Shown: one piece after another, positions 1 through 64,000 of the stretch
How the letters are laid out: each line of letters opens with the position of its first letter
Position numbering within the stretch: the first letter of the stretch is position 1
IMG/VR virus record: IMGVR_UViG_3300009169_000019
Span: 8,360 to 72,359 of that record
Source: a virus
Taxonomy: Duplodnaviria > Caudoviricetes
DNA: 64,000 nucleotides
Reading direction: 5' to 3' (one strand)
The notes under the pieces: generated by a model
The model's input: the letters and a program-made list of their open reading frames with translations, nothing else
What the model was told of the DNA's origin: nothing
Databases searched by the model: none
Position numbers and translations under genes: made by a program

Positions 1-1
1 A

Positions 2-376
2 AAAGGTTTTGAAAAATTTACTCAAATTGGTGCAACATTAGCAAGAATTTCAAGACTTCCTATGACTTTAAGAGATAACTTAATGGTTTTCTTTCTTACT
101 CATGTTGAAGAAGGCACTGATATTGAAAACAGAAAAAGATATAAAGCTAAAACAATAGGACGACTTGTAGATGAAAAACTTACATTAGAAGGATTATTTA
201 CAATTGTACTATTTTGTAAAGCAAAGAAAGACAAAGATGGTAAGATCAGTTATATATTTGAAACACAAAATTCAGGTGATAATACATGTAAATCACCAAA
301 GGATATGTTTTCATCTTCTATAATTCCTAATGACTTACAATTAGTAATAAAAACAATTCACGAATACGAAAATTAA
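2..376 (+). CDS. C-terminal part of a Sak4-like/AAA_24 phage ATPase (5'-truncated by the window edge)
   Basis: Frame is open from base 2 (KGFEKFTQIG...). Motifs FLTH, KAKTIGRLVD, EGLFTIVL, TCKSP and IPNDL are typical of this family. First gene of the replication cluster. Confidence 0.75.
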   Translation, partial: KGFEKFTQIGATLARISRLPMTLRDNLMVFFLTHVEEGTDIENRKRYKAKTIGRLVDEKLTLEGLFTIVLFCKAKKDKDGKISYIFETQNSGDNTCKSPKDMFSSSIIPNDLQLVIKTIHEYEN

Positions 377-401
377 ACATTAACAATTAAATTTTAAAAA
401 A

Positions 402-1058
402 ATGGCTTTAAGCACAAAAAACATCAAAATTTCGGAAGGAAGACTTTCCAAAACTATTAACCCTGGAAACATTAAGGGTAAAATTTATGACATTTCTTTG
501 AAACCTGGATATAATCAAGGAAGTTATTATCTTATATTATCTATTGAAACAGAACCTATTGAAAACTTTGAAGGTTTCTTTATTAACTCTCAAGATGAAT
601 CTCAAGGAAAACATAAAGGTCAAGTAGGTAGAATAAGATATTCTCAATATGCTTTTGAAACTAAAACACTTCCTTCTGGTATTAAAGTTGATAGAGATGA
701 GAATATTTTAAAAGCTATTTTGACATTAGCAAAAGCACAAGGTATTAGTGATACTATCAACGAAGTAGAAGGTGATACTATTGAAGAATTTGTAATTAAT
801 GCAAAACCTGTAATTTGTAATGATATTTATTTAAATTGGTGTATTGCTGGTAAAGAATATAGCAATAAAGATGGATATACTGCTTATGACTGTTTTATTC
901 CAAAAGTAACAAATAAGAAATTTGGATTTGCAATGGATGATAATGCTGTAATTACTTTTAATGAAGCTGAACACATTATAAAAGAAAAAAAGAAGCAATC
1001 TGAAAATGTTTCTGATTTTGAACCACAGACAAAGAGTAGCGACTTTGATATGTTTTAA
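402..1058 (+). CDS. putative single-stranded DNA-binding protein
   Basis: Lies between the Sak4-like ATPase and the primase; acidic/aromatic C-terminal tip (SSDFDMF). Confidence 0.5.
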   Translation: MALSTKNIKISEGRLSKTINPGNIKGKIYDISLKPGYNQGSYYLILSIETEPIENFEGFFINSQDESQGKHKGQVGRIRYSQYAFETKTLPSGIKVDRDENILKAILTLAKAQGISDTINEVEGDTIEEFVINAKPVICNDIYLNWCIAGKEYSNKDGYTAYDCFIPKVTNKKFGFAMDDNAVITFNEAEHIIKEKKKQSENVSDFEPQTKSSDFDMF

Positions 1059-1073
1059 TTGTTAATTGTTTGT

Positions 1074-1107
1074 AAATAAAAGGGGGAGTAACATCCCCCT
1101 TTTATTT
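1074..1107 (+). terminator. intrinsic terminator
   Basis: AAATAAAAGGGGGA-gtaaca-TCCCCCTTTTATTT hairpin with a T-rich tail, just after the SSB-like gene. Confidence 0.85.
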
Positions 1108-1125
1108 TTATTTTAATTTTAAACC

Positions 1126-2109
1126 ATGCTAACAACCAAAAATATAATAATAGATTATAAAGACGTACCAACTACATGGATATTTGAGCATTATTGCAAC
1201 CTTAATCAGAAATTAAATGGTCAGGATGTTAAAATAAAAAGTATGTTTAATAATGCTGATAAGATCCCAAGCATGTGTATTTATTATGATAAAATAAAAA
1301 GCGTATACAAATTTAAAGATTTTTCTAGTGGTAAATCTGGTGAAGGTGCCAATCTACTTATGTATCTGTATAATCTAACATTTAGTGAAGCTGCTTTTAA
1401 ACTTATTAACGATTATAAAGAATACATTAAGAATAATCATAAATCAGATGTAAAAATTAATGAATATGCTAAGTTTAAAGTAACAGACTTTATTATAAAA
1501 ACATGGAATATATTAGATAGAGACTTTTGGGTAAAATATAATATTGGAACTACTATTCTAAATAAATATAATGTTAAACCTCTTAGTAAATACACTATGA
1601 GTAAAGAAGAAGATGGTAGGACAGAAAGCATTACTATATCTGGTGATTATTTATATGGATATTTTAAAAATGATGGTACACTCTATAAAATTTATCAACC
1701 AAAAAATAAAAAAAAGAAGTTTATAAAAGTAAAATCTTATATACAAGGTCTTGAGCAATGTGAAAATCATTCTTATTTGCTTATAACTAGTAGTCTTAAA
1801 GATATTATGTCTATCAAAAGTCTCGGTGTTAAAATAGATTGTATAGCTGCTGATAGTGAAAACACATTTATTCCTAAATCGGAAATAGTTAAACTTATGG
1901 AATCTTATAAGTCTATATCTGTATGTTTTGATAATGATTTACCAGGTATTACATCTATGCAGAAATATAAAGAACTTTATGGGTTTAATGTATTTTATTT
2001 ACCACTCAGTAAAGATATAAGTGATAGTATTAAAGATTATGGAGTTAAGAAAGTTTTATATACTTTTGTTCCTCTAATAAATAAATCATTTGAAAATGGC
2101 AAAAGCTAG
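1126..2109 (+). CDS. DNA primase (crAss-type, Toprim domain)
   Basis: N-terminal PSM..Y...FKDFSSG segment; C-terminal Toprim motifs CFDND..G and KDISD. Confidence 0.8.
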   Translation: MLTTKNIIIDYKDVPTTWIFEHYCNLNQKLNGQDVKIKSMFNNADKIPSMCIYYDKIKSVYKFKDFSSGKSGEGANLLMYLYNLTFSEAAFKLINDYKEYIKNNHKSDVKINEYAKFKVTDFIIKTWNILDRDFWVKYNIGTTILNKYNVKPLSKYTMSKEEDGRTESITISGDYLYGYFKNDGTLYKIYQPKNKKKKFIKVKSYIQGLEQCENHSYLLITSSLKDIMSIKSLGVKIDCIAADSENTFIPKSEIVKLMESYKSISVCFDNDLPGITSMQKYKELYGFNVFYLPLSKDISDSIKDYGVKKVLYTFVPLINKSFENGKS

Positions 2110-2521
2110 AAAATCTAAAGTTGTAAAAACAAGAAAAAATGCTGTACCTAAAACTAGAAATTCTGGTACAATGACAGAAGCAGCATTTTGGTCATTTATA
2201 AGATCAGCATTAAGACAGAAGTCAAGATGGTGGAAACCAGTTTCAGAATGTAAACAAAATGCTAGAAGAATATATGCAGGACCATTGAAAAGACAAAAGT
2301 GGGAATTTCAATGTAACTATTGTAAAAAATGGTTTAAAGATAAAGATATAGCCGTTGACCACATTATACCTGCTGGTGCGCTTAACTGTTGTTATGACCT
2401 TCCAGAATTTGTTGAAAGACTATTTTGTGAAGCTGGAGGATTGCAAGTATTATGTGCTAATGGAGAAAATTCATGTCACCATATTAAAACGCAAAGTGAA
2501 AGAAAAAATAAAAGATGTTAA
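2090..2521 (+). CDS. HNH-family nuclease with Zn-binding CxxC (start may be 2096)
   Basis: CNYC...VDHIIP...LQVLC...CHHIKT. Confidence 0.75.
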   Translation: MKMAKARKSKVVKTRKNAVPKTRNSGTMTEAAFWSFIRSALRQKSRWWKPVSECKQNARRIYAGPLKRQKWEFQCNYCKKWFKDKDIAVDHIIPAGALNCCYDLPEFVERLFCEAGGLQVLCANGENSCHHIKTQSERKNKRC

Positions 2522-2531
2522 AAATATAAAT

Positions 2532-2741
2532 ATGGAAGATTATAAAATAAAAGAAAATGAAAAATTTTTTACTAATGTATTAAATATGTTAGTTGAAGGA
2601 GGTTCATATGGATTTCCTAAAGCTATGCAGACTTATACAAAAGAAAATAATAAATTAGTAGGAAATACAATAGCTTTATCACATATAAAAGATATAGTTA
2701 GTGATGAATTTTATAATGAAAATTTTAAACTAAAAGAATAA
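2532..2741 (+). CDS. hypothetical protein (69 aa)
   Basis: Internal ATG of the 2355..2741 ORF, just after the HNH stop and preceded by an A-rich leader. Confidence 0.55.
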   Translation: MEDYKIKENEKFFTNVLNMLVEGGSYGFPKAMQTYTKENNKLVGNTIALSHIKDIVSDEFYNENFKLKE

Positions 2742-2746
2742 AACTT

Positions 2747-2926
2747 ATGCCAGAACTACATGAAACAATGATGGGTAAAAAACTTATTACATCAGATATA
2801 CCTAAACTAATAACTAATATTGAAAAATTAGGAGGTATTTTAGAAAAAATAAATGTTACTTTAGAAGATATGTATGACATATTACTAGAATTTAAAACTA
2901 ATCAAAATGAAAGAATTAACAAATAG
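2747..2926 (+). CDS. hypothetical protein (59 aa, MPELHETMMGKKL...), not in the ORF track
   Basis: Translated by hand; fills the gap in a tightly packed operon. Confidence 0.55.
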   Translation: MPELHETMMGKKLITSDIPKLITNIEKLGGILEKINVTLEDMYDILLEFKTNQNERINK

Positions 2927-3029
2927 TCAATTAATTCAGTTTATAGAAAGCCTGGAAGCTACTTGTACAGATAAAGTTACAGTAGCTAAAATTGTAAAAT
3001 TTTTAAAGGAAAACAATATATGGAATTAA
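2907..3029 (+). CDS. hypothetical protein (40 aa, MKELTNSQLIQF...), not in the ORF track
   Basis: Translated by hand; overlaps both neighbours by a few bases, as is usual in this operon. Confidence 0.45.
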   Translation: MKELTNSQLIQFIESLEATCTDKVTVAKIVKFLKENNIWN

Positions 3030-3298
3030 AAATACTTAGATTTGGAGCAGTATGGTGCCAACCATCTAAAGTAGTTGATTCTATTGTAAATATGATTAAT
3101 GAAGAAAATGATAATGTAGAATACATTACATATGATTATTCAAATGATCCAGATATGTTTAGCAAATATAAGATAATAAGTGTACCAACACTTATTATTT
3201 TAGATAAAAAAGATAAAGAATTAGAAAAAATTAGAGGAATATTTCCTAAAATAAAATTGACATTATTAATAGAAAAATATAAAAATGAAAACATTTAA
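3020..3298 (+). CDS. thioredoxin-family protein with a CxxS active site
   Basis: FGAVWCQPSK, cis-Pro loop SVPTL, 92 aa. Confidence 0.85.
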   Translation: MELKILRFGAVWCQPSKVVDSIVNMINEENDNVEYITYDYSNDPDMFSKYKIISVPTLIILDKKDKELEKIRGIFPKIKLTLLIEKYKNENI

Positions 3299-4319
3299 TG
3301 AATTAAGTGATTATATACAAAGTGCAGAAGATAAGTTTTATAGTGAGTATTTTTATTTTTCGTACAGTAGTATAAATAAATTACTATGGAATCCAGCAGC
3401 TTTTTATCAATCATATGTTCTTGGACAAAAAGAGGAAATAACATCTCCTTCTTTATTACAAGGTAAAGTAATACACGCTCTTCTACTTAGTGAGCAATAC
3501 TTTAATGATATGTATATTATATCTAAGGATAATTTTCCAACAGGAAATTCTAAAATTGTAATTGACAAATTGTTTAATCATTATAAAGAACTAAAAGCTA
3601 ACGGAGATGAAAGAACATCATTAAATGAATTTGAAAATGCTATATTAGATATTCTTTTAGACATGAAATATCATCAATCTCTTAAAACAGATCAACAAAG
3701 ATTAGATAAAATTATTACACCTGAAACAGAAAATTACTGGAACTTTCTTACAACCAAAGAAAATAAAGAAGTTATTGATACACAAACATATAATTTCTGT
3801 TTAGATGCGACTAATATTATTAGAAAAAACCCAGAGATTTCAGAATTAATGGGTCTTAATTTAACAGAATTTGATAACAAAGAAGTGCACAATGAGATTG
3901 AACTGAGAAAAAAGTTAGATAGGTTTTCATTTGGACTTAAAGGAATTCTAGATAATATTGTTTTAGATCATGAACATAAAACAATATATATCAACGATCT
4001 TAAAACAACTAGTAAAGAACTCAAAGATTTTCCAGAAAGTATAGAATATTATTCATATTGGATGCAAATGACTGTTTATATGATATTAGTATATTTTAAT
4101 TATAATAATTATATTAGTAATGAAAACTATAAAATAAAATCTCATTTTATAGTTATTGATAAAAACATGATGACATACGCCTTTGAAATAAGTAATAATA
4201 CACAACAAACATGGTTTAATAGATTTATGAATGAAGTAATGCCTATAGTAGAGTATCACTATACAGAACATAATTATACTCTCCCTTACAAATTTTGTAA
4301 ACAAAAGTTTATTTTATAA
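3285..4319 (+). CDS. PD-(D/E)XK exonuclease (RecE/Cas4-like)
   Basis: FSYSSI, GKVIH, KGILDNI...INDLKTT, Y..Q...Y. Confidence 0.8.
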   Translation: MKTFNELSDYIQSAEDKFYSEYFYFSYSSINKLLWNPAAFYQSYVLGQKEEITSPSLLQGKVIHALLLSEQYFNDMYIISKDNFPTGNSKIVIDKLFNHYKELKANGDERTSLNEFENAILDILLDMKYHQSLKTDQQRLDKIITPETENYWNFLTTKENKEVIDTQTYNFCLDATNIIRKNPEISELMGLNLTEFDNKEVHNEIELRKKLDRFSFGLKGILDNIVLDHEHKTIYINDLKTTSKELKDFPESIEYYSYWMQMTVYMILVYFNYNNYISNENYKIKSHFIVIDKNMMTYAFEISNNTQQTWFNRFMNEVMPIVEYHYTEHNYTLPYKFCKQKFIL

Positions 4320-4329
4320 ATTGTAAATA

Positions 4330-4866
4330 ATGATAAAACAGTTATATAGTAAGTATTTTCAGAAATCTAAAATATTTCTTTATCCTCTTCTTAGACTTCC
4401 TAAATCTGAAAAAGATGAGTTTTTGGTAGAAACATTTCTAAAATACGAAGATATAGAAATAGAAGACTGTAAAATCATTTGTCAATATAATGTAAAAGAT
4501 GTTTTATGCTTTCTTAAATACAGAAAAGATAACATATTAAAATCACCATATTTTATTTTTGAGAAACAATTAGATAAAGATGTGTATATATTTATTTTTG
4601 ATTTATCAAACTTCAAAACAGATTATCACTATTTCTTGTTAGGAAATTATTCTAAATTCACTCAAAAATCAAAAAATCTTATTAAAAAATATTTTGGTAA
4701 TAACTCACAACAGTATGAATATATAGACACTTTTTTATATCCTACAGAGTATTTTGAAAAATACTCTGAGCTTTTAGATGTAAATAAAGAAACTTTAATT
4801 TATATTGGAGAGTTGTGTGATAAGTATGATTTTGAAAAAGAATGGTTAAATAACTTAAATACTTAA
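4330..4866 (+). CDS. hypothetical protein
   Basis: 178-aa ORF in the operon; no motif recognised. Confidence 0.7.
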   Translation: MIKQLYSKYFQKSKIFLYPLLRLPKSEKDEFLVETFLKYEDIEIEDCKIICQYNVKDVLCFLKYRKDNILKSPYFIFEKQLDKDVYIFIFDLSNFKTDYHYFLLGNYSKFTQKSKNLIKKYFGNNSQQYEYIDTFLYPTEYFEKYSELLDVNKETLIYIGELCDKYDFEKEWLNNLNT

Positions 4867-4876
4867 AATTTTTTTT

Positions 4877-4907
4877 TTTGGTTTTTAAAAACAGATTCAT
4901 ATATTTG
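4877..4907 (+). promoter_or_regulatory. Bacteroidota primary-sigma promoter (-33/-7)
   Basis: TTTG(4877-4880)-N19-TATATTTG(4900-4907) is an exact match to TTTG-N19-21-TAnnTTTG, 14 nt before the ATG at 4922. Confidence 0.8.
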
Positions 4908-4921
4908 CAAAAACAATTTCA

Positions 4922-5302
4922 ATGAAAAATATGATGCTCTATAAAAGCGGATGGGGAACAGAATCAAGTTTCGTACCTACTTTTAAAATGATTCCTACAT
5001 TATCTGATTGCCCTTTTAACGAGGTGTTATTTGATCCTAACAGTAAAATACTCGCTGTAGTAAGTAAAGAAAAAAAACAAGCTTATAGATTAGTTCCTAA
5101 ATTAAATGACAAAGGTAGACCTGTAATTGTAACAGAAAAGGGTGTACCTGTTGAAGTTCAAGAAAGGAAACTTATGGATAACTTCTATGAATATTATCTA
5201 GAAAATTTAGATGATGTTCAAAGATTTATAGAAACGTTTGCCATCAATTCTGAAAGTTTTGATTGGAAAGAATACTTTAAAGAAGAAAAGAAACAAAATT
5301 AA
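4922..5302 (+). CDS. hypothetical protein
   Basis: 126-aa ORF with its own promoter and terminator. Confidence 0.75.
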   Translation: MKNMMLYKSGWGTESSFVPTFKMIPTLSDCPFNEVLFDPNSKILAVVSKEKKQAYRLVPKLNDKGRPVIVTEKGVPVEVQERKLMDNFYEYYLENLDDVQRFIETFAINSESFDWKEYFKEEKKQN

Positions 5303-5318
5303 AAACCAACAAACTAAG

Positions 5319-5353
5319 AAAAGAGTGTGCAATATCAGCACACTCTTTTTTTT
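5319..5353 (+). terminator. intrinsic terminator
   Basis: AAAAGAGTGTGC-aatatca-GCACACTCTTTT followed by a T run. Confidence 0.85.
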
Positions 5354-5360
5354 CACTATT

Positions 5361-5672
5361 ATGAAGATTCCTTGTATTTGCATAGACGATAGCTTTAGAC
5401 CTGAGTCATTTCCATCAAGTAAATGGGTGGTTAAAAACAGAAAATATCACATAATTAATGTTTCATTTCATCCATTACAAGATGGTGGTGTACAAGGTGT
5501 TACATTAGCAGAAATTGATTTAAATGATGGATGTTGCTATCCATACAAAACATTTAGAATTAACCGTTTTGCTATAACAGAAGAAGACTTTTTAAAACTT
5601 GTAGATGCACTTAAAAAAGATAAAAAAAATGTTGAAGAAGTGCTCAGAAAAGAAGAATTAGAATTAGTATAA
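5361..5672 (+). CDS. hypothetical protein (start revised to MKIPCICIDD)
   Basis: ATG at 5361 follows the terminator; the longer ORF-track start runs through the hairpin. Confidence 0.65.
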   Translation: MKIPCICIDDSFRPESFPSSKWVVKNRKYHIINVSFHPLQDGGVQGVTLAEIDLNDGCCYPYKTFRINRFAITEEDFLKLVDALKKDKKNVEEVLRKEELELV

Positions 5673-5703
5673 AAGGGAGACAGCTTAACTGAATAAATTA
5701 AAT

Positions 5704-7629
5704 ATGGCTAATCATTACGTAATGGATTTTGAAACCATTTCTAATTGTTTTGTGGGATGCTTTATTCATTATAAAGAAAATACAGAACATACATTCGTTG
5801 TACATAAATTAAGAAATGATTTTGAAAAACTTCTTGAATTTCTAGAAAACAATGCTAAGAATAATGAATGGCATATTTCATATAATGGAATAGCATTTGA
5901 TTCTCAAATTACACATTACATCTTAGAAAATAAAGATAAATTATTAAAACACAGTGGAGAAGTAATAGCTAGATTGTTATATGCTTATGCTCAAAAAACT
6001 ATTATAAAACAGGATAAAAAAGAATTTAGTGATTATCCATCATGGAAAATGTCAATTAAACAAATTGATTTATTTAAAATGAACCATTGGGATAACCCCG
6101 CTAAGAGTAGTAGCTTAAAATGGATACAGTATAGTATAGATTGGAAAAATGTATTAGAGATGCCTATACATCATAATACAGAAATTACAACTTTAGAAGA
6201 AATACAAATGATAATAGAATATTGTCTAAACGATGTTAAATCTACTAAAGAAATAATGAAGCTTTCAAAAGAACAAATAGCTCTTAGACAAAATCTTACT
6301 AAGGAATATGACATAGATTTATATAGTGCATCAGAACCTAGAATATCGAAAGAATTATTTTCTTATTTCTTAACTAAAAAATTAAATATAGAAAAGAAAG
6401 AACTTAGGGGATTAAGAACTTTTAGAAATGAAATAGCTATTAAAGATTGCATACTTCCTCAAATAGAATTTAAAACAGATGTTTTTAAAAGTGTACTAGA
6501 CTATTTTAATAGTAAGGTTATTGTTGAAACAAAAGGTTCATTAGATTACAAATTATCTTACAAAGGTGTTGATACATATTATGGTTTAGGTGGTCTACAT
6601 GGTGCAAAAGATCCAGGTGTATATAAAGCAGAACCAGGATATACAATTATGACTTCTGATGTAACTAGTTATTATCCAAACCTAGCTATTAAAAATGGAT
6701 TTTCTCCTGCACATTTACCGGCTAAAGAATTTTTAGAACAATATGAATGGTTTTTTGAAGAAAGAAAATTAATTCCAAAGTCTGATCCTAAAAACTATGT
6801 ATATAAGATTATTTTAAATTCAACTTATGGTTTAAGTAATGATGCTAATAGTTTTTTATATGATAGTTTTTTTACTATGTGTATTACTGTTAATGGACAA
6901 TTATGGTTATCTAAACTTTATGAAATGTTATGTTTAGCAATACCAGAAGCTATACCTTTAATGCAAAATACAGATGGTTTAGAAATGATTATACCAGAAG
7001 GTAAAAAAGAATTATATTTAGAAGTTTGTAAAGAATGGGAATCAATGACTAATTTACAATTAGAACATGATGAGTATTCTAAAATGATAATTAAAGACGT
7101 AAATAATTATATAGCTGTACATAAAAACGGTAAGACTAAATGTAAGGGATTGTTTGAATTTAATAATTTAGCCCTACACAAAAACAAAAGTTTTCTTGTT
7201 ATACCAAAAGCTATATATGAATTTTATGTAAATGGAACTAAACCTGAAGATTATCTTAAAACAAACAGTAATATTTTTGATTATTGTGGAGCTGTAAAAG
7301 CTAAAGGTGATTGGAATTTTAAACTTACAGAAATAGTTCAAAATGATAATAATGAAAGTGTAATTAAAGACACAAAGCTTCAAAAATTAAATAGGTATTA
7401 CATATCAAAAACTGGTCATAAAATTATAAAATATAATCCAGATGGTAGAGAAATACAAACTGAAGCCGGTAAATGGAGACAAACACTTTGTAATAACATG
7501 GGTACAATAGATTCAGACATTAATAATCTAGATATTAATTATGAATACTATTTAGAAAGGATATATAAAGAAATAGAAACTATTAGTTCAATTAATAAAC
7601 ATGGTTATGTACAAGGAACATTATTTTAA
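5704..7629 (+). CDS. polB: family B DNA polymerase with 3'-5' exonuclease domain
   Basis: Exo motifs DFET, YNGIAFD, YCLND; polymerase motifs SDVTSYYPN, KIILNSTYG, NTDG. Confidence 0.92.
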   Translation: MANHYVMDFETISNCFVGCFIHYKENTEHTFVVHKLRNDFEKLLEFLENNAKNNEWHISYNGIAFDSQITHYILENKDKLLKHSGEVIARLLYAYAQKTIIKQDKKEFSDYPSWKMSIKQIDLFKMNHWDNPAKSSSLKWIQYSIDWKNVLEMPIHHNTEITTLEEIQMIIEYCLNDVKSTKEIMKLSKEQIALRQNLTKEYDIDLYSASEPRISKELFSYFLTKKLNIEKKELRGLRTFRNEIAIKDCILPQIEFKTDVFKSVLDYFNSKVIVETKGSLDYKLSYKGVDTYYGLGGLHGAKDPGVYKAEPGYTIMTSDVTSYYPNLAIKNGFSPAHLPAKEFLEQYEWFFEERKLIPKSDPKNYVYKIILNSTYGLSNDANSFLYDSFFTMCITVNGQLWLSKLYEMLCLAIPEAIPLMQNTDGLEMIIPEGKKELYLEVCKEWESMTNLQLEHDEYSKMIIKDVNNYIAVHKNGKTKCKGLFEFNNLALHKNKSFLVIPKAIYEFYVNGTKPEDYLKTNSNIFDYCGAVKAKGDWNFKLTEIVQNDNNESVIKDTKLQKLNRYYISKTGHKIIKYNPDGREIQTEAGKWRQTLCNNMGTIDSDINNLDINYEYYLERIYKEIETISSINKHGYVQGTLF

Positions 7630-7640
7630 ATAAAATAAAA

Positions 7641-7991
7641 ATGAAAAAAGACAAATGTTCATCCACAGGGAAAGTTATATTTGTTGATAAAAAAAATGCA
7701 GATAATGCAATAGAAGTCTTAAAGTTAATTAAAAGTCAAAATAACAAAATATTTAGAAATAATAAAAAGACTAAAGACAAAATTTCACAGTCTAGAAGTT
7801 ATTTTTGTATTCATTGTAAAGGATACCATTTAACTTCTATGACTAGTGAAAATAATTATAAACAAAAACGGGAAACACAAAAAGATATAGATAGAAAGAA
7901 TTTTTTAAAGAATTTTGATATTAAAAAATGGAAATCTGATTCATTACCTTTTGAATCAGGTCATATACCACCACCAAAAACAAAAAAATAA
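7641..7991 (+). CDS. small basic putative Zn-binding protein
   Basis: C..TGK..F and RSYFCIHCKGYHLTS. Confidence 0.6.
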   Translation: MKKDKCSSTGKVIFVDKKNADNAIEVLKLIKSQNNKIFRNNKKTKDKISQSRSYFCIHCKGYHLTSMTSENNYKQKRETQKDIDRKNFLKNFDIKKWKSDSLPFESGHIPPPKTKK

Positions 7992-7993
7992 AA

Positions 7994-8323
7994 ATGGATA
8001 ACGCAACACTTTGTATAAAAACTGTATTAACATCATTATCAATAGCTGAAAAATATTTAGATCAATTTATTATAGAAACAAAACCTGTAATGGATACTAA
8101 AAAATTTTTAAATTTTGAATTAAAAAAGATACAATCTATAACAAAAGATATTAATATTGTAGCAGGTCCACAAAATTCTAAAATTATTAATGATGAAATA
8201 TTAAATAATTGGGATACCTTAGCAGTAAATAATGTATTGCAAATGATGGTTATGATGGATGATAAGAAAAGATTAGAACTTGAAAATTTTGCAGAAGAAT
8301 TATTAAATAAAAAAATTAATTAA
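7994..8323 (+). CDS. hypothetical protein
   Basis: 109-aa ORF, tightly packed in the operon. Confidence 0.65.
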   Translation: MDNATLCIKTVLTSLSIAEKYLDQFIIETKPVMDTKKFLNFELKKIQSITKDINIVAGPQNSKIINDEILNNWDTLAVNNVLQMMVMMDDKKRLELENFAEELLNKKIN

Positions 8324-8325
8324 AT

Positions 8326-8967
8326 ATGGCAATCATTGGCATTTCTGGTAAAATATCCAGTGGTAAAGATACCACTGCAGATATTATTAAATCTATGGAT
8401 GTAGATAGCAAGTGGCAAATTAAAAAGTTTGCATATAAACTTAAACAAATAGCTAGTATTATTAGCGGTATTCCAATACATTTATTTGAGGATCAAGGAT
8501 TTAAAGAAACATACATGTCAGATGCATGGGATCTTTATATTAAAGAAGACAAAACATTAATTTCTGAAAATGGAGCATATAATTCTCAACGACATGTTAA
8601 AATAAAAGTGAGAGATTTTTTGCAAAAAATTGGTACAGAAGCAATGCGAGACGGGCTTCACTATAATACTTGGGTGAATGCACTTATGGTGGATTATAAA
8701 AAGACTAAAAATAGTGATGAAGAATATGTAATGCCCAACTGGATTATTACAGATGTTAGATTCCCAAATGAATACGATGCTATTAAAAAACACAATGGTA
8801 TCATAATCAGAGTGAATAGAGATAGTACAATTACAAATAATCATGTGAGTGAAACGGCACTTGATAATCATGAATTTGATTATGTAATAAATAATAATGG
8901 ATCAATTTCTGATCTTTATAATAATGTTACAAACTTTTTAAAACAATATTATGCTAGAATTTTCTAA
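8326..8967 (+). CDS. deoxynucleoside monophosphate kinase
   Basis: IGISGKISSGKDT P-loop; FAYKLK; RDFLQKIGTE; ITDVRFPNE; HVSE. Confidence 0.9.
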   Translation: MAIIGISGKISSGKDTTADIIKSMDVDSKWQIKKFAYKLKQIASIISGIPIHLFEDQGFKETYMSDAWDLYIKEDKTLISENGAYNSQRHVKIKVRDFLQKIGTEAMRDGLHYNTWVNALMVDYKKTKNSDEEYVMPNWIITDVRFPNEYDAIKKHNGIIIRVNRDSTITNNHVSETALDNHEFDYVINNNGSISDLYNNVTNFLKQYYARIF

Positions 8968-9202
8968 ACCTATTCCTGTTATTGTAGAAGGAAACAAAGA
9001 AGGCTATGCATTATATGTCAACAACTCAGGAATGTTTGAGAATGATGTATGGTGTGTAGTGTTATGTGATGGCGGTCATGTAAGACATTATATGTCTGAT
9101 CAAATTAAAATATATGTAAATAGCACATTTAATATTATTAAAAAATCAAACCCAGTAGTAAATGAAAAAAGTATACCTGGCAATCCCTTATACCAACCTT
9201 GA
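8951..9202 (+). CDS. hypothetical protein
   Basis: 83-aa ORF overlapping both neighbours. Confidence 0.6.
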   Translation: MLEFSKPIPVIVEGNKEGYALYVNNSGMFENDVWCVVLCDGGHVRHYMSDQIKIYVNSTFNIIKKSNPVVNEKSIPGNPLYQP

Positions 9203-9530
9203 GGAAATAAGTTATAAAGCAGCTAATGAAGTGGCTGCTATGCTTATTGCACAAAAGATTTGTGTGTTTTCTCCGATATCTCACTCTCATCCTGTATGGA
9301 AAGCAGGAATAGGAATTGTAGAGCATAGTTGGGAAGTTTGGATGGAACAAGACAAAGAATTTGTACAATGGTGCGATGAAGTGTGGGTAATTGAGTTAAT
9401 TAATCATGATGGACTTGGTTTAATTTTTAAATCAAAAGGTGTGCAACAAGAAATAATGTGGGCTGAAGAGTTTAATAAACCTTATAAATTAATTAAATAC
9501 AATACAAAAACAAAACAATTAGAATTATGA
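9162..9530 (+). CDS. DUF1937-like protein (nucleoside 2-deoxyribosyltransferase-like fold)
   Basis: VYLAIPY, FSPISHSH, W...D, SKGVQQEI..A. Confidence 0.7.
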   Translation: MKKVYLAIPYTNLEEISYKAANEVAAMLIAQKICVFSPISHSHPVWKAGIGIVEHSWEVWMEQDKEFVQWCDEVWVIELINHDGLGLIFKSKGVQQEIMWAEEFNKPYKLIKYNTKTKQLEL

Positions 9531-10078
9531 TTTTATCAGACAAAAAGATTTTAGAAGAATTTGAAAAAGGTAATATTATTATTCATCCATTTGAGATGAA
9601 ATATTTAAATCCGGTATCTGTAGATCTTACATTAAATCCAGAATTTAAAATTTATAAAAAAGGTGTATTAGATGTACGTAAACCTAATGAAACAGAATCA
9701 TTTACTATTCCTGAAGAGGGATATGTATTAGAACCTGGTGATGTATATCTATATGCTTGTAATGAGCGTATTGGTGTAAAGAGTAATATAAGAGCAAAGG
9801 TAGAAGGTAAGTCTTCACTTGGTAGACTTGGGCTATTTGTACACGTTACAGCAGGTTTTATTGACCCTGGCTTTGAAGGAAGTCTTGTACTTGAACTTGT
9901 AGCTACAAGACCTATTAGAATCTATCCTAATATGAAGATATGCCAAATTGAATTTGCTTATGTAAATGGTGATATTATTCAAACATATGATAAGAAAGCT
10001 GGAAGCAAATACATGAATCAAACTGGTGTTCAAGAATCAAAATATTATCTTAATGAAAATAATACACCAAAAAACTAA
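9527..10078 (+). CDS. dcd: dCTP deaminase
   Basis: MILSD, NPVSVDL, GKSSLGRLGL, AGFIDPGFEG, ICQ. Confidence 0.93.
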   Translation: MILSDKKILEEFEKGNIIIHPFEMKYLNPVSVDLTLNPEFKIYKKGVLDVRKPNETESFTIPEEGYVLEPGDVYLYACNERIGVKSNIRAKVEGKSSLGRLGLFVHVTAGFIDPGFEGSLVLELVATRPIRIYPNMKICQIEFAYVNGDIIQTYDKKAGSKYMNQTGVQESKYYLNENNTPKN

Positions 10079-10904
10079 AACATTAACAACAAGAGATAAT
10101 GGGAGAAGTAGTGATGCTATTTCTCCCAATTTTATTTATGGCTGCAACGGGGGATGTCTTTCATCATATTGTTATGTTGCTAGATATAACAATGACAGAG
10201 TGTATATAAATGAGAATAGAGCAGATATATTTAATAGTATAGATAACTGGGTGAGTAAACAACCTAATGTTAAAACCCCTAATCAAATAGATGATAAGTA
10301 TTATACAATAGATATAGGATGTAGTACAGATGTTCCTTTAATGAGAAAACAATATGATTGGCAAAAAGTATTTGACTACTTTAATAATCATCCTAAACTT
10401 AAATCAACATTTGCCACTAAATATCCAACAAAATTTAAACCTGAAGAGTATAGTTTAAATCCAGATAAACATAGGATTAGAGTAAGTTTAATGCCTCAGA
10501 AATATTCTGATATACTAGAACCTAAAACTGATTTTATATCTGAACGCATACAATCTATTCCTAGATTACAAAAATATATGGAAGTGCATATAAATTATAG
10601 TCCTATTATTTATAAAGAAGGATGGTTAGATGAATACAAAAAACTATTTGAAGAAGTTAAAAGTGCTAGTATAGATGTTAAATGTGAATGTATCTTTTTG
10701 ACACACAATAAGTTTCAGCATGAAAGGAATTCAGAAGAAGTAAGAGAGCTTCTATGGAATCCTGATATACAAGAAACTAAAGACTCTCAATATGCTGCTG
10801 ACAACATTAGATATAGGTGGCAACTTAAAAACAAAATGATAGAACAATTTAAGGAACTATACAGTGAGTATTTTCCTATTAATAACATTAGATATATATT
10901 TTAA
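10053..10904 (+). CDS. spore photoproduct lyase-like radical SAM protein
   Basis: GCNGGCLSSYCYV Cys cluster; DIGCSTD, FATK, RIRVSLMP, VHINYSPII, IRY. Confidence 0.75.
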   Translation: MKIIHQKTKTLTTRDNGRSSDAISPNFIYGCNGGCLSSYCYVARYNNDRVYINENRADIFNSIDNWVSKQPNVKTPNQIDDKYYTIDIGCSTDVPLMRKQYDWQKVFDYFNNHPKLKSTFATKYPTKFKPEEYSLNPDKHRIRVSLMPQKYSDILEPKTDFISERIQSIPRLQKYMEVHINYSPIIYKEGWLDEYKKLFEEVKSASIDVKCECIFLTHNKFQHERNSEEVRELLWNPDIQETKDSQYAADNIRYRWQLKNKMIEQFKELYSEYFPINNIRYIF

Positions 10905-10905
10905 C

Positions 10906-11343
10906 ATGAAAAAGAAAAGCGCACTTTATTTAGATGACCAGCGAACCCCAACTGTTGATCCTCCTATAGGATATAATCCTTGGTATATAGTAAGAAACTA
11001 TGATGAGTTTAAAGAATGGATAAACAAACATGGTATGCCAGACTATGTATCTTTTGACCATGACTTGGCAGATGAACATATGCAAGACTATTATAAATAT
11101 CAGTTTAATGGTATTGCTGCTATAAACTATAACGACTTTAAAGAAAAAACCGGATTAGATTGTGCTAAATACATGATTGAGTATGCAATGAACAATAATA
11201 TTAATCTACCTAATCTAGTGGGGGTACACAGTCATAATCCACTAGGGGCTTTGAATATACAAAATCTTGTTAACAGCTATAAAAAACACTTAGACCAAGA
11301 TGAGAATGCGTATATTGCAAAGATTCCTTTTAAAATTAAATAA
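10906..11343 (+). CDS. stand-alone 'cyclic-phosphate processing' receiver-like domain protein
   Basis: LYLDDQR, VRNYDEF, VSFDHDL, KTGLDCAK, VHSHNP.G. Confidence 0.75.
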   Translation: MKKKSALYLDDQRTPTVDPPIGYNPWYIVRNYDEFKEWINKHGMPDYVSFDHDLADEHMQDYYKYQFNGIAAINYNDFKEKTGLDCAKYMIEYAMNNNINLPNLVGVHSHNPLGALNIQNLVNSYKKHLDQDENAYIAKIPFKIK

Positions 11344-11353
11344 AATAATAAAT

Positions 11354-11509
11354 ATGCATTATCAAATAACAATTACAATGTTTGACAAAAGAAAAACAAT
11401 CTTAGGTTTATCTTATATATATAATGTTGAAGAAAATGTCCATATAATAGAAACTGGTTTTATTTTTGGATATATTATAATTGCTTTAAATAAAAAAGAG
11501 AAGGAATAA
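11354..11509 (+). CDS. small hydrophobic hypothetical protein
   Basis: ATG at 11354 follows the previous stop; last gene before the convergent terminator. Confidence 0.45.
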   Translation: MHYQITITMFDKRKTILGLSYIYNVEENVHIIETGFIFGYIIIALNKKEKE

Positions 11510-11523
11510 CCTTCTCTTTTTTT
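11492..11523. terminator. bidirectional intrinsic terminator at the convergence of the two modules
   Basis: AAAAAAGAGAAGG-aataa-CCTTCTCTTTTTTT has A and T tails on either side. Confidence 0.85.
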
Positions 11524-11524
11524 A

Positions 11525-14500
11525 TTATCTATTTGTTGTATTAAATCTTATATCCCAATCTTTTCTAAAATCATCATCAAAAATTGCTCTTATTTGAATT
11601 CCTTCTTTAAATATAGGCATCATTTTTGATAAATATTTTGCAGGTTTTGCTTTTTCTAAAAGATCTTGATCATTTAAAACAAAACCGTATCCTTGACTAA
11701 CAACCGATTCAGTAAATTTAAAAAAATCATCAGCTAATCCAACTACAGGTAGTGGTTTGTTTACAAGATTTGACCAAGAAGGAGCACTATAAAAGAAAGA
11801 AAATTCATCAAAATATTTTCTAAATGCTCTTGCAGCATATGTTCTTAAACCGACATCTTGATCATCGTCATCATCATCACTCAATATTGTAAACATCAAT
11901 GCTCCAATACCTATAATCATTAAGAATTCTCTGTACATTGATTTTATATTACCAATATACATATCTATAAATTCACCTTCTGTTATATTAAATTCTTCAC
12001 CTTTTTCAATAGCTTCAGCTTTTAATAATAAATATTTTTGTTTAGCTGCTTCTATCATATTTGTTCCACTTGAATTAATTATTCCAGTTAATAATTGGGG
12101 TGCTCTTTTACTAAATAATTCTCCAATCCATAAATTAAATTTACCAATTGTATGCACTTCAAGATCCTGATCATATTTTAATTTTCCAAATCTTTCTTGA
12201 ACCATTTGTGGCATCCATGATCTAAATTGCATAGCCATAGAACCTAACATACCCATTCTAATATTATTAATATCATCTCTACTAGAGTTACCTAAAACAT
12301 TTTTGTTTACTTTCTTAATTTTTAATCTAAATCTACCCCATTGTTCACTTTGTAAATCTATTCCGGGTATTTCAATTTTGTCATTAACAATTTTAGCAGT
12401 ATTATAAATTGATTTTGTATCTTTTAAAGTTTTTACTTCATCTTCTATTTTTTTTCTAATAACATCTTGTTCTGCCTTAGGAAGTGAATAAAATGATTCA
12501 TTATATTTATATTTGGCTTTAACATATGTTTTTATATCTACAATCTTTCCATTTTCATCAACCATATGATTTTTCATTATAGCAATTGCAATAGGATATT
12601 GTACAGCTTTATCACTTGCTCTCATCATAAAGAATGCTTTATCTATGGTGTTAGCATTAATAATACTTGAAACAGAAAGTTTATTTATCATTGCTTCTTT
12701 TCTATCTTCTATTAATACATCTGCAACACCTAATAGTCCAAAAGCAATTTCATTTCTTTTGGTTATATCATAAATAGAAGAAGTCCAGTCAGCTGTGTTA
12801 AATATAATACCTTTACTTGCCTGGAAGAATGCATTACCTGTACCACCCACAAAGTTTGCTGTTCCTGATAAAGGATTTAATGCAAGTGTTTTAAGAGAAA
12901 AGAATCTTGTCATCCATCCAAGTACTTTATGTGCAGAATATTCTTTATCTCCAATCTTAAAAGCTTTATCTTCCATTTTACCGGATTGAATATTATAAAA
13001 ATAATAATTAATAAAGTCTGAAAGTAATTGTGAGTTTATTTCGTTTCCTGGTATTTCTTTTTTAATTCCGCTTTCAAGTACAGGTTTACCAAACGGATTG
13101 GTCTCAATGTGAGGTTTATTTTTTTCAACAAACAATAATAATCTTGCTTTATCTTCAATTTCAGACATTGACTGATAATTAGCTAATTGTGCAGACCAAA
13201 TACCAAACACTCTAAACAAATCCATACTCTTTTGAGAATAATCTAATGTACCATCTTCTCTTTCTATACCCATATCTCTAATAAAATGTGTAGGTATAGA
13301 ATGTTCAATAGCACCTGTGATCGGATTGATTTGAGGAGCAAATGGTGATTCTCCAGATTCAACTTCTAAACTTTCAAATATTCCTTTTTTAGAAAACATA
13401 TCACCACCAAAAACAAATTGTTCTAATTTATTTCTACTTATATTAGGAATAAATGCGGGAGAATAATCATCAATTAGTCCTGCTTTATTAGATCTTTTTA
13501 GTAAATCCTGAAAAAAGTTATAAGTTTTTAAAGCAATCGGACTTGCTTCTAGTTTTTTCCATTGTTCAGTTTGCCATTTTTCTTTTGGTTTTAAATATGA
13601 ATTTAATACTTTTTTACCATTGTAATTATCCATGTTTAAATAAGCATTCTTATTTTTATTTTTACCGCCAATATTTACATCATGTTTTTTCAACCAGTTA
13701 TTATATGCTTCTTCCTGAAGTTCTTTATTTCTTCTTTCATTTTTAGAATCATACACAATAGTTTCATAAAACTCTTTTTGTCTTATTTTATCTTTATTGA
13801 ATTTTTCTTCATTAAATTCTGTGTTGTCAATTAACCATATACTATCTTCTGATTGCACAGCATCTTGCATTTTTTTATAAAACTCACTTTGATATTTTTT
13901 TAAAAACTTACCGGTCCATTCGCCTTTAGCATTATAATCTAAAAGAGGTTTAAATAAATCTTTATCAGAATATCCTTTAGAACGAGCCCATTCAACATAT
14001 TCTTTTCTTAATGTAGAAAGTTCTTCATAATCTTTATTAAATAAGTTATCTCTTTTATTTTGAGCATCACCAAGAATTCTACTAAACACCCTAAATGCTT
14101 TTTGAGGAATAGTACTTAATGAACTAAACATACCCGTTAATTTAGATATTTCGGTTTCAGCATCTAACAAATTTACAATACCTGTTTTTTCTTGTGAAAA
14201 TTTAAATGCAATATTTTTAATTGCATTTTGCATATCACTAAGTACAATGTCAGCAGAGGTATTCATTTGGTTGTAGTCATTTATTATTTCATCTACAACT
14301 TCTTTAACATATTCTTCTTTTGTTTCTTTTTTAATTTTTTTAAGTTCATTCATGTAATTATTAAATACACGTGTAGTATTTGTAAATACTTGTAATATTT
14401 CTAATGATTCAAGAGCATCTTTTTCAGTGAGATTGTTACTTTCAATTAATTTTTTATATTTATTAATTTCATAATTACCAAGGTCAATAAACTTTCTAAT

Positions 14501-16813
14501 ATCACCTCTGAGTTGCAAATCTCTTACGGCGTTTTTATATTTAGCTAATTCTATTTGTTTACGCCTACGTTCATCTTCCGTTCTATATTTTTTATTTTCA
14601 AGAATATCCATTACACTGCTTAACTTCTTAATGTATTCAGATAGTTCTTTATCAGCAGATTTTTCATCTCTTAATGTAACGGGAAGTAAATAATTTTTAT
14701 TATCAGGAATTGATGAAAGATCAAAACTACCCATTTCAATTTTATTAATTCCTTCAATAGTTCGTTTCTCTTCTTTTCCTGTGTATGAATAAACTACTTT
14801 AATAGGAATAGCCCTTACAAGTCCAAAGTTTTTAATGTCATAATGTGTTTGAAGAATTTTTTTATACTCTTGTAACTGAATTCTATACATTGTTTCTTTG
14901 TATGATTTTAATTCAGTTTGTTCTTTTCCAATTTCTTGACTCTTCCAATCATATATGTTTGCTGTACCATCTGGTTCAATTACTAACAAGTCAATACTAC
15001 CAGCAACATCTTTTATAGGGTCATATATTTTAACCTCACGCATGAATTTAGTGCCGGGAGCATTGTAGTTTTCAATTAAATCTTGTATATATTTTTCAAA
15101 TAATTTATAAGGATCTGTGTCAAAATATTTACTACTAGAAGCAGCTGGCATTTCTCTTACAAAATGTGTTTCAGGATCAACATAAACGTCTATTATATCC
15201 TGCATCATTTCGTGAATTACATCACCATAATCAGCTTTGAGAAGATCTATTTTCTTTTGTATTTCGCTTCTGTTGTCATTTGGAAATTTACGTTTTAACC
15301 ACGCATCAACATACTTTGAAGTAACTGAAGATTTTATATCTTTACCATTAATGGTGTAGATGTGTCTTTTTTGTTTGGTTTTAGGATCAACGCTGTTGTC
15401 TAATTGAATATCTTTTTGATGTTGTTCAAGTTTTTCTATTCCTTCTAATTGATAATACTCACCTGTTTCTTGAATATTATCTTTAGATAAATTACTAATA
15501 TCTGCTTTTAAAATACTTTCTGCTGATTGAACAAACGGATCTGTAACAGACTTAGTAAATAATTTCTTAATAAAATTTAATAATTTATCCCACCAATTAT
15601 TAAATTCTTTTATTTTAGATTCTGACTCACCAACAGCAGAATGTTTAACAATGTGTTGTGCAATAAGTTTACCTATTGCTTCTTTTTTAAGTTTATTAAT
15701 ATTAAGACTACCGTCTTTATTTCGATATTGACTGTTATTTCTATATGTCTGAACTGTGTCTTGGTATATTTTATATCCCGTAATTTTAGACATCATTTCA
15801 ATAAAGAGAGGATTATTCTCACCCAACATTTCAACAAAAAAGTGAGCAGCTTCTTCCGGTAATGTTGTTATATCTGCTTTACCTTCTATCACTTCAACTA
15901 TCTTATTAAGCATATCTGCTTTAGCAACAGCAGATAATTTATTACCTTCTGCATTTCTTATTTCATCTACAGATTTAACAGATACACCAATCTTTTCTAA
16001 GAAGTTTTGTACTAATACATTTAATTCTTTATTGACTTTTTCTGTAGATTGTGTTTCTTTTTGAAGATATATTTCTTCTTTATTTTTTTCTGTTAATGTT
16101 ATTTCATTCCATGTATTACCATATTCATCTGTAATTTGTTTTACATTCTCTTTACCGTATTGTTTATTAAGAACATTTTTTACAGTATTTTCATAAAAGT
16201 TATAAATAGGTTTTAAAGCACCAAATCCTTCTGTTTCTACTCTTTCAAGTTCTTGTTCAATTTGTTCTTTTTCACGTTTAGCTTCTTCAATTCTTCTTTC
16301 TATATTTTCAGGGTCATTTATTTCTCCATCTAAAAACTTAATCCTATCTTCTTTCTGTTTTTTAAACTCTTCTAAAGTAGTATGGCCCTCAACTTTACTT
16401 GCTGTATTACCACTAGGAAATAATACTTTCTCATATCCTTTTTTAGCTGCATTTTGAATTATTGCTTTTATACCAAAAGTAATCCAGTTATCATTTTTAT
16501 GTAACAAAGCTAAAAATTGATTATCTCCACCAGCATCTATAAAATCTTCAAAAGCTTTATTATAAACATTAGATGAAACTTCTACTTCATCTATTAAGTA
16601 AACCTTTTTACCATTATTATCAGCAGGTATAATAATATTATGAGGAACTCCTCTAAACTTAAAATTATTTCTAAGTTTTTGAAAATAATCTGATTGATAC
16701 TCTTGAACTCTAAGAGTTCTTGGTTGATTTATAAAATTAGGTTTAACAAACTCTTCTATAAAAGCTTGTTTATCTTTATATTCAACACCATTAAATATAT
16801 ATTTACATGCCAT
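11525..16813 (-). CDS. giant virion/ejection polyvalent protein (1762 aa): N-terminal 'QSD' domain half, zincin-like domain, PD-(D/E)XK nuclease, C-terminal hydrophobic region
   Basis: RVQEYQSD...KGYEKVLFP; LPEEAAHFF; AGSIDLL...IYDWKS...IQLQEY; FLMIIGIGALMFTIL near the C-terminus; lies downstream of the vRNAP gene. Confidence 0.75.
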   Translation of the reverse strand: MACKYIFNGVEYKDKQAFIEEFVKPNFINQPRTLRVQEYQSDYFQKLRNNFKFRGVPHNIIIPADNNGKKVYLIDEVEVSSNVYNKAFEDFIDAGGDNQFLALLHKNDNWITFGIKAIIQNAAKKGYEKVLFPSGNTASKVEGHTTLEEFKKQKEDRIKFLDGEINDPENIERRIEEAKREKEQIEQELERVETEGFGALKPIYNFYENTVKNVLNKQYGKENVKQITDEYGNTWNEITLTEKNKEEIYLQKETQSTEKVNKELNVLVQNFLEKIGVSVKSVDEIRNAEGNKLSAVAKADMLNKIVEVIEGKADITTLPEEAAHFFVEMLGENNPLFIEMMSKITGYKIYQDTVQTYRNNSQYRNKDGSLNINKLKKEAIGKLIAQHIVKHSAVGESESKIKEFNNWWDKLLNFIKKLFTKSVTDPFVQSAESILKADISNLSKDNIQETGEYYQLEGIEKLEQHQKDIQLDNSVDPKTKQKRHIYTINGKDIKSSVTSKYVDAWLKRKFPNDNRSEIQKKIDLLKADYGDVIHEMMQDIIDVYVDPETHFVREMPAASSSKYFDTDPYKLFEKYIQDLIENYNAPGTKFMREVKIYDPIKDVAGSIDLLVIEPDGTANIYDWKSQEIGKEQTELKSYKETMYRIQLQEYKKILQTHYDIKNFGLVRAIPIKVVYSYTGKEEKRTIEGINKIEMGSFDLSSIPDNKNYLLPVTLRDEKSADKELSEYIKKLSSVMDILENKKYRTEDERRRKQIELAKYKNAVRDLQLRGDIRKFIDLGNYEINKYKKLIESNNLTEKDALESLEILQVFTNTTRVFNNYMNELKKIKKETKEEYVKEVVDEIINDYNQMNTSADIVLSDMQNAIKNIAFKFSQEKTGIVNLLDAETEISKLTGMFSSLSTIPQKAFRVFSRILGDAQNKRDNLFNKDYEELSTLRKEYVEWARSKGYSDKDLFKPLLDYNAKGEWTGKFLKKYQSEFYKKMQDAVQSEDSIWLIDNTEFNEEKFNKDKIRQKEFYETIVYDSKNERRNKELQEEAYNNWLKKHDVNIGGKNKNKNAYLNMDNYNGKKVLNSYLKPKEKWQTEQWKKLEASPIALKTYNFFQDLLKRSNKAGLIDDYSPAFIPNISRNKLEQFVFGGDMFSKKGIFESLEVESGESPFAPQINPITGAIEHSIPTHFIRDMGIEREDGTLDYSQKSMDLFRVFGIWSAQLANYQSMSEIEDKARLLLFVEKNKPHIETNPFGKPVLESGIKKEIPGNEINSQLLSDFINYYFYNIQSGKMEDKAFKIGDKEYSAHKVLGWMTRFFSLKTLALNPLSGTANFVGGTGNAFFQASKGIIFNTADWTSSIYDITKRNEIAFGLLGVADVLIEDRKEAMINKLSVSSIINANTIDKAFFMMRASDKAVQYPIAIAIMKNHMVDENGKIVDIKTYVKAKYKYNESFYSLPKAEQDVIRKKIEDEVKTLKDTKSIYNTAKIVNDKIEIPGIDLQSEQWGRFRLKIKKVNKNVLGNSSRDDINNIRMGMLGSMAMQFRSWMPQMVQERFGKLKYDQDLEVHTIGKFNLWIGELFSKRAPQLLTGIINSSGTNMIEAAKQKYLLLKAEAIEKGEEFNITEGEFIDMYIGNIKSMYREFLMIIGIGALMFTILSDDDDDDQDVGLRTYAARAFRKYFDEFSFFYSAPSWSNLVNKPLPVVGLADDFFKFTESVVSQGYGFVLNDQDLLEKAKPAKYLSKMMPIFKEGIQIRAIFDDDFRKDWDIRFNTTNR

Positions 16814-16814
16814 T

Positions 16815-17552
16815 TTATTCTTTTATTTTAATATGATTCCAATTTTGACCAGACTGAATAGCTTTAATTGTTCTAAGTTTTACGTTATACTTATCAGCTA
16901 TAATTTGCTGTTTTACTTTATCTTTCAAAAGATATTTAATTTCTTTTACTTGTTTTTCAGTAAGTTTTGAAAATCCATTATTACTGCCTTTAGAAATAAT
17001 ATCTGTAACAATATTATGTTTCTTTTTTAATTGTGTAATTACAGAGGGTGATAAATTGTGTTTTTCAGCAATTATATCTTGTCTAATCCCAGATTTTAAA
17101 TCTTCTAAAATTTGCAAATTTCTTTGTTCTTTTTGTTGTCTAATAAAAGCAGTTTGTTCTCTGGTAATTTTTAATTTATCTTTATGTTTTCTTCCTACAG
17201 AATCCCAATATTTACTGTTTGAGATTTTTCTTTTTTCTATTGTTTCTTCAGATTGTTTTATTCCTAAACAATTACCTGCTACACTGCAAATATTATATTC
17301 AGGTTTTAAACTATCTAAATAAAATTGTTCTCTTTCAAGTAATAAATTTTCATCACAATTTTCTAAAATAGAAAATTCAAAATTATCTGAACCATATTTA
17401 TGAAAAGCTCTTTGTAAAGCTAATGAATGATGTACATTACATTTTAAATCTGTTAAATGTCTTTTCCATCTTTTATTAAGTCTTATAGAACTTCCTATAT
17501 AAGATTTTCCATTTATCTTATTTTTTATTTGATATATTCCTGATGTTTGCAT
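16815..17552 (-). mobile_element. free-standing GIY-YIG homing endonuclease gene (start revised to MQTSGIY)
   Basis: SGIYQIKNKINGKSYIGSS...RW..H...LQRAF...EQFYLD...YNI, a NUMOD3-like segment and two HTH-like C-terminal repeats. Confidence 0.9.
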
Positions 17553-17557
17553 AACTA

Positions 17558-17589
17558 CAAATATACAACAAAATTCTGAATGTACCGAA
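17558..17589 (-). promoter_or_regulatory. Bacteroidota-type promoter of the GIY-YIG gene
   Basis: Minus strand TTCG-N20-TATATTTG, ending 5 nt before the ATG, which implies a near-leaderless mRNA. Confidence 0.6.
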
Positions 17590-17590
17590 T

Positions 17591-19693
17591 TTAAGAACAT
17601 TTTATTTGAAGAATTTTACTATTTTCCATGATTTTCAACAAGTTATCAATATCCTGTTCTTGGTATTGCGCTTTTTCATCTGTTCTACTCCACATCAATC
17701 CTTTATCGGTAGCAAACTGAGCATGTCCTTTTATAGAAGGTTTAATTAGTGGTGTAGATATTTCTTTTTCTGTATAGTTGGTACCTCCTGGAACTGTTAG
17801 GTTAGAGTAATATTGAGAAGGGTTTTGTTTAAAATTATTTAAAGCTTTTTCAAATTCTTCTTTCGAAATTAACACTTCTTGTTCTTGAATATTACTTTTA
17901 TAGTATTTTATACCATTTACACCCTTTACTATCTCATAATTAGTGTCATTAAAGTTAAAAGCTGAATAATTATCTTTAAAAGGGTCTGTAGTATAAGCTG
18001 TATTAATTTCAACAGTATAACTATAATTAGCAGCAAATGATGTTAACTTTTCTTCAATAGTATTACCTTCTGATTCTTTTAATAAATTAACTTGATCTTT
18101 AGGTATTTGAAAATCTTGTTGTATTTTATTCCAGAATGTATTATTATTACCTATTTGTTTCCAAAGTTTATTTATTTTATCTAAATTATTATATAAGTTT
18201 GATACAACTTTAAATTGATATTGTAAATTAGATTCTTCACCTATTGATTTATTTTTAGGAAGTTGAAAATATATAAATTCATTTTTTTCTATATCTCTTT
18301 TATTAAAGTTAGAAGTTCTATAATCTTCTTGATCTTTTTCACGTTGAAACATTCTTTCATTTACATCATTTGGTGAAAGTGTTAATTTACCAAAATATAT
18401 ATCTTGTACTGATGAAAAACCACCTACAGATTGTTCTTCTGATTCTGAATTGTATATAAAAAAATCAACAGGTATATTATATTGAGCAAGATTATTTATT
18501 TCTTTTTCAGATAAATTAGAACCATCTTCTTTAGTAAAAATAGTTTCTTTTGAAGAAATATGTTTAATATTTGCAACAACCTCACCATTAGAATTAACTA
18601 AAGTATATTCTGTTAACCAACCTTTATTATCTCTATTTAAATTTTTAAAAGTATAACCAGAAGCAGGTATTAAATAAGCATATGTTTTATATTTTTTTTC
18701 AGAACTACCCCAACCATCATGTATTGGTACAGCATTTATATCTTGCATATGAGAATTTATTTTCTCATATTCTGTAACGCTATCAACAGTAAAATCTAAA
18801 TCATGAATAGGTGCATTAGAAGGTCTATAAATAGTTTCACCTTGACCTGCAATAGCTAAACTACCTACAAGTTTATAATTAAAATCTTTACCTGTGTATC
18901 TACTAATTATATCTTTGGCTAAATTATTTCCTGAAACAGCTTGTTCATAATTTAATTTTTCAACTTTAGAATTAGGTGAACCAATAAAATTTTGATTTTC
19001 AGTTAATATATTAAATGCAATTTTATCAGCAGCATCTTTAAAATAACTTCCTTCTTTTAATACAAATGGTTTTGTAAATTTATTTAAAAATTCAGTTACT
19101 GCTTTAAGTATTTTTAATAATAAATTTCTTTCTTCTTTTGTTTTATTTGTCCATTGTTGTAATAAAGATTCTGTAATAAGTTTACCTAATGCTTCTACTT
19201 TAACTTGTTTTTCATTATTATAAACTGGCATATACTCATCATATACTGCCTGATATCCTGACCAATCTTTAATGTTATCCATTAAATCTCTTATTAATGG
19301 ATGTGTTTGACCCATTAACATTACAGTCATATGAACAGCTTCTTCTGGTATTGTATCTAATTTTTTTTCTACAGAATGATATATAATTTTATTAAGAACA
19401 TCTGTAGCACCTAATGCATCAACTCCCCATCTTTCTTTAAAGTTTTTTATTTCATTAGATTGAACACCATATCTAGAAAGAAAATTTAAAAGTTTTGCAT
19501 CTAATTTTTTATCAGCTTCTTTTATTTCTTGAGATGTAAGTTGATATTGTACGTCTACTTCAATTGAAACTTCATATTCATTTTTTGGAACAACTCCTTC
19601 ATACTTATCCCATAAGTAATAAGCCATATCTTCACCTCTAGAAGATACTAATGATTTCCAAGAATCTAAATTTTTATTAGGACATGTTGCCAT
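17591..19693 (-). CDS. virion polyvalent protein (700 aa): zincin-like domain, nucleotidyltransferase-like domain, first half of the 'QSD' domain
   Basis: IPEEAVHM; LVGSLAI...IHDLDF...VDFF...REKDQED; YSNLTVPGGTNYTE...GHAQF...WSRTDE. Confidence 0.7.
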   Translation of the reverse strand: MATCPNKNLDSWKSLVSSRGEDMAYYLWDKYEGVVPKNEYEVSIEVDVQYQLTSQEIKEADKKLDAKLLNFLSRYGVQSNEIKNFKERWGVDALGATDVLNKIIYHSVEKKLDTIPEEAVHMTVMLMGQTHPLIRDLMDNIKDWSGYQAVYDEYMPVYNNEKQVKVEALGKLITESLLQQWTNKTKEERNLLLKILKAVTEFLNKFTKPFVLKEGSYFKDAADKIAFNILTENQNFIGSPNSKVEKLNYEQAVSGNNLAKDIISRYTGKDFNYKLVGSLAIAGQGETIYRPSNAPIHDLDFTVDSVTEYEKINSHMQDINAVPIHDGWGSSEKKYKTYAYLIPASGYTFKNLNRDNKGWLTEYTLVNSNGEVVANIKHISSKETIFTKEDGSNLSEKEINNLAQYNIPVDFFIYNSESEEQSVGGFSSVQDIYFGKLTLSPNDVNERMFQREKDQEDYRTSNFNKRDIEKNEFIYFQLPKNKSIGEESNLQYQFKVVSNLYNNLDKINKLWKQIGNNNTFWNKIQQDFQIPKDQVNLLKESEGNTIEEKLTSFAANYSYTVEINTAYTTDPFKDNYSAFNFNDTNYEIVKGVNGIKYYKSNIQEQEVLISKEEFEKALNNFKQNPSQYYSNLTVPGGTNYTEKEISTPLIKPSIKGHAQFATDKGLMWSRTDEKAQYQEQDIDNLLKIMENSKILQIKCS

Positions 19694-19694
19694 A

Positions 19695-22600
19695 TTAACA
19701 TATTGATTTTAAGATGTTACCAATTTGAAGAGGAGTGTATCCAATACTTTCTAATAATTTACTATTTATTTTTGAAACAGGATAAGAAACTGCGTCTTTT
19801 AATGTAATTGTTTTACCACTTACAACTTCTGCACCTTCAACACTAGTGGATTGTTGAGATGACAACAAACGTTGTTGAGCTAACTTCAATCCTTCTAAGA
19901 AAGCTTTATCAATTAATTCATTTGTATTATGTGTAAAGTTTTCATATTGAAGAAGTTTTTTAGCAGCTTCTGAATTAGGATTTTGAATAAAGCTTTCTAC
20001 AACTAAATCTTTCATTATTTGTAAATTAGCACGTTTACCTACCTCTGTAAGTTTAGGAGCTATTTTTACACCATATCCACCTTTTGCTACATAAGCATCG
20101 TAAGTAACTTTGTCAAACTTACCATTTTTATTTGATTGATAAGCATGTTCTACACTTCCGTATTCTCTAGTGACACCATCAATACTTTCATAACTAAACT
20201 TTCGTGGAGCTAAATTAGATAATATTCTTGTAGAAGTGGTTGATTCAGCTTGTCCCCAATATACATTAATAGTTCCTTTAGGTTGAACACTAGCGGATGG
20301 TTGGACCACTTTAGTTGCAGGAGTTATATTATAAAGATGAACGCTACCTCCATCCATCAATGTTTTACCTGCATATTTAGCACCTTTTTCAAAATTAGCC
20401 CATGTACCAAATCCCTCAGCTTTAGCAAACTCATCTTTGGTGTAAGAAAATCCATTACCTACAACTTTATCTCCCTGAAGTTTTACAAACCCTCTGTGAG
20501 TGATATTAACTAAGTTACCTTTATCTGTAGTGTATACACCATCTCCTTTATAGAAAGAATTATGATAACTACTGTTTCTTACAGTGGTTGTTGCTTGTCC
20601 AGTTTGTACCCAATCTTCAATAATATTTAATTTAATTTCACCAAGGGGTTGTTGTTTTTGTATAGATGTTTGTAAAGTTGGTTGATTTAATATTGTAGCA
20701 GCAGCTTGTGGATTTAATTGTTGTAATGTTTGTATTGCCGCTTGTGTAGCTTCTTGAAGATTACGTAATGTCTCTTGTGTTACTGCTGGAACACTTGCTA
20801 AAGAACTTATTGAAGGTGTTTCTTCATATTGAGAAGGTTTTTTATATCCTTCAGGAGTAACAATATTATTCTTTTTAAGATTAGATTGTAACTGATTTTC
20901 CATTGATGTTTCGGTGTAATTTCTTCCATCACCTGAAGCAACAATTGGTGAATAAATAGCGTATTCTCTTTCTTTAAATTTTCCTTGAATTGTTTTGTAA
21001 CCAATTCTTTGATGAAGATAAGTGTCAAATGCTTTATAGAGCTTACCAAATTTCTTCAGTTTTTCAATCTGACTATCAGTTATTCCATTCTTACGTTTAG
21101 AAGTTGCAATGTATTCATAATTTGAATCAGAGTAATCTGTATCTAATAATACATTACCTGTATACTTTTCAAACTTTTTAAATTGGGGTCTTATTACAAT
21201 ATTTCTATCAGATTTATTATTTTGATGAAATTGCTTCCATACCAGATTAGGATCAATAGTAAATTCACTATTCATATATACATCTAATATACTATTAACC
21301 ACTTGACTATACAAATGTGCGGGCAATATTTTAGTATAATTAATTGTACTATCTTGAAGACCTGACTGAAGAATACTAAAAATAGAAAGATTGTATACAA
21401 AGTTTTCAAGTTGTGTATTACCAGAAGCCTTTGCGTAATCTAATAAATTGTTTATAGACTCAATTAATACATCATTTTTAAATGTAGTCATTTTATTTCT
21501 AAACAGTTTAATATTATCTTGATCATCAACATTATTGGCAAATATAGGTATTAGTTCTTTAATTGCTAAATTTTGAGATATGTTATAATCTTCAGAATTT
21601 TTAAGTAATTGTAATTGTTTAGTGATAGAATTTTCTCCCATCATTAATTCTTTAAACTTAGCAGATATATTTGTTTCAATCTCCCCAAGTTTAAAATTTG
21701 TATTCTGAATAACATATGTAATAAAAAATCTCTGATATTTATTTATTAATAATGACTTATCATCATTGGAAATAAACTTTTCTCTGTCTTCTAAAAACTC
21801 ATACATTTTTTCAAATACAGGATATGCTCTTCTATCTAATGAAATAAACATGTTTTCAAATACGGAAAAAAGATCTTCTTTTTGTTTTTTCATTTCCCCA
21901 ATAAATGTCTTATCTAAAATAGAATCCGGGTTCTTAATAAATCCTGCTTCAAGCATTCTATTCCATCTAATAAGCTGCAATTGATTTTCAATAATAGTTT
22001 TTGTTTTTTTATTATCATATCCTATTGCACCAATAAATTCAGTAAGATAGCTTGACTGCTCAACATAATCTAAATAATCTGTTAATAACATAATCTGCAT
22101 AGCTGCATCATCTTCTGTAATCTTATATTTAGGATTATTTAGATTTTTAATTGCATTCTTTAACTCATCTACTGTTGGCTTTTTATACTTGTTTTTGATT
22201 TCATTAATTCCTTGAAATAATTTTTCTTTAAGAGCTTTTATTTCCACTCTTAAATTAATCACTTCTTGTTCATTAAGACTTTCTGTAGTATTTAATATAT
22301 TTGTTTTTTCATTAATCTGATCAATAACAGAAGACATTTCATTATTGTATATTTTCACATATTTAGAAATACTATTAATAAAAATTTGCTCTCTAAAAGT
22401 TACATTTTTATTTACTTTTCTGAAAATTGAGTTATTCATGTTTTCTGACTTCATAAAATTCTCAACAGCAGGTTGATTAAATAAATATGCAATTTCTTTC
22501 ATTGGCACCCCAAGCTTTTGTAAATAGAACCAAGTGCCAGCAGTATTAAAATTAATATTTAAAGAAAATACAAAAGGATCTTTAGCAGCATCTACAAATC

Positions 22601-25600
22601 CAGAAAGTGCTTCAGATATATTTTCAGAAATCCATCTACCTTCAGCATCTGTTTTAGCATTTATGTAAAACTCACCTAATTTAGACTCGTTATGAGAAAG
22701 ATTAATACTTATTGCTTTTACATATTTTCCATCTTCTGTTTTAAATTCGGGATCATATTTAACTAAGAATTTCATTTTTGAAACTTCATACTTACCAGAT
22801 AATACAATATCTGAAATTTGTGACATAATGTGACTTGTAGATTGCAATGCTGCAATACCAACAAGACGCTTACCAGTTAAATATCTTTCACGTGTTTCAG
22901 CTGATTGAATAAATTTACGAAGAGCAAGCATAGAATTTTCAGCATCTTTCTTTCCTTTAAGATCATTAATTTCATTAGCTAATGATTTAAGAGTGGCTGT
23001 ACTATTAGGCATTATAAGCTGACGATAGTTTTCTGGCATGGAAATTAATTCTTCCATAGTTTCTCTTAATTCATTTTGAAGAGATTCCATACTATCTTGT
23101 CCGATTTCTACATATTCAATACTTTCAATAATGGGTGTAAATGCTTTATTATTAATCCTATTATTCTTAATAACATCTTTACGATATTTATTATACTTTA
23201 TTAACGCATCTTTAAATGTAGTGTAAAAAATATAATCTTCACCAGTGATGTTTTGCGCAACTAAATAATCTTCAAGATCTCCAAATTTACCCAATCCGCT
23301 TCCAGCTGAAAATTGATTTAAATCTTCAACCATGTCTTTAAATTCTTCTTCCGTAAGATTTTTAATTTTATTTTTTACAGTTTTTGGAAGATCTTTATAA
23401 TAGTCAGTTGATTTAAAATCATTTATTGTTTCCTTAGTGAATCTAGTATATTTTAATTTATAATTAGGAATATACAAATTCATTTTATCAATATCAAAGT
23501 CAGATCCTGCCTTACCTACTATTTCAGTAGGCACTACAATCATATCTCCACTTTCTCTTGGTAAAAATCCTTTTACTACTATATTTTCAATAGAGTTCAT
23601 ACCTTGTGTTGGAATACGAAAACCAATCATATTAAGAAGTCTCTTATCCATGTTTGCTGGTATTTGATAAACCCCATTTACAAGTTTCATTCCAAAATCT
23701 TCAGGTTCAACATTTTCAAAATACCAGGGAATATAAATTTCCATTTTGGAAATCTTTCCATCTTTTAATTCATAGAATTTTAAATCAGATGATGTAGGAA
23801 TAAGAGATTTAGTTTCATCTTCTGTTAACTGATCATCGGGTTTCATCTCAGTATATACACCGTCTTTTAAATACATCATGGTTCTGTTGGTAGAATTGTA
23901 TCCCGTAAATGCAACCTGTACAGCAGGTTTACCAAACATTTTAGCAGATATAACTCTGCTATCCATTATAGAGTTTAATATATTATCTATTTTATCTCTA
24001 TTAGCTAATGTATCAAATCTATATAACAATCCTTTAGTGTTAGGATTTACATCAAGTGCATCAACTAAATTAGAGGGAAGATCTCGTTTAGTTAATTCTT
24101 TACGTAAAAGATTAATCATGTTAGTGTAATCATTTACGGTGTAACTACCATCTTTTTCTTTTGTTATTCCTAATTCAACTAAAAGTTGTTCTTTACCTTT
24201 TTTAACTATATTTTCAATAAGTCTATTATAATTTGTAATTAATACTTCTGCTCGATCATTAATATATTTACCATTCACTTTAAAATTAGACATGATAAGT
24301 TTTGTAAGCTGAGTACCTCTAACTACTTTGTTTTTATAAACAGCAGGTTGTTCAGATTGAATACCGTAAAATTTAGTATATAGTGATTGAACTGGTAATC
24401 CAGAAGGTAATTGCCATTGTTTATTTTTTAATTCAATATTAACTGCACCATCATTTTTAATTATAGAAACAAACTCACCAGTTTTAGGATTAAGCATTGC
24501 CCCCACTTTTTCACCAGATTCAAATCCAATAACATCTATTTGATTATTTTGTGCAGCTAAATATAACTTTTCATATTCAGTGCCCTCAACACTTCTGTAA
24601 AATTTAGGTTGTACCGAGTGTTTTAAAAATACAGTGTGCATCATTGATGTGTTCACTGCATATCCAAAGTATTGAGGTTTAATTACAGGAAGAGGCACGT
24701 TAGGATTGCCTTTTTTAAGAATTCCTTCTGCCCATTTAACTGCGTATTTTCCTTTGTTATATGTTTTATATGCAGGATCTGTTTTAGATTTATTAGATCT
24801 TGCAACAACTTCATATGCAATTTCATAATCTATTTGATCTAATTGTTTTTGAGAAAGCTTACCACTTAAAAATAACATGTCCCTATACATATCACTCATA
24901 ATCCAACCTTGACCATCTGCCTCATTTAATTCTACATATGCTTTAATTTCTCCTGTAAATTTACCATCTTTAAGAATAAAGTTCTTAAATGTACCATCTT
25001 CATTAAAATTTGCACCCACTCTATTTTGTGCTTCTGTTAAAGATATACCATCTAAAAGAATCGACTTATATAAATTTTCAGCTATCTGCTTGTAAAAATT
25101 AGATACGGCAGTTACATCTTTAAATGATATATTTTTAAATGTTTGAATCTTTTCAGAAGCTCTTATTTTTTCATCAAATCTAGGAATTAAACTATCCATT
25201 TTAGATATAATGTGAGGATTGTCTACTATCGCATCTTTGGACGAATTGATACCATTAGCACGTTTTGCCAAGTCTTTATAAAGAGCAGGGTGTCCATATA
25301 ACAATTTATGTTGTTCTGTAACTGCAAGTTCTTTATTTATTGTAATATATTTTACAAGTTTTTCTAATTGATTTCTTGTTATGTTACTACTATCAATTTG
25401 AAAATAATCATTAAGCACTTGAGTATTAATAGCATCCGTTGTAAATTGATCTTCTGTAATCTGATTTATAATTCCAAGTTCTATCAATGCATCAATTGTA
25501 AAGTTTACAGTTTCTTTAAGATCGTTTTTAATAAGTTCTTTGATGACATTATCTGCTAAAAATTCTTCTTTAGTTATTTTACCAGCAAGTAAGTTTTCAA

Positions 25601-28600
25601 ATCTAACCTGTAATCCTGATTTTCTTTCACCTGATTTTTTAAGTTCCTTTTCTGTTTTAAATTTAAGAACATCTTTAAAGTGACCAAGATATTTTACATT
25701 ATCACTATAATATTGAATATTCGATTTTAAAGCTTTTTCTACTATTGCGGCATCAATTTCATCCTCTAAATGTTGTAAATAAATATCCAACACCTTATTA
25801 AAGTTAGGATTGTCAATATCATATTCAGCTATTCTTGCACTAATAAAAGGTTTAGAAAATGTTAATCCAAATTCTGAACTCTTATCTGAATTAATAATTG
25901 TAAAATAAATTGGTTTCAATCCTTCTTTATCTGCATTTATTATATAATTAATTTCTTGCATTATCCTGTCAGGATATGTAAGATTAGCTGTATCAACACC
26001 ATTTGTATCCATTGAAGTTACACCAGAAATAAGGGTGTAATCAATGTTATTTTTTTTATTACCATTTTCATCAAATATTAATCCTCCTGGTTTTAACAAT
26101 TGTGAATTAGTTTGATACGCAAATACATTCACAACTTGTTCTCCATTTTCATCATATCCCGCTGTACCAAATTGAGGATTCGATGCTACAAAATCAGCAA
26201 GTGTTTTAGATTCATTTAATGAAGAAAGAACATAGTTTATGCTAGCAGGCAATGTAATAGAATATTGAGTTTCTCCAGAAGCTGTTGTATGAGTTAAGAC
26301 TGAGCTATCGTATCTCATTATTTTCTCAATATCAATTAGCTTTTTCATATTACCAGACTCAGGTCCAATATTAGAATATAAATCTGCAATATTGATTATG
26401 CTATTTTCTTCATTACTAATAATTGAATTTTTAATTTTTATAAAAGAACTAATAACATCAGATCTTTTGTTTATTATATTCAAAGGAATATCAGAAATAG
26501 TTTTGTTTTCTTTATATTCAACTCCAGTAAATGCTACACCCATATCTTTTAAATACAGTAATGCTGTTTGAATAGATATGTTTTTATCATTATTATTTTT
26601 TAATTTTAAAAACTCTCTGTATTGAACGCTTTTTTTATCAAATACAATATTACCTGTATCATCAATTCCTAAAAGCTGATTATTATTTTCTTCTTTATCA
26701 GTTACAAGCTTAAGATTTCTTGGAAGTTCTCCCTGCCATTCTTCACGAATTCTATCTTCATTTGTGCTCTCTAAAGCATTCATTAAATAAATTGAAGAAT
26801 CTTCGTTGATGATAAGTTTTGAAGGTGTATTTTTTTTATTCATTAAGCTTTTTTCAAAGCCAATCAACAATTTTAAATCATCAATGTTTATATTTTCCTT
26901 TGTAAAATAATTAATTGCTTCACCTGAGTATTTTAATCTTTTTTTCAATTTGTTAATCCATACAAAATTAGGTTTGTATTGATTAACTTTTTTATCGAAA
27001 TACTTTTCATCAAGTTTTTTAAACATTGCTTTTAAAGCATCAACAAACAACACTTCTCCGTTTTGATCAACTTCTAATTTAGAATATGTACCATTCAATT
27101 CATTTAAAAGTAAATTTAATGTTGCATCATAATCAACAAGTTCAGGTAAATTTAACGAATTTTTCTTAGTGTATATTTGATTTGTTTTAGAATCATATAT
27201 ATCTTTAGTTAAACTACCAATGAGAATTTTAAATGACGTAGCAGTTAATCTTCTAGGATCTATATAGATTGTGTCTCTAATACCAGAAGTATCAACTACA
27301 TCTAATTCATTAGGAGCACTATCTTCTTCAGCACCATCTTTTACTTCTGCAAATTGTAATCCATACTTTTGTAATGATTGCTTTAATATATTATATACAA
27401 TTGTTGAATTTTGAAATGCATTTTCAATCATTGACGCATATCTATTCTTTTCACTAAACTTGTTGTATGCAATATTTTTTATTTCATTGTTTTCTTCTAC
27501 TGTTAAATTTCTACCGATTTGTTTTTGATAATTAATAAAAGTTGGTGCAAAATAATTTGTAAAAAATATGGATCCCTGTCCAAACAATTGTTCATAAATA
27601 TTAGACATACTTGTTTCAAAAAGCTTTCTTAATATTTTATTATTGTTTTCATCTTCTGTAAGAAGAGATTCAATATTTAAAGAAATAAAGTTTCCTTTAT
27701 TATCTGTAAATAAATTAGGATTATGAAGATTCTGAAAGAAATATGAACTTAACCCATCAATAAATTGTGTAGTAAATTCTTGTGTTGTATTTGGTACCAC
27801 CTCTCTATATGATGTACCCATTTCAGAAATATCCCTAGCAAATCTTACATTGGAATAATTACCTGCATTAATTTTATTAAAGAGTTTATTAATGGCGGAT
27901 TCACCTTCAGATTTTTCTTTTTTAGAAAGACCTACATATTTTTTTATTGTGCTCCAAAGATCTTTAAAGAACTGTTTAATTTTTCCAAAAAATCCTTTTT
28001 CTTCAGTGGATATTTGTTCTTGTTCAGAAAGAATATAATTTCTAAATTCTTCAGCAAGCATTTCTCTAACATCATAGTGTGATGCTTCAGAATAATTTTT
28101 TGTTTCTTTTGAGAAAGGATTAGTAAAACTTCCTTCTCTATTTCTAAATTCTTCAACAAATTCATTCTGTTCTTGTACAGTTAGATAGGCATTCCAAACG
28201 GCTTCAAATGCTTCATGAAAACCGGTTCCTATTTCTGCATTTTCATATATATAAACAATACTATTTTTAAAAGCACCCCAAGCTTTTCCATCAATTAATT
28301 CTGCAACTTTAACAACTTTAATATTTGGAAGTTTTGATTTAAACCATTCTTCTACTTTTTTAAAATCTTCAGTTTGTATTACAGATTGCTCAAGTTGTAA
28401 TCTATATGCTTCATTGGGTTTAACACCACCTAATCCAGCACTAAGAATATTTACACCACCACTTTGATTAAATGCTTTTAATGCTTCTTCTTTTTCTGAT
28501 TCAGAAAGAGGTTTTGGTTGTTCGGGAGAAACAGGTTCTACAAAAATACCCTGAGCTTGTATTTGTTCTAATCTTTTACCAATTGAAATAGGTTCAGTTT

Positions 28601-31600
28601 CAGCATTAATATTTTTACTGACTTGTTCAGCTACTGGTTGTGATTCGGTTTTAAAACTAAATGTAGGAATTTGTCCAGGAATTAATGTTATAGATTCTGG
28701 ATTTGTATTTTGTTTAATTTCGGGTTGTGCTGTTTCTTTTTCAATAGACGACACATCAGTAGCTGTTCCAAATTTAAATATTGGAATTTGACCAGAAACT
28801 AATTGAATTGCGGCACCACCAACTCCAGGTATTGTTACAGCAGATTGATTTTTATAATTAATAATAGGTTTAAAATCATCATCAACATTTCTATATGTAA
28901 GATTTGAACTTTTAACTTGAGGAGTGTTCACATCTGTTTCACTATACAATGGTGTATTGGTGTATACTACAGGAGTAGATGTTTTAAATAAATATTCTGT
29001 GTAATTTGAATATTCCGCGTCTATAATTACATTATTATCTTTATCTACTACCGGAACATAGAATGGAATATTTGTTTTTGTTAATAAAGAGTTATTAACC
29101 TGATGTCTTAATTCAGAAACAATATCTTCTTTATTTTCTTCAATGATAGATGGGTTTAAATCATACGGAGTTCTACCTCTATATAACATTCCAGTTTGAT
29201 TAATGTAGAACTTATTTTCCGATTCAATAACATTATCATCAGTTGCCCAAAATACCAATCCTTTAAAATATGATAAAATTAAATTTTTGTTTGCTTCTTC
29301 ATCGGTAGTTAATTTTTCAACTTTTTCTTTCTGATAAATTTTTGCATAATATTTAAGCAGACTAATAAAGTTATCTTTTTCTTCTTGGGTTAGCTGTCTA
29401 TTAAACAATCTAAAAATCTGACCATCATCTCTTTTCATATAAAGACGACCGGGCTTAATACCATCAGATTTATCTGTAGCAACTTTTAGTTTAATACCTT
29501 GACCATTTGGATGTCTTAAATTAGCAAAGTCAGTTGTATTTTCTTCAATAACTCTACCTTGTAATTCAAGTTCTTGAGGTAATCCATTTTCTCCCATTGG
29601 AAGCATCACTTGCTGACCTACAGTTTTTCCAGTGATAGGAATATACATATCAGCATTTTCAGAAACAGTAGCTCTGATATTTTTTACAAAATCTCTATAT
29701 TTAAAGATCATGTTGGTTATCTGCTCTTTTGTAACACCTTTTGTAGTAAATCTTTCTTCCACCCATTCTACCGCACTGCTTATATCACCAAATAATTGTT
29801 CTTGATTCATCCTCAAACTTGTATAAACAATATTATCAGATGTAGGATTATCTATTTTGTTTCCAACTATATCAACCGGAAAATAATTTTCACCTTCTTT
29901 TCTAACTACAACAACTTTAATATCATTTTCATCAATAGTAATATTATAAGGATCATTAGCTCTTGTTACAGGCATTAAAAAATATTCACCACCTTCTACG
30001 TTTACATTATCAGTAAATTTAAAAAATCTAGCATTACCGCTTTCTTGATTTATTTCTGTATCATTTTTATCTATATAATGTCTTCCAGTAGTAAGATATA
30101 AACCTGTTAAACCAATAAGAGGTCTTTTAAATTCATCTTCGCTTACAAATAAATCATCACCATTAACAACTTCTACAATATTTGCATCAGGATTTAATTT
30201 TGCGTTTTTAGCTCTTTCAGCAGTTGTGGTTTCAAATTGAATTCTTCTTCTTTCTTTTATATAACCAACTTCTTCAAATAATTCATTTTGAATATATTTT
30301 AAAAAGTCAACTCTTTCTTGAAGTGTAGATAGTTCTCCAAGTTGTGCCGATGCTTGTTGAAGTCTTTGTAGTTTTGGATAGAGCTCATTATTAATTTTAT
30401 CAAATGCATTTTTTGCATTTTTAAAAGCACCACTTAAATTAAATACTACTTGACTATATAAATTATTTTGAACAATCCCCTTTCGTAAAAATTTTAAAAA
30501 TTCTATTTTATCTGCATCTTGACTATTATCTTCTATTTCTTTCAAATATTTTGTAAGCCATGCTTTGCTATTATCACTATTAAGTATATCAATTACATCA
30601 ATATATTTACTTAATTTTTTCCAAATTTCTTTTGCTCTTTCAGAAAATTCTTTAAACTTTTCAATTAATTCTTTAAGTTCTTCAATTTCAAACTCCGTAT
30701 CTTCTACAAGTTTATCTACCTGTTCTTTGCTATATCTTTTTGTTATTAATTCTTTTCTATAATCTTCAAGTTTAGATTCAGCTTCACCATAAATTGTACC
30801 AGTTTCATCTGTTTGAAAAACTTCTTTAGTTTTTTCAATTTCATCTAATGCATTATAATAGTTATTTCTTGCTTCAACAAGAGATTCATTTAATGTATTT
30901 AAATCTTCTAATTCTTCATTTAAATTAACAATGGTAGATTCAATAGATTGAATAGCATTTGGAAAACTATTAATCTTTTCTTTCATTTTAATATACTCAG
31001 CCTTCTTTCTACCTGTTTTCGAAGGAGGATTTTTTTCTATATAATCTTGCGCACTAGCAAGTTCTTCCTGAAATAATTCTAATTCAGCTTGTAAATCCTG
31101 AAGTCTTTTACTGTTGCTTTCTTTTTTAGCTTTTGTTTCTTCAAGCTTTTCTTCAACACGATTAATTAAATTAACTAATGCTGATTGTTGATCTTCTAAA
31201 TCTTGAACATTTTGTTTTTCTGCTTCTTGTAAAAGAATTTCTTTATTTATAGAATCAATAATTAATCCAAATCCAGAAGGCTGTCTTTTAAGAGCATATT
31301 TCTCATAATACTTTAAATTGAAAGGTACTTTAATAACTTTCATTTTACTCTTAGAATTAGGGTTTTTATACTGCATGTAGAGTTTAAAAACTCCATCTTC
31401 AGTGTATTCACCAACAAGAGCAGCATCAACACTTACACTTGTATCTGTATAATCATTTTCGTCAAGTCTATGAGGCTTACTATATTTCTTATTAATTTTA
31501 ATTCTAAACTGCTTATCTCTATTTACATAGAAAAACCTTTCAAATAAATCAAGATTTTTAAAATTTTTAAGAAGACCAAACTCATTAGCAAATTCTTCTG

Positions 31601-34600
31601 CTGTTTTAGTTTCCAGAGTTGGTTGATAGTTTAATTGATATGTAATATTATCACCTTCAATAGAAACTATTTTAATAATATTTTTTGTATACTTTGATTT
31701 TTTTAATTTCTTATCTTCTGTAAGATAAAAGTTATTTTCTACAATTTGAATACTGCCAGGCTCACCATTAATGTCTACTACATCAATTGTAATTCTATTT
31801 GCATTCTCATCATAGATTTCATCTAATTGTTCTGCAATAGAATTTGCCTCTTCTATTGTTTCAAATTTATCAACATACGTACCTTTTGGAGAAAAAAGCA
31901 CATATTTATTTTTAAGTCTTAATACAAAGTGTTTATTATTTTTTGGATTTTTTTCAATATAATCCTTACCTGCATCCTCATACATTTTAGTGTCACCCAT
32001 CATTTCCATAATTTCACCAAGATGGGCTTGATGCAATCCTTCAAAGCCTGCTGGATTAGCAATAGTATTAAAATAACTTACAGCATCTTCAAAGTCTGTT
32101 TGTAAACGAAGATAGTCAAATATGTCCCCTACAGCATTATTAATAACATCTGTAGTGGTAATTACACTAACATCCGGGTTATCAAGTTTTAATATTTCAG
32201 ATATTGCTTGTGAATTTTCTTTTAGAAACTCTGCTTTAATTTTTTTAATTTCATCAACGTTATCTCCAGCTTCTTCAATTTGTGCAGAATATTTTTCAAC
32301 ACTTTCTTTATATTTATTAAATAAATCGAGTTTTTGTTTTTTCTCCTCTTTTAATTTTGGATCAGATGTTGCTTCAAACTCTTTTTGTAAAAGTTCTAAT
32401 TCTTTCTTAAGAGTAATGGAAGGAGAAGTTAAAGAATATAAAGAATTAAAATTTAAATTAGGAAAATTATTTTTAATATTAGTAAGAATTTCTTTTTGTC
32501 TTTTAGCAACATCTAAATAAGTAGATTTAGAAAAAGCCATTTGATTAATTGCTTCTTCTGCTGCCATATAGTTTGCAACTTCTGCATTATATTCAGGAGT
32601 ACCCACCTTATAATTTTTTGGATTATAGGGGTTTCCATAATTATCTCTTATTTTTTCATAAGTGTCTTTTACTTCTTTTACTTTTGATTCAAATGTACTA
32701 ACCAACCCAGTCATTACATTTTTAGATTGTTCTTCTGATAATCCATCATAAAGCGAACCTGCATATGCTTGTTTAAATTCATCTGGATTAAGATCACTGA
32801 TAGATTCTTTCATTCTATCAATAATAACATCCTCCATTCCAGACTTTACAATGTTTAATACATATTTATTAATAAAGTCATTTTTACTATCCCAATATTC
32901 TTTTTTTCTACCTTCTTTTCCATTTAATCTCATAGAACTATCAAGCTCAACAAGAGATCTGTAAAAATCAGTTTTATTGTTAGTGGATTGATTTAATAAA
33001 GCAACAAGTTTATTTCTTTCTTCATTTGCTCTTTGTACACTAGATTTATATCCATCTGTATTAACTGTTTTATCATATAAGCTTTTTGCACCTTTTATAC
33101 CACCACCTAATACATTTAAAATACCACCAGTTAAAAAACCACTCATGAATGTTTTTAAACCATCCATGGTAAGTTGTTCTTTAGCACCGGCATATAGAAA
33201 ATCATTAATTCCTTTTTGATTTAATCTTTGCTGTTCTGTACCATAATTATATAAATACCATTGTTTAGTAGCACTATCAATAACATCTTGTCCAGTTTCT
33301 TGTAAACCCTCAACTACATTTGTTTTAGCATATTCTAATGGAAACTTAATAAGTGTTTTAAATGGAGAAGTTTTTAATTGATGTGTAAAGGCAGCAACTC
33401 CTTTCTTTGCAACAAATAAATCACCACCTTCTTTAATTGTTTTCTTAGTGTTAGTGAATATACCTTTTGCTACTAAATCATCATCTAAAAATCTAGTTCC
33501 TTTAAAAGTTCTCAATATACCATCAAATGCAATCTTATCTGTTAAGGCAATCCATGCTGCCTGAACTGCACCTTCTGTTTGAACTGTTTCAAAAGCTTTC
33601 TGTTTAAGTTTAGTTTTTAATTCTTCACTGGGTTCAAAACCATTTATATTTTTATATTCTTCAATGGCAGTTTCATATGCTTCATTCATGACAGGTGCTA
33701 CAGTAGCTTTTGCTTCTGTAATGCCTGCGTTAAGCATTCTAAGATCTCTATAGAATGCTCCAAAACCACGAGCTGTAGTTCTTAAAGCACCAACACCTTG
33801 ACCAAATGCTCTTTGATCAATTCTTGCAACTTTAGAAAAATCTGTTATATACTCAGCAGTATTCTGTAAAGGATTAACAAATTTAGTCACTGAGTTGTTA
33901 AATATTTTTCTTAATACATTTGTAGACTGTAAAGACTTTTCAAGATTTCTAGTATTATTAATTACTTTTCCTAACTTAGATGCAAGTTGAATACTTCTTG
34001 CTGCTTGAATTTCAGATGCACCACCAAAAGTAGCAGCAGTTAGCGCACTTAATGCAAATTCTTCTGCTGCTATTTCTAATACAGCTCCTATTGCATATCC
34101 ACTTTGTTGTATCATATTGCTAAAGTTAGATACATTCCAAAATGTATTTCTATCTTCTTGTGTTTGAAAAATATGATATTTATTATTGAAATCATTTTGC
34201 CAACTGTTAATAGCTTCAAGTTCACTTTGTTTAAATGGACTATCACCTTTAAAAATATCCACGGTGTCACCCCACGAAAGAAACTGATCTTTCATCTGAC
34301 TGAGTGCTAATGAACCAGAACCCATTATAGCATTAGATAGTTTATTCCAATTTGTTTGTGCACTACCGTAGGTTTCTTCAATATCCATTCCAGGAATAAC
34401 ACCAATATCTTGAAAATAATCAGATTGTAAAGCAGATTGAAATCCTGGAACAGCAGGTGCTTCAAATCTTTGTGCTTGTATAAATGGATCTTGTTGTAAC
34501 TTTTGTTTTCCAAGTGCCATACCGCGATCTATATCGGCATCTGATAATCCTATCAATTTATATTGCGGTTGACTTGTAGAAGTTAATTTATCAAATGTTA

Positions 34601-34733
34601 ATTTATCAAAATTTAATTCTTTAAAGGGATTTTCTGGAACAAAAGTTTCAAGTGTTCTAATGTTTTGAACTTCAGGAACTATTGGTGTTACCTGTTCTTC
34701 ACCTATGGTTAAATTTTTTAAATTACTTTCCAT
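19695..34733 (-). CDS. giant virion RNA polymerase polyprotein (5012 aa), crAss/phi14:2 gp66-type
   Basis: Catalytic loop GSDFDIDK (23487-23501) preceded by GFRIPTQ and followed by FVDAAKD; ADGQ motif; zincin-like HEAFE; hydrophobic N-terminal helices; C-terminal ASCH-like and NADAR-like domains. Confidence 0.9.
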   Translation of the reverse strand: MESNLKNLTIGEEQVTPIVPEVQNIRTLETFVPENPFKELNFDKLTFDKLTSTSQPQYKLIGLSDADIDRGMALGKQKLQQDPFIQAQRFEAPAVPGFQSALQSDYFQDIGVIPGMDIEETYGSAQTNWNKLSNAIMGSGSLALSQMKDQFLSWGDTVDIFKGDSPFKQSELEAINSWQNDFNNKYHIFQTQEDRNTFWNVSNFSNMIQQSGYAIGAVLEIAAEEFALSALTAATFGGASEIQAARSIQLASKLGKVINNTRNLEKSLQSTNVLRKIFNNSVTKFVNPLQNTAEYITDFSKVARIDQRAFGQGVGALRTTARGFGAFYRDLRMLNAGITEAKATVAPVMNEAYETAIEEYKNINGFEPSEELKTKLKQKAFETVQTEGAVQAAWIALTDKIAFDGILRTFKGTRFLDDDLVAKGIFTNTKKTIKEGGDLFVAKKGVAAFTHQLKTSPFKTLIKFPLEYAKTNVVEGLQETGQDVIDSATKQWYLYNYGTEQQRLNQKGINDFLYAGAKEQLTMDGLKTFMSGFLTGGILNVLGGGIKGAKSLYDKTVNTDGYKSSVQRANEERNKLVALLNQSTNNKTDFYRSLVELDSSMRLNGKEGRKKEYWDSKNDFINKYVLNIVKSGMEDVIIDRMKESISDLNPDEFKQAYAGSLYDGLSEEQSKNVMTGLVSTFESKVKEVKDTYEKIRDNYGNPYNPKNYKVGTPEYNAEVANYMAAEEAINQMAFSKSTYLDVAKRQKEILTNIKNNFPNLNFNSLYSLTSPSITLKKELELLQKEFEATSDPKLKEEKKQKLDLFNKYKESVEKYSAQIEEAGDNVDEIKKIKAEFLKENSQAISEILKLDNPDVSVITTTDVINNAVGDIFDYLRLQTDFEDAVSYFNTIANPAGFEGLHQAHLGEIMEMMGDTKMYEDAGKDYIEKNPKNNKHFVLRLKNKYVLFSPKGTYVDKFETIEEANSIAEQLDEIYDENANRITIDVVDINGEPGSIQIVENNFYLTEDKKLKKSKYTKNIIKIVSIEGDNITYQLNYQPTLETKTAEEFANEFGLLKNFKNLDLFERFFYVNRDKQFRIKINKKYSKPHRLDENDYTDTSVSVDAALVGEYTEDGVFKLYMQYKNPNSKSKMKVIKVPFNLKYYEKYALKRQPSGFGLIIDSINKEILLQEAEKQNVQDLEDQQSALVNLINRVEEKLEETKAKKESNSKRLQDLQAELELFQEELASAQDYIEKNPPSKTGRKKAEYIKMKEKINSFPNAIQSIESTIVNLNEELEDLNTLNESLVEARNNYYNALDEIEKTKEVFQTDETGTIYGEAESKLEDYRKELITKRYSKEQVDKLVEDTEFEIEELKELIEKFKEFSERAKEIWKKLSKYIDVIDILNSDNSKAWLTKYLKEIEDNSQDADKIEFLKFLRKGIVQNNLYSQVVFNLSGAFKNAKNAFDKINNELYPKLQRLQQASAQLGELSTLQERVDFLKYIQNELFEEVGYIKERRRIQFETTTAERAKNAKLNPDANIVEVVNGDDLFVSEDEFKRPLIGLTGLYLTTGRHYIDKNDTEINQESGNARFFKFTDNVNVEGGEYFLMPVTRANDPYNITIDENDIKVVVVRKEGENYFPVDIVGNKIDNPTSDNIVYTSLRMNQEQLFGDISSAVEWVEERFTTKGVTKEQITNMIFKYRDFVKNIRATVSENADMYIPITGKTVGQQVMLPMGENGLPQELELQGRVIEENTTDFANLRHPNGQGIKLKVATDKSDGIKPGRLYMKRDDGQIFRLFNRQLTQEEKDNFISLLKYYAKIYQKEKVEKLTTDEEANKNLILSYFKGLVFWATDDNVIESENKFYINQTGMLYRGRTPYDLNPSIIEENKEDIVSELRHQVNNSLLTKTNIPFYVPVVDKDNNVIIDAEYSNYTEYLFKTSTPVVYTNTPLYSETDVNTPQVKSSNLTYRNVDDDFKPIINYKNQSAVTIPGVGGAAIQLVSGQIPIFKFGTATDVSSIEKETAQPEIKQNTNPESITLIPGQIPTFSFKTESQPVAEQVSKNINAETEPISIGKRLEQIQAQGIFVEPVSPEQPKPLSESEKEEALKAFNQSGGVNILSAGLGGVKPNEAYRLQLEQSVIQTEDFKKVEEWFKSKLPNIKVVKVAELIDGKAWGAFKNSIVYIYENAEIGTGFHEAFEAVWNAYLTVQEQNEFVEEFRNREGSFTNPFSKETKNYSEASHYDVREMLAEEFRNYILSEQEQISTEEKGFFGKIKQFFKDLWSTIKKYVGLSKKEKSEGESAINKLFNKINAGNYSNVRFARDISEMGTSYREVVPNTTQEFTTQFIDGLSSYFFQNLHNPNLFTDNKGNFISLNIESLLTEDENNNKILRKLFETSMSNIYEQLFGQGSIFFTNYFAPTFINYQKQIGRNLTVEENNEIKNIAYNKFSEKNRYASMIENAFQNSTIVYNILKQSLQKYGLQFAEVKDGAEEDSAPNELDVVDTSGIRDTIYIDPRRLTATSFKILIGSLTKDIYDSKTNQIYTKKNSLNLPELVDYDATLNLLLNELNGTYSKLEVDQNGEVLFVDALKAMFKKLDEKYFDKKVNQYKPNFVWINKLKKRLKYSGEAINYFTKENINIDDLKLLIGFEKSLMNKKNTPSKLIINEDSSIYLMNALESTNEDRIREEWQGELPRNLKLVTDKEENNNQLLGIDDTGNIVFDKKSVQYREFLKLKNNNDKNISIQTALLYLKDMGVAFTGVEYKENKTISDIPLNIINKRSDVISSFIKIKNSIISNEENSIINIADLYSNIGPESGNMKKLIDIEKIMRYDSSVLTHTTASGETQYSITLPASINYVLSSLNESKTLADFVASNPQFGTAGYDENGEQVVNVFAYQTNSQLLKPGGLIFDENGNKKNNIDYTLISGVTSMDTNGVDTANLTYPDRIMQEINYIINADKEGLKPIYFTIINSDKSSEFGLTFSKPFISARIAEYDIDNPNFNKVLDIYLQHLEDEIDAAIVEKALKSNIQYYSDNVKYLGHFKDVLKFKTEKELKKSGERKSGLQVRFENLLAGKITKEEFLADNVIKELIKNDLKETVNFTIDALIELGIINQITEDQFTTDAINTQVLNDYFQIDSSNITRNQLEKLVKYITINKELAVTEQHKLLYGHPALYKDLAKRANGINSSKDAIVDNPHIISKMDSLIPRFDEKIRASEKIQTFKNISFKDVTAVSNFYKQIAENLYKSILLDGISLTEAQNRVGANFNEDGTFKNFILKDGKFTGEIKAYVELNEADGQGWIMSDMYRDMLFLSGKLSQKQLDQIDYEIAYEVVARSNKSKTDPAYKTYNKGKYAVKWAEGILKKGNPNVPLPVIKPQYFGYAVNTSMMHTVFLKHSVQPKFYRSVEGTEYEKLYLAAQNNQIDVIGFESGEKVGAMLNPKTGEFVSIIKNDGAVNIELKNKQWQLPSGLPVQSLYTKFYGIQSEQPAVYKNKVVRGTQLTKLIMSNFKVNGKYINDRAEVLITNYNRLIENIVKKGKEQLLVELGITKEKDGSYTVNDYTNMINLLRKELTKRDLPSNLVDALDVNPNTKGLLYRFDTLANRDKIDNILNSIMDSRVISAKMFGKPAVQVAFTGYNSTNRTMMYLKDGVYTEMKPDDQLTEDETKSLIPTSSDLKFYELKDGKISKMEIYIPWYFENVEPEDFGMKLVNGVYQIPANMDKRLLNMIGFRIPTQGMNSIENIVVKGFLPRESGDMIVVPTEIVGKAGSDFDIDKMNLYIPNYKLKYTRFTKETINDFKSTDYYKDLPKTVKNKIKNLTEEEFKDMVEDLNQFSAGSGLGKFGDLEDYLVAQNITGEDYIFYTTFKDALIKYNKYRKDVIKNNRINNKAFTPIIESIEYVEIGQDSMESLQNELRETMEELISMPENYRQLIMPNSTATLKSLANEINDLKGKKDAENSMLALRKFIQSAETRERYLTGKRLVGIAALQSTSHIMSQISDIVLSGKYEVSKMKFLVKYDPEFKTEDGKYVKAISINLSHNESKLGEFYINAKTDAEGRWISENISEALSGFVDAAKDPFVFSLNINFNTAGTWFYLQKLGVPMKEIAYLFNQPAVENFMKSENMNNSIFRKVNKNVTFREQIFINSISKYVKIYNNEMSSVIDQINEKTNILNTTESLNEQEVINLRVEIKALKEKLFQGINEIKNKYKKPTVDELKNAIKNLNNPKYKITEDDAAMQIMLLTDYLDYVEQSSYLTEFIGAIGYDNKKTKTIIENQLQLIRWNRMLEAGFIKNPDSILDKTFIGEMKKQKEDLFSVFENMFISLDRRAYPVFEKMYEFLEDREKFISNDDKSLLINKYQRFFITYVIQNTNFKLGEIETNISAKFKELMMGENSITKQLQLLKNSEDYNISQNLAIKELIPIFANNVDDQDNIKLFRNKMTTFKNDVLIESINNLLDYAKASGNTQLENFVYNLSIFSILQSGLQDSTINYTKILPAHLYSQVVNSILDVYMNSEFTIDPNLVWKQFHQNNKSDRNIVIRPQFKKFEKYTGNVLLDTDYSDSNYEYIATSKRKNGITDSQIEKLKKFGKLYKAFDTYLHQRIGYKTIQGKFKEREYAIYSPIVASGDGRNYTETSMENQLQSNLKKNNIVTPEGYKKPSQYEETPSISSLASVPAVTQETLRNLQEATQAAIQTLQQLNPQAAATILNQPTLQTSIQKQQPLGEIKLNIIEDWVQTGQATTTVRNSSYHNSFYKGDGVYTTDKGNLVNITHRGFVKLQGDKVVGNGFSYTKDEFAKAEGFGTWANFEKGAKYAGKTLMDGGSVHLYNITPATKVVQPSASVQPKGTINVYWGQAESTTSTRILSNLAPRKFSYESIDGVTREYGSVEHAYQSNKNGKFDKVTYDAYVAKGGYGVKIAPKLTEVGKRANLQIMKDLVVESFIQNPNSEAAKKLLQYENFTHNTNELIDKAFLEGLKLAQQRLLSSQQSTSVEGAEVVSGKTITLKDAVSYPVSKINSKLLESIGYTPLQIGNILKSIC

Positions 34734-34788
34734 GTATATTGTTTATTTACTATTTGTAAAATTAAATAAAATGTGCTAAACTAACTAA

Positions 34789-37700
34789 TTATCTGCTAAT
34801 ATAATAACCATTGTTTTTCATTCTGGATATATACTCTTCATTGGTTTCTCCTGGTAATTTTACTGTACTTTTTTGTTGTGTTGCTTGCTGTACAGGATTT
34901 TGCATTATTAATTTTTCTTGTTGAGCTTTTTGTTTAAGATAGCTTTTAATTCCATTAGCATTATTAAACGTCTGTTCTCTAAGTGTTCTTAATATGTTAT
35001 CAACCCCAAATGTTTTATCATAATATTCTATTTTCCTTTCTCCATCTACAAATGAATTTGTAGCAGGATTATACCCTTTCATAGAATATGTTAATACAAG
35101 TTGATCATTAGCTCCTTGATTTAATGTATAATCATAATACAACTCATTTTTTTCATAATCTGAAGCTTTAATTCCCTCAGATAACATTTTATCAGTAATT
35201 ACACTTGACATATAATCATCCTTTGCAAAAGTGCTAAAAACATTTTTATTAATATCTAACGATATACCATTTTTAATTATTGAAGAAATAATAGGTTCTA
35301 GTTGTGTTTTAATTTGCATATCACCTTTTATTGCTAAACTTGCAATATTATCTATTAATTTTTTAGTATCAAATTCTAATTTAACATTTGATTTATCAGC
35401 GTTTGTTCCTGTATAAGATAAATAAGCATTAGATAAAGATTTATCTAAAACAGTTTGATTTCCAAATAATTCTCCTAAAACTTTAATTAAAGCATCTTCA
35501 TCTACATCTTTTTTTAGTTGTTCCCAGTTTGATGGTTTAATAGTTGTTGTTCCTTTTATTAAATTATCTCTATTATCAGCTACTGCTGATGTAGCAATGG
35601 AAGTAGCTTTATCTCTTGTAAGGTCTTCTGTGTTATTAGAATATCTCAATTGTCTACTAAATATCCATGTATCTATATCTTCACCACGTTTTGAAGCAAA
35701 TTGCTGAAATGATTTTGACCTATCTAATTCATATTGTTTTAATTTATTAGAAACATCATTTGGCATACCAATTTTTTCAACAAGTTCTGTAAGATCATAT
35801 ATTTTTTCACCATCGTTATATTCATAATGCTTTTCTGTAATAACATTTGGATCATTTTTATCACCATAATATTCTCTTCTATTTACTGGTTCAACATTAA
35901 GTCTTCCATCTATAAAAGCTTGTGCAATATCCTGTGGTAATTTACCATAAGAAATCAAGTTTTCATTTGTTAGTGCCGTGTTTGGTAAAAGCCAATATTT
36001 TGTATCTGCTTTATAAACAGGTATATCTTTTGCTAAATCTATAACATATTGTGAATCAATCGGTTTGAAATTTCCATATTTATCTTTACTTTGTACAACA
36101 CTAATAAATTCTTTTTTAGGAATCCGTTTATAATATTGTTGTTGAAAATCATTATCTATTTTTGATATTACGTTATATTTCTTAGCTGCATCTTCATATT
36201 CAATTCTATTACGCATAAACTCAGGACTTTGACTAGCAAAAGTATTTGTTGACGCGTGTGTTATAAGTTGATTTAACTGAGATGCTGGCGATTGAGTAAA
36301 TGCGGTAATATCATCGCCAAGAATTTTTTTATCTTTTAATTCATTAAAAGCTGATTCTATTTCAGACTTTAAAAATTTGGGATCGTACTTTCCACCAGAA
36401 GCATAATGATTTAAATAATCAACATATTTATTAAAATTTGAAATAGTTAATAAATCACTTTGATTTAATGCATTAGCAGCACTAGTAGTCATTAAGTTAC
36501 GAGTAGAACTTAAATTATTAGCAAATGTTTTATAGTATGAATCTTCAGGCTGTCTTTGTTGTCCATATATACTTTCAACTGTTGGAACATTTTGTTGTTC
36601 ACTTTGAGTTAGGTTTTTTCTAAGTTTTGTAGTAGTACCAGCTGGAGCTGCTGTTCCTGGAATCATATTAGTAGTTGTTCCAGTTGCACCAATAATAGCA
36701 TCAACATTACCATCACCATCTGTATCTATATATCTGTCATTTGCAAATCCTTGTTGTTGTCTTCTTTCTTGAGATTCCAATCTTGCATTAAGCATCTCAA
36801 ATTGTAAATCTATTTTTTGAGAAGCTACATATGAAGCATCAGACGTTATTTCTTGTTTAGATGCAGCACCTCTTGCTTTTGCATTTTCTATTATAAATCT
36901 ATCTTTAAATAATTCTGTAAAATAATCTTCACCTTTTGTATTATAAAAATCACTACTTTGTAAACTACTAATCTTACTATTATAATTATTAATTGTAGAT
37001 TGTAAACCACTATATAATTTTTCTTTTTCAAGATAATCTTTATATTCTTTAGAATCAGTGGTTAAAATACCAAGTGCTAATTTACCTTTTTCTGGATTAA
37101 AAAGTGATTCTTTTATTGTATTTAACTCTTTTTCTAATCCTTCGTATTTATCATCACCTTTAAGTTGTGCATTATAAATTTTAAGTTTTTCATTATATGT
37201 TGCAATATTATTAGCAGCATAGTTTTCTTTTACAGAACGTTGTGCTTTTTCTTTAGACATTTCTGGATTTGCAGACATTAAATTAAAAACAGATGATTCA
37301 AATTGTGTAACACCTTGCACCTTAAATATATCATTTATATCAGGTCTGTTTTTTACTATACTATTTAAAACATCCTCATAAAGTTCAGAAGTACCTTGAC
37401 CATTTGTTATTTTATGAATATATCCAGGTGTTGTATATGATTGCACAATTCCATCACTATATCCTAAATTTTTTAATTCTTTTGTTATTTCACTATTAAC
37501 ATCAATATATGGTATAAATGGTCTAATCTGTACATTCTCTATAGAACCATCACCACGTTTTGTTAATGCCATTTCTTTTCTAAAAAGGTCTACATAAACA
37601 CGTCCATATTCCCATGCTTGATCTCTATCTTCTTTTTTATCAGAAGTTCTTAATTTTTCATAACGGCTTACTTCTTGTTGATATTGTTTACTTTTAGTAT

Positions 37701-38025
37701 AATCGTTTAAAAAGTCTTCGTCTTCCCAAAGTGGAGAAAACAATCTTTCAGCTTGTTCAACATTTTGTGAAATAGATAAGTCTTGCGTAGAAATAGTTTT
37801 TAAAGCATTTTTTGTTTGATCTAAAAACTTTTTTCTAAACTCTACATTGTCTGGACTTGACAATAAACTATTTGTTATCTTGGAATAAGCATTAGAAATT
37901 TCATCATAACCTTTCTCATATCTAGCTGTTGCCTTTTGTAAGGCATTTGCTAAATAAGGAAAATTAGGAGTGTATTGTACAGGATTAAAACCGTTATCTG
38001 TAACACCAGGCAAATATGTACTCAT
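34789..38025 (-). CDS. large virion cargo/ejection protein (1078 aa)
   Basis: Immediately upstream of the vRNAP gene; helical N-terminus MSTYLPGVTD...; no catalytic motif recognised. Confidence 0.6.
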   Translation of the reverse strand: MSTYLPGVTDNGFNPVQYTPNFPYLANALQKATARYEKGYDEISNAYSKITNSLLSSPDNVEFRKKFLDQTKNALKTISTQDLSISQNVEQAERLFSPLWEDEDFLNDYTKSKQYQQEVSRYEKLRTSDKKEDRDQAWEYGRVYVDLFRKEMALTKRGDGSIENVQIRPFIPYIDVNSEITKELKNLGYSDGIVQSYTTPGYIHKITNGQGTSELYEDVLNSIVKNRPDINDIFKVQGVTQFESSVFNLMSANPEMSKEKAQRSVKENYAANNIATYNEKLKIYNAQLKGDDKYEGLEKELNTIKESLFNPEKGKLALGILTTDSKEYKDYLEKEKLYSGLQSTINNYNSKISSLQSSDFYNTKGEDYFTELFKDRFIIENAKARGAASKQEITSDASYVASQKIDLQFEMLNARLESQERRQQQGFANDRYIDTDGDGNVDAIIGATGTTTNMIPGTAAPAGTTTKLRKNLTQSEQQNVPTVESIYGQQRQPEDSYYKTFANNLSSTRNLMTTSAANALNQSDLLTISNFNKYVDYLNHYASGGKYDPKFLKSEIESAFNELKDKKILGDDITAFTQSPASQLNQLITHASTNTFASQSPEFMRNRIEYEDAAKKYNVISKIDNDFQQQYYKRIPKKEFISVVQSKDKYGNFKPIDSQYVIDLAKDIPVYKADTKYWLLPNTALTNENLISYGKLPQDIAQAFIDGRLNVEPVNRREYYGDKNDPNVITEKHYEYNDGEKIYDLTELVEKIGMPNDVSNKLKQYELDRSKSFQQFASKRGEDIDTWIFSRQLRYSNNTEDLTRDKATSIATSAVADNRDNLIKGTTTIKPSNWEQLKKDVDEDALIKVLGELFGNQTVLDKSLSNAYLSYTGTNADKSNVKLEFDTKKLIDNIASLAIKGDMQIKTQLEPIISSIIKNGISLDINKNVFSTFAKDDYMSSVITDKMLSEGIKASDYEKNELYYDYTLNQGANDQLVLTYSMKGYNPATNSFVDGERKIEYYDKTFGVDNILRTLREQTFNNANGIKSYLKQKAQQEKLIMQNPVQQATQQKSTVKLPGETNEEYISRMKNNGYYISR

Positions 38026-38035
38026 TTCTATGTAT

Positions 38036-38051
38036 TATATTATAAATATAC
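38036..38051 (-). promoter_or_regulatory. candidate late-promoter motif GTATATTTATAATATA
   Basis: One of four similar intergenic motifs upstream of - strand genes. Confidence 0.45.
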
Positions 38052-38075
38052 TTTATAAAGTTAAGACTAAAAAAC

Positions 38076-38092
38076 CAAACTTATTAAGTTTG
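38076..38092. repeat. 17-bp palindrome CAAACTT-ATT-AAGTTTG
   Basis: Perfect inverted repeat with the same core as 42952-42968. Confidence 0.6.
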
Positions 38093-38098
38093 CTATAT

Positions 38099-40075
38099 TT
38101 AATTTCTAGACTTTCTACCTTTTGTTTGGTCATTCATCATTCCTTGTTGCATTTTCATATAATCTAGATATTCACTTACACTCATATTAGCATCTTTTGC
38201 TGCTTGTGCAATATCTTTTGCACTCATTTTTCCTGTATCAGATTGACTATTAAAAAATCCCTGCATAGATTTAGGACTATGAAAATATATAGTTCCAGTT
38301 CCAGGTCTAACACCATAATAAGGACTTTCAGTCATACTCATATTATAAAGATCAGCTGCATTTCTTTGACCTTGTGTATAAGCTTGCAAAACACCTGTAC
38401 GTGCTTGTCTCATAGCATTCTGATATTGTTGCTCACCTATTACACCAGCATCATATAGACGTTTTGCTCTTTGAGCATCAAATTGTGCTTGTTGATTAGC
38501 TGTATTAGCAGCTTGCTGTGCAGCTTGATTTCCAATGGCAACATTTTGATTAGCATATTGTCCAATAATATCAGCAGCATTTTTACCAAATTGTCCAGCG
38601 TTAAAACTATATCTGGATTGTGGACCAGCAAACATACCGGCAGCTTGTCTTGCAGCATTCATTTGTTCTGCGTTTGCAGCCAAAGCTCTGTTAGGATCAA
38701 GAAATGAAACTTCAGGTCTTTGAAATTTCATAGTTGGTTCAAAAGGATTAAACTTTCTAACACCTGCCATATTAACTATTGAATTCAAAAGATTAAGTTT
38801 ATCAGGATTTGTCCAACCATATTTAATTGGAGAACTGTTATATGTTGTTATATTATACGCTTGTTCATTACCATCTTCTTCTTCATTTATAATATTAGGT
38901 TCATATTCAATTACACCTTCCTGCATCAAGTCTTTTTTGGGTGCAGTATTAAGATCTAATGAACGTGATTCAGCTTGTTTAAATGTAGTACCATATATAT
39001 CATTAAATTCAGAAGGTTTTCTTGGTCTTTCCATTTCTACATTGGGACCAGGTTCCATAAAATCTTCTGCAATATTAATTTTAGAAGGCTCGTTATTTTG
39101 AGAACCATTTCGATATTTATAAAAACCACCATATTTCATTCCTCCTCCATACATCATACTACCACCATACATTGCTTCAACTGGATTTTTCATTTCTTCT
39201 CTAGGATTCTCTTCTATTTGTTCTTGAGATTCAACATCAGAAGCTTGCATCATCTTTGCATAATATTCTTGTGCAATATTGGGAATACCTTGCGGATATC
39301 CTTTCTTACCTTCTTGTACAAGAGCAAGTTGTGCTAATTTCTTATTATAATTTTGAATCATCAGCTCTGCTGTACGTTTCTTAATAGAATCAGCTCTAGG
39401 ATCTTCAAGAATAGCTTTATACTTATTAAGATCATATTGTTTAGCTAATTGGGCCGGAGTAAATTTTTTAGATGATTTTTCAGACTTACCAAATACACTA
39501 AGCACAGAACCGCCCATTTTCATCTTCTTTGTATCAGAAAAAATAAATGTACCTTCAGGAACATTTAATGGTACACCACCTTCAGTGTGTCTTTTACCTT
39601 TTATATTGTAATGACTTTTAGTTCCATCTTCTTTTGGAACTACAGCAGTTTCACCACCCTCTGCTTCAATGTTTGCATACTCTCTTGGAACAGCAGACAA
39701 CGTATTATTAACATCTAACTCTTCATCAGTATCTTGATTCATCCAAAGTCTTCTAGAACCAAGATCTAATCCATATCCCATCTGACCACCATAAGCAGCA
39801 GTTTGCATATCATACCCCATATTAGAATCTTGGTCTTGTGATTCAACACCTTGCAATTCTTGATACATTTGCATAATGGTTTGTTTTTGTTCTTCTTCTT
39901 CCATTTGTTGAAGTTGTTGAACAAGTTGTTGAGGATCGACATTTTTAGCTTGAGCATATGCTTGTATAACTTGCATAATTTGCTCTTGAGGATTACCACT
40001 TTGTTGTTGCATTGTCATATCTCCACCATCTTGATATTTAGCAGGATACTTTTTTATTTTGACTTTGTATTTCAT
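38099..40075 (-). CDS. virion cargo protein (658 aa) with xxGG motifs and Gln-rich regions
   Basis: NIEAEGGE...GKRHTEGGVPL...FIFSD domain; YQDGG, AAYGG, AMYGG-SMMYGG-GMKYGG; Q/A/N-rich C-terminus. Confidence 0.65.
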   Translation of the reverse strand: MKYKVKIKKYPAKYQDGGDMTMQQQSGNPQEQIMQVIQAYAQAKNVDPQQLVQQLQQMEEEEQKQTIMQMYQELQGVESQDQDSNMGYDMQTAAYGGQMGYGLDLGSRRLWMNQDTDEELDVNNTLSAVPREYANIEAEGGETAVVPKEDGTKSHYNIKGKRHTEGGVPLNVPEGTFIFSDTKKMKMGGSVLSVFGKSEKSSKKFTPAQLAKQYDLNKYKAILEDPRADSIKKRTAELMIQNYNKKLAQLALVQEGKKGYPQGIPNIAQEYYAKMMQASDVESQEQIEENPREEMKNPVEAMYGGSMMYGGGMKYGGFYKYRNGSQNNEPSKINIAEDFMEPGPNVEMERPRKPSEFNDIYGTTFKQAESRSLDLNTAPKKDLMQEGVIEYEPNIINEEEDGNEQAYNITTYNSSPIKYGWTNPDKLNLLNSIVNMAGVRKFNPFEPTMKFQRPEVSFLDPNRALAANAEQMNAARQAAGMFAGPQSRYSFNAGQFGKNAADIIGQYANQNVAIGNQAAQQAANTANQQAQFDAQRAKRLYDAGVIGEQQYQNAMRQARTGVLQAYTQGQRNAADLYNMSMTESPYYGVRPGTGTIYFHSPKSMQGFFNSQSDTGKMSAKDIAQAAKDANMSVSEYLDYMKMQQGMMNDQTKGRKSRN

Positions 40076-40085
40076 TATTGTAAAT

Positions 40086-42947
40086 TTAATCTAAAAATTC
40101 TAACTGACCACCAGCTTTTAAAAATTGTTGAATTTGATCTTCATCCATTTCTACCACCTGTCCACCAAGTTGACCACCTTTTTTCATAAGTTCAATGTGT
40201 ATATGATCATTCTCATATATTATATCTTCAATGCCAAATTGTTTTTTAATTGATGGATTGGATTTTAAATAATTTTTTAATTCGGAATATGTTTTTTTAT
40301 TTGAACTATTTGCACCAATATCTATAGCTTTATTGCTATAATGTTTTGAGCCTTTCATATGTCTGCTATCATTTCCAGAACTTAAAACTACACCAGGAAA
40401 TATTTGAGATACTACATTTGCAAAACTAATTAAATTTGGATGTAAGTTTTTAATATTAACATTTGATGATTTAGTTTTTATATTAGAAGCATTAGAATAG
40501 TTGTTATACATATTATTTCGAACTGGTTCAAGTTTTCTTAGCTCATTATAATTTATAGAATTACCTGACAATTTATTATATAAATTTAATTTTTCTTTAA
40601 AATCATTTCCCCAAGTTTTTTTGTTACCATAATCAGAACGTGGAACTATATCATAAACAGATAAATCTCCTGATGCAGCACGTTTTGCAAATGCAGGATA
40701 ATACCAAGCTCCTAATGAATATGGACCATAATTTTTAATATGCTGCTGCATTATAGTTTTTGCAGCAATGTATTCTGCATTGGCATCTGTCTTTACAGCA
40801 TTTTTAAATTCATTAAACGTAGAATATTGTTTTTTTATTTGGGGATTTTTATATGCTTCTTTTATTGTGTCATCTGTCATTTGATAAGTACCAATAGCAC
40901 TTGCTCTTTTTCCACCTTTTCCAACAAGATTAGTTCTTTTTCCAAGAGCAGTTTCTCCAGGTGCGGAACTAGATTCAATTCCAGCAACAGCTTGCAATGC
41001 TAAATCAACATCAATATTTTCTTGTTTTGGAATTTCATAATTAGGTTGCGCATTTTGCAAAATGCGAACATAATCTTTTGGAGAAACAACAGGTGAAGAA
41101 GGAATAAATGGAGTGGTAATATTACTAAAGTCTCTAAATTCTACTTCTAGTTCTTTAGGTTTTTTCTCAATACCATACTCAGATAAAGTGGCTAAATCAG
41201 GAGTATATCCACCAACCTGATAACTAGGAACTTCCATACCATACTTACCGTACATACCTTTATAAGAAAATGTACCTGTATTATAAGGTTTAAATGCACC
41301 ATATGTAGAACCTGTTACACCATAATCACCTTTACTAGAACCTTGAGGATTTGTAAACATAGCTGCTGTACTACCCATATTCATAGCAGCAGCATCCATA
41401 TTTCTTTTTCTATTTCTTTCGTTTAATACATTACCAATAGTACCAGCAAGTTCTACACCAGTTTGCATTGTATTTGCAATTTTACCAGCAGTTCTACCAA
41501 ACTTCTGTATATCTGTTTGACCTGTTCTAAATCTAGCACCTTTTCCTTCTTCTTTAAGTTGTTCCCAAAGTTCAGGATCTTGTTTCTTTATGTTAGTTAA
41601 TTGTTTATTATCTTTAGACCATGTAGTAAAACCTGTATTTGGATCTACCGTATTACTGTATTGACTTGAATCAAAAGGTTCAATATTTTGTTGTTCTTCA
41701 TCATACTGCTCTTCATCCATATTTAATCCACCAAGGTCAGGACTTTCATATAATTCATTTCTTCTATTTCTCCTACTACCGTTTACCCCGTCACCATATA
41801 TTCCAGATTCTTGATTTTCATCTTCAATATCATATTGGAAATTTGTATCAATGTTGTACGAACCATCGCCAGAAGCAGACCAAGATTGTCCAGCAGAAAC
41901 ATCTACAGGACTACCTGATGTGGGAGGTGTAGATGATGTTACTGTAGAACCATCTTGAAAATAATATCCACTACCTGTTACATATGTACCAGAGTCTGTA
42001 TTTCTATGAAACTTACCATCCATTCCATAATACCCACCTTTTTTAAACATAGTTCTCATTGCGGGAAATATAGCAGTACCACCTTTTTCATACATGCCTC
42101 CACATTCATAACAAGGTTGACCACCTTGTTTCATTTTAGAAACATAATTAATAAGCTCGTTATTTTGTGTAGCACTACCCGTATAATTTTTTAAACCATA
42201 TGATTCAGCAAGTTTTTTTCTTTCTGCAAATGAACTGTCTTTACCTTTTGATTTTAATAAATCAACAATGCTTGAATACTTATTTAATGGTGTAGAATAA
42301 GATGCACCAATAGCCCCCACTTCACGCATTGTTTGTGCGGGAGACATTGTAGATTGCAATGTTTTAGCAGCACCAAAATCTTTTAAAGGTACAGTTTGTA
42401 AATTATTCTTAATTAATTCTTTAGGAAGATTATAATTATTTACAATAGGTGCTAAAACTTTAAGAGGTTGTAATGTTTTACTTCTATCTATATAAGGAGT
42501 ATTAGCTGCCATTCCAGGTCTTGACCACATACCAGTAGATGTTTGCCATCCTGCGGTAGGTTGATTGCTCGCATATCCTTCAAAATCAGGATTGATATAT
42601 CCGCCAGGTTCATTTACAGTAGGTATTTTATCAAAAGTTTCAACCATTGGACCAATAGCTCTACCCATTCTGTCAAATGATCTAGGTCTTTTAAAAGTAC
42701 CAGATTCATCACGTACCATTGGTTGTAGTTGTGGAGTATAATTAATCATACCTACATTTCCTTGTGTATTAACTCCAACTCTATTACGTAAATTTTCAGG
42801 AATTTCTACATTTATTCCATTTTGTGCTTCCATTAATTCACCACACATATCGGGGTAGTCTGAACAAAAAGATGCTTGATCAGGATATTGATTATAAAAA
42901 TCATCTTCTGATAATCCTGTTAATTCTAAAATACTTTGTTTATTCAT
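40086..42947 (-). CDS. virion-associated peptidoglycan hydrolase polyprotein (953 aa): DUF3597-like, lytic transglycosylase-like and M15 peptidase domains
   Basis: SIVDLLKSKGKDSSFAERKKLA...YTGSATQN; AGIESS...SAIGTYQM; SKHYSNKAID...DHIHIE. Confidence 0.75.
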   Translation of the reverse strand: MNKQSILELTGLSEDDFYNQYPDQASFCSDYPDMCGELMEAQNGINVEIPENLRNRVGVNTQGNVGMINYTPQLQPMVRDESGTFKRPRSFDRMGRAIGPMVETFDKIPTVNEPGGYINPDFEGYASNQPTAGWQTSTGMWSRPGMAANTPYIDRSKTLQPLKVLAPIVNNYNLPKELIKNNLQTVPLKDFGAAKTLQSTMSPAQTMREVGAIGASYSTPLNKYSSIVDLLKSKGKDSSFAERKKLAESYGLKNYTGSATQNNELINYVSKMKQGGQPCYECGGMYEKGGTAIFPAMRTMFKKGGYYGMDGKFHRNTDSGTYVTGSGYYFQDGSTVTSSTPPTSGSPVDVSAGQSWSASGDGSYNIDTNFQYDIEDENQESGIYGDGVNGSRRNRRNELYESPDLGGLNMDEEQYDEEQQNIEPFDSSQYSNTVDPNTGFTTWSKDNKQLTNIKKQDPELWEQLKEEGKGARFRTGQTDIQKFGRTAGKIANTMQTGVELAGTIGNVLNERNRKRNMDAAAMNMGSTAAMFTNPQGSSKGDYGVTGSTYGAFKPYNTGTFSYKGMYGKYGMEVPSYQVGGYTPDLATLSEYGIEKKPKELEVEFRDFSNITTPFIPSSPVVSPKDYVRILQNAQPNYEIPKQENIDVDLALQAVAGIESSSAPGETALGKRTNLVGKGGKRASAIGTYQMTDDTIKEAYKNPQIKKQYSTFNEFKNAVKTDANAEYIAAKTIMQQHIKNYGPYSLGAWYYPAFAKRAASGDLSVYDIVPRSDYGNKKTWGNDFKEKLNLYNKLSGNSINYNELRKLEPVRNNMYNNYSNASNIKTKSSNVNIKNLHPNLISFANVVSQIFPGVVLSSGNDSRHMKGSKHYSNKAIDIGANSSNKKTYSELKNYLKSNPSIKKQFGIEDIIYENDHIHIELMKKGGQLGGQVVEMDEDQIQQFLKAGGQLEFLD

Positions 42948-42951
42948 ATTA

Positions 42952-42968
42952 TAAACTTTTAAAGTTTA
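42952..42968. repeat. 17-bp palindrome TAAACTT-TTA-AAGTTTA
   Basis: Perfect inverted repeat 4 nt upstream of the 953-aa gene start. Confidence 0.6.
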
Positions 42969-42987
42969 ATTATTTTATATTAAACTA

Positions 42988-43003
42988 TATATTATTAATT
43001 TAC
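42988..43003 (-). promoter_or_regulatory. candidate late-promoter motif GTAAATTAATAATATA
   Basis: Shared intergenic motif. Confidence 0.45.
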
Positions 43004-43022
43004 TTAATTTTATTGAGATGTC

Positions 43023-46000
43023 CTAATTTTTAAGATATTCTAACCAATTTCTATTATCTTTCTTAACAATAGGGTTTAATGTAGATTGTCCTCCTATTGC
43101 AAACGTTTGTCCACCTTCTTCCCAAGTACCAAATCTTTTATGCCAGTATAAAGGACTAAATGGATCTGTTGCTTTAGAACTGTTTTTACCACCCATTCTA
43201 TTCCAGAAGTTTTCTCTTCTTTGTTCAGAATGGTGTTGTTTAAAATCTTGCATTCCTTTATATCCACCATGTACTACTTTATAATCATCACCTTTTTTAG
43301 CTAACACCATCCATTTTTTACCAGGTCTTGTACTTTGTTTTTTTGCACCTACTTTTGTAAAGCCCATATTTCTATATCTTTCTGGAATACCACCTCCTTC
43401 AGCATAATTTGTATCTATAAAACTATTACCTCCTCTTGGTGCATAATGATGCTCACCTATATAATTTTGATCAACAACTCCTTCACTATCACCCATAAAT
43501 TCTTGTCTTATAAAATTACCTTTTCTATCATATATATCTACAGGATAAGTTCTTGGCTGTATTAAATTTGTTAAATTTACAGTTTGTTTTGGAGAAATTG
43601 GAAGTAATTCACCACGTGTTACAATTTTAGGGTTAACTAAAGTAGGTGCTACCATTTCTAATCTTTCTAAATGTTCTATAGGATGTGTAGATGCAGGTTG
43701 ATATATTACTGGTTGTACTGGTTTTTTGTACTCAACAGCATGACTTCCTGAAAATTTAGGATTGTTATATTCTTTTCCTTTTGGTAATATTTTGTTTGCT
43801 GCACTAAGTCTTTTAAATGCTGGACTAACTTTTTTAGTATTTTTATCATACCATTTATTTAAATAGTTTATCCATACATCTTCTGCATTTGGTAAGTTGT
43901 TAACTACTTTTAAATCATTTATCAATCCTTTACTTGCATTATACAAAATTAAACTATCATTATACATTCTTTGAGCTTGTTCAAACTGTTTTCTGTCTGT
44001 ATAAACTTTAGGTGGGTTTTGTTTTTGCCCACCAGGTCCATACATAGGAATACCACCATATTCCATTTCTTCTATAGGAAGTTCCATCATTCCTTTAGTT
44101 TCAGGATTATACATCATATAATCAGATACTGAATTTGCATAATCATCTACCATAGTAAGTTTAGAACTAACCCATGGTTCTAAATTAGAATTTGGTTGAA
44201 TAAACTTACGAAGATTAGTTAGTTTATTAATAGCAGCATCAATTTGACCAATAGCCATTTCACCATCAGGTTCTCCTCCATTATTATACATAGAAATATT
44301 TCCTCCATTTTGATATTTCATACCATACATATCATTAGCTGCACGCTTATATCCTTTAGCTGCAAAATAATCAGCTATATCTTCTGTTGGAGTTTGTATA
44401 TATTCTTCCATTTGATTAGGTTGATATGATAATTGCTGAGGACCCGTTTGTATTATTGTAGGAAATACTTGATTATCTCCAAAAGACATTAATAAATTAG
44501 ATGTATTATTACTATTAGGATCTTGTCCTTCAATATATCTTGTAGGAATACCTCCTTGATAACCTAATCCAGCAGCACGTTGCATAAAATTTTTATCTTG
44601 ATTTCTTTGTAATAAAACTTTAGAAATAGCATCCATGCTTGGATCATTTACCATAGGTTTTTTTGTTCTCCAATAAACTTCTTCTTCACCTCCATCTTGA
44701 TAATGACTTTTAATTTTTCTTTCTTGATCCAACATTTGTTTTGTTGGTACTTTACCAGATCCTCTGTTATCCCTGATATTATCCCATAATCCACGTTTAG
44801 AATATGAACCATCAGCACGTTTAATCATTTCTCCACCTTGTTCTTTTTTAGGATAATATATTCTATTATATATTGAATACGGCATACCTTTTGTTCTTTT
44901 TTGAGCAAAATCTTTTAAATCATATCTATCATAATATGATAAGTAATCCCCTTGTTTATCACGACCTCTACTAACACCAAATCTACCTAATAAACCAGCT
45001 CCATCTTTTCCACTTATAGGGGTTTCAATTTCTGATTCATCCGTTTGTAAAATTTCTTCAAGTTTTACTTTATCTTTATACGAATTAAATATATCTTGTT
45101 CAAGCTGAGGATCTACAGTATAATAATTTTTATCTACAGCATTAATTGTTGGTATATATTTAGATTTTTTTAAATACTTTAATTCATCTGGTGTACTTAA
45201 ACCTAAATAAAATTTAAATGCTTCTTCACTTCTGGGGTCATAAGATTCCTCCCTTTGTTCATCCGAAACCCATCTTCCATAATTGCGTAAATCAAGATAA
45301 CTAGAAGGATTAATTGTACGATAGGCTTTTTGTCTTTGAGGTAATGTTTCAGCAGGAAATGTTCTACTATTATAATTATTATAAGCATCTACATATGCTT
45401 TTTTTAAATTAGAAATAAACCCTCCTCCTCTTTGCATCATAGGATACTCTGTAACTGGAGCTTGGTTAAATGTATAATCACCTCCAGGTTGCATCATAAT
45501 TTTTTGACCATCCGCACCAACTCCTAACACTGGATAGTTTACACCACGCATTGTAATATTAGGACTACCAATTTGTGTCACTTGTCCTGGATGGGCCCAT
45601 TGTCCTCTGTTGTCTTTTATTACCCCACCATATTTATTTTTTGGAAGATTTAAAAAATCTTCAAGAGGTAATTCATATGATTGATTAAAATAATTTTTAT
45701 AATATTCACCAACATCTTTCATTGCATCTTTTTCTGCAAGTTTAATTGCTTCTGAATTTGGTGACTTACTTACATAAGGATGATATGGATATATGTAATC
45801 TTCTATATCAGGTGCATAAATTATATTTTCACTAACAGGACCTTTATGTCTAAACTGATAAAAAGCAGTTCCTCCAGGATTTTGCAAAAAAACTGGATCA
45901 TGTGAATAAGGTAAAGATATTTTATTAGGAATTACTTTAGCGTTGGCAAGCCCTCTATAAATAAAAGAATTTTTTAAATTATCAACTGCTTTATTATATT

Positions 46001-46913
46001 CTGCTTTAGAAATATTTACACCTGGATATTTCCAACCTTCTCCTTCTTTAATATCTTCATAAATTTTTTTAGTCTCAAGATCTATATTTTTTAATCTTTC
46101 TGCTTCACTTATTGATTTAGTAAATGTTGGAATATCAATTTGTGATTCATATATTATTGGTTTTTTAATTTTAATTGTTTTTGTTGAAGGAATAATTCCA
46201 GCTAAAGGATTAGCTAAGTTATTTACAAATTGTCCTGTTGTTTTAGAACCTAATCCTGCTAAAGCTCCTACAGCTAAAGGTGCACCTATACCTGTTACAT
46301 AAGGCATGTAAGAATTAGTTACATTAGACATTAAAGGAGCTTCACCTAATCCTGCTGCCATATCATACAACATAGTAATAGGATTAAATGTATTTAAAAA
46401 TGGTTGTTCAACTTGGTTTTCATTCCACCTACCTTTATTTCTTAAAGATTGTGCATCAACATATGCACGTTCTTTAACATTCATATCTTTATATTTCTTA
46501 CTAGCTCCTGTGGGTAGAGTAAATACAGTTCCTTTTTCTTTAGCTTGTCTTGCAGATATTTCTTCTTGTAATTTTCTTCTTTCAGCATTTTTTTGTGCTA
46601 AAATAGCATTTTGCATTGCAGCTTGTTGCGCTGGTGTATATGCAACATTTGAAAAATTTCTACGGTCTACAATAGGTTTATTTTTTAGAAACAACTGATC
46701 TCTGAAATTTACTTGACCTTTATCTTGATATTGATCTAATTCTCCACCTTCTCTCATCTTAATATCACCACCACATTTATGACATGTCATAGGATCCATT
46801 CCACCATCAGATAATTTCCATGACCAACCACAATTAGAACATGTTACTTTTCTATTTAGTGAATTTTTAGATACTAATCCACCTTCTGCATATTTATCTA
46901 ACCACTTTTTCAT
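43023..46913 (-). CDS. modular polyprotein (1296 aa) of small domains separated by phi-x-x-GG motifs
   Basis: About 14 motifs (YAEGG, MREGG, NKYGG, MQRGG, KEQGG, YQDGG, YQNGG, YNNGG, MEYGG, YGPGG, YAEGG, WEEGG, FAIGG); N-terminal CxxC..CxxC ribbon; DUF5754-like basic module near the C-terminus. Confidence 0.7.
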   Translation of the reverse strand: MKKWLDKYAEGGLVSKNSLNRKVTCSNCGWSWKLSDGGMDPMTCHKCGGDIKMREGGELDQYQDKGQVNFRDQLFLKNKPIVDRRNFSNVAYTPAQQAAMQNAILAQKNAERRKLQEEISARQAKEKGTVFTLPTGASKKYKDMNVKERAYVDAQSLRNKGRWNENQVEQPFLNTFNPITMLYDMAAGLGEAPLMSNVTNSYMPYVTGIGAPLAVGALAGLGSKTTGQFVNNLANPLAGIIPSTKTIKIKKPIIYESQIDIPTFTKSISEAERLKNIDLETKKIYEDIKEGEGWKYPGVNISKAEYNKAVDNLKNSFIYRGLANAKVIPNKISLPYSHDPVFLQNPGGTAFYQFRHKGPVSENIIYAPDIEDYIYPYHPYVSKSPNSEAIKLAEKDAMKDVGEYYKNYFNQSYELPLEDFLNLPKNKYGGVIKDNRGQWAHPGQVTQIGSPNITMRGVNYPVLGVGADGQKIMMQPGGDYTFNQAPVTEYPMMQRGGGFISNLKKAYVDAYNNYNSRTFPAETLPQRQKAYRTINPSSYLDLRNYGRWVSDEQREESYDPRSEEAFKFYLGLSTPDELKYLKKSKYIPTINAVDKNYYTVDPQLEQDIFNSYKDKVKLEEILQTDESEIETPISGKDGAGLLGRFGVSRGRDKQGDYLSYYDRYDLKDFAQKRTKGMPYSIYNRIYYPKKEQGGEMIKRADGSYSKRGLWDNIRDNRGSGKVPTKQMLDQERKIKSHYQDGGEEEVYWRTKKPMVNDPSMDAISKVLLQRNQDKNFMQRAAGLGYQGGIPTRYIEGQDPNSNNTSNLLMSFGDNQVFPTIIQTGPQQLSYQPNQMEEYIQTPTEDIADYFAAKGYKRAANDMYGMKYQNGGNISMYNNGGEPDGEMAIGQIDAAINKLTNLRKFIQPNSNLEPWVSSKLTMVDDYANSVSDYMMYNPETKGMMELPIEEMEYGGIPMYGPGGQKQNPPKVYTDRKQFEQAQRMYNDSLILYNASKGLINDLKVVNNLPNAEDVWINYLNKWYDKNTKKVSPAFKRLSAANKILPKGKEYNNPKFSGSHAVEYKKPVQPVIYQPASTHPIEHLERLEMVAPTLVNPKIVTRGELLPISPKQTVNLTNLIQPRTYPVDIYDRKGNFIRQEFMGDSEGVVDQNYIGEHHYAPRGGNSFIDTNYAEGGGIPERYRNMGFTKVGAKKQSTRPGKKWMVLAKKGDDYKVVHGGYKGMQDFKQHHSEQRRENFWNRMGGKNSSKATDPFSPLYWHKRFGTWEEGGQTFAIGGQSTLNPIVKKDNRNWLEYLKN

Positions 46914-46919
46914 TTACTA

Positions 46920-49900
46920 TTATTTTTGAGATATTTGGAGTTTTGTATTAATAAATTTGAATATCATTTTAATATCCCCTCTTCCATCTACACCTTCTTT
47001 TCTTATTTCTGGAGGATTCTTTCTAAGAAGCACCTTGCTTACATTGTGTCTAAATTTCTTTTTCTGTGTAGACAACTTATAATAATCTACACTAAAAGGA
47101 TTTACAAACCAGTTATATCCATTAGGAAATGTTGTTATTAGAATATTTTCGACACCACTAAATTCTCCCCTGTCTTTTGTAATATCATTAAACTGATTAA
47201 ATCTATATTTTTGTTCTTCTTTAGAGAATAATATTTCTGTAGATCCTGTAGGATTAATTATTGGATAATTAAGATATTGGAAAGGATTAGACTTAGATTT
47301 TAAATTAAGATTAAGCAATCCAGATATTTGTTCTGAGTTATAAACAATAGCTGAATCAAAGTTATAATCTAATAAATGAAACTTATCTTGTCCATTAGCA
47401 CTGTATTTATATGCTTCTAAATAATATTCTACATTACGCATTGTAGTAACAGTAGTTCCTGTTGGAAATGCATATTCTATTTCAAATGGATGATAGGTAC
47501 CATAAAAATTACAAAAATCATCCCATCTGTCGTTATGTCTCCACAATCCAGTTTGTGTTTGAAAACAAGTTTTATATGCTGTATAAAAATGTCTCTTAGA
47601 AGGAAGCATAAATGTAGGATGCCAATCATGAAAACTAATCCATTGTTTATTCTTTACATCATAAGAAATAGTCCAAGATGCATCTTCAAAATATGCAGGG
47701 TCACATAATGAAATAGGAATTTTAGAAAAAACACTAACAGGAGGAAGTATTTCTGTGTTATATTCTAAAGATTCTGTTAATGTATATACACACACAGGTT
47801 CTTCCACACCATATGTATATTCTAAAACACCAGCACCTGAACAAGTATATTCATAATCTATAAATTCAGATTTATCATTTGTTGTAAATATTACATTAAG
47901 ATCAGAAAATGAAGTTGCATTTAATATTTCAAATTGTGTATTATCTATTAATGCAGCACCAAATCCTTCATAGGAGCCCTCAAGCTTTAATGTGTTGTTA
48001 ACTTCAGTTATCTGTATAGGATAGATATGAAGATATGTATTAGATACATCATCACCAGATGAACCCGGAAGTCTACTATCAGCATTCATTGCAGCAAGAT
48101 CTGGATCTAATATTACCTGACCATTTAATGTAATTCTAAAATTAGTATATGCTGTAGTAGGGTCTACACTATAAGAACATATTGCAACATAATAAATCTT
48201 TTCATTAGGTACATTATTCAAATAAATATTATATGTAATTGTATCATTAGGAATACCAGATGTAGCTGTTGTCTTAATCATTAGATAGTTTACAGGTCCA
48301 TCTGAAGATGTTCCTGTATCATTAATCCAAAAATTATTAAGTTGTCCAATATTAGTGTATGTACCAACAGCTGAACCATTATATCCAAGATCATACAATG
48401 CAGTTCCTAATGTGCCATATGTTACACTTCCTAAAGGTTCTGTAGAATAATTAGTTGTAGATATTACAGGTGGCTCTGTTGTAACTTGTTGACATTGACC
48501 ATTTATATACTGATATCCAGAAGGACAGTCATATGTATATAATGGCTCTACATTAACATTTATATTTCCATTATTTAAATAAAATCCAAATGCAGGATCG
48601 TATTGTATATCATTACGTTTTGGTATATAGTCTCTTTTAGAAAAATATACCACCTCATTAATATTGTCATATACAGTTGTTATACCAGCACCAATAACAG
48701 GATTATCACTTAAATTAAAATTAGGAAAATAATTAATAAGTTGTAAAGGAAGATATCTGCTAAACCACCATTTCATATTTGATTTAGAAATTTCTTCAAG
48801 TTGTCCCGTGTATGCAAAAATCTTACCTTGGTCTTGACTTACATAAAATACACCATAAGGTGTAGATGTAATACCCCATCTGCTTTGACATGAACCATAT
48901 TCATATATTTGGTCTGAATTAACAAGACTCTGTAAAGGTTGATTAAATAATCCTCCATCTCCAATTGTTACTTTAATTCCTGTATCTGTTTGTAAACTAT
49001 CAACACCCATAATTTGCATTGGGGATTGTCTATCTAACATTATTAAAGCACCTGTTTTATTTATTTGTTTTACAGAAGTAACTTTAGTAGGCATGTCTTT
49101 ATAGTTATTAACTAAAAAACTTTGCCAATTATCACGTTTAAGTTCTTCTTGTTGCGGTAAAGAATATTGAATTCTTCTTGGATAATAAGTGTAACATGTA
49201 GCCGCTACAAGTGGATTAAATGAACGTGGTAAAACTTGACCCCATGTAACAAATTGATTATACATTCTAGATACAGAAAGAGAATAATCATACTTATAAA
49301 ATGCTGAAAATTTTACATAATCGCTTCTAAATAATGTAACAAGGTCTGTGTATCCATAAGGATCATAAAATCTTTTGCTTGCTTCATCTTCCCAATCTCT
49401 ATATCCAACATTCACTTCAGATTCTACAAAAAAATCTCTTACACCATTGCAAAATAAATAAAAGTTAGCAGCATCTACTTTCCAACCAGGATCGCCATTA
49501 TAATCTTTACCAACAATAGTACCTCCTTTGTTAAGTCTATAATATTTTTTAGGGCTTATTAAAATAGAATTGTCCACATATTGTTTTCTATTATCTACAA
49601 AATAATATGTACCGACAATATTTTGATATTGTAAATAGTTATATGTAACATCTTCTGGTTGTTCAATAAGCCAATCATTAAAATATAAATAATTATTTTT
49701 CTCTGTGTACCGGTTTAAATATATGTCACCACCGAATAATATTGGTACTTCATTTATTGTATATACACAACTAGAAATGGGAATTTGTCTAATAGAATCA
49801 ATCTGCCCATACTGCGATGCAAAATCTACTTTAATTGCACCATAATTAGATGATATTGTTCTTGTAAAACAATCCCCATTTACACCTAATATATTTTTAG

Positions 49901-52310
49901 AATCATCTACAATACCGGGATTAGGCATTGCTGAATTTAATTTCATAATTATATATGGATTTCTATATAAATTATTTACAGAAAGTCCGTCAAATGATTG
50001 CACACTATCTTTTATATATCCATAATCAGATGTTGAAATTGTACTTGTTGTTGGGTTAAATGAGTTGTAAAATCCATGTGAATTAAACTGTGCGGCTAAT
50101 TGCTCAGGTCCAATTAATGATGTAACAAGTTCTGCTAATTTTTGTCCATTTGCTTTTAATCCTACAGCAATTTGCCATGCAGCTGTTATCACTGTATTTG
50201 CAAAAATTCTAGCAATATATGATGCATTTCCAAATGTGTCTGGAGCTGAACCTATATTTACACCTAGTGTTAAATTATAAGGCATATCTGAATTACCTTG
50301 AACAGTAATTGGTTCAGCACCTAAAGCAGCACTAAGAGTTTGAAATGCAGCTACTGTAATTGCAAAAATATTAACTAAATCAGCACTACGTTGACCAAGC
50401 AATTTAAATTCTGGATGTTTATATGGAGCAGAATAACATCCAGACATTTGTCCATATGTATATCCATATATTCTTAAATTAAATGCACCTATGTATGGAT
50501 TTTGAAATGTTGTGTCTGGTGAATGAAATGTTGCATAATTTGTTAATGCAGTCATTCCAACAGCACTTTCATAAAACGGATCTATTGTACTAATATCATT
50601 ATAAGGATAGTTTTGCATTAAAACTTGTTGTCCTGTAGGATTACTTGTTTTAGCATCTATAATATTGTATATCTCCATGTTGTTAACCATACCTTTGGCA
50701 ATAACAGACTTATATCCTTCTCTCGAACCCCTTAATATTTCATATCCAACTATTGAATCTATTATATTTCCATTAATATCTTTAGGAGCTGTAATACCTT
50801 CAAATGATACACCAAGCACTCTAATCTTACCACCACCATTTGTAAAATGATTATCCAATGCATTATCAGGAAACTTATGATGTCTTATATTTTTTCCACA
50901 TAAATCAAATGAACCATTACCAGTGCTGTTAGGTTGATTCCATACAACAGGATTATCATCAGGATATTTTTCTGTAGATTGCCAATATCCCATATATCCT
51001 GTTTTAACTAAAATACCACCATCGAGTTGTAACAAATTGGGAGATGCAGTAATTGTTGCAGTGTTTTTAGTTTGCCAGTTGGTATCGTTTATACCACTGT
51101 AATTAATAGGTCTACCGGGAATATGATAAGATGCAGATCTATCCCCAGTATTATATATCCATCTTATAAAAAATGAATACACCTCATCTCTCATGTATCC
51201 AACATTAGAACCAGCTTTATGATAATAATCTTCAGGATATTCTACGGAATTCCACTTTGAAATAATTTTATTAGCTTGTGGTTGATAGTTAAAATCAGAT
51301 TTTGTATATGGACCAACTCTTAACAAATAATTATTTAAAGGAAAGATTCCATCTGATTTATCAATTGCTGGTGTAATCAAAGGAATATTAGAAATTGGAA
51401 TATTAACTAATGTAGGATCTATACTATCAATATAAATAGTGGATTGTCTTGTAGAATATACACCAAGTTGTTTTGCTACTGTTTGTGAATTGACAATAGA
51501 AATTACAACCACCTCCATTTCAGTAAAATCCGGATCTGTATTAGATACACTCAGCTTAATAGCTCCACCTACACCACTATGACTCCATATAGATACAGGA
51601 TTAGAAACCATAAGATAGTCCGTCACTTTGATTTGATTAATCATATAAGCAATAGCCACTTGATATGTACCATTTTGTAATGTTCCAGACCCACTTCCTT
51701 TTTCAACTCGTAAACATGGTGTGTTTAATAATGGAGCAAGTCTTAATTGTTCACAATTTAATTGTGTAGTGTCTGTACATGTAACACAACCTGTAGGAGA
51801 ACCTGCTGGCCAAATTCCTGGAGGATTTGATATGCTGACATTGTTATCATCAACGCAAACTTGTTTCCAAGGAATATTATTAATATCCATCACTCTATCT
51901 GGATTATTTCCATCAGACCAATATATTTTTTCTGAACAATCAAATGTTCTTCTTGAAGCCCCTGTTATTAAATGCTTGGTATTAAAACTTAAACAATCAT
52001 CATTAACCAATGTTGTATAAGTGCAAGTTAATTCATTAAAAATACCTATCTCAGAATTAACATCATTTGTAGTAAATATTGCCCATCTATTTTCGTCTAA
52101 AGAAATGCAACCAATTAATGTATATGGAAGATTAACACAAAAAAGATTGGAAGGTTCATTACCTACTACGCCAACCTGACCATCATGAGAATTATTAACT
52201 AAATTCCTAGCATGTGTCCATTGCCCTTCGCCAATAAAAGTATCATTAGGATCTTTAAGCATCCCTTTGGTAAACGAATTCAGTTGATTTGGTGTTTCTT
52301 TATTTGCCAT
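46920..52310 (-). CDS. tail stabilisation/muzzle protein (P22 gp10-like, crAss-type; 1796 aa)
   Basis: FTKGMLKD...HARN, GYMRDEVYSF, RHHKFPD, SWTISY...WISFHDWHP; size and position between the ring genes and the cargo genes. Confidence 0.75.
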   Translation of the reverse strand: MANKETPNQLNSFTKGMLKDPNDTFIGEGQWTHARNLVNNSHDGQVGVVGNEPSNLFCVNLPYTLIGCISLDENRWAIFTTNDVNSEIGIFNELTCTYTTLVNDDCLSFNTKHLITGASRRTFDCSEKIYWSDGNNPDRVMDINNIPWKQVCVDDNNVSISNPPGIWPAGSPTGCVTCTDTTQLNCEQLRLAPLLNTPCLRVEKGSGSGTLQNGTYQVAIAYMINQIKVTDYLMVSNPVSIWSHSGVGGAIKLSVSNTDPDFTEMEVVVISIVNSQTVAKQLGVYSTRQSTIYIDSIDPTLVNIPISNIPLITPAIDKSDGIFPLNNYLLRVGPYTKSDFNYQPQANKIISKWNSVEYPEDYYHKAGSNVGYMRDEVYSFFIRWIYNTGDRSASYHIPGRPINYSGINDTNWQTKNTATITASPNLLQLDGGILVKTGYMGYWQSTEKYPDDNPVVWNQPNSTGNGSFDLCGKNIRHHKFPDNALDNHFTNGGGKIRVLGVSFEGITAPKDINGNIIDSIVGYEILRGSREGYKSVIAKGMVNNMEIYNIIDAKTSNPTGQQVLMQNYPYNDISTIDPFYESAVGMTALTNYATFHSPDTTFQNPYIGAFNLRIYGYTYGQMSGCYSAPYKHPEFKLLGQRSADLVNIFAITVAAFQTLSAALGAEPITVQGNSDMPYNLTLGVNIGSAPDTFGNASYIARIFANTVITAAWQIAVGLKANGQKLAELVTSLIGPEQLAAQFNSHGFYNSFNPTTSTISTSDYGYIKDSVQSFDGLSVNNLYRNPYIIMKLNSAMPNPGIVDDSKNILGVNGDCFTRTISSNYGAIKVDFASQYGQIDSIRQIPISSCVYTINEVPILFGGDIYLNRYTEKNNYLYFNDWLIEQPEDVTYNYLQYQNIVGTYYFVDNRKQYVDNSILISPKKYYRLNKGGTIVGKDYNGDPGWKVDAANFYLFCNGVRDFFVESEVNVGYRDWEDEASKRFYDPYGYTDLVTLFRSDYVKFSAFYKYDYSLSVSRMYNQFVTWGQVLPRSFNPLVAATCYTYYPRRIQYSLPQQEELKRDNWQSFLVNNYKDMPTKVTSVKQINKTGALIMLDRQSPMQIMGVDSLQTDTGIKVTIGDGGLFNQPLQSLVNSDQIYEYGSCQSRWGITSTPYGVFYVSQDQGKIFAYTGQLEEISKSNMKWWFSRYLPLQLINYFPNFNLSDNPVIGAGITTVYDNINEVVYFSKRDYIPKRNDIQYDPAFGFYLNNGNINVNVEPLYTYDCPSGYQYINGQCQQVTTEPPVISTTNYSTEPLGSVTYGTLGTALYDLGYNGSAVGTYTNIGQLNNFWINDTGTSSDGPVNYLMIKTTATSGIPNDTITYNIYLNNVPNEKIYYVAICSYSVDPTTAYTNFRITLNGQVILDPDLAAMNADSRLPGSSGDDVSNTYLHIYPIQITEVNNTLKLEGSYEGFGAALIDNTQFEILNATSFSDLNVIFTTNDKSEFIDYEYTCSGAGVLEYTYGVEEPVCVYTLTESLEYNTEILPPVSVFSKIPISLCDPAYFEDASWTISYDVKNKQWISFHDWHPTFMLPSKRHFYTAYKTCFQTQTGLWRHNDRWDDFCNFYGTYHPFEIEYAFPTGTTVTTMRNVEYYLEAYKYSANGQDKFHLLDYNFDSAIVYNSEQISGLLNLNLKSKSNPFQYLNYPIINPTGSTEILFSKEEQKYRFNQFNDITKDRGEFSGVENILITTFPNGYNWFVNPFSVDYYKLSTQKKKFRHNVSKVLLRKNPPEIRKEGVDGRGDIKMIFKFINTKLQISQK

Positions 52311-52311
52311 C

Positions 52312-52665
52312 TTACTTAATTTCTAATTTCTTTTTTTTAATAAAAGAATATGCTTGTTCAGTAAGAAAACCACATAGCCAAGCTTGTGTTTCTTCATCTA
52401 CAACATCTCTGTCTTCTGTTATTCTAACTACAGCATGATAAATTTCGTGTGCAATTGTGTTATGTGAAAGATATTTCTGTTCTATAATTAAATAATAAGA
52501 CTCCATTTCAGCACTAATCAATATTCCTTCTAATTCATAATCATTATTTGAAGTAACATTATATTTTTTGTAAACCTTATCTACTTCTTTTTTTATATTA
52601 TCAGAAATAATAAATTGTAATTTACAATTAAATGTTTCAATATTTATTATCTTTTTAACTATCAT
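52312..52665 (-). CDS. small HExxH zincin-like protein
   Basis: TIAHEIYHAV...DEETQAWL. Confidence 0.65.
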   Translation of the reverse strand: MIVKKIINIETFNCKLQFIISDNIKKEVDKVYKKYNVTSNNDYELEGILISAEMESYYLIIEQKYLSHNTIAHEIYHAVVRITEDRDVVDEETQAWLCGFLTEQAYSFIKKKKLEIK

Positions 52666-53549
52666 TACAAATTTATATAATATGATTTAAACATATTGTA
52701 ATACTTACCGTACATTGCTTCTCTGTTCATTTTCCAAACATTATACATTTCTTTAAAGTCAGGAGTATTTACAATAGTGAGAGCATTGTTTCTTGCAGGT
52801 CTCATTCTTTGTTCAACCAATTGCATTCTTTGTGTAACATCTTCACCATTCATGTATAGATTTTCAAGAATACGTTGTTTAATCGCATATTCATAATATT
52901 CATTAATCATAGGATGATCTAATACAAGAAGATTACCATTCTCATCTTCTAAGTTACCCAAATAGTTTACATACACGGTACCTGTTTCAATTCCTATAAC
53001 GTATAAATATCCATCTCTGAGTTCTGCTTCCATCCAATTGTCATATTCTGGTTTCTTAGAACATATAGGATCTACTGCTCTAGCAGGTCTTACCCAAAGT
53101 CTCTTAAACTCTCTAAATTCTCTTGTTAAATAATTTCTTTTTTCTATAACTTTTACATAAGTGTCTTCACAAACTACATAAGTACTTTCACAAGCACATG
53201 TAGATTCAGGTTCTTTGCAAGTATTACAACATGTTGCTGTTGGTTCTACTATAACATTTTCTGTATGTCTTCCTTGCATCACTTCTTCTTTTACATGATA
53301 GTCAGCACAAAGAACAGCCATAGTAAGTACATAAAAATCATCTGGAAGTTTAACTCTACCGTTTATGATTTCTAAAACTTTTTGTTTTTCAGTGTTAATT
53401 CTAAGTCCAAGATCATAATTAATTCTTTGTGCAACTTTAATAAGTTGACCAGGCTCAATCATACCTTCCATTTCATAAGTGAAAAAGTCAGTGCGTACCT
53501 CATCCATTAACTCATCAAATGTTCTATATTTTACAAATGTGTTTGCCAT
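52665..53549 (-). CDS. putative tail ring/adaptor protein
   Basis: GRVKLPDDF, VYVNYLG...DENG..LV.DHP...EYYEYA; synteny with crAss tail genes. Confidence 0.6.
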   Translation of the reverse strand: MANTFVKYRTFDELMDEVRTDFFTYEMEGMIEPGQLIKVAQRINYDLGLRINTEKQKVLEIINGRVKLPDDFYVLTMAVLCADYHVKEEVMQGRHTENVIVEPTATCCNTCKEPESTCACESTYVVCEDTYVKVIEKRNYLTREFREFKRLWVRPARAVDPICSKKPEYDNWMEAELRDGYLYVIGIETGTVYVNYLGNLEDENGNLLVLDHPMINEYYEYAIKQRILENLYMNGEDVTQRMQLVEQRMRPARNNALTIVNTPDFKEMYNVWKMNREAMYGKYYNMFKSYYINL

Positions 53550-53551
53550 TT

Positions 53552-54244
53552 TTATCTTGATATATTTTTATTATCTTGGGTGTTATCTGTAGGTATCTGT
53601 AGCATAATACCAAGATCTTTCATAACATTAGACTCTATTTCACCATACAAATAATCAGGAACATTAAATGCAGAATCTTGTCTAGATGCACAATTGTATT
53701 CTTGGTTTTCATTACATGTAATACATTTATACTTAGATATATCATCTTCAAACACTCCTTCTATTCTTACACTAGGCCATATAATATCTGGAAAATATAA
53801 ATGATCATTTAAATACCAATAATAATTTGTTTTGTTATATTTAAAATTTTTAGAATTAGACATTTGTACATACTGTGTAGGACTAATTGGTTGTAAATCA
53901 ATTTGACCATCTAAAGAAGTCACTTGTCTAATAAGTGGTCCCCAATACCCTTGCATAAAAATTGGAATATTTTCTTTTGTTCTCATAACTGTTATATTAG
54001 TTTTTAAACCAGTACAACCTGCTTCTATCCTATCTATCTCAATTAATTCAACATTATCAAGTGTTTGCATAATTGAATTAAATTTCATAAGATTACTTTT
54101 AGAATCTTCTCTTTTCATTAACCACTTTGCATGTTTAGAAACAATGCTATAAAGAAATCTGTCCGTAAGAAATGCATCCTGACGAACTGCTTTTATTTGG
54201 TTTCTAACCCTTGATAATACTTCTCCAATTGTTGTCTTGCTCAT
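53552..54244 (-). CDS. putative tail ring/tubular protein
   Basis: YYWYLNDHLY, IEGVFED, C-terminal IPTD...D; synteny. Confidence 0.6.
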   Translation of the reverse strand: MSKTTIGEVLSRVRNQIKAVRQDAFLTDRFLYSIVSKHAKWLMKREDSKSNLMKFNSIMQTLDNVELIEIDRIEAGCTGLKTNITVMRTKENIPIFMQGYWGPLIRQVTSLDGQIDLQPISPTQYVQMSNSKNFKYNKTNYYWYLNDHLYFPDIIWPSVRIEGVFEDDISKYKCITCNENQEYNCASRQDSAFNVPDYLYGEIESNVMKDLGIMLQIPTDNTQDNKNISR

Positions 54245-54254
54245 TTTATTATTA

Positions 54255-54839
54255 TTATGTCATATCAAATTCATCATAGCTTTCCATTAATAATTCAGTT
54301 TCTTTATCTTTTTTGTCTGTAAAGACTTGTTTTCTGAATAATCTTGAAACTCTAGCCATATTGTCAACAACAACATATTTCTTCCATTCGGTAGGATATG
54401 TTTTGCTGACAGTTCTTTTAAAATCTCTTAATGCAGTAAAACCCCACACTTCGTGAAATTTAAATCTGTATTTAGTTTCAAAATTTGTGTAAAATATTTT
54501 AGCTAAAAGCTGGTCAGATTCCCAATTTTGATGCTGCACTTTTACACCGTATTTTAAAGAGCTTTTTACATCGGTGTTTTGTCTTTTTTTCTTTTGACAT
54601 GTACCAATGAATACATACCCAAGTTGTTCTAGTAGCTCCAGTCCATCTCTTTTTTCTATCACAGTCTTCCACAAATTTTCATTAAAAGTTTTAACAACTT
54701 CTTTAATTTGCTTATCTGTTAGATTTTTATATTCTTCTTTTTTTTCTCTGATTTTATTACAAAATTCAGCGTTTAGAATATTATATCTTTTAGCCCTATA
54801 TCTAGGTGCATTAAGATCTGGCTTATTATAACTAGTCAT
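54255..54839 (-). CDS. HU/IHF-like protein
   Basis: Basic; helix-helix followed by GLEL...LGYVFI and FTALRDFKR; crAss-like phages carry such genes beside the tail ring genes. Confidence 0.55.
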   Translation of the reverse strand: MTSYNKPDLNAPRYRAKRYNILNAEFCNKIREKKEEYKNLTDKQIKEVVKTFNENLWKTVIEKRDGLELLEQLGYVFIGTCQKKKRQNTDVKSSLKYGVKVQHQNWESDQLLAKIFYTNFETKYRFKFHEVWGFTALRDFKRTVSKTYPTEWKKYVVVDNMARVSRLFRKQVFTDKKDKETELLMESYDEFDMT

Positions 54840-54846
54840 TACTGGG

Positions 54847-54880
54847 TATATTATAATTTACGTAATTTTTAATTATTTTC
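54847..54880 (-). promoter_or_regulatory. candidate late promoter GAAAATAATTAAAAATTAC-GTAAATTATAATATA
   Basis: Shared motif; closely resembles 61259-61295. Confidence 0.5.
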
Positions 54881-54899
54881 CTATTTAAACTTTTAATAT

Positions 54900-56192
54900 T
54901 TAAAATAATATTTTATGTTCAAATATTCTATCAGTATTTTTTTCTACAATATCAAATGAACATCCAGCTTTTGTAGGTCCAAAGTTTGTTCCAATCCATT
55001 TAGAACCTCCAAACAAAGACAATGCATTTCTATATCTGAAGTTATATGATTGTTCTGAAGTGTTTTTATGAAGATCACCTTTTATAAAACTTACATAAGA
55101 AACATCTGGATCTATTCTATTATACATTAAGTATTTATTAATGTAATTCTCTGTCTTATCATTAAGATGAAGAGGAAGTCCGTGTTTCATATCTTCTGTA
55201 TCTTTTCCATGAGATAACAAGAACACGTGTTTACCATAATAAATATGATCTATAAACTTCTCTTGTACAGATGTTTTAACATAGGGATATTTTGCATTAA
55301 CATAAATCTCAAGTGCTCTACTTACCATGTAGTCAAATATGCCACCATGATTAGAACATGCGTTTGATATAATGTGATAGCTTTCTGCATAATCACTTGT
55401 AAATACAACATCATAAAAGTTTTTTTCTACAGTAAGAACATTTTCAAATGCTTCTTTATCTGTCATATTTTGTGGCAGTTTATGCCCACCTCTAGTAGTT
55501 TGAGCATTCATACCATCCATTCTATCTCCAAGATCTATAATGTATATATCACTAAATCTTTTATAAAGGTTGTGCAGATATTGTATTTCATACAACACAT
55601 TATACATCCTAGATTTAAATGTTAAAAAATTGTAATTGTTCTTGTACATTGCTTCTACATCATCTACATAAGCTGAAATGTGTTTATCTGAAGTGTATAC
55701 AAATAATGCTTTTTCATTAGTTATTTTAACAGAATCTGTTCTTTTGTGCACTTGCACATTACTAAAAACTTTATTTAATATTTCATTAAAATCTTCTACA
55801 TTAAGTTCATTTTCTTGCTTTTTAGTAATCATTGCAGAAATAACCCAATAGTCATTACCATTGTTTTTATGTTGTTTATTCCAATAGGAAGAAAGCTTCC
55901 ATTTGGTAATGTCAATCTTTAAAATTTTTTCTATTTCTTCTGCTGTTTTTGGCTCTTCTAAAGCAATTGCTTTAATTTTTGCTGTACCTTCAGATACATT
56001 TTCAGAAAACTCAATAATCTTTTCTTCTAATACGCCTATATAGGAATTCTTTTCTACATCTTCAATTGTTTTATTAATAAAAAACTGTTTTTTACTAAGG
56101 TATTCTGCAATATTAATACCTAATCTTTTAGCGCATTCTTTATTAGATTTTTTAGATTTAATAGCTTTTAAAATGTCATTATCTGAAATCAT
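54900..56192 (-). CDS. calcineurin-like metallophosphoesterase with N-terminal HTH-like segment
   Basis: SDKH, LGDRMDG, SNH, SHG, GDLH. Confidence 0.8.
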   Translation of the reverse strand: MISDNDILKAIKSKKSNKECAKRLGINIAEYLSKKQFFINKTIEDVEKNSYIGVLEEKIIEFSENVSEGTAKIKAIALEEPKTAEEIEKILKIDITKWKLSSYWNKQHKNNGNDYWVISAMITKKQENELNVEDFNEILNKVFSNVQVHKRTDSVKITNEKALFVYTSDKHISAYVDDVEAMYKNNYNFLTFKSRMYNVLYEIQYLHNLYKRFSDIYIIDLGDRMDGMNAQTTRGGHKLPQNMTDKEAFENVLTVEKNFYDVVFTSDYAESYHIISNACSNHGGIFDYMVSRALEIYVNAKYPYVKTSVQEKFIDHIYYGKHVFLLSHGKDTEDMKHGLPLHLNDKTENYINKYLMYNRIDPDVSYVSFIKGDLHKNTSEQSYNFRYRNALSLFGGSKWIGTNFGPTKAGCSFDIVEKNTDRIFEHKILF

Positions 56193-56268
56193 ATATTTAT
56201 ATTTTATATAAAGGTAAATAATATTTTTAAAATATCAATACTTCAATGTTTGAAATGTGTTTATAATT

Positions 56269-56300
56269 AAAGACCCCAGTTAAGAATAACTAGGGTCTTT
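56269..56300 (-). terminator. hairpin, possible terminator
   Basis: AAAGACCC-CAGTTA-agaa-TAACTA-GGGTCTTT in the longest intergenic gap; only a short U tail. Confidence 0.5.
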
Positions 56301-56484
56301 GCCAGAAAACCAACAAACTGACAATTTTTTAAAAATGATTAAGTTATTTCAATACATGGTTAAGGTGGGTTTTATACTTTCACCATTGTAAATAATGTAT
56401 AAGCACTTGTTCTCATAGAGGGTTTTGCTTTAATATTGTTTTAAAATTTATTTTTATAAAATGATGTAAAATATTTTTTATAAA

Positions 56485-56748
56485 TTAGGGATATGTTACT
56501 GTTTGCCAAGACCCCTCAACAAACGTATATAATACATTAGTAGAAGTATCAAGTCCAAGTCTTCCTTCAACTATATTAGTTATGGGAAAAATAGATACAG
56601 ATGCTCCTGTAATCAAAGAAATACTATCCAGTGTATTTGATGTGTTTTCTATATCAGCAATAAGTTTATTAACAACAGCAATTCTGTTATTGATATCTTT
56701 TGCAGTTGCAAAATATGAATTTTTACTTAAATTTTTTATTCCAGACAT
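56485..56748 (-). CDS. small putative structural protein
   Basis: 87 aa; C-terminal EGRLGLDTSTNVLYTFVEGSWQ resembles fibre knob/beta motifs. Confidence 0.55.
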   Translation of the reverse strand: MSGIKNLSKNSYFATAKDINNRIAVVNKLIADIENTSNTLDSISLITGASVSIFPITNIVEGRLGLDTSTNVLYTFVEGSWQTVTYP

Positions 56749-56760
56749 TTCTTTATATTT

Positions 56761-58278
56761 TTATGTTATTGGAGCACATGGTTCGCAAGGGCATGCTGTA
56801 ACACAAAACTGTGCATTTAAATATTGTGTATTTTTAATTGTATTGAGCATGTCTAAAATGTATTGTTTAGAAAAAACACTACATAAAGATGAATTAATAT
56901 TTTCTAATATTTCTATACTATTAGGATTTTCAATTTCTAATTGATTATTATTTGTAACAAATAAATTATTATTTTCACATGTTGCATTTAAATTTCCTAC
57001 ATATACTGCGCATTCAGCAGGAATATAATAAGCACATCCTTCAGTATCACATTGTACAACAGGATCTTGTGGATTACAATCTTCTGTATAAGGATTACAT
57101 GGTAAAGTGCTAAATATCTCTACATCTCCGTATAATGTACTTACGCTATTTGTAGCAAAAGCTCGTATATAATATGTTTTGTCGTTTGTAAGACCAGACA
57201 ATTCTGTAATAAATGGATTTGTTTGTGCATAATTAGGATCATTTATTACATTAGAATTACTTGTAGTAGGTAGTATTTGTGTACTACTCCAACATATTCC
57301 ACGTGCTGTAATTGCTACACCACCATTAAAAACAACATCACAACCTGTAATAGCTGTATTACTTGTTATAGAATACGGAGGAACAGTAATTACAGTGGGG
57401 CCTCCCAATGTTGCTACACTAAAAATTTCTCCATAAGTTGTACCATTTGTATTAGTAGCAAATGCTCTAATATAATAAGTTGTACCAGCTGTAAGACCAC
57501 TAACTGTACCAGTAAATGCACCTGTACCAGTTCCCATTGTAGTGTTAGTAGCAGAAGACATATCTATACTAAGACTTCTTTGTATTCCTCTAGAAGTAAC
57601 AGTAGAGCCACCACTTGCTGTAACATTACCACCAGCAACAAAAGATGTAGATGTTAAACTTGTTATTGTAGGGCTTGTAGTAACAGAAGGAGTAATAGAA
57701 CTTGTAGTAAATGTTTTTACATCACCATATGATACTCCAGATATTGTCTCTACATAACATCTTATTTTATATATTGTATTAGGCAATAAACCTAATAAAA
57801 TACTTGTAAACACTCCACCAACAGAAACATCAGTAGTTTTACTATCATTAATATCTGGATCTGGATTTGTTGATATATCCCAACATACACCTACGTTACT
57901 AATGGTTCCTACAATTCCTGTAAAAGAACCTCCGGAAATAGCAGTGCTAGATGTTATAGAACTAGCGGCAGTTGTTACTAAACTAGGTGTAGTGAATGAC
58001 CACTGATTTCCATAATATACATTAGACAAAGCATCAATAATATATGCTCTAACATAGTATGTAGAACCTGCACTAAGAGATGTTAAATTTAATGAGTAAT
58101 TAGCTGTACTATTTCCTGCAATACTGTTTGTAGAATTAGCAGTGGTAGGATTACCAGTTGTATTCCAACACAAACCTCTAAATGCAACAGTACCACTACC
58201 TATAATAGAGTTACCTCCACTAGTTGCACTAGTAGAAGTAATTGCTGTAATATTATTAGTGTTAAGACTGTATGCCAT
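56761..58278 (-). CDS. structural protein with four FN3-like repeats and a C-terminal Cys-rich module
   Basis: Four copies of IT...A.SGG...RG.CW...L..L...T.YY.RA.A....YG...F.T; C-terminal ECAVYVG...C module. Confidence 0.75.
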   Translation of the reverse strand: MAYSLNTNNITAITSTSATSGGNSIIGSGTVAFRGLCWNTTGNPTTANSTNSIAGNSTANYSLNLTSLSAGSTYYVRAYIIDALSNVYYGNQWSFTTPSLVTTAASSITSSTAISGGSFTGIVGTISNVGVCWDISTNPDPDINDSKTTDVSVGGVFTSILLGLLPNTIYKIRCYVETISGVSYGDVKTFTTSSITPSVTTSPTITSLTSTSFVAGGNVTASGGSTVTSRGIQRSLSIDMSSATNTTMGTGTGAFTGTVSGLTAGTTYYIRAFATNTNGTTYGEIFSVATLGGPTVITVPPYSITSNTAITGCDVVFNGGVAITARGICWSSTQILPTTSNSNVINDPNYAQTNPFITELSGLTNDKTYYIRAFATNSVSTLYGDVEIFSTLPCNPYTEDCNPQDPVVQCDTEGCAYYIPAECAVYVGNLNATCENNNLFVTNNNQLEIENPNSIEILENINSSLCSVFSKQYILDMLNTIKNTQYLNAQFCVTACPCEPCAPIT

Positions 58279-58280
58279 TA

Positions 58281-59756
58281 TTAAAGATTAGTAAATGGTG
58301 GAATTAATTCTGGTGTATAAATAAATTTATTACAATCTAAATTTTTAATTTCTCGTTCTGTATACGGTGTTCCAAATGTACCATCATCATTTAATGGAAG
58401 TCTTGGAGAAAGACCACTATAACAGTCATCATGTCCTGTTTCTGCCAGAATTAAAATTAAATAATTAAAATTATAATCAGTTCCTGTTAATGTAGTTGTT
58501 AATATAGTTGGTGTTGAACCATATGTACCAGTGTGTACATATTCCCATCCATATTGTGCAGTGTATACACCAGCTGGATCTTCTTTATACCAATGTACTG
58601 TATATGATGTAATAGGATAAAACCCAACAGGAATGTTTTCTGTAGTAAATGCAAAGTTAAGAGTTCCATCACCATTTACTGTAAATGTTGGAGTATTGCT
58701 TTCGTTAATGCATGCTTGTCTACATAATTCTTCAGTAGGAGCTGTATAAAGTCCTACACCACAGTTTTCACTTACAACATCATAATCAATTGGTTCTAAA
58801 GCATTATTAACTAAAAACCCAGAAGAACATTCTGAATTTAATGCATCTTGTGCTAATACACTAACCATCCAATTTTTATTACCTGTATTGTCATATAGTG
58901 AGGTTACACTAACAACAGCTTCTCCTGTAGTGTCTGATGGAAAAATAATATCAGAACCCCATACAGCAGATGATACATTTCCTACATAATAATAGTTGCC
59001 CGTATCTAATCTGTATATAGCAGCAGTGTATGTAGTTTTTGTTGCTGTAAATACAATAGGACCAACAACACTTTGTGATACGCTGACAGTCCATGAAACT
59101 CCTGCACCAGCAGTAATAAAAGTATTAGGAGCTACACCACTACCTGTAATCTTCATACCTACAGAAATAGAACCTACACCTGGAGGCGTTGTCACTGTAA
59201 GAGTTGTACCAACTATACCACCGCTAAATGTAATGCTAGAACCACCTATAACTTGATTAAAGTCAATAGTGATAGTATCTACACTAGGATCAGAAATAGA
59301 ATTGTATGTTGCATCTATTACAGATGGACATGTTAATGCACATTCACAATTACAATCAGAAATAATATTACAAAACAAAAGACTTAATTCTTCATCATTT
59401 TGAATATTAGTTAATAATTGTGTAATAAAATCTTTAGAAAATATATAACAAAGTTGCTCATTAATATTTTCTAAAATATTAACAAAGTTTCTTTCTGTTG
59501 TAGATGACTCTTCAAGAACTAAAAAATGAATAACATTAGGATAGAGCATCAATGCTTCTGAACTACATTTAATATCTTCACCAGTATAAATTACACACTG
59601 TAATGGATAAAGCTCACTGCATGGATTTGGGTCTTCACATGTTACTGTAGGCATAACAATAGGATCTGGAGGACATACACAACTTGTACAGTTGTATCCA
59701 CAGCTTCCGCAATTTGTAGTTGTGCTAGTTGTTACTTTATTACAAGGACATCCCAT
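58281..59756 (-). CDS. Cys-rich structural (head/tail fibre-like) protein
   Basis: MGCPC...CGSCGYNCTSCVC; QCVIYTGEDIKC; beta-rich segment ISVGMKITGSGVAPNTFIT. Confidence 0.6.
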   Translation of the reverse strand: MGCPCNKVTTSTTTNCGSCGYNCTSCVCPPDPIVMPTVTCEDPNPCSELYPLQCVIYTGEDIKCSSEALMLYPNVIHFLVLEESSTTERNFVNILENINEQLCYIFSKDFITQLLTNIQNDEELSLLFCNIISDCNCECALTCPSVIDATYNSISDPSVDTITIDFNQVIGGSSITFSGGIVGTTLTVTTPPGVGSISVGMKITGSGVAPNTFITAGAGVSWTVSVSQSVVGPIVFTATKTTYTAAIYRLDTGNYYYVGNVSSAVWGSDIIFPSDTTGEAVVSVTSLYDNTGNKNWMVSVLAQDALNSECSSGFLVNNALEPIDYDVVSENCGVGLYTAPTEELCRQACINESNTPTFTVNGDGTLNFAFTTENIPVGFYPITSYTVHWYKEDPAGVYTAQYGWEYVHTGTYGSTPTILTTTLTGTDYNFNYLILILAETGHDDCYSGLSPRLPLNDDGTFGTPYTEREIKNLDCNKFIYTPELIPPFTNL

Positions 59757-59766
59757 TTCTTATATT

Positions 59767-60981
59767 TTATAATGTTTTAATAGATTGTGCAGTACAATCA
59801 ACGTATGAAAGACTACCCACACTTGTAGACATTTTTACATAATATGTTGTAGCTGTAGTTAAACCAGAAATTGTATACGTAATTAAATTAGTTGTTGGAT
59901 TAATAAATGTCTGCGTACTACCTGCTACTAATGTTGTGCATGCAGGATCAGTAAATGTTTGTAATCTATACGTTACTACATATCCGTTTGGTTGAATAAA
60001 ATAAGTTCCTGTAAATGATGTACTAGAAAGTGCATTTAATGAACCCACTGTACATGCTGTAGCAATAGGAGATACACTAACAGTTCGAACAGTATTACAT
60101 ACTAAATCATCATTTGTCAAACTATATGTTAATTGTAATGATAAAGGTGTATATAAATTAATATTTGTAGAAGATAAATCTATAATTACACCGTTGGTAT
60201 TTAAATTTGCTTCTGTAACGTTTACATTAACAGTAAATGTTTTAGGAACGGCAGAACCATCTGTTATTAATAAGGAACCGCCAACAGAATTAACATCTCT
60301 AAATCCACTAGGAATTGTACAATTACCTACAAAAAATAATGTTAATCTTTTGTTTAAAACATCCGGTACCACAGTAAATGAAACAGATACAGAACTACAA
60401 GATGTTACACCTCTTACAGTGAGATAATTACTCATTGCAAGTCTCATATCATTTACTGTAATCCATAAATTTTTAATAGTATCAGCTGCGCTTGCAGGAC
60501 TTACCACCCAATTAGGTACATCTGCCATTGTAGCATAAGGTGCAAACAACGGAGGTTGTGATGCTAATGTAGAAGGAGAATAGAGCTCATCTTGAAATGT
60601 AGTTGCGGATACTAAACTTGTTGAATCACCCGTACCATTTTCTAATGTAAGTAATTGATTACCAATAGCTAATGTAATATCTTCTATGGAATGAACAAGA
60701 CTATCACCCATAATACCTGGAAATGCAAAATCAGGAACTGGATCAACAGCTGTATACAGGTTATTTACACTTGTATTAATTGCTGTCACTGTACTATAAA
60801 GACTATTTAAACTACTAATTAATTGTGTAATATAATTATCATGTTGTATAACCTTATTACCAATTAATCTTGAATAATCCAATGCTTGATCTGCATCATT
60901 CAAAGGAAGTGTAGTAATAGCTGGATCAGGTTGTAACTGAGCTAATAAATTTACTAATATGTCTACTTTAGGTGTTGGCAT
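59767..60981 (-). CDS. structural protein with coiled coil and C-terminal FN3-like domain
   Basis: Heptad-like ITQLISSLNSLYSTVTAIN; C-terminal YTISGLTTATTYYVK. Confidence 0.6.
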   Translation of the reverse strand: MPTPKVDILVNLLAQLQPDPAITTLPLNDADQALDYSRLIGNKVIQHDNYITQLISSLNSLYSTVTAINTSVNNLYTAVDPVPDFAFPGIMGDSLVHSIEDITLAIGNQLLTLENGTGDSTSLVSATTFQDELYSPSTLASQPPLFAPYATMADVPNWVVSPASAADTIKNLWITVNDMRLAMSNYLTVRGVTSCSSVSVSFTVVPDVLNKRLTLFFVGNCTIPSGFRDVNSVGGSLLITDGSAVPKTFTVNVNVTEANLNTNGVIIDLSSTNINLYTPLSLQLTYSLTNDDLVCNTVRTVSVSPIATACTVGSLNALSSTSFTGTYFIQPNGYVVTYRLQTFTDPACTTLVAGSTQTFINPTTNLITYTISGLTTATTYYVKMSTSVGSLSYVDCTAQSIKTL

Positions 60982-61259
60982 TAGGTATTTTGTATTCTAT
61001 TAATAATAGCTTGCAATACATTTGCAAGTGTTCTAGTACCATCTCCAGGTAAAGGAGATAAATCTCCTAAGTTTAATACAGATAAATCAAGTAATGCTTT
61101 ATGATGACATACTTCTTGAGAAGTTTTAAACATAACATTACTCATTGTATCACCTGCACATTCTGGAATACAACATAAATCTGGACCATCCCAGATAACA
61201 CAGTTTGATGCAACTGGTGCACAACTGATGTCTCCTAAATTTGATTTAACTGGTTTCAT
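60981..61259 (-). CDS. small Cys-rich structural protein
   Basis: CAPVASNCVIWDGPDLCC..C.GD; TAATG-coupled to the next gene. Confidence 0.6.
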   Translation of the reverse strand: MKPVKSNLGDISCAPVASNCVIWDGPDLCCIPECAGDTMSNVMFKTSQEVCHHKALLDLSVLNLGDLSPLPGDGTRTLANVLQAIINRIQNT

Positions 61260-61295
61260 ATAATATAATATACACTTTTTTTAAATATTTTCAAA
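61259..61295 (-). promoter_or_regulatory. candidate late promoter TTTG-N19-TATATTAT directly before the ATG
   Basis: Minus strand TTTGAAAATATTTAAAAAAAGTGTATATTATATTATATG. Confidence 0.5.
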
Positions 61296-61310
61296 AAAAG
61301 TATTATTATA

Positions 61311-61586
61311 TTACTCTGCTCCGTTATTTAATGTTTCTAATATTGCACCTTTAACAAATAAGAATACAGTATCGTTAGTTTCTATAAAGTTATATAATAA
61401 TCTTTTATCAGAATCATCTAAAATCAATTCATCTGAATTTTCTAAAGTAACGTACCACCCATAAGCTTTTATAGGATTTTCTATTTTACTAGCTATTGCT
61501 AATATATTTCTTAAAGCTGTTGATAATTTCATACTTTCAGAATTATCAAATGTTTTAATTAGTCTACTAAAATTATATTTTTTCAT
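61311..61586 (-). CDS. hypothetical protein (possible tail-fibre chaperone)
   Basis: 91 aa, downstream of the fibre gene. Confidence 0.55.
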   Translation of the reverse strand: MKKYNFSRLIKTFDNSESMKLSTALRNILAIASKIENPIKAYGWYVTLENSDELILDDSDKRLLYNFIETNDTVFLFVKGAILETLNNGAE

Positions 61587-61603
61587 TTTGTAAAAATAAA
61601 ATA

Positions 61604-61897
61604 TTAAATAAATTCATAAATCAAATGTGGATAAGTTTCTAATAATTTACTTATTACATAATTTTGTAATGCGTTAATTAAATTTGTATAAGGATTAACT
61701 TCTGATTCTTCATAGATTAAATCAGTAATATCAGTATAAGGAATACATCCTTTTACATCACCATTTAAATTTGTAATATTAACATCCATATTTATTTTAC
61801 CATAAGGTTCTAAATGTGGTACCAATACTAAAATAGGATTTTTAAATATTTGTTCATTAGTTGGATTTTCAAACAATCCTGTAATTTTTATTGCCAT
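61604..61897 (-). CDS. hypothetical protein (possible tail-fibre assembly protein)
   Basis: 97 aa, directly downstream of the fibre gene. Confidence 0.55.
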   Translation of the reverse strand: MAIKITGLFENPTNEQIFKNPILVLVPHLEPYGKINMDVNITNLNGDVKGCIPYTDITDLIYEESEVNPYTNLINALQNYVISKLLETYPHLIYEFI

Positions 61898-61918
61898 TTT
61901 ATTTTATTTTTATGTTAT

Positions 61919-64000
61919 TTAAGATAAGATTCCCATATTGCGAAGTTGTACTACTACTTGTCCAATTGTATAGCCATCAAAAGTATCTAAGTCAATTGAG
62001 CCATTATTTGTATAAGTTGCAGCAGCCATAGCAGTAGTTCCTTGTATAGTAGGAGTTGCATTGTACAAACCAATTTTGTTATCGCCTTTTACACAAAGTA
62101 CATCTCTAGAATTATTTGAAAGTTTTAAAAGCGTGTCATTTGCGTTGTTTCGACTTATGGCTTCAATAGCTCTATAGTCAGCTGCGGCTGTTAAAGTTGG
62201 ATTAATGTATATACCTCGAGTGATACCATTTGCACCTCCAGTTTGATTAATAGTTCCCTCTACATTTAACCAACTCCAAGTGGCATTACCTGAAGTAGGT
62301 GCAAAGTTACCAATAACAGTAAGCATATTCATAGCACCGGCTGTAAGAGTATCTAAAGAATTTGCAGGTCTACCAACAGTTAAACTTGGGTAAGACAAAT
62401 TGCCACTAGCGTGTGTGTAACCTATAAATAATCCACCTGAGCCTGTATTAATGGAAGCACCTTTATCTACACTAGGATACATGGCGATTTGAGCTCCACC
62501 AAATGTTATCCGACCTGTGTTATTTATTGTAAATAATGGACCTGGCGTAGAATTCTGTACAATAAAAGCTGTTCCTGTAGTTGCGCTCACTCCTCTTACT
62601 TGAAGAGAAGCTGATAATCCAGTAGTAATTCCTATGCCTAAACCAGCATACGGAATATATTGTGCAATAGTTGCTCCATTTCCAATAGTTATTATATTAC
62701 TTGTATCATTAAATGAACTATTCCCTAACGTATTACGCAGTTGTCCAACTAGTTTTATATTCCCTCGGACATCTAATTTTTCATTTGGAGTACTAGTACC
62801 GATGCCTATTCTCAAAGATGGATCCATAACAAATCCTGATGTTGCAGAAGCATTTCCAAATTCAACTATATTAGATATTTGTGAAGCACCCCCATATACA
62901 CTAAGAGCTATATTACTTCCACCTTGTGTTGCTAATACAACATCTCTTCCTGTTAATGGTAGAGCAAAAGTACTTGGAGCTACAATCAGTTTACCATCAG
63001 AACTTCCTGCATTAATTCGTAATCTATTAAATTGATCTATTACTAATGTAGTATTACCATATAAGTCAATACTTTCTAAAATATTAGCTGTATGTGAAGT
63101 TATAGATTCTAGTAAAATAGTCTTTGATGTAGTAGAAGTAGTTTTTACATGAAGCATAGCTCCTAGACTTGTAGTTCCTATACCCAAGTTACCATTTGGG
63201 GTAAGTTGCATTAATTGTGTGGCAGATTTATACCATCTATAACCATCTACACTAGAAGTATGTAACCCAAAAGCAATTCCTGTAAATGTATTCCCAATTT
63301 GTATATTATTATCCGAAGCTGATATACCTCGTATTGTTTCCGTATAAAAAGAATAACCTCCTGCAAGTTGCATATGCCCTCCCGTAAAGTAAGATGCACC
63401 AACTACATGTAATTTACTTGTAGGAGCTCCTATACCTATACCAACATTACCGTTATTCAACACAGCAAATAAACCCGTAGGTGTAGAATTTTGTACTAAT
63501 AATGCTGTTCCTGTGCTAGCAGATGCACCTTGTACAGCTAGTCTAGCCAAATCGGATGTAGTTCCTATAGAAACATTACCACCGCTACCAAACAATCTCA
63601 TTCTCTCTACACCACCAGCCATAAGTAAGTAATTCATACCACCCATGTCGCCTGAATATGTATTAGGTGTCGAACCGCTAGTTATTCCAAATTCACCGTA
63701 TGTATTCCCATTAGCTCCAATATACCGTATCATAGTTCCAAAAGAAACATCGTTTTGTCGTATAGCTACAGGAATAGTATTCGCCCCTGTTTTTACAATA
63801 TGTAATTGGTGTAAAGGATTAGATGTGCCTATACCTATTCTATTAGCAAATAAATTATTAGCTCCTAAATCTACATTAGCAGTTGCACCCGTATAAGGTA
63901 CATATCCAGTTAAATTAGATGTTAATGCTATAGTTCCAGCAGTATCAGGTAATGTATATATTCTATCTGCTGTATTAGTATTAGTAAAAGATGCGTTAAA
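61919..64000 (-). CDS. tail fibre/receptor-binding protein (5'-truncated by the window edge)
   Basis: Frame stays open for 89 codons upstream of 63733 to the edge (YTLPDTAGTIAL, YVPYTGATANVDLG); repeated GNVGIGT..P..KLHV motifs. Confidence 0.85.
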   Translation of the reverse strand, partial: FNASFTNTNTADRIYTLPDTAGTIALTSNLTGYVPYTGATANVDLGANNLFANRIGIGTSNPLHQLHIVKTGANTIPVAIRQNDVSFGTMIRYIGANGNTYGEFGITSGSTPNTYSGDMGGMNYLLMAGGVERMRLFGSGGNVSIGTTSDLARLAVQGASASTGTALLVQNSTPTGLFAVLNNGNVGIGIGAPTSKLHVVGASYFTGGHMQLAGGYSFYTETIRGISASDNNIQIGNTFTGIAFGLHTSSVDGYRWYKSATQLMQLTPNGNLGIGTTSLGAMLHVKTTSTTSKTILLESITSHTANILESIDLYGNTTLVIDQFNRLRINAGSSDGKLIVAPSTFALPLTGRDVVLATQGGSNIALSVYGGASQISNIVEFGNASATSGFVMDPSLRIGIGTSTPNEKLDVRGNIKLVGQLRNTLGNSSFNDTSNIITIGNGATIAQYIPYAGLGIGITTGLSASLQVRGVSATTGTAFIVQNSTPGPLFTINNTGRITFGGAQIAMYPSVDKGASINTGSGGLFIGYTHASGNLSYPSLTVGRPANSLDTLTAGAMNMLTVIGNFAPTSGNATWSWLNVEGTINQTGGANGITRGIYINPTLTAAADYRAIEAISRNNANDTLLKLSNNSRDVLCVKGDNKIGLYNATPTIQGTTAMAAATYTNNGSIDLDTFDGYTIGQVVVQLRNMGILS

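Follow-up and report, generated by a model that had tools for sequence, protein, structure and literature searches.

The giant cargo polyprotein of crAss-like phages is encoded by one gene or by two to five pieces, which raises the question of how separately translated pieces can serve as one. No other phages are as abundant in the human gut as Crassvirales, and the answer bears on the packing and injection of their huge cargo proteins, among them the virion RNA polymerase. The window analyzed here is a 64,000-nucleotide stretch of a Caudoviricetes virus (IMG/VR record IMGVR_UViG_3300009169_000019, positions 8,360 to 72,359), in which the cargo is divided into three pieces of 5012, 700, and 1762 aa. 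At their junctions a lone Cys marks the end of one piece and another the start of the next, and the pieces are probably linked end to end inside the particle.

Cargo genes and cysteine content of the window

The genes and codons concerned are as follows.

19695..34733, minus strand: virion RNA polymerase polyprotein, 5012 aa (open reading frame; DFDxD motif at residue 3745; BLASTP)
17591..19693, minus strand: 700-aa middle piece, P0001 (open reading frame; starts MATCPNKN, 1 nt past the polymerase gene)
16815..17600, minus strand: free-standing GIY-YIG homing endonuclease gene, P0002, 261 aa (Pfam, PHROG)
11525..16813, minus strand: 1762-aa last piece, P0003 (PD-(D/E)XK nuclease domain PF12705, E 4e-7)
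19698-19700, 19682-19684, 17597-17599, and 16805-16807, minus strand: junction Cys codons, all TGT (read from the sequence)

By homology, the 5012-aa polymerase is the equivalent of crAss001 gp47 and gp50 fused. It matches phi14:2 gp66 (PDB 6vr4; BLASTP E 1.5e-35) and crAss001 gp50 (E 4.7e-24), and the C-terminal part of crAss001 gp47 matches its residues 2151-2312 (BLASTP). The DFDxD motif and the similarity to gp66 and gp50 place the locus with the crAss-like virion RNA polymerase block (gp67-gp66-gp65 in phi14:2; gp47-gp50-gp49 in crAss001). No Pfam family was found in the polymerase at E 0.001 or better when it was searched as four parts. The 1762-aa protein is related to crAss001 gp49 (BLASTP E 8.5e-9). 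The 700-aa and 1762-aa proteins share a paralogous region (residues 47-219 and 247-436, respectively; BLASTP E 9e-16). The 700-aa protein fell in no Pfam or PHROG family and had no direct tblastn match in a phage database, its relatives being obtained from viral contigs.

The three proteins total 7,474 residues and contain 4 Cys, none of them more than 4 residues away from one of the two junctions. The only Cys of the polymerase is its last residue (...LKSIC*); the 700-aa protein has two, at positions 4 and 699 (...QIKCS*); and the 1762-aa protein, which starts MACKYIFNG, has its sole Cys at position 3. An earlier note on this DNA had described Cys at the junction termini of the series alone, with a first protein lacking an N-terminal Cys and a last one lacking a C-terminal Cys, and both statements are borne out (outer termini MESNLK and ...FNTTNR). 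The probability that four Cys would each fall by chance in one of the four 4-residue terminal stretches is about 2e-12. Among the window's other open reading frames (ORFs) of 150 aa or more, most contain 0.6-4.7% Cys, and there is none in the 213-aa ORF at 8326..8967 or in the neighboring 1078-aa and 658-aa cargo-like proteins. With a Cys frequency far below that of most other ORFs, the cargo of the window belongs with the Cys-suppressed ejection proteins. Among the other 22 ORFs of the window, terminal Cys occurs once at the N-terminus and three times at the C-terminus.

Cysteine pairs at junctions in related phages

Junctions were surveyed in 89 related viral contigs (L001-L089), the main set being the best 80 of 124 relatives found. 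ORFs were counted as pieces if they reached 300 aa, contained no more than 0.3% Cys, and lay no more than 1500 nt apart, a filter that excluded pieces that were short or not as poor in Cys. The survey gave 78 junctions, 62 of them unique, with Cys on both sides at 57, on neither side at 4, and on the C-terminal side alone at 1. The last case, in L053, is a start miscall in which an upstream Met overlapping by 59 nt was chosen. Co-occurrence of the two Cys across genomes, the lack of which the earlier note had named as refuting its proposal, is thus strongly supported (Fisher p = 9e-6 as run on the 62 unique junctions, many of which share ancestry, so that the 57 pairs are not independent events).

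The 152 unique giant proteins hold 198 Cys in 262,880 residues (0.075%, versus 1.56% in control ORFs), and 146 of these 198 are found among the first 8 residues of a protein or its last 10. When a gene is split, the Cys stands 1-11 residues from the upstream C-terminus and at position 3-7 of the downstream piece, and the gap between paired pieces is mostly 1-20 nt. By offsets among the surveyed giants, the pair occurs at no fewer than six distinct sites, and the number of Cys follows the number of breaks. Other ORFs of the same loci have an N-terminal Cys in 20 of 97 cases and a C-terminal Cys in 28 of 97; this control carries little weight because short chain pieces and mechanical antisense ORFs contaminate it, and the other 22 ORFs of the window make the cleaner one. 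Lys and Arg make up 20.3% of residues near the terminal Cys against a background of 13.5%, a modest difference that is not counted as evidence.

A few loci outside the filter depart from the pattern. In L022 and in L030/L032 the piece with an N-terminal Cys (MSCIYK, MTKMSC) follows a 594-666-aa ORF that has a CxxC motif at residues 42-45 and no C-terminal Cys. In L025 the distance from the C-terminal Cys to the end is 23 residues, and the pieces are separated by a Cys-rich 420-aa ORF; in L034 the split lacks both Cys, and a search there detected no intron. A search for introns at L022, L023, L025, L034, and L054 found none at E 0.01 or better.

Where the chain is not broken into separate proteins, the pair is missing. 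The fused forms in L047 (3501 aa), L048 (3802 aa), and L015 (2682 aa) contain no Cys, and the window's own equivalent of the gp47/gp50 junction is fused and Cys-free. Two junctions are bridged by a group I intron, and in both the N-terminal Cys of the downstream piece is lacking: that of cr108_1 (Rfam, 80 bits, E 1e-20) has Cys on neither side, and that of cr116_1, with two intron half-matches that stay under the gathering score (E 7e-7 and E 4e-6) and a LAGLIDADG-like ORF, has an upstream reading frame that does end in Cys.

In 14 named Crassvirales genomes, the Cys pair was found at all 18 true junctions. At two of these (crAss002 gp33 and cr10_1) it appears only after the start is re-read, and the analysis thereby corrects the annotated start of crAss002 gp33 and supplies a missing ORF of cr10_1. 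The termini in phi14:2 are ...NTIC* (gp67), MACK...QECK* (gp66), and MSCK (gp65); those in crAss001 are ...RCNS* (gp47), MSKRC...KICGANTLYEL* (gp50), and MAKKC (gp49); and those in p-crAssphage are ...FSCM* (gp45) and MSCG (gp44). The outer ends of the chain, namely the first N-terminus and the last C-terminus, lack Cys in all 14 genomes, as they do in the window. A lone near-C-terminal Cys without an evident partner occurs in p-crAssphage gp47 and crAss002 gp30.

In crAss001, cr128_1, and cr116_1, the first piece is encoded on one strand and its presumed partner on the other, and the Cys pair is kept, which indicates that the pair is not a by-product of stop/start overlap; linking in gene order, as the earlier note proposed, therefore does not hold as a general rule. 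Its description of these proteins as otherwise Cys-free applies to the window and many relatives and fails in some gut crassviruses, where extra Cys were counted in p-crAssphage gp44 (8), in the large pieces of cr8_1 and cr271_1 (15), and in cr116_1 (10). Hence a purging of Cys to avoid scrambling is not universal. The idea of a connector that allows breaks at many places agrees with the pair being present at several sites and absent from fused versions of the same sites. In sum, the observation of Cys-tipped junctions is confirmed and, to judge from the sequences compared, is far more general than a single window suggested; the interpretation placed on it is partly supported.

The second junction

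The 700-aa and 1762-aa genes had been taken as direct neighbors. In fact the 261-aa endonuclease gene, which had been overlooked, separates the stop of the first from the start of the second. P0002 has the make-up of a free-standing GIY-YIG homing endonuclease: a catalytic domain (PF01541, E 1.9e-11, residues 21-103; PHROG homing endonuclease, E 4e-27) with a DNA-binding tail, where HTH_23 matches weakly and under its curated cut-off, in an ORF of its own between host genes. Its true start is likely MQTSGIYQ at 17552. All seven of the inserted ORFs checked at junctions of this type in relatives are GIY-YIG. A group I intron at this junction was considered and rejected, as an Rfam scan of 11000-35500 gave two chance-level matches and no intron; the same method did detect the introns of cr108_1 (80 bits) and cr116_1.

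Two further features belong to this junction.

16135..20651, no strand: mosaic patch of about 4.5 kb with both junctions and the endonuclease gene inside (blastn against L003)
17594..17656, minus strand: C-terminal tail of the 700-aa protein, QDIDNLLKIMENSKILQIKCS (Cys699 codon 17597-17599)

The flanks of the patch match contig L003 at 99.3% and 99.5% identity (blastn), and in that contig the 700-aa and 1762-aa genes form one unsplit gene. Its ORF is at least 2306 aa long; the sole Cys stands at position 4, and there is none at the site of the second junction. A divergent patch around an endonuclease gene would fit gene conversion, such as may accompany homing. The C-terminal tail of the 700-aa protein is identical in L002 and falls in a hypervariable linker when aligned to the fused forms of L003, L004, and L005. 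AlphaFold2 gave the conserved domain around this junction (alignment A5, L064 first) a mean pLDDT of 61, with less than 50 for the motif segment at residues 48-127, values too low to judge whether the split falls in a loop of a single domain. The 700/1762 split is probably a recent event tied to the endonuclease in a recombinant patch, and it would be an example of new splits gaining, or moving with, the same Cys pair.

Terminal modules and predicted docking

The junction between the polymerase and the 700-aa protein is flanked by two short modules.

19698..19817, minus strand: C-terminal module of the polymerase, GKTITLKDAVSYPVSKINSKLLESIGYTPLQIGNILKSIC (Cys codon 19698-19700; alignment A3)
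19559..19693, minus strand: N-terminal module of the 700-aa protein, MATCPNKNLDSWKSLVSSRGEDMAYYLWDKY... (Cys4 codon 19682-19684; alignment A4)

The first module is kept in 19 aligned relatives, with L, G, G, and the Cys among the invariant columns. In the second, C4, P5, N6, N8, and W12 are invariant; this module was present in 131 of the best 150 matches in a library of 1.84 billion representatives, with the Cys in 131 of 131. Among these, it starts at target residues 1-5 in 130, and the remaining one, at residue 19, is a start miscall; in these matches the module thus occurs at the N-terminus alone. BLAST found neither module in four fused forms (L047, L048, L040, and L015).

When the complex of the last 50 aa of the polymerase and the first 60 aa of the 700-aa protein was predicted, the score was 0.41, versus 0.02 for the best control; contacts agreed to 95% or more among three runs, with a partner pLDDT of 64 or higher. 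The tool rated this as 'weak support', a level attained by 58 of the 80 solved complexes in its calibration and by 2 of the 110 mismatched pairs. Of those that passed with scores no higher than 0.60, just 7 were solved complexes and both mismatches were among them; by this calibration, a score such as 0.41 is wrong more often than it is right, unless the guess is already likely. Docking of cognate ends, which the earlier note had suggested, is weakly supported by this prediction. The Cys that co-occur and are lost together would then lie at termini that may interact: the C-terminal module of about 40 aa and the N-terminal module of about 45 aa, with the Cys at their tips, would probably dock first.

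Proposed linking of the pieces in the virion

The Cys pattern and its coupling to the split state are plain in the genomes compared. What they serve is less certain, and we give slightly better than even chances to an intermolecular disulfide that chains the separate pieces for packaging and ejection as in the fused polyprotein. The two junction Cys would form the disulfide once the proteins are in the virion, so that the pieces follow one another head to tail as they do in the fused form (here 5012 aa, 700 aa, and 1762 aa). Such a chain could be packaged at fixed stoichiometry, pass the tail as a single strand, and be released by reduction in the host cytoplasm. Counting against a disulfide, phages assemble in reducing cytoplasm, and many of the hosts are gut anaerobes.

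The phi14:2 record annotates the block proteins as present in virions ('experimental MS/MS proteomics'). Likewise, crAss001 gp47, gp49, and gp50 were detected in virions by mass spectrometry; these cargo proteins gave no clear density, and according to that study the way they are packed and interact with one another probably determines the order of ejection (PMC10172136). The main text of that study does not use the word 'cysteine', and its matching passages do not mention Cys of the cargo. No description of the terminal Cys pair was found in the literature searched, which took in neither supplementary files nor the extended data of PMC10172136, whose tables of disulfides and mass-spectrometry coverage might be relevant. 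In vitro, phi14:2 gp66 alone transcribes in the presence of DTT (bioRxiv 10.1101/2020.03.07.982082), and a link between pieces is therefore dispensable for catalysis.

The same termini could act without a covalent bond, the modules docking while their Cys jointly bind a metal ion or serve as a redox sensor that times polymerase activity. This is unlikely in our view. The conserved modules around the Cys at the polymerase/700-aa junction, the weak docking support, and the reducing assembly compartment would suit it, but alignments A3 and A4 contain no further conserved His, Cys, or Asp ligands, and the many junctions with 0-5 residues past the Cys and unconserved flanks are better suited by a simple thiol link.

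Equally improbable is that each terminal Cys ties its protein not to the neighboring piece but to a third component of the virion, for example the portal, the inside of the capsid, another cargo protein, or a second copy of itself. The Cys of the two sides come and go together (57 both, 4 neither, 1 start miscall), their number tracks the breaks, and the outer chain ends are Cys-free in the window and the 14 named genomes, all of which points to the neighbor; a third component would account for the orphan Cys of p-crAssphage gp47 and crAss002 gp30 and for the N-terminal Cys without an adjacent C-terminal partner in L022 and L030, and crAss001 virions do contain many structural disulfides (PMC10172136).

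True covalent ligation, for example a thioester at the C-terminal Cys attacked by the N-terminal Cys in an intein-less trans-splicing, is very improbable and pure inference. The layout is formally like that of a split intein cut down to its two nucleophiles, and the two systems share Cys on both sides of the break, separately translated pieces, and, as proposed here, rejoining after translation. A split intein was rejected, as Pfam shows no intein or Hint domain in P0001 or P0003, the upstream proteins end 0-1 residues past the Cys, and the downstream proteins carry just MA or MAT before it, tails that are too short; in addition, there is no HN motif ahead of the downstream Cys and no known catalyst. 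That the pattern is functionless, inherited from one ancestral junction or imposed by nucleotide-level needs of stop/start overlap, is scarcely credible: many junctions are homologous and most pairs lie 1-20 nt apart, but the Cys is kept though its position drifts and its flanks diverge beyond recognition, the pair occurs at six or more sites and for genes on opposite strands, it is missing from fused and intron-bridged forms, and Cys is otherwise depleted in the giants (0.075% versus 1.56%).

Disulfide linkage may extend to a broader reading, which we hold as possible while rather doubting it. The Cys pair would be a general, reusable repair, at the protein level, of broken cargo polyprotein genes: after a mobile element or rearrangement cuts the gene, the new ends would gain or receive a Cys pair and short docking tails. 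The linked chain of about 0.7-0.9 MDa would be the unit that is packaged and threaded, and reduction in the cytoplasm would release and activate the polymerase. If true, this would explain the tolerance of the giant genes to splitting, inversion, and invasion by homing endonucleases. The pair would also be a minimal natural, portable tip-to-tip protein connector and would suggest a very small tool for end-to-end joining.

Comparison with known systems

Genes in pieces are known from other phages with free-standing homing endonucleases of the GIY-YIG or HNH type, as in Aeromonas phage Aeh1, where nrdA is split by mobE, and in T4 gene 39/60 with mobA. The halves still cooperate, reassembling non-covalently, or ribosomal bypass repairs the break; to our knowledge, no conserved Cys pair marks these splits. 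The second junction of the window resembles them in having a free-standing endonuclease between the halves of a formerly continuous gene. Unlike in Aeh1 and T4, the Cys pair is also found here at old junctions that have no endonuclease.

In two-chain AB toxins, such as diphtheria toxin, one disulfide holds the chains and is reduced after translocation. The proposed linkage is similar in concept, with a disulfide that would tether a translocated chain and be undone by cytosolic reduction. The toxins are one polypeptide nicked within a disulfide loop, whereas here separate proteins would be joined tip to tip, in series, in the particle. Within the same virus order, cryo-EM of crAss001 revealed disulfides in the gp57 dimer and in the tail hub and ring proteins (PMC10172136). 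These are resolved structural proteins, unlike the cargo, and they show that disulfides do form in such particles, in favor of the proposed linkage.

Suppression of Cys is shared with N4-like phages, whose giant virion RNA polymerase and ejection proteins (N4 gp50; DEV gp71-gp73) are nearly Cys-free. Homologs of DEV gp71 contain 0.00075% Cys versus 0.865% proteome-wide, and the same study cites the idea that this reflects transit of the disulfide-forming periplasm (PMC11445570). In contrast to the one-piece polymerases of N4-like phages, which have no terminal Cys, the cargo proteins described here carry exactly one Cys per broken end.

Cysteines of the cargo proteins

The giant genes of this phage form a run on the minus strand of the window, which belongs to a 72-kb viral record estimated to be 56% complete. 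The genes on either side of the two junctions are as follows.

19695..34733, minus strand: 5012-aa ORF (virion RNA polymerase polyprotein), ending ...LKSIC; one Cys, the last residue
17591..19693, minus strand: 700-aa ORF, starting MATCPNKN and ending ...QIKCS; two Cys, at positions 4 and 699
16815..17600: GIY-YIG homing endonuclease, 261 aa, between the 700-aa and 1762-aa genes (Pfam E 1.9e-11; PHROG homing endonuclease E 4e-27)
11525..16813, minus strand: 1762-aa ORF, starting MACKYIFNG; one Cys, at position 3

The 5012-aa protein carries a DFDxD motif at residue 3745 and aligns with the virion RNA polymerase gp66 of phi14:2 (E 1.5e-35) and with gp50 of crAss001 (E 4.7e-24). Because the C-terminal part of crAss001 gp47 also aligns with it, at residues 2151-2312, it corresponds to gp47 and gp50 fused; no Cys is found at its internal point equivalent to the gp47/gp50 boundary. 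The 700-aa and 1762-aa proteins have a paralogous segment in common and both resemble crAss001 gp49, and the 1762-aa protein contains a PD-(D/E)XK nuclease domain.

Together, the three proteins hold 4 Cys in 7,474 residues, each at most 4 residues from a junction and each encoded by TGT. The probability that 4 Cys would land by chance in the four terminal stretches is about 2e-12. An earlier note had reported these proteins as Cys-free except at the junction termini, with the first N-terminus and the last C-terminus of the series also lacking Cys, and both statements were borne out. The 1078-aa and 658-aa proteins further upstream have no Cys, and Cys content is 0.6-4.7% in most remaining ORFs of the window. 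As the same note states, the 700-aa gene starts one nucleotide after the stop codon of the 5012-aa gene; at the second junction, the note overlooked the endonuclease ORF that intervenes.

Distribution of the Cys pair

The survey of co-occurring terminal Cys that the earlier note proposed was run on 89 loci from two scans of IMG/VR contigs (L001-L089), the second covering the best 80 of 124 relatives. With ORF length set to a minimum of 300 aa, Cys content to a maximum of 0.3% and gaps to a maximum of 1500 nt, the survey gave 78 junctions, or 62 when made unique by terminal strings. Both Cys were present in 57 of these 62 junctions, neither in 4 and the C-terminal one only in 1; the junctions are partly of common ancestry, and the counts overstate the independent events. 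Typical relatives have proteins of 1,800-2,300 aa with one Cys at the very end, followed by a protein with one Cys at position 3-6. The lone C-terminal-only case, L053, is a start-codon miscall, and its close relative L001 reads ...KLKECY at the end of one protein and then MACINPN. Of the four junctions with neither Cys, three are at an end of the series, the upstream one in L023 and L047 and the downstream one in L049; the fourth, L034, is a Cys-less split and stands as an exception. Across 152 unique giant proteins (262,880 residues), 146 of the 198 Cys are terminal.

Fourteen named genomes from Steigviridae, Intestiviridae, Suoliviridae, and Fipvunavirus were also examined, and the Cys pair was found at all 18 true polymerase-block junctions, in two cases after re-reading. 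Representative termini are listed below.

phi14:2 gp67: 1797 aa; one Cys, the last residue
phi14:2 gp66 (the protein of PDB 6vr4): 2180 aa; Cys 3 and 2179
phi14:2 gp65: 1421 aa; Cys 3
crAss001 gp47: 2341 aa; one Cys, third from the end
crAss001 gp50: 2412 aa; Cys 5, 1334 and 2404
crAss001 gp49: 1349 aa; Cys 5
p-crAssphage: gp45 ends ...FSCM, gp44 starts MSCG
Fpv1: ...IKNCN, then MACT

For crAss002 gp33 (L095, NC_055828.1, about 12086-12190), the in-frame Met-33 gives MSCTPSN, the N-terminal pattern of the family, and the annotated start (MVLDYS...) lies 32 codons upstream of it. A GC-rich hairpin, terminator-like by eye, is present in the 170-nt gap after gp32 of this phage. In cr10_1 (L102, NC_055875.1), an unannotated long ORF starting MKIICPN (MKIICPNLKNKE) follows the 4460-aa gene from about 18100. 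The gene for the first piece lies on the strand opposite to that of its presumed partner in crAss001, cr128_1, and cr116_1; thus, the Cys pair is independent of adjacency. Read with table 11, the giant genes of cr4_1 (L097) and cr115_1 (L103) contain 38 and 80 in-frame stops, respectively, as would be expected from the stop-codon recoding of some crAss-like phages, and they keep the Cys pair.

Coupling of the Cys pair to split genes

The key result of this study is the coupling of the Cys pair to the split state. In L047 (3501 aa), L048 (3802 aa), and L015 (2682 aa, both ends open), the junction between the polymerase and the next protein is fused and contains no Cys. BLAST matches the downstream protein in these fusions only from about residue 19-50 on, and gave no match to the upstream C-terminal module in any of the three. 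The same junction is fused in L029, L065, and L079, where the break lies further downstream and the Cys pair is found at the new break. Identity between L003 and the window is 99.3% across 23969..20651 and 99.5% across 16135..11530; the 4.5 kb between differs, and in place of the 700-aa and 1762-aa genes L003 has one equivalent ORF, whose only Cys is at position 4.

Breaks bridged by introns were also found. A group I intron at 17001-17319 of cr108_1 (L090, MT774385.1; Rfam 80 bits, E 1e-20) separates annotated CDSs of 2967 and 798 aa, 'hypothetical proteins' that together form the polymerase gene, and Cys is absent on both sides of this break. In cr116_1 (L100, MT774389.1), the polymerase gene contains two group I half-matches at 15088-15930 (34.7 and 32.3 bits, E 7e-7 and 4e-6), neither of which reaches the gathering score of 50. 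The 215-aa ORF between them has a LIGDG motif that, as judged by eye, is LAGLIDADG-like. The 2507-aa and 833-aa CDSs of this genome probably represent two exons of a single gene; N-terminal Cys is absent from the downstream exon, and the upstream reading frame does end in Cys. The fused and intron-bridged forms therefore indicate that a peptide bond or RNA splicing renders the pair unnecessary, and that the pair accompanies separate translation.

At the second junction of the window, a split by a group I intron was rejected, as Rfam gave no group I intron across 11000-35500; the endonuclease gene is therefore free-standing, and the 700-aa and 1762-aa proteins are truly separate. ORFs inserted at junctions in relatives were GIY-YIG in 7 of 7 tested, with differing DNA-binding tails, and those of L022 and L025 matched no Pfam family. 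In an eighth locus, L066, a ferritin-like gene (5054-5542; PF00210, E 5e-20) sits exactly between the polymerase end ...NNIKCM and the start MLICPN. The second-junction break falls after a GGTNYTE...GHAQFATD motif, in a linker of highly variable length that is only about four residues long in L064. The tail, the endonuclease, and the MACKYIFNG start of the window are common to L002 at ~80% DNA identity, and the upstream genes of L002 differ. These observations fit a cassette that may have spread by homing with co-conversion of its flanks.

Several loci depart from the pattern. L022 (2297-4297) and L030/L032 (1335-3119) have an ORF of 594-666 aa between chain pieces. This ORF lacks a terminal Cys and has a CxxC at residues 42-45; the piece that follows nonetheless starts with MSC or MTKMSC, without an adjoining C-terminal partner. 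These loci break the simple neighbour-pair rule. The C-terminal Cys of L025 lies 23 residues before the end. The proteins that occupy the crAss001 gp45 position in p-crAssphage (gp47; L094, 1201-3774) and crAss002 (gp30; L095, 1391-3064) each have a single near-C-terminal Cys (...KQSCR and ...FRCGGKKKIA), for which no partner with an N-terminal Cys was found. Several gut phages have many additional Cys within the pieces.

Terminal modules and a possible mechanism

The Cys at the first junction closes a conserved tail, LKDGxxYxxSxINxxMLExxGYxPxEIGKILKSIC (alignment A3), and the following protein has the conserved opening MATCPNKNLDSWKxLVxxRGEDVAYYLWDKY (alignment A4). A profile of A4 gave 469 matches at E <=0.001 among 1.84 billion representative proteins. 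Of the best 150, 131 cover the first four profile positions, all with the Cys; the match starts at target residues 1-5 in 130 of them, and the remaining one is a start miscall. The other 19, lacking the module, start at profile position 13-52, and in 14 of them the first 7 residues contain another M-x-C type start, as read from the printed N-termini. All 45 long matches have 1-5 Cys, exactly one in 26.

The earlier note proposed that such termini dock as cognate pairs. For the last 50 aa of the polymerase and the first 60 aa of the 700-aa protein, complex prediction with custom alignments gave a score of 0.41 against 0.02 for the best control, where scores of 0.60 or less are wrong oftener than right unless the guess is already likely. 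The docking runs had contact agreement of at least 95% and partner pLDDT of at least 64; 58 of 80 solved complexes attained the docking mark, as did 2 of 110 mismatches. The prediction tool rates this result as weak support. For the second-junction domain, the AlphaFold model was of insufficient quality for use.

Cys suppression in ejected proteins has been described for N4-like phages, with passage via the disulfide-forming periplasm as the cited rationale (PMC11445570). PMC10172136 places gp47 (262.5 kDa), gp49 (154.5 kDa), and gp50 (276.9 kDa) in the crAss001 particle, reports disulfides in its virions, and states that the cargo must partly unfold for exit through the tail; phi14:2 gp66 is active alone in DTT, according to bioRxiv 10.1101/2020.03.07.982082. 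A disulfide between the paired tip Cys would restore polyprotein continuity at each break; the restored chain, of about 0.7 MDa in phi14:2 or crAss001, would serve packaging and ejection, and the bond would fall apart in the reducing cytoplasm. This is the simplest account of lone, paired, tip-located Cys at breaks; the pairing rule itself is shown here, and the bond, the place and time of its formation, and its role are inferences. Of four alternatives, a non-covalent interface with a metal or redox site stands first. The other three, against which the pair counts argue most strongly, are that each Cys anchors its protein separately to some third component, that the pieces undergo true ligation, and, last, that the Cys pair has no function.

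Three components of this picture are already known separately: ejection proteins free of Cys, genes that homing endonucleases have split, and translocated toxins with reducible disulfides between chains. Literature searches limited to main texts found no account of the terminal Cys pair, and the rule that each crassvirus cargo-polyprotein break bears one, which cultured phages would allow to be tested directly, appears to be new.

Other Cys-containing proteins of the window

A 92-aa thioredoxin-fold ORF at 3020..3298 (plus strand; PF00085, 32 bits, E 6e-9) has the active site WCQPS, with one Cys. The thioredoxin active site is usually CxxC, which is present in the annotated thioredoxins of p-crAssphage, cr108_1, cr128_1, and cr8_1; a 'truncated thioredoxin' of p-crAssphage has CNVS. 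The monothiol protein might bear on mixed-disulfide chemistry, with no link to the Cys pair. Within 40086..46913 (minus strand), a 953-aa protein has Cys at 28, 35, 279, and 282 only, and PHROGs for peptidase and ferredoxin match it over a short stretch, residues 220-275. A 1296-aa protein in the same region has Cys at 25, 28, 44, and 47 only, two CxxC pairs with the look of a zinc ribbon, and matches phrog_220 'minor head protein and DNA pilot' weakly (E 5.5e-6). At 56761..59756 (minus strand), a 491-aa protein starting MGCPCNK (4.7% Cys) and an adjacent 505-aa protein ending TACPCEPCAPIT (3.2% Cys) contrast sharply with the Cys-free cargo block.

What the first reader, a model, noticed from the sequence alone, without database searches (positions are those of the whole stretch)
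16380..17825. A conserved domain split between two genes around a non-intronic homing endonuclease
Seen: the 700-aa protein ends with YSNLTVPGGTNYTE...KGHAQF...WSRTDE, and the 1762-aa protein begins with TLRVQEYQSD...W....IK...AAKKGYEKV. From recall of large polyvalent phage proteins, these motifs normally occur in this order within one domain (GG.NY.E...H...R...E.QSD...GY..V). The GIY-YIG ORF fills the gap with only 38 nt and 1 nt of non-coding flank, leaving no room for a group I intron core. Inference: a naturally split domain reassembled in trans, analogous to phage Aeh1 nrdA split by mobE. Here the Cys-bearing caps sit exactly at the break and would create a safe landing site for the endonuclease.
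Basis: partly seen in the sequence, partly recalled or inferred. Interest (0 to 1): 0.75.

Follow-up and report, generated by a model that had tools for sequence, protein, structure and literature searches.

The report
Endonuclease-split phage gene with docking caps
A selfish endonuclease gene sits inside a giant phage protein gene and cuts one conserved domain into two genes, whose new ends carry a conserved, cysteine-tipped pair of peptides that recurs at other break points in related phages and probably clips the pieces back together without any splicing.

Summary
Genes A (700 aa, 17591-19693, minus strand) and B (1762 aa, 11525-16813) carry the two halves of one conserved domain. That domain is a single stretch in 233 of 259 related proteins and in 54 of 66 related viral loci. 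A free-standing GIY-YIG endonuclease gene (16815-17552) fills the break, with 38 nt and 1 nt of spacer.

New here: the Cys-bearing caps ('...L.I.C.-stop' and 'MACKYI(Y/F).G..Y') are one homologous pair. They flank GIY-YIG genes at three or more other break points of the same domain. They also occur at endonuclease-free stop/start junctions, always at protein termini.

- Between the window and locus L002 the caps changed almost only synonymously, 9 synonymous against 2 nonsynonymous codons. They are therefore translated, not intron RNA.
- The cap-endonuclease-cap unit is a ~90% identity island between two otherwise unalignable phages.
- A complex model pairs the two cap strands, with the cysteines probably opposite each other. 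Score 0.67, best control 0.01.

Binding, activity and the absence of splicing are inferred, not measured. The domain has no named family; a GNAT-like fold is only a lead.

The closest precedent is the phage Aeh1 nrdA/mobE tails. This scan reported the same phenomenon on two other genomes (e1-6125575, e1-6125590).

The parts
17591..19693 (-). Gene A, 700 aa: upstream fragment of the polyvalent protein. It starts 'MATCPNKN...' and ends with the N-half of the split domain plus the N-cap.
   Evidence: ORF list. No Pfam or PHROG family. Its tail aligns to the contiguous domain of homologues.
17669..18136 (-). N-half of the split domain (A residues ~520-675): block 1 'ANYSYTVEINTA' and block 2 'YYSNLTVPGGTNYTE...KGHAQF...WSRTDE'.
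   Evidence: Aligned with 28 contiguous domains. The invariant residues are kept in the window.
17594..17668 (-). N-cap (A residues 676-700, '...QEQDIDNLLKIMENSKILQIKCS'): a helix, then a strand ending in Cys699, one more residue, then the stop codon at 17591-17593.
   Evidence: It does not align to most contiguous homologues. The same motif ends the upstream fragment at other break points. All 5 nt differences from L002 are synonymous. It lies in the predicted interface.
17553..17590 (-). 38-nt spacer holding 'TTCG-N20-TATATTTG-N5-ATG'. This looks like a Bacteroidota-type promoter for the endonuclease gene (-7 box at 17558-17565).
   Evidence: The same 'TTTGG-N18-20-TAT(A/C)TTTG-N4-5-ATG' layout is seen in three cassette types. 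The promoter consensus is recalled, not tested.
16815..17552 (-). Free-standing GIY-YIG homing endonuclease gene: 245 aa from the conserved Met. The longest ORF reaches 17600.
   Evidence: Pfam GIY-YIG 1.9e-11. PHROG homing endonuclease 4.4e-27. 87% identical copy at the same site in L002. Single copy in the record.
16721..16813 (-). C-cap (B residues 1-31, 'MACKYIFNGVEYKDKQAFIEEFVKPNFINQP'): Cys3, a beta-hairpin and a helix. Its ATG lies 1 nt after the endonuclease stop codon.
   Evidence: Absent from contiguous homologues, whose alignments start at B residues ~28-32. The cap HMM gives 44 terminal and 0 internal hits. Of 26 N-truncated homologues, 24 start with it. It lies in the predicted interface.
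16064..16720 (-). C-half of the split domain (B residues 32-250): block 3 'RTLRVQEYQSDYFQKLR', block 4 '...NDNWITFGIKAIIQNAAKKGYEKVLFPSGNTASKVEGH...' and block 5 '...GFGALKPIYNFYENTV...ITDEYGNTWNEI'.
   Evidence: Alignment A4. Hits in 488 proteins.
11525..16813 (-). Gene B, 1762 aa: downstream fragment. After the domain it carries a PD-(D/E)XK nuclease region (residues 523-746).
   Evidence: ORF list. Pfam PDDEXK_1 4.2e-07.

Best explanation
A and B are two pieces of what is one polyvalent (multi-domain, probably virion-delivered) protein in most related phages. The break lies in a hypervariable surface loop of a conserved ~300-400-aa domain. It falls between block 2 (...GHAQF...W.R.D) and block 3 (R.LE.QSD.FQK.R).

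The break is occupied by a three-part unit:
1. An N-cap that ends the upstream protein: a helix plus a strand, '...L.I.C', one residue, then stop.
2. A free-standing GIY-YIG homing endonuclease gene with its own short promoter-like spacer.
3. A C-cap that starts the downstream protein: 'MAC', a beta-hairpin 'KYI(Y/F).G..Y' and a helix.

No RNA or protein splicing takes place. A, the endonuclease and B are translated separately. The two caps dock on each other: the N-cap strand pairs antiparallel with the first C-cap strand, the cap helices pack together, and Cys699 of A probably faces Cys3 of B, which would allow a disulfide or a shared metal. Docking brings the last strand of the A half next to the first strand of the B half, so the domain's sheet is rebuilt.

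The cap pair is a portable module. It is homologous at every break point, while the endonuclease in the slot varies. The cap-endonuclease-cap unit, with short flanks, moves between phages by endonuclease-driven recombination, and the caps make the fission harmless.

Shown: the split, the contiguity in relatives, cap homology across sites, caps only at termini, protein-level selection on the caps, and the identity island. Inferred: docking, Cys-Cys contact, retained activity, the homing mechanism, and the target in the block-3 DNA.
For: 1. Split of a normally contiguous domain. 99 of 120 homologues, 233 of 259 proteins and 54 of 66 loci have it in one frame. A profile of the domain finds 1655 cluster representatives at E<=1e-3, and most of the best 150 match the whole profile in one stretch.

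2. Same caps at different break points.
- Site 1, before block 3: window, L002, L027, L030.
- Site 2, after block 3: L028, L057, L033, L036, L068, L069.
- Site 3, inside block 4: L040, L066.
All show '...(K/N)(S/N)G.L.I.C.*' and 'MAC(K)(Y/H)I(Y/F)(K/N)G..Y'. L057 and proteins P0254/P0255 are cut twice, giving middle pieces with a cap at each end.

3. Caps are terminal only. The C-cap HMM gives 44 terminal and 0 internal hits above 15 bits. The N-cap HMM gives 12 terminal and 4 near-terminal hits. Both were run on 558 sequences. 24 of 26 N-truncated homologues start with the cap, against 5 of 233 contiguous ones.

4. Cap junctions without an endonuclease, with stop and start overlapping: L076, and the TAG-recoded phages L071/L078/L079.

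5. Caps are translated and under purifying selection. Window against L002: N-cap, 5 of 5 changed codons synonymous; C-cap, 4 synonymous and 2 not; endonuclease, 41 and 31.

6. Mobility. Window and L002 are 85-97% identical from about 250 nt before the A stop codon to about 170 nt into B. Elsewhere they are 30-50% identical, apart from the conserved blocks. A lake-water contig from another sample carries the same A-tail/endonuclease/B-head arrangement at 94.5% identity (80 differences in 1446 nt, no gaps).

7. Docking model. Score 0.67 (runs 0.65, 0.67, 0.71), best of 3 controls 0.01. That mark was reached by 58 of 80 solved complexes and 2 of 110 mismatched pairs; these counts hold only roughly because my own alignments were used. 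The runs agree in at least 62% of contacts and the partner's pLDDT is at least 73. The lowest-error contacts include A696:B6, A697:B5 and A695:B7 (an antiparallel register that puts C699 opposite C3), A682 with B19/23/28, and A671-674 with B33-36.

8. The loops of this domain tolerate large inserts. L061/L065 carry a 513-aa in-frame insert with an ART-PolyVal domain.
Against: - No experiment and no RNA data exist; no RNA run holds the stretch.
- The complex model is a prediction. Halves of a split domain tend to score well whatever their caps do.
- The Cys-Cys apposition is my reading of the register, not a listed contact.
- The window's copy departs from the family at nearly invariant positions: 'MWSRTD' for 'GWFRSD', 'LRVQEYQSDYFQKLR' for 'RRILEVQSDLFQKGR', 'FGIKA' for 'FFVKS'. 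Some site-1 split relatives have lost the QSD motif altogether ('VQEIQQPDF'). Split copies may therefore be under relaxed constraint.
- Cap-associated endonucleases are polyphyletic: 6 changes on the tree, at least 4 of them forced. 'The endonuclease carries the caps' therefore cannot be the whole story.
- In L068 the C-cap leads into a P-loop kinase rather than the rest of the domain. Not every cap pair rebuilds a domain.
- No endonuclease-free allele of this phage was seen in four DNA runs.
Confidence: 0.7

Rival explanations
1. The intervening sequence is a group I (or other self-splicing) intron that encodes the GIY-YIG enzyme, as in the T4 td intron with I-TevI. On this reading the 'caps' are intron core read in frame, and a continuous A-B mRNA is made.
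For: The size would fit: about 113 nt (N-cap plus spacer) and 94 nt (C-cap) flank a 738-nt ORF. GIY-YIG enzymes are classic intron passengers (recalled). No RNA data are available to exclude splicing.
Against: - No Rfam family matched at E<=10 in 16400-18000 on either strand. This is weak evidence, because the ORF interrupts any intron core.
- The caps change like protein: 9 synonymous against 2 nonsynonymous codons between window and L002.
- Across cassette types the caps keep their amino-acid pattern while the codons differ.
- The same caps occur at junctions where stop and start overlap, which leaves no room for an intron.
- A conserved ATG opens every C-cap.
Confidence: 0.04
2. The caps join A and B covalently through the peptide backbone. 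They would be either a drastically reduced split intein or another Cys-dependent ligation chemistry.
For: Split inteins with an endonuclease gene between the halves are known in phage genes (Dassa 2009, PMC2677866; abstract seen in the listing). Both caps carry an invariant Cys right at the break.
Against: - The caps are 25 and 31 aa, far below any HINT fold.
- Pfam finds no intein/Hint domain in A or B.
- The N-fragment has only one residue after its Cys.
- The C-cap does not end in His-Asn before a Cys/Ser/Thr; it reads '...NFINQP|RTL'.
- The caps have no sequence relatives in the PDB.
Confidence: 0.05
3. The halves no longer work together. The endonuclease insertion inactivated a dispensable domain, or A and B now act independently. 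The caps would then only be general inter-subunit tags of the polyvalent protein chain.
For: - The window's blocks deviate at nearly invariant positions, and some split relatives have lost the QSD motif.
- Cap junctions also lie between unrelated modules: L068 leads into a kinase, and L076 follows a different protein.
- 108 of 120 homologues have a Cys within their first five residues whatever their N-terminal motif. Cys-tipped ends are therefore a general feature of these protein chains.
Against: - All columns that are invariant across the 29-row alignments are kept in both window halves.
- Both halves remain long open frames, and their conserved blocks are recognisable at E<1e-20.
- The model rebuilds one sheet across the break, pairing A671-674 with B33-36.
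- The split form persists in two or more diverged phages and in another sample.
Confidence: 0.15
4. An alternative on origin: the tails arose anew at this insertion from DNA dragged in with the endonuclease, as proposed for Aeh1 NrdA. On this view they are not a pre-made portable module.
For: This is the published scenario for the only studied case (Crona 2010, PMC3045599; introduction and discussion read).
Against: The caps at three or more break points, next to at least four endonuclease lineages and at endonuclease-free junctions, are clearly homologous to each other.
Confidence: 0.03

Closest known systems
Aeromonas phage Aeh1 nrdA-a / mobE / nrdA-b: a fragmented ribonucleotide reductase assembled by tails from the mobile element (Crona et al. 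2010, PMC3045599; abstract, introduction and discussion read)
   Same: A free-standing homing endonuclease gene splits a gene that is single in relatives. The new C- and N-termini carry extra peptides absent from unsplit homologues. No RNA or protein splicing is involved. The peptides are held to restore assembly.
   Different: - MobE is an HNH enzyme; here the enzyme is GIY-YIG.
- The Aeh1 tails are unique, oppositely charged sequences, and the authors expected such tails to differ from case to case. Here the caps are one conserved, Cys-tipped family reused at several break points, with several endonuclease lineages, and also without any endonuclease.
- In Aeh1 the tails were shown by experiment to be essential. 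Here nothing has been measured.
Fractured genes: split inteins with a free-standing endonuclease gene between the halves (Dassa et al. 2009, PMC2677866; abstract only)
   Same: The layout is host-gene half, endonuclease gene, host-gene half, in phage-like metagenomic DNA, with conserved add-ons at both new termini.
   Different: Those add-ons are full intein halves that splice the protein. Here they are 25 and 31 aa with no HINT motifs, so any joining must be non-covalent, or at most a disulfide or a metal bridge.
Phage T4 mobA plus the gene 60 bypass element as one mobile cassette (recalled: Bonocora et al. 2011; related preprint 10.1101/2022.08.31.505936 seen in listing only)
   Same: A homing endonuclease travels together with an accessory element that neutralises the damage of its insertion into an essential gene.
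   Different: In T4 the accessory is an RNA signal for ribosomal bypass. Here it is a pair of docking peptides.
Docking domains of modular polyketide and non-ribosomal peptide synthases (recalled, not searched)
   Same: Short matched C- and N-terminal peptides order and hold together successive polypeptides of a giant multi-module protein.
   Different: No sequence relation was tested. Those domains are not linked to mobile endonucleases and do not rebuild a split domain.

Membership tests
Free-standing GIY-YIG homing endonuclease | GIY-YIG catalytic domain | tested here: met
   Pfam PF01541, E 1.9e-11, 44.6 bits against a cut-off of 22.6, residues 21-103 of the ORF. PHROG homing-endonuclease families down to 4.4e-27.
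Free-standing GIY-YIG homing endonuclease | Own ORF with its own start, not embedded in an intron or intein | tested here: met
   The frame differs from A and B, and the frame relations vary between loci. The start Met and an upstream promoter-like motif are conserved. No Rfam intron and no Hint domain.
Free-standing GIY-YIG homing endonuclease | Presence/absence polymorphism at the site among related genomes | tested here: met
   8 of 66 related loci carry a GIY-YIG gene in the domain; 54 are uninterrupted.
Free-standing GIY-YIG homing endonuclease | Site-specific cleavage of the empty allele, followed by homing | not testable with these tools
   Only indirect evidence: a ~90% identity island around the cassette between diverged phages.
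Endonuclease-split gene assembled by terminal tails (Aeh1 NrdA type) | Gene single in relatives, split here by an endonuclease gene | tested here: met
Endonuclease-split gene assembled by terminal tails (Aeh1 NrdA type) | Extra peptides at the new termini that are absent from unsplit homologues | tested here: met
   Alignments to contiguous forms stop near A675 and start near B28-32. The cap HMMs hit termini only.
Endonuclease-split gene assembled by terminal tails (Aeh1 NrdA type) | Tails required for assembly or activity | not testable with these tools
   Prediction only. The caps lie in the lowest-error part of the modelled interface. Score 0.67 against a best control of 0.01; the mark was reached by 58 of 80 solved complexes and 2 of 110 mismatched pairs.
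Split intein (fractured gene) | N- and C-intein halves with HINT blocks; the C-intein ends His-Asn before Cys/Ser/Thr | tested here: not met
   No Pfam Hint/intein match in A or B. The add-ons are 25 and 31 aa. The sequence after the C-cap is '...INQP|RTL'.
Group I intron carrying a homing endonuclease | Conserved ribozyme core (P3-P9) | tested here: inconclusive
   No Rfam match at E<=10 in 16400-18000. A core interrupted by a 738-nt ORF could be missed.
Group I intron carrying a homing endonuclease | Flanking intron sequence evolves as RNA, not as codons | tested here: not met
   Cap codons between window and L002: 9 synonymous and 2 nonsynonymous changes.
Polyvalent protein (Iyer et al. 2017, PMC5512222) | Giant multi-domain phage protein that combines several effector-type domains | tested here: met
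   B carries PD-(D/E)XK. Homologues with the same domain carry ART-PolyVal, Zeta toxin/AAA_33, SprT-like, MuF-C or LysM (precomputed Pfam). The neighbouring gene encodes 5012 aa.
GNAT acetyltransferase fold (for the split domain) | GNAT beta-alpha core recognisable by structure comparison | tested here: inconclusive
   Two AF2 models (pLDDT 61.6 and 73.5). VIA-align best hit 9dsb_A: Z 8.1, rmsd 3.4, 107 aligned; Z 7.7, rmsd 4.9, 113 aligned. Foldseek top rows are N-acetyltransferases, but at E 0.23. The tool states that Z under 8 is common by chance.
GNAT acetyltransferase fold (for the split domain) | Sequence match to acetyltransferase families and the acetyl-CoA loop motif | tested here: inconclusive
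   None of the 28 members matched an acetyltransferase Pfam family at E<=0.1. The PDB profile search found only a ylbP N-acetyltransferase at E 0.76.

The most novel reading that the evidence does not exclude
The Cys-tipped cap pair is a self-contained, portable split-protein docking module, possibly locked by a disulfide or a shared metal between the two terminal cysteines. These phages would use it generally to string giant polyvalent proteins together from separately translated genes. GIY-YIG endonucleases would exploit and spread it as a cap-endonuclease-cap cassette that can cut a protein in almost any permissive loop without killing it. This would be a third way, beside introns and inteins, for a selfish nuclease to make its insertion harmless, and a natural analogue of engineered split-protein tags.
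Probability: 0.45. Interest if true: 0.85.

Novelty: new variant of a known kind. Interest (0 to 1): 0.72.

Why it matters
Introns and inteins are the textbook ways for homing endonucleases to live inside essential genes. The only studied third way is a single case, the Aeh1 RNR tails, whose authors expected such tails to be idiosyncratic.

Here the tails are a conserved family. They recur at several break points, with several endonuclease lineages, and at endonuclease-free junctions. That makes 'harmless gene fission by portable docking peptides' a general and testable mechanism.

Three consequences follow:
- It would explain how giant phage effector proteins can be broken up and reshuffled as modules.
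- It bears on annotation: 26 of 259 family members here are fragments that would be misread as truncated genes.
- It offers a small (about 25 + 30 aa) natural heterodimerising pair, possibly lockable through Cys, that could be tried as a split-protein tool.

Tried and rejected
- tblastn of either half against 50,697 GenBank phage records: no match.
- Rfam on 16400-18000: only three chance snoRNA rows at E 5.7-10.
- Domain naming failed. No Pfam family at E<=0.1 in more than 1 of 28 members. No PHROG. No PDB sequence relative better than E 0.0012 over 53 residues. ESM Atlas gave only unnamed clusters at 0.84.
- The first AF2 model was poor (pLDDT 61.6). Foldseek on the second model found nothing at E<=1e-3.
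- RNA evidence: no RNA holder listed.
- Laying four DNA runs gave no contig that skips the endonuclease gene. The joints seen lie in variable linkers of A and B.
- I suspected that the contiguous locus L006 holds a fused, unsplit version of the cap pair ('...NNGKLVSQSEFGATYKFNNYLY...'). The cap HMMs give no internal hit above 15 bits, so I dropped the idea.
- I suspected inteins in the large in-frame inserts of L061/L065, L060 and L066. L061 holds an ART-PolyVal domain; the other two have no Pfam family.
- A 40-aa cap query against 5.8 billion proteins returned only 8 close relatives, because the word filter is too strict for such a short query. It is therefore no census.
- The positional-variability count is biased for the first nine codons, because the loci came from a pattern that fixed them. 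I rely instead and on loci found by domain homology.
- The caps have no relatives among PDB sequences.
- Supplementary files of the papers were not seen. Crona 2010's Figure S5 on the T4 gp39/gp60 tails may bear on the comparison.
- Searches for prior description found no paper describing a conserved cap family at endonuclease-split phage genes. Terms used: 'homing endonuclease / split gene / GIY-YIG / split intein', 'fragmented gene / tails / free-standing', 'genes-in-pieces' and 'polyvalent proteins'. A term search inside Iyer 2017 found 0 mentions of GIY-YIG, homing, split or intein.


Full report
**What is there.** The window is bases 8360-72359 of a 72,359-nt IMG/VR virus record judged about 56% complete. 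Four genes run head to tail on the minus strand:
- a 5012-aa giant (19695-34733);
- A, 700 aa (17591-19693);
- a GIY-YIG ORF (16815-17600);
- B, 1762 aa (11525-16813).

The middle ORF matches Pfam GIY-YIG (E 1.9e-11) and PHROG homing-endonuclease families (4.4e-27). A has no family. B has only a PD-(D/E)XK nuclease region. The endonuclease start conserved among relatives is the Met of 'MQTSGIYQI' at 17552.

**The domain is normally contiguous.** A search with B residues 1-250 found 488 proteins of 969-3084 aa.
- In 99 of the best 120, the tail of A (about residues 520-675) and the head of B (from about residue 30) align to one protein, the A part directly upstream.
- Of 66 related IMG/VR loci, 54 have both parts in one open frame, 8 are split with a GIY-YIG gene between, 1 is split by another gene and 3 are cut by the contig end.
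- A profile of 28 contiguous copies (A1) finds 1655 cluster representatives at E<=1e-3 among 1.84 billion. Most of the best 150 match the whole profile in one stretch.
- Over all 259 proteins fetched, 233 hold blocks 2, 3 and 4 together.

The domain consists of five very conserved blocks separated by hypervariable linkers:
1. ANYSYTVEINTA
2. YYSNLTVPGGTNYTE..P.I.GHAQF...GWFRSD
3. TRRILEVQSDLFQKGR
4. NQFLQLLNKDNNW..F.KSIIQDSAKKGYEKVLFPSGNTASKVEGH
5. GFGALKPIYNFYENTV...TDEYGNTWNE

One linker even hosts a whole ART-PolyVal domain in L061/L065. The window's break lies in the linker between blocks 2 and 3.

**The caps are one portable family.** Contiguous homologues stop aligning near A675 and begin near B28-32. 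A676-700 and B1-31 are therefore additions. The same additions appear at other break points of the same domain, each with a GIY-YIG gene in between:
- after block 3: L028, L057, L033, L036, L068, L069;
- inside block 4: L040, and L066 with another gene in the slot.

Upstream fragments end '...DIYAEMKKSGELIVDCG*', '...IIKDLQKSGDLKIDCN*' or '...VRELEKNGLLKIKCD*'. Downstream fragments start 'MACKHIYKGITY...', 'MACKYIYKGTTY...' or 'MACKYTYNGQTY...'. L057, and proteins P0254/P0255, are cut twice and yield middle pieces with a cap at each end.

A pattern scan for the cap's first nine codons found 14 stretches. They include junctions with no endonuclease, where stop and start overlap: L076, and three roughly 155-165-kb phages that read TAG as a sense codon, L071/L078/L079.

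HMMs of the two caps hit termini only. For the C-cap there were 44 terminal and 0 internal hits above 15 bits. For the N-cap there were 12 terminal hits and 4 followed by a 65-aa extension. Both were run on 558 sequences. Of the 26 homologues that lack block 2, 24 start with the cap, against 5 of the 233 contiguous ones. Conversely, among the 80 closest GIY-YIG genes in IMG/VR, only 7 are followed by a cap. Caps are therefore not a general property of these endonucleases' surroundings.

**Not an intron, not an intein.**
- Rfam finds nothing. This is weak evidence on its own.
- Between the window and L002 the N-cap has 5 changed codons, all synonymous. The C-cap has 4 synonymous and 2 nonsynonymous changes. 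The endonuclease has 41 and 31. With roughly a quarter of random changes expected to be synonymous, 9 of 11 is about 1e-4 by my own binomial estimate. The caps are translated and selected as protein.
- The overlapping stop/start junctions leave no room for an intron.
- No Hint domain is present, and 25 + 31 aa cannot form one.

No RNA run holds the stretch, so splicing is excluded by argument, not by measurement.

**Mobility.** The window and L002 are 85-97% identical from about 250 nt upstream of the stop of A, through the N-cap, endonuclease and C-cap, to about 170 nt into B. Elsewhere they fall to 30-50%, apart from short islands at blocks 4 and 5. Their A proteins even have different N-termini. 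This is the footprint of a cassette with co-converted flanks shared between otherwise distant phages. A lake-water contig from another study carries the same arrangement at 94.5% identity.

On a tree of the catalytic domains (84 rows), the 16 cap-associated endonucleases need 6 changes of state, at least 4 of them forced by well-supported branches. In 500 shuffles the mean was 14.8 and none was as low as 6. The caps are thus the constant and the endonuclease in the slot is the variable.

Sites 1 and 2 flank block 3 on either side. The block-3 coding DNA is therefore the likely recognition sequence, and the window's unusual block 3 ('TLRVQEYQSDYFQKLR') may protect it from self-cleavage. Both points are inference.

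The spacer before the endonuclease ATG keeps 'TTTGG-N18-20-TAT(A/C)TTTG-N4-5-ATG' in three cassette types. This matches the Bacteroidota promoter consensus as I recall it, and it hints at the host.

**How the halves would meet.** A520-700 and B1-255 were folded together with their alignments (A3, A4).
- Score 0.67 (runs 0.65, 0.67, 0.71); best of three controls 0.01.
- That mark was reached by 58 of 80 solved complexes and 2 of 110 mismatched pairs. These counts hold only roughly because my own alignments were used.
- The runs agree in at least 62% of contacts, and the partner's pLDDT is at least 73.

No similar complex is solved, so the pass is not from memory. Halves of one domain are nevertheless expected to score well.

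The informative part is where the lowest-error contacts lie:
- A695-697 contact B5-7 in an antiparallel register, which puts Cys699 opposite Cys3.
- I682 of the N-cap helix contacts I19/V23/I28 of the C-cap helix.
- A671-674 contact B33-36, so the last strand of the A half lies beside the first strand of the B half.

The model therefore makes the caps a small alpha/beta clasp that closes the loop. The invariant cysteines suggest a disulfide or a shared metal, but nothing here tests that.

**What the domain is.** No sequence library names it. Two AF2 models (pLDDT 61.6 and 73.5) both put GNAT acetyltransferases on top of the whole-domain structural matches. The best hit is 9dsb_A: Z 8.1, rmsd 3.4, 107 aligned and Z 7.7, rmsd 4.9, 113 aligned. 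Foldseek's top rows are N-acetyltransferases at E 0.23. These values are within the range the tool calls common, so the GNAT fold is a lead only. GNAT domains are known in polyvalent proteins (Iyer 2017, passages found).

**Points against full function.** The window's copy departs from the family at several nearly invariant positions. Some site-1 split relatives have lost the QSD motif. In L068 the C-cap leads into a P-loop kinase rather than the rest of the domain. The caps may therefore be general connectors of polyvalent-protein pieces, and some split domains may be decaying.

**Comparison and novelty.** The nearest precedent is Aeh1 nrdA-a/mobE/nrdA-b. There, tails that came with the endonuclease are essential for RNR activity, and the authors predicted that such tails would differ from case to case (PMC3045599). 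Here the tails are a conserved, reusable family.

My literature searches found no description of it. This scan has already reported the same phenomenon on two other genomes (e1-6125575, e1-6125590), and a related 'Cys-strand / Cys-socket' docking idea in giant freshwater phages (e1-5648780).

What this report adds:
- the several break points and the endonuclease-free junctions;
- the terminal-only statistics;
- the codon test;
- the identity island;
- the polyphyly of the endonucleases;
- the contact map.

Noticed in passing
window 19670-19721 (minus strand): A second Cys-tipped junction, without an endonuclease. The 5012-aa giant ends '...IGNILKSIC' (stop at 19695-19697) and A starts 1 nt later with 'MATCPNKNLDSW'. 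Many homologues start 'MATCPNKN', 'MSCPNTN' or 'M..C(I/V)N..HPEY'. 108 of 120 have a Cys within their first five residues, and 7 of 120 within their last three.
   Followed up: partly
window 17553-17590; L028 5354-5404; L033 4844-4879: A conserved 'TTTGG-N18-20-TAT(A/C)TTTG-N4-5-ATG' lies just upstream of the endonuclease start in three cassette types. It looks like a Bacteroidota -33/-7 promoter (consensus recalled), with almost no leader. It hints at a Bacteroidota host.
   Followed up: partly
L071 3549, L078 10818, L079 3480: Three 155-165-kb viral contigs have many in-frame TAG codons in long genes, so TAG is apparently read as a sense codon. They carry the same 'MACKYI(Y/F)KG' start directly overlapping the stop of an upstream gene that ends '...EEYC(E/N)'.
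   Followed up: partly
L061 3001-4539 and L065 (same insert): A 513-aa in-frame insert sits between blocks 1 and 2 of the domain and contains an ART-PolyVal ADP-ribosyltransferase domain (E 4.5e-09). The domain's loops can host whole enzymes.
   Followed up: yes
L057 896-6498; proteins P0254, P0255: The domain is cut twice. The middle pieces (201-226 aa) start with a C-cap. They carry an N-cap '...LLEIDC' followed by a conserved ~65-aa extension ('KGKLKAEKG...GGVDLTIGK...') of unknown nature.
   Followed up: no
L068 5925 onward: The same cassette type as in L028/L057 is followed, after the C-cap, by a Walker-A kinase module ('ILPIGTSGSGKST') instead of the rest of the domain. This suggests module shuffling at cap junctions. 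P0258, which has the same motif, carries Zeta-toxin/AAA_33 Pfam hits.
   Followed up: no
L066 2279-4297: At break point 3 the slot between the N-cap and the C-cap holds a 672-aa ORF with no Pfam family, not an endonuclease. An ORF with the same C-terminal end lies upstream of the endonuclease in L097.
   Followed up: no
linkers of L008, L013, L017, L029, L042, L063 (translations): Many hypervariable linkers contain a short hairpin-plus-helix motif of the type '...F.T.EEA..(F/W)I'. It resembles the C-cap's 'Y..G..Y...EEF' layout. Whether the cap derives from it was not tested.
   Followed up: no
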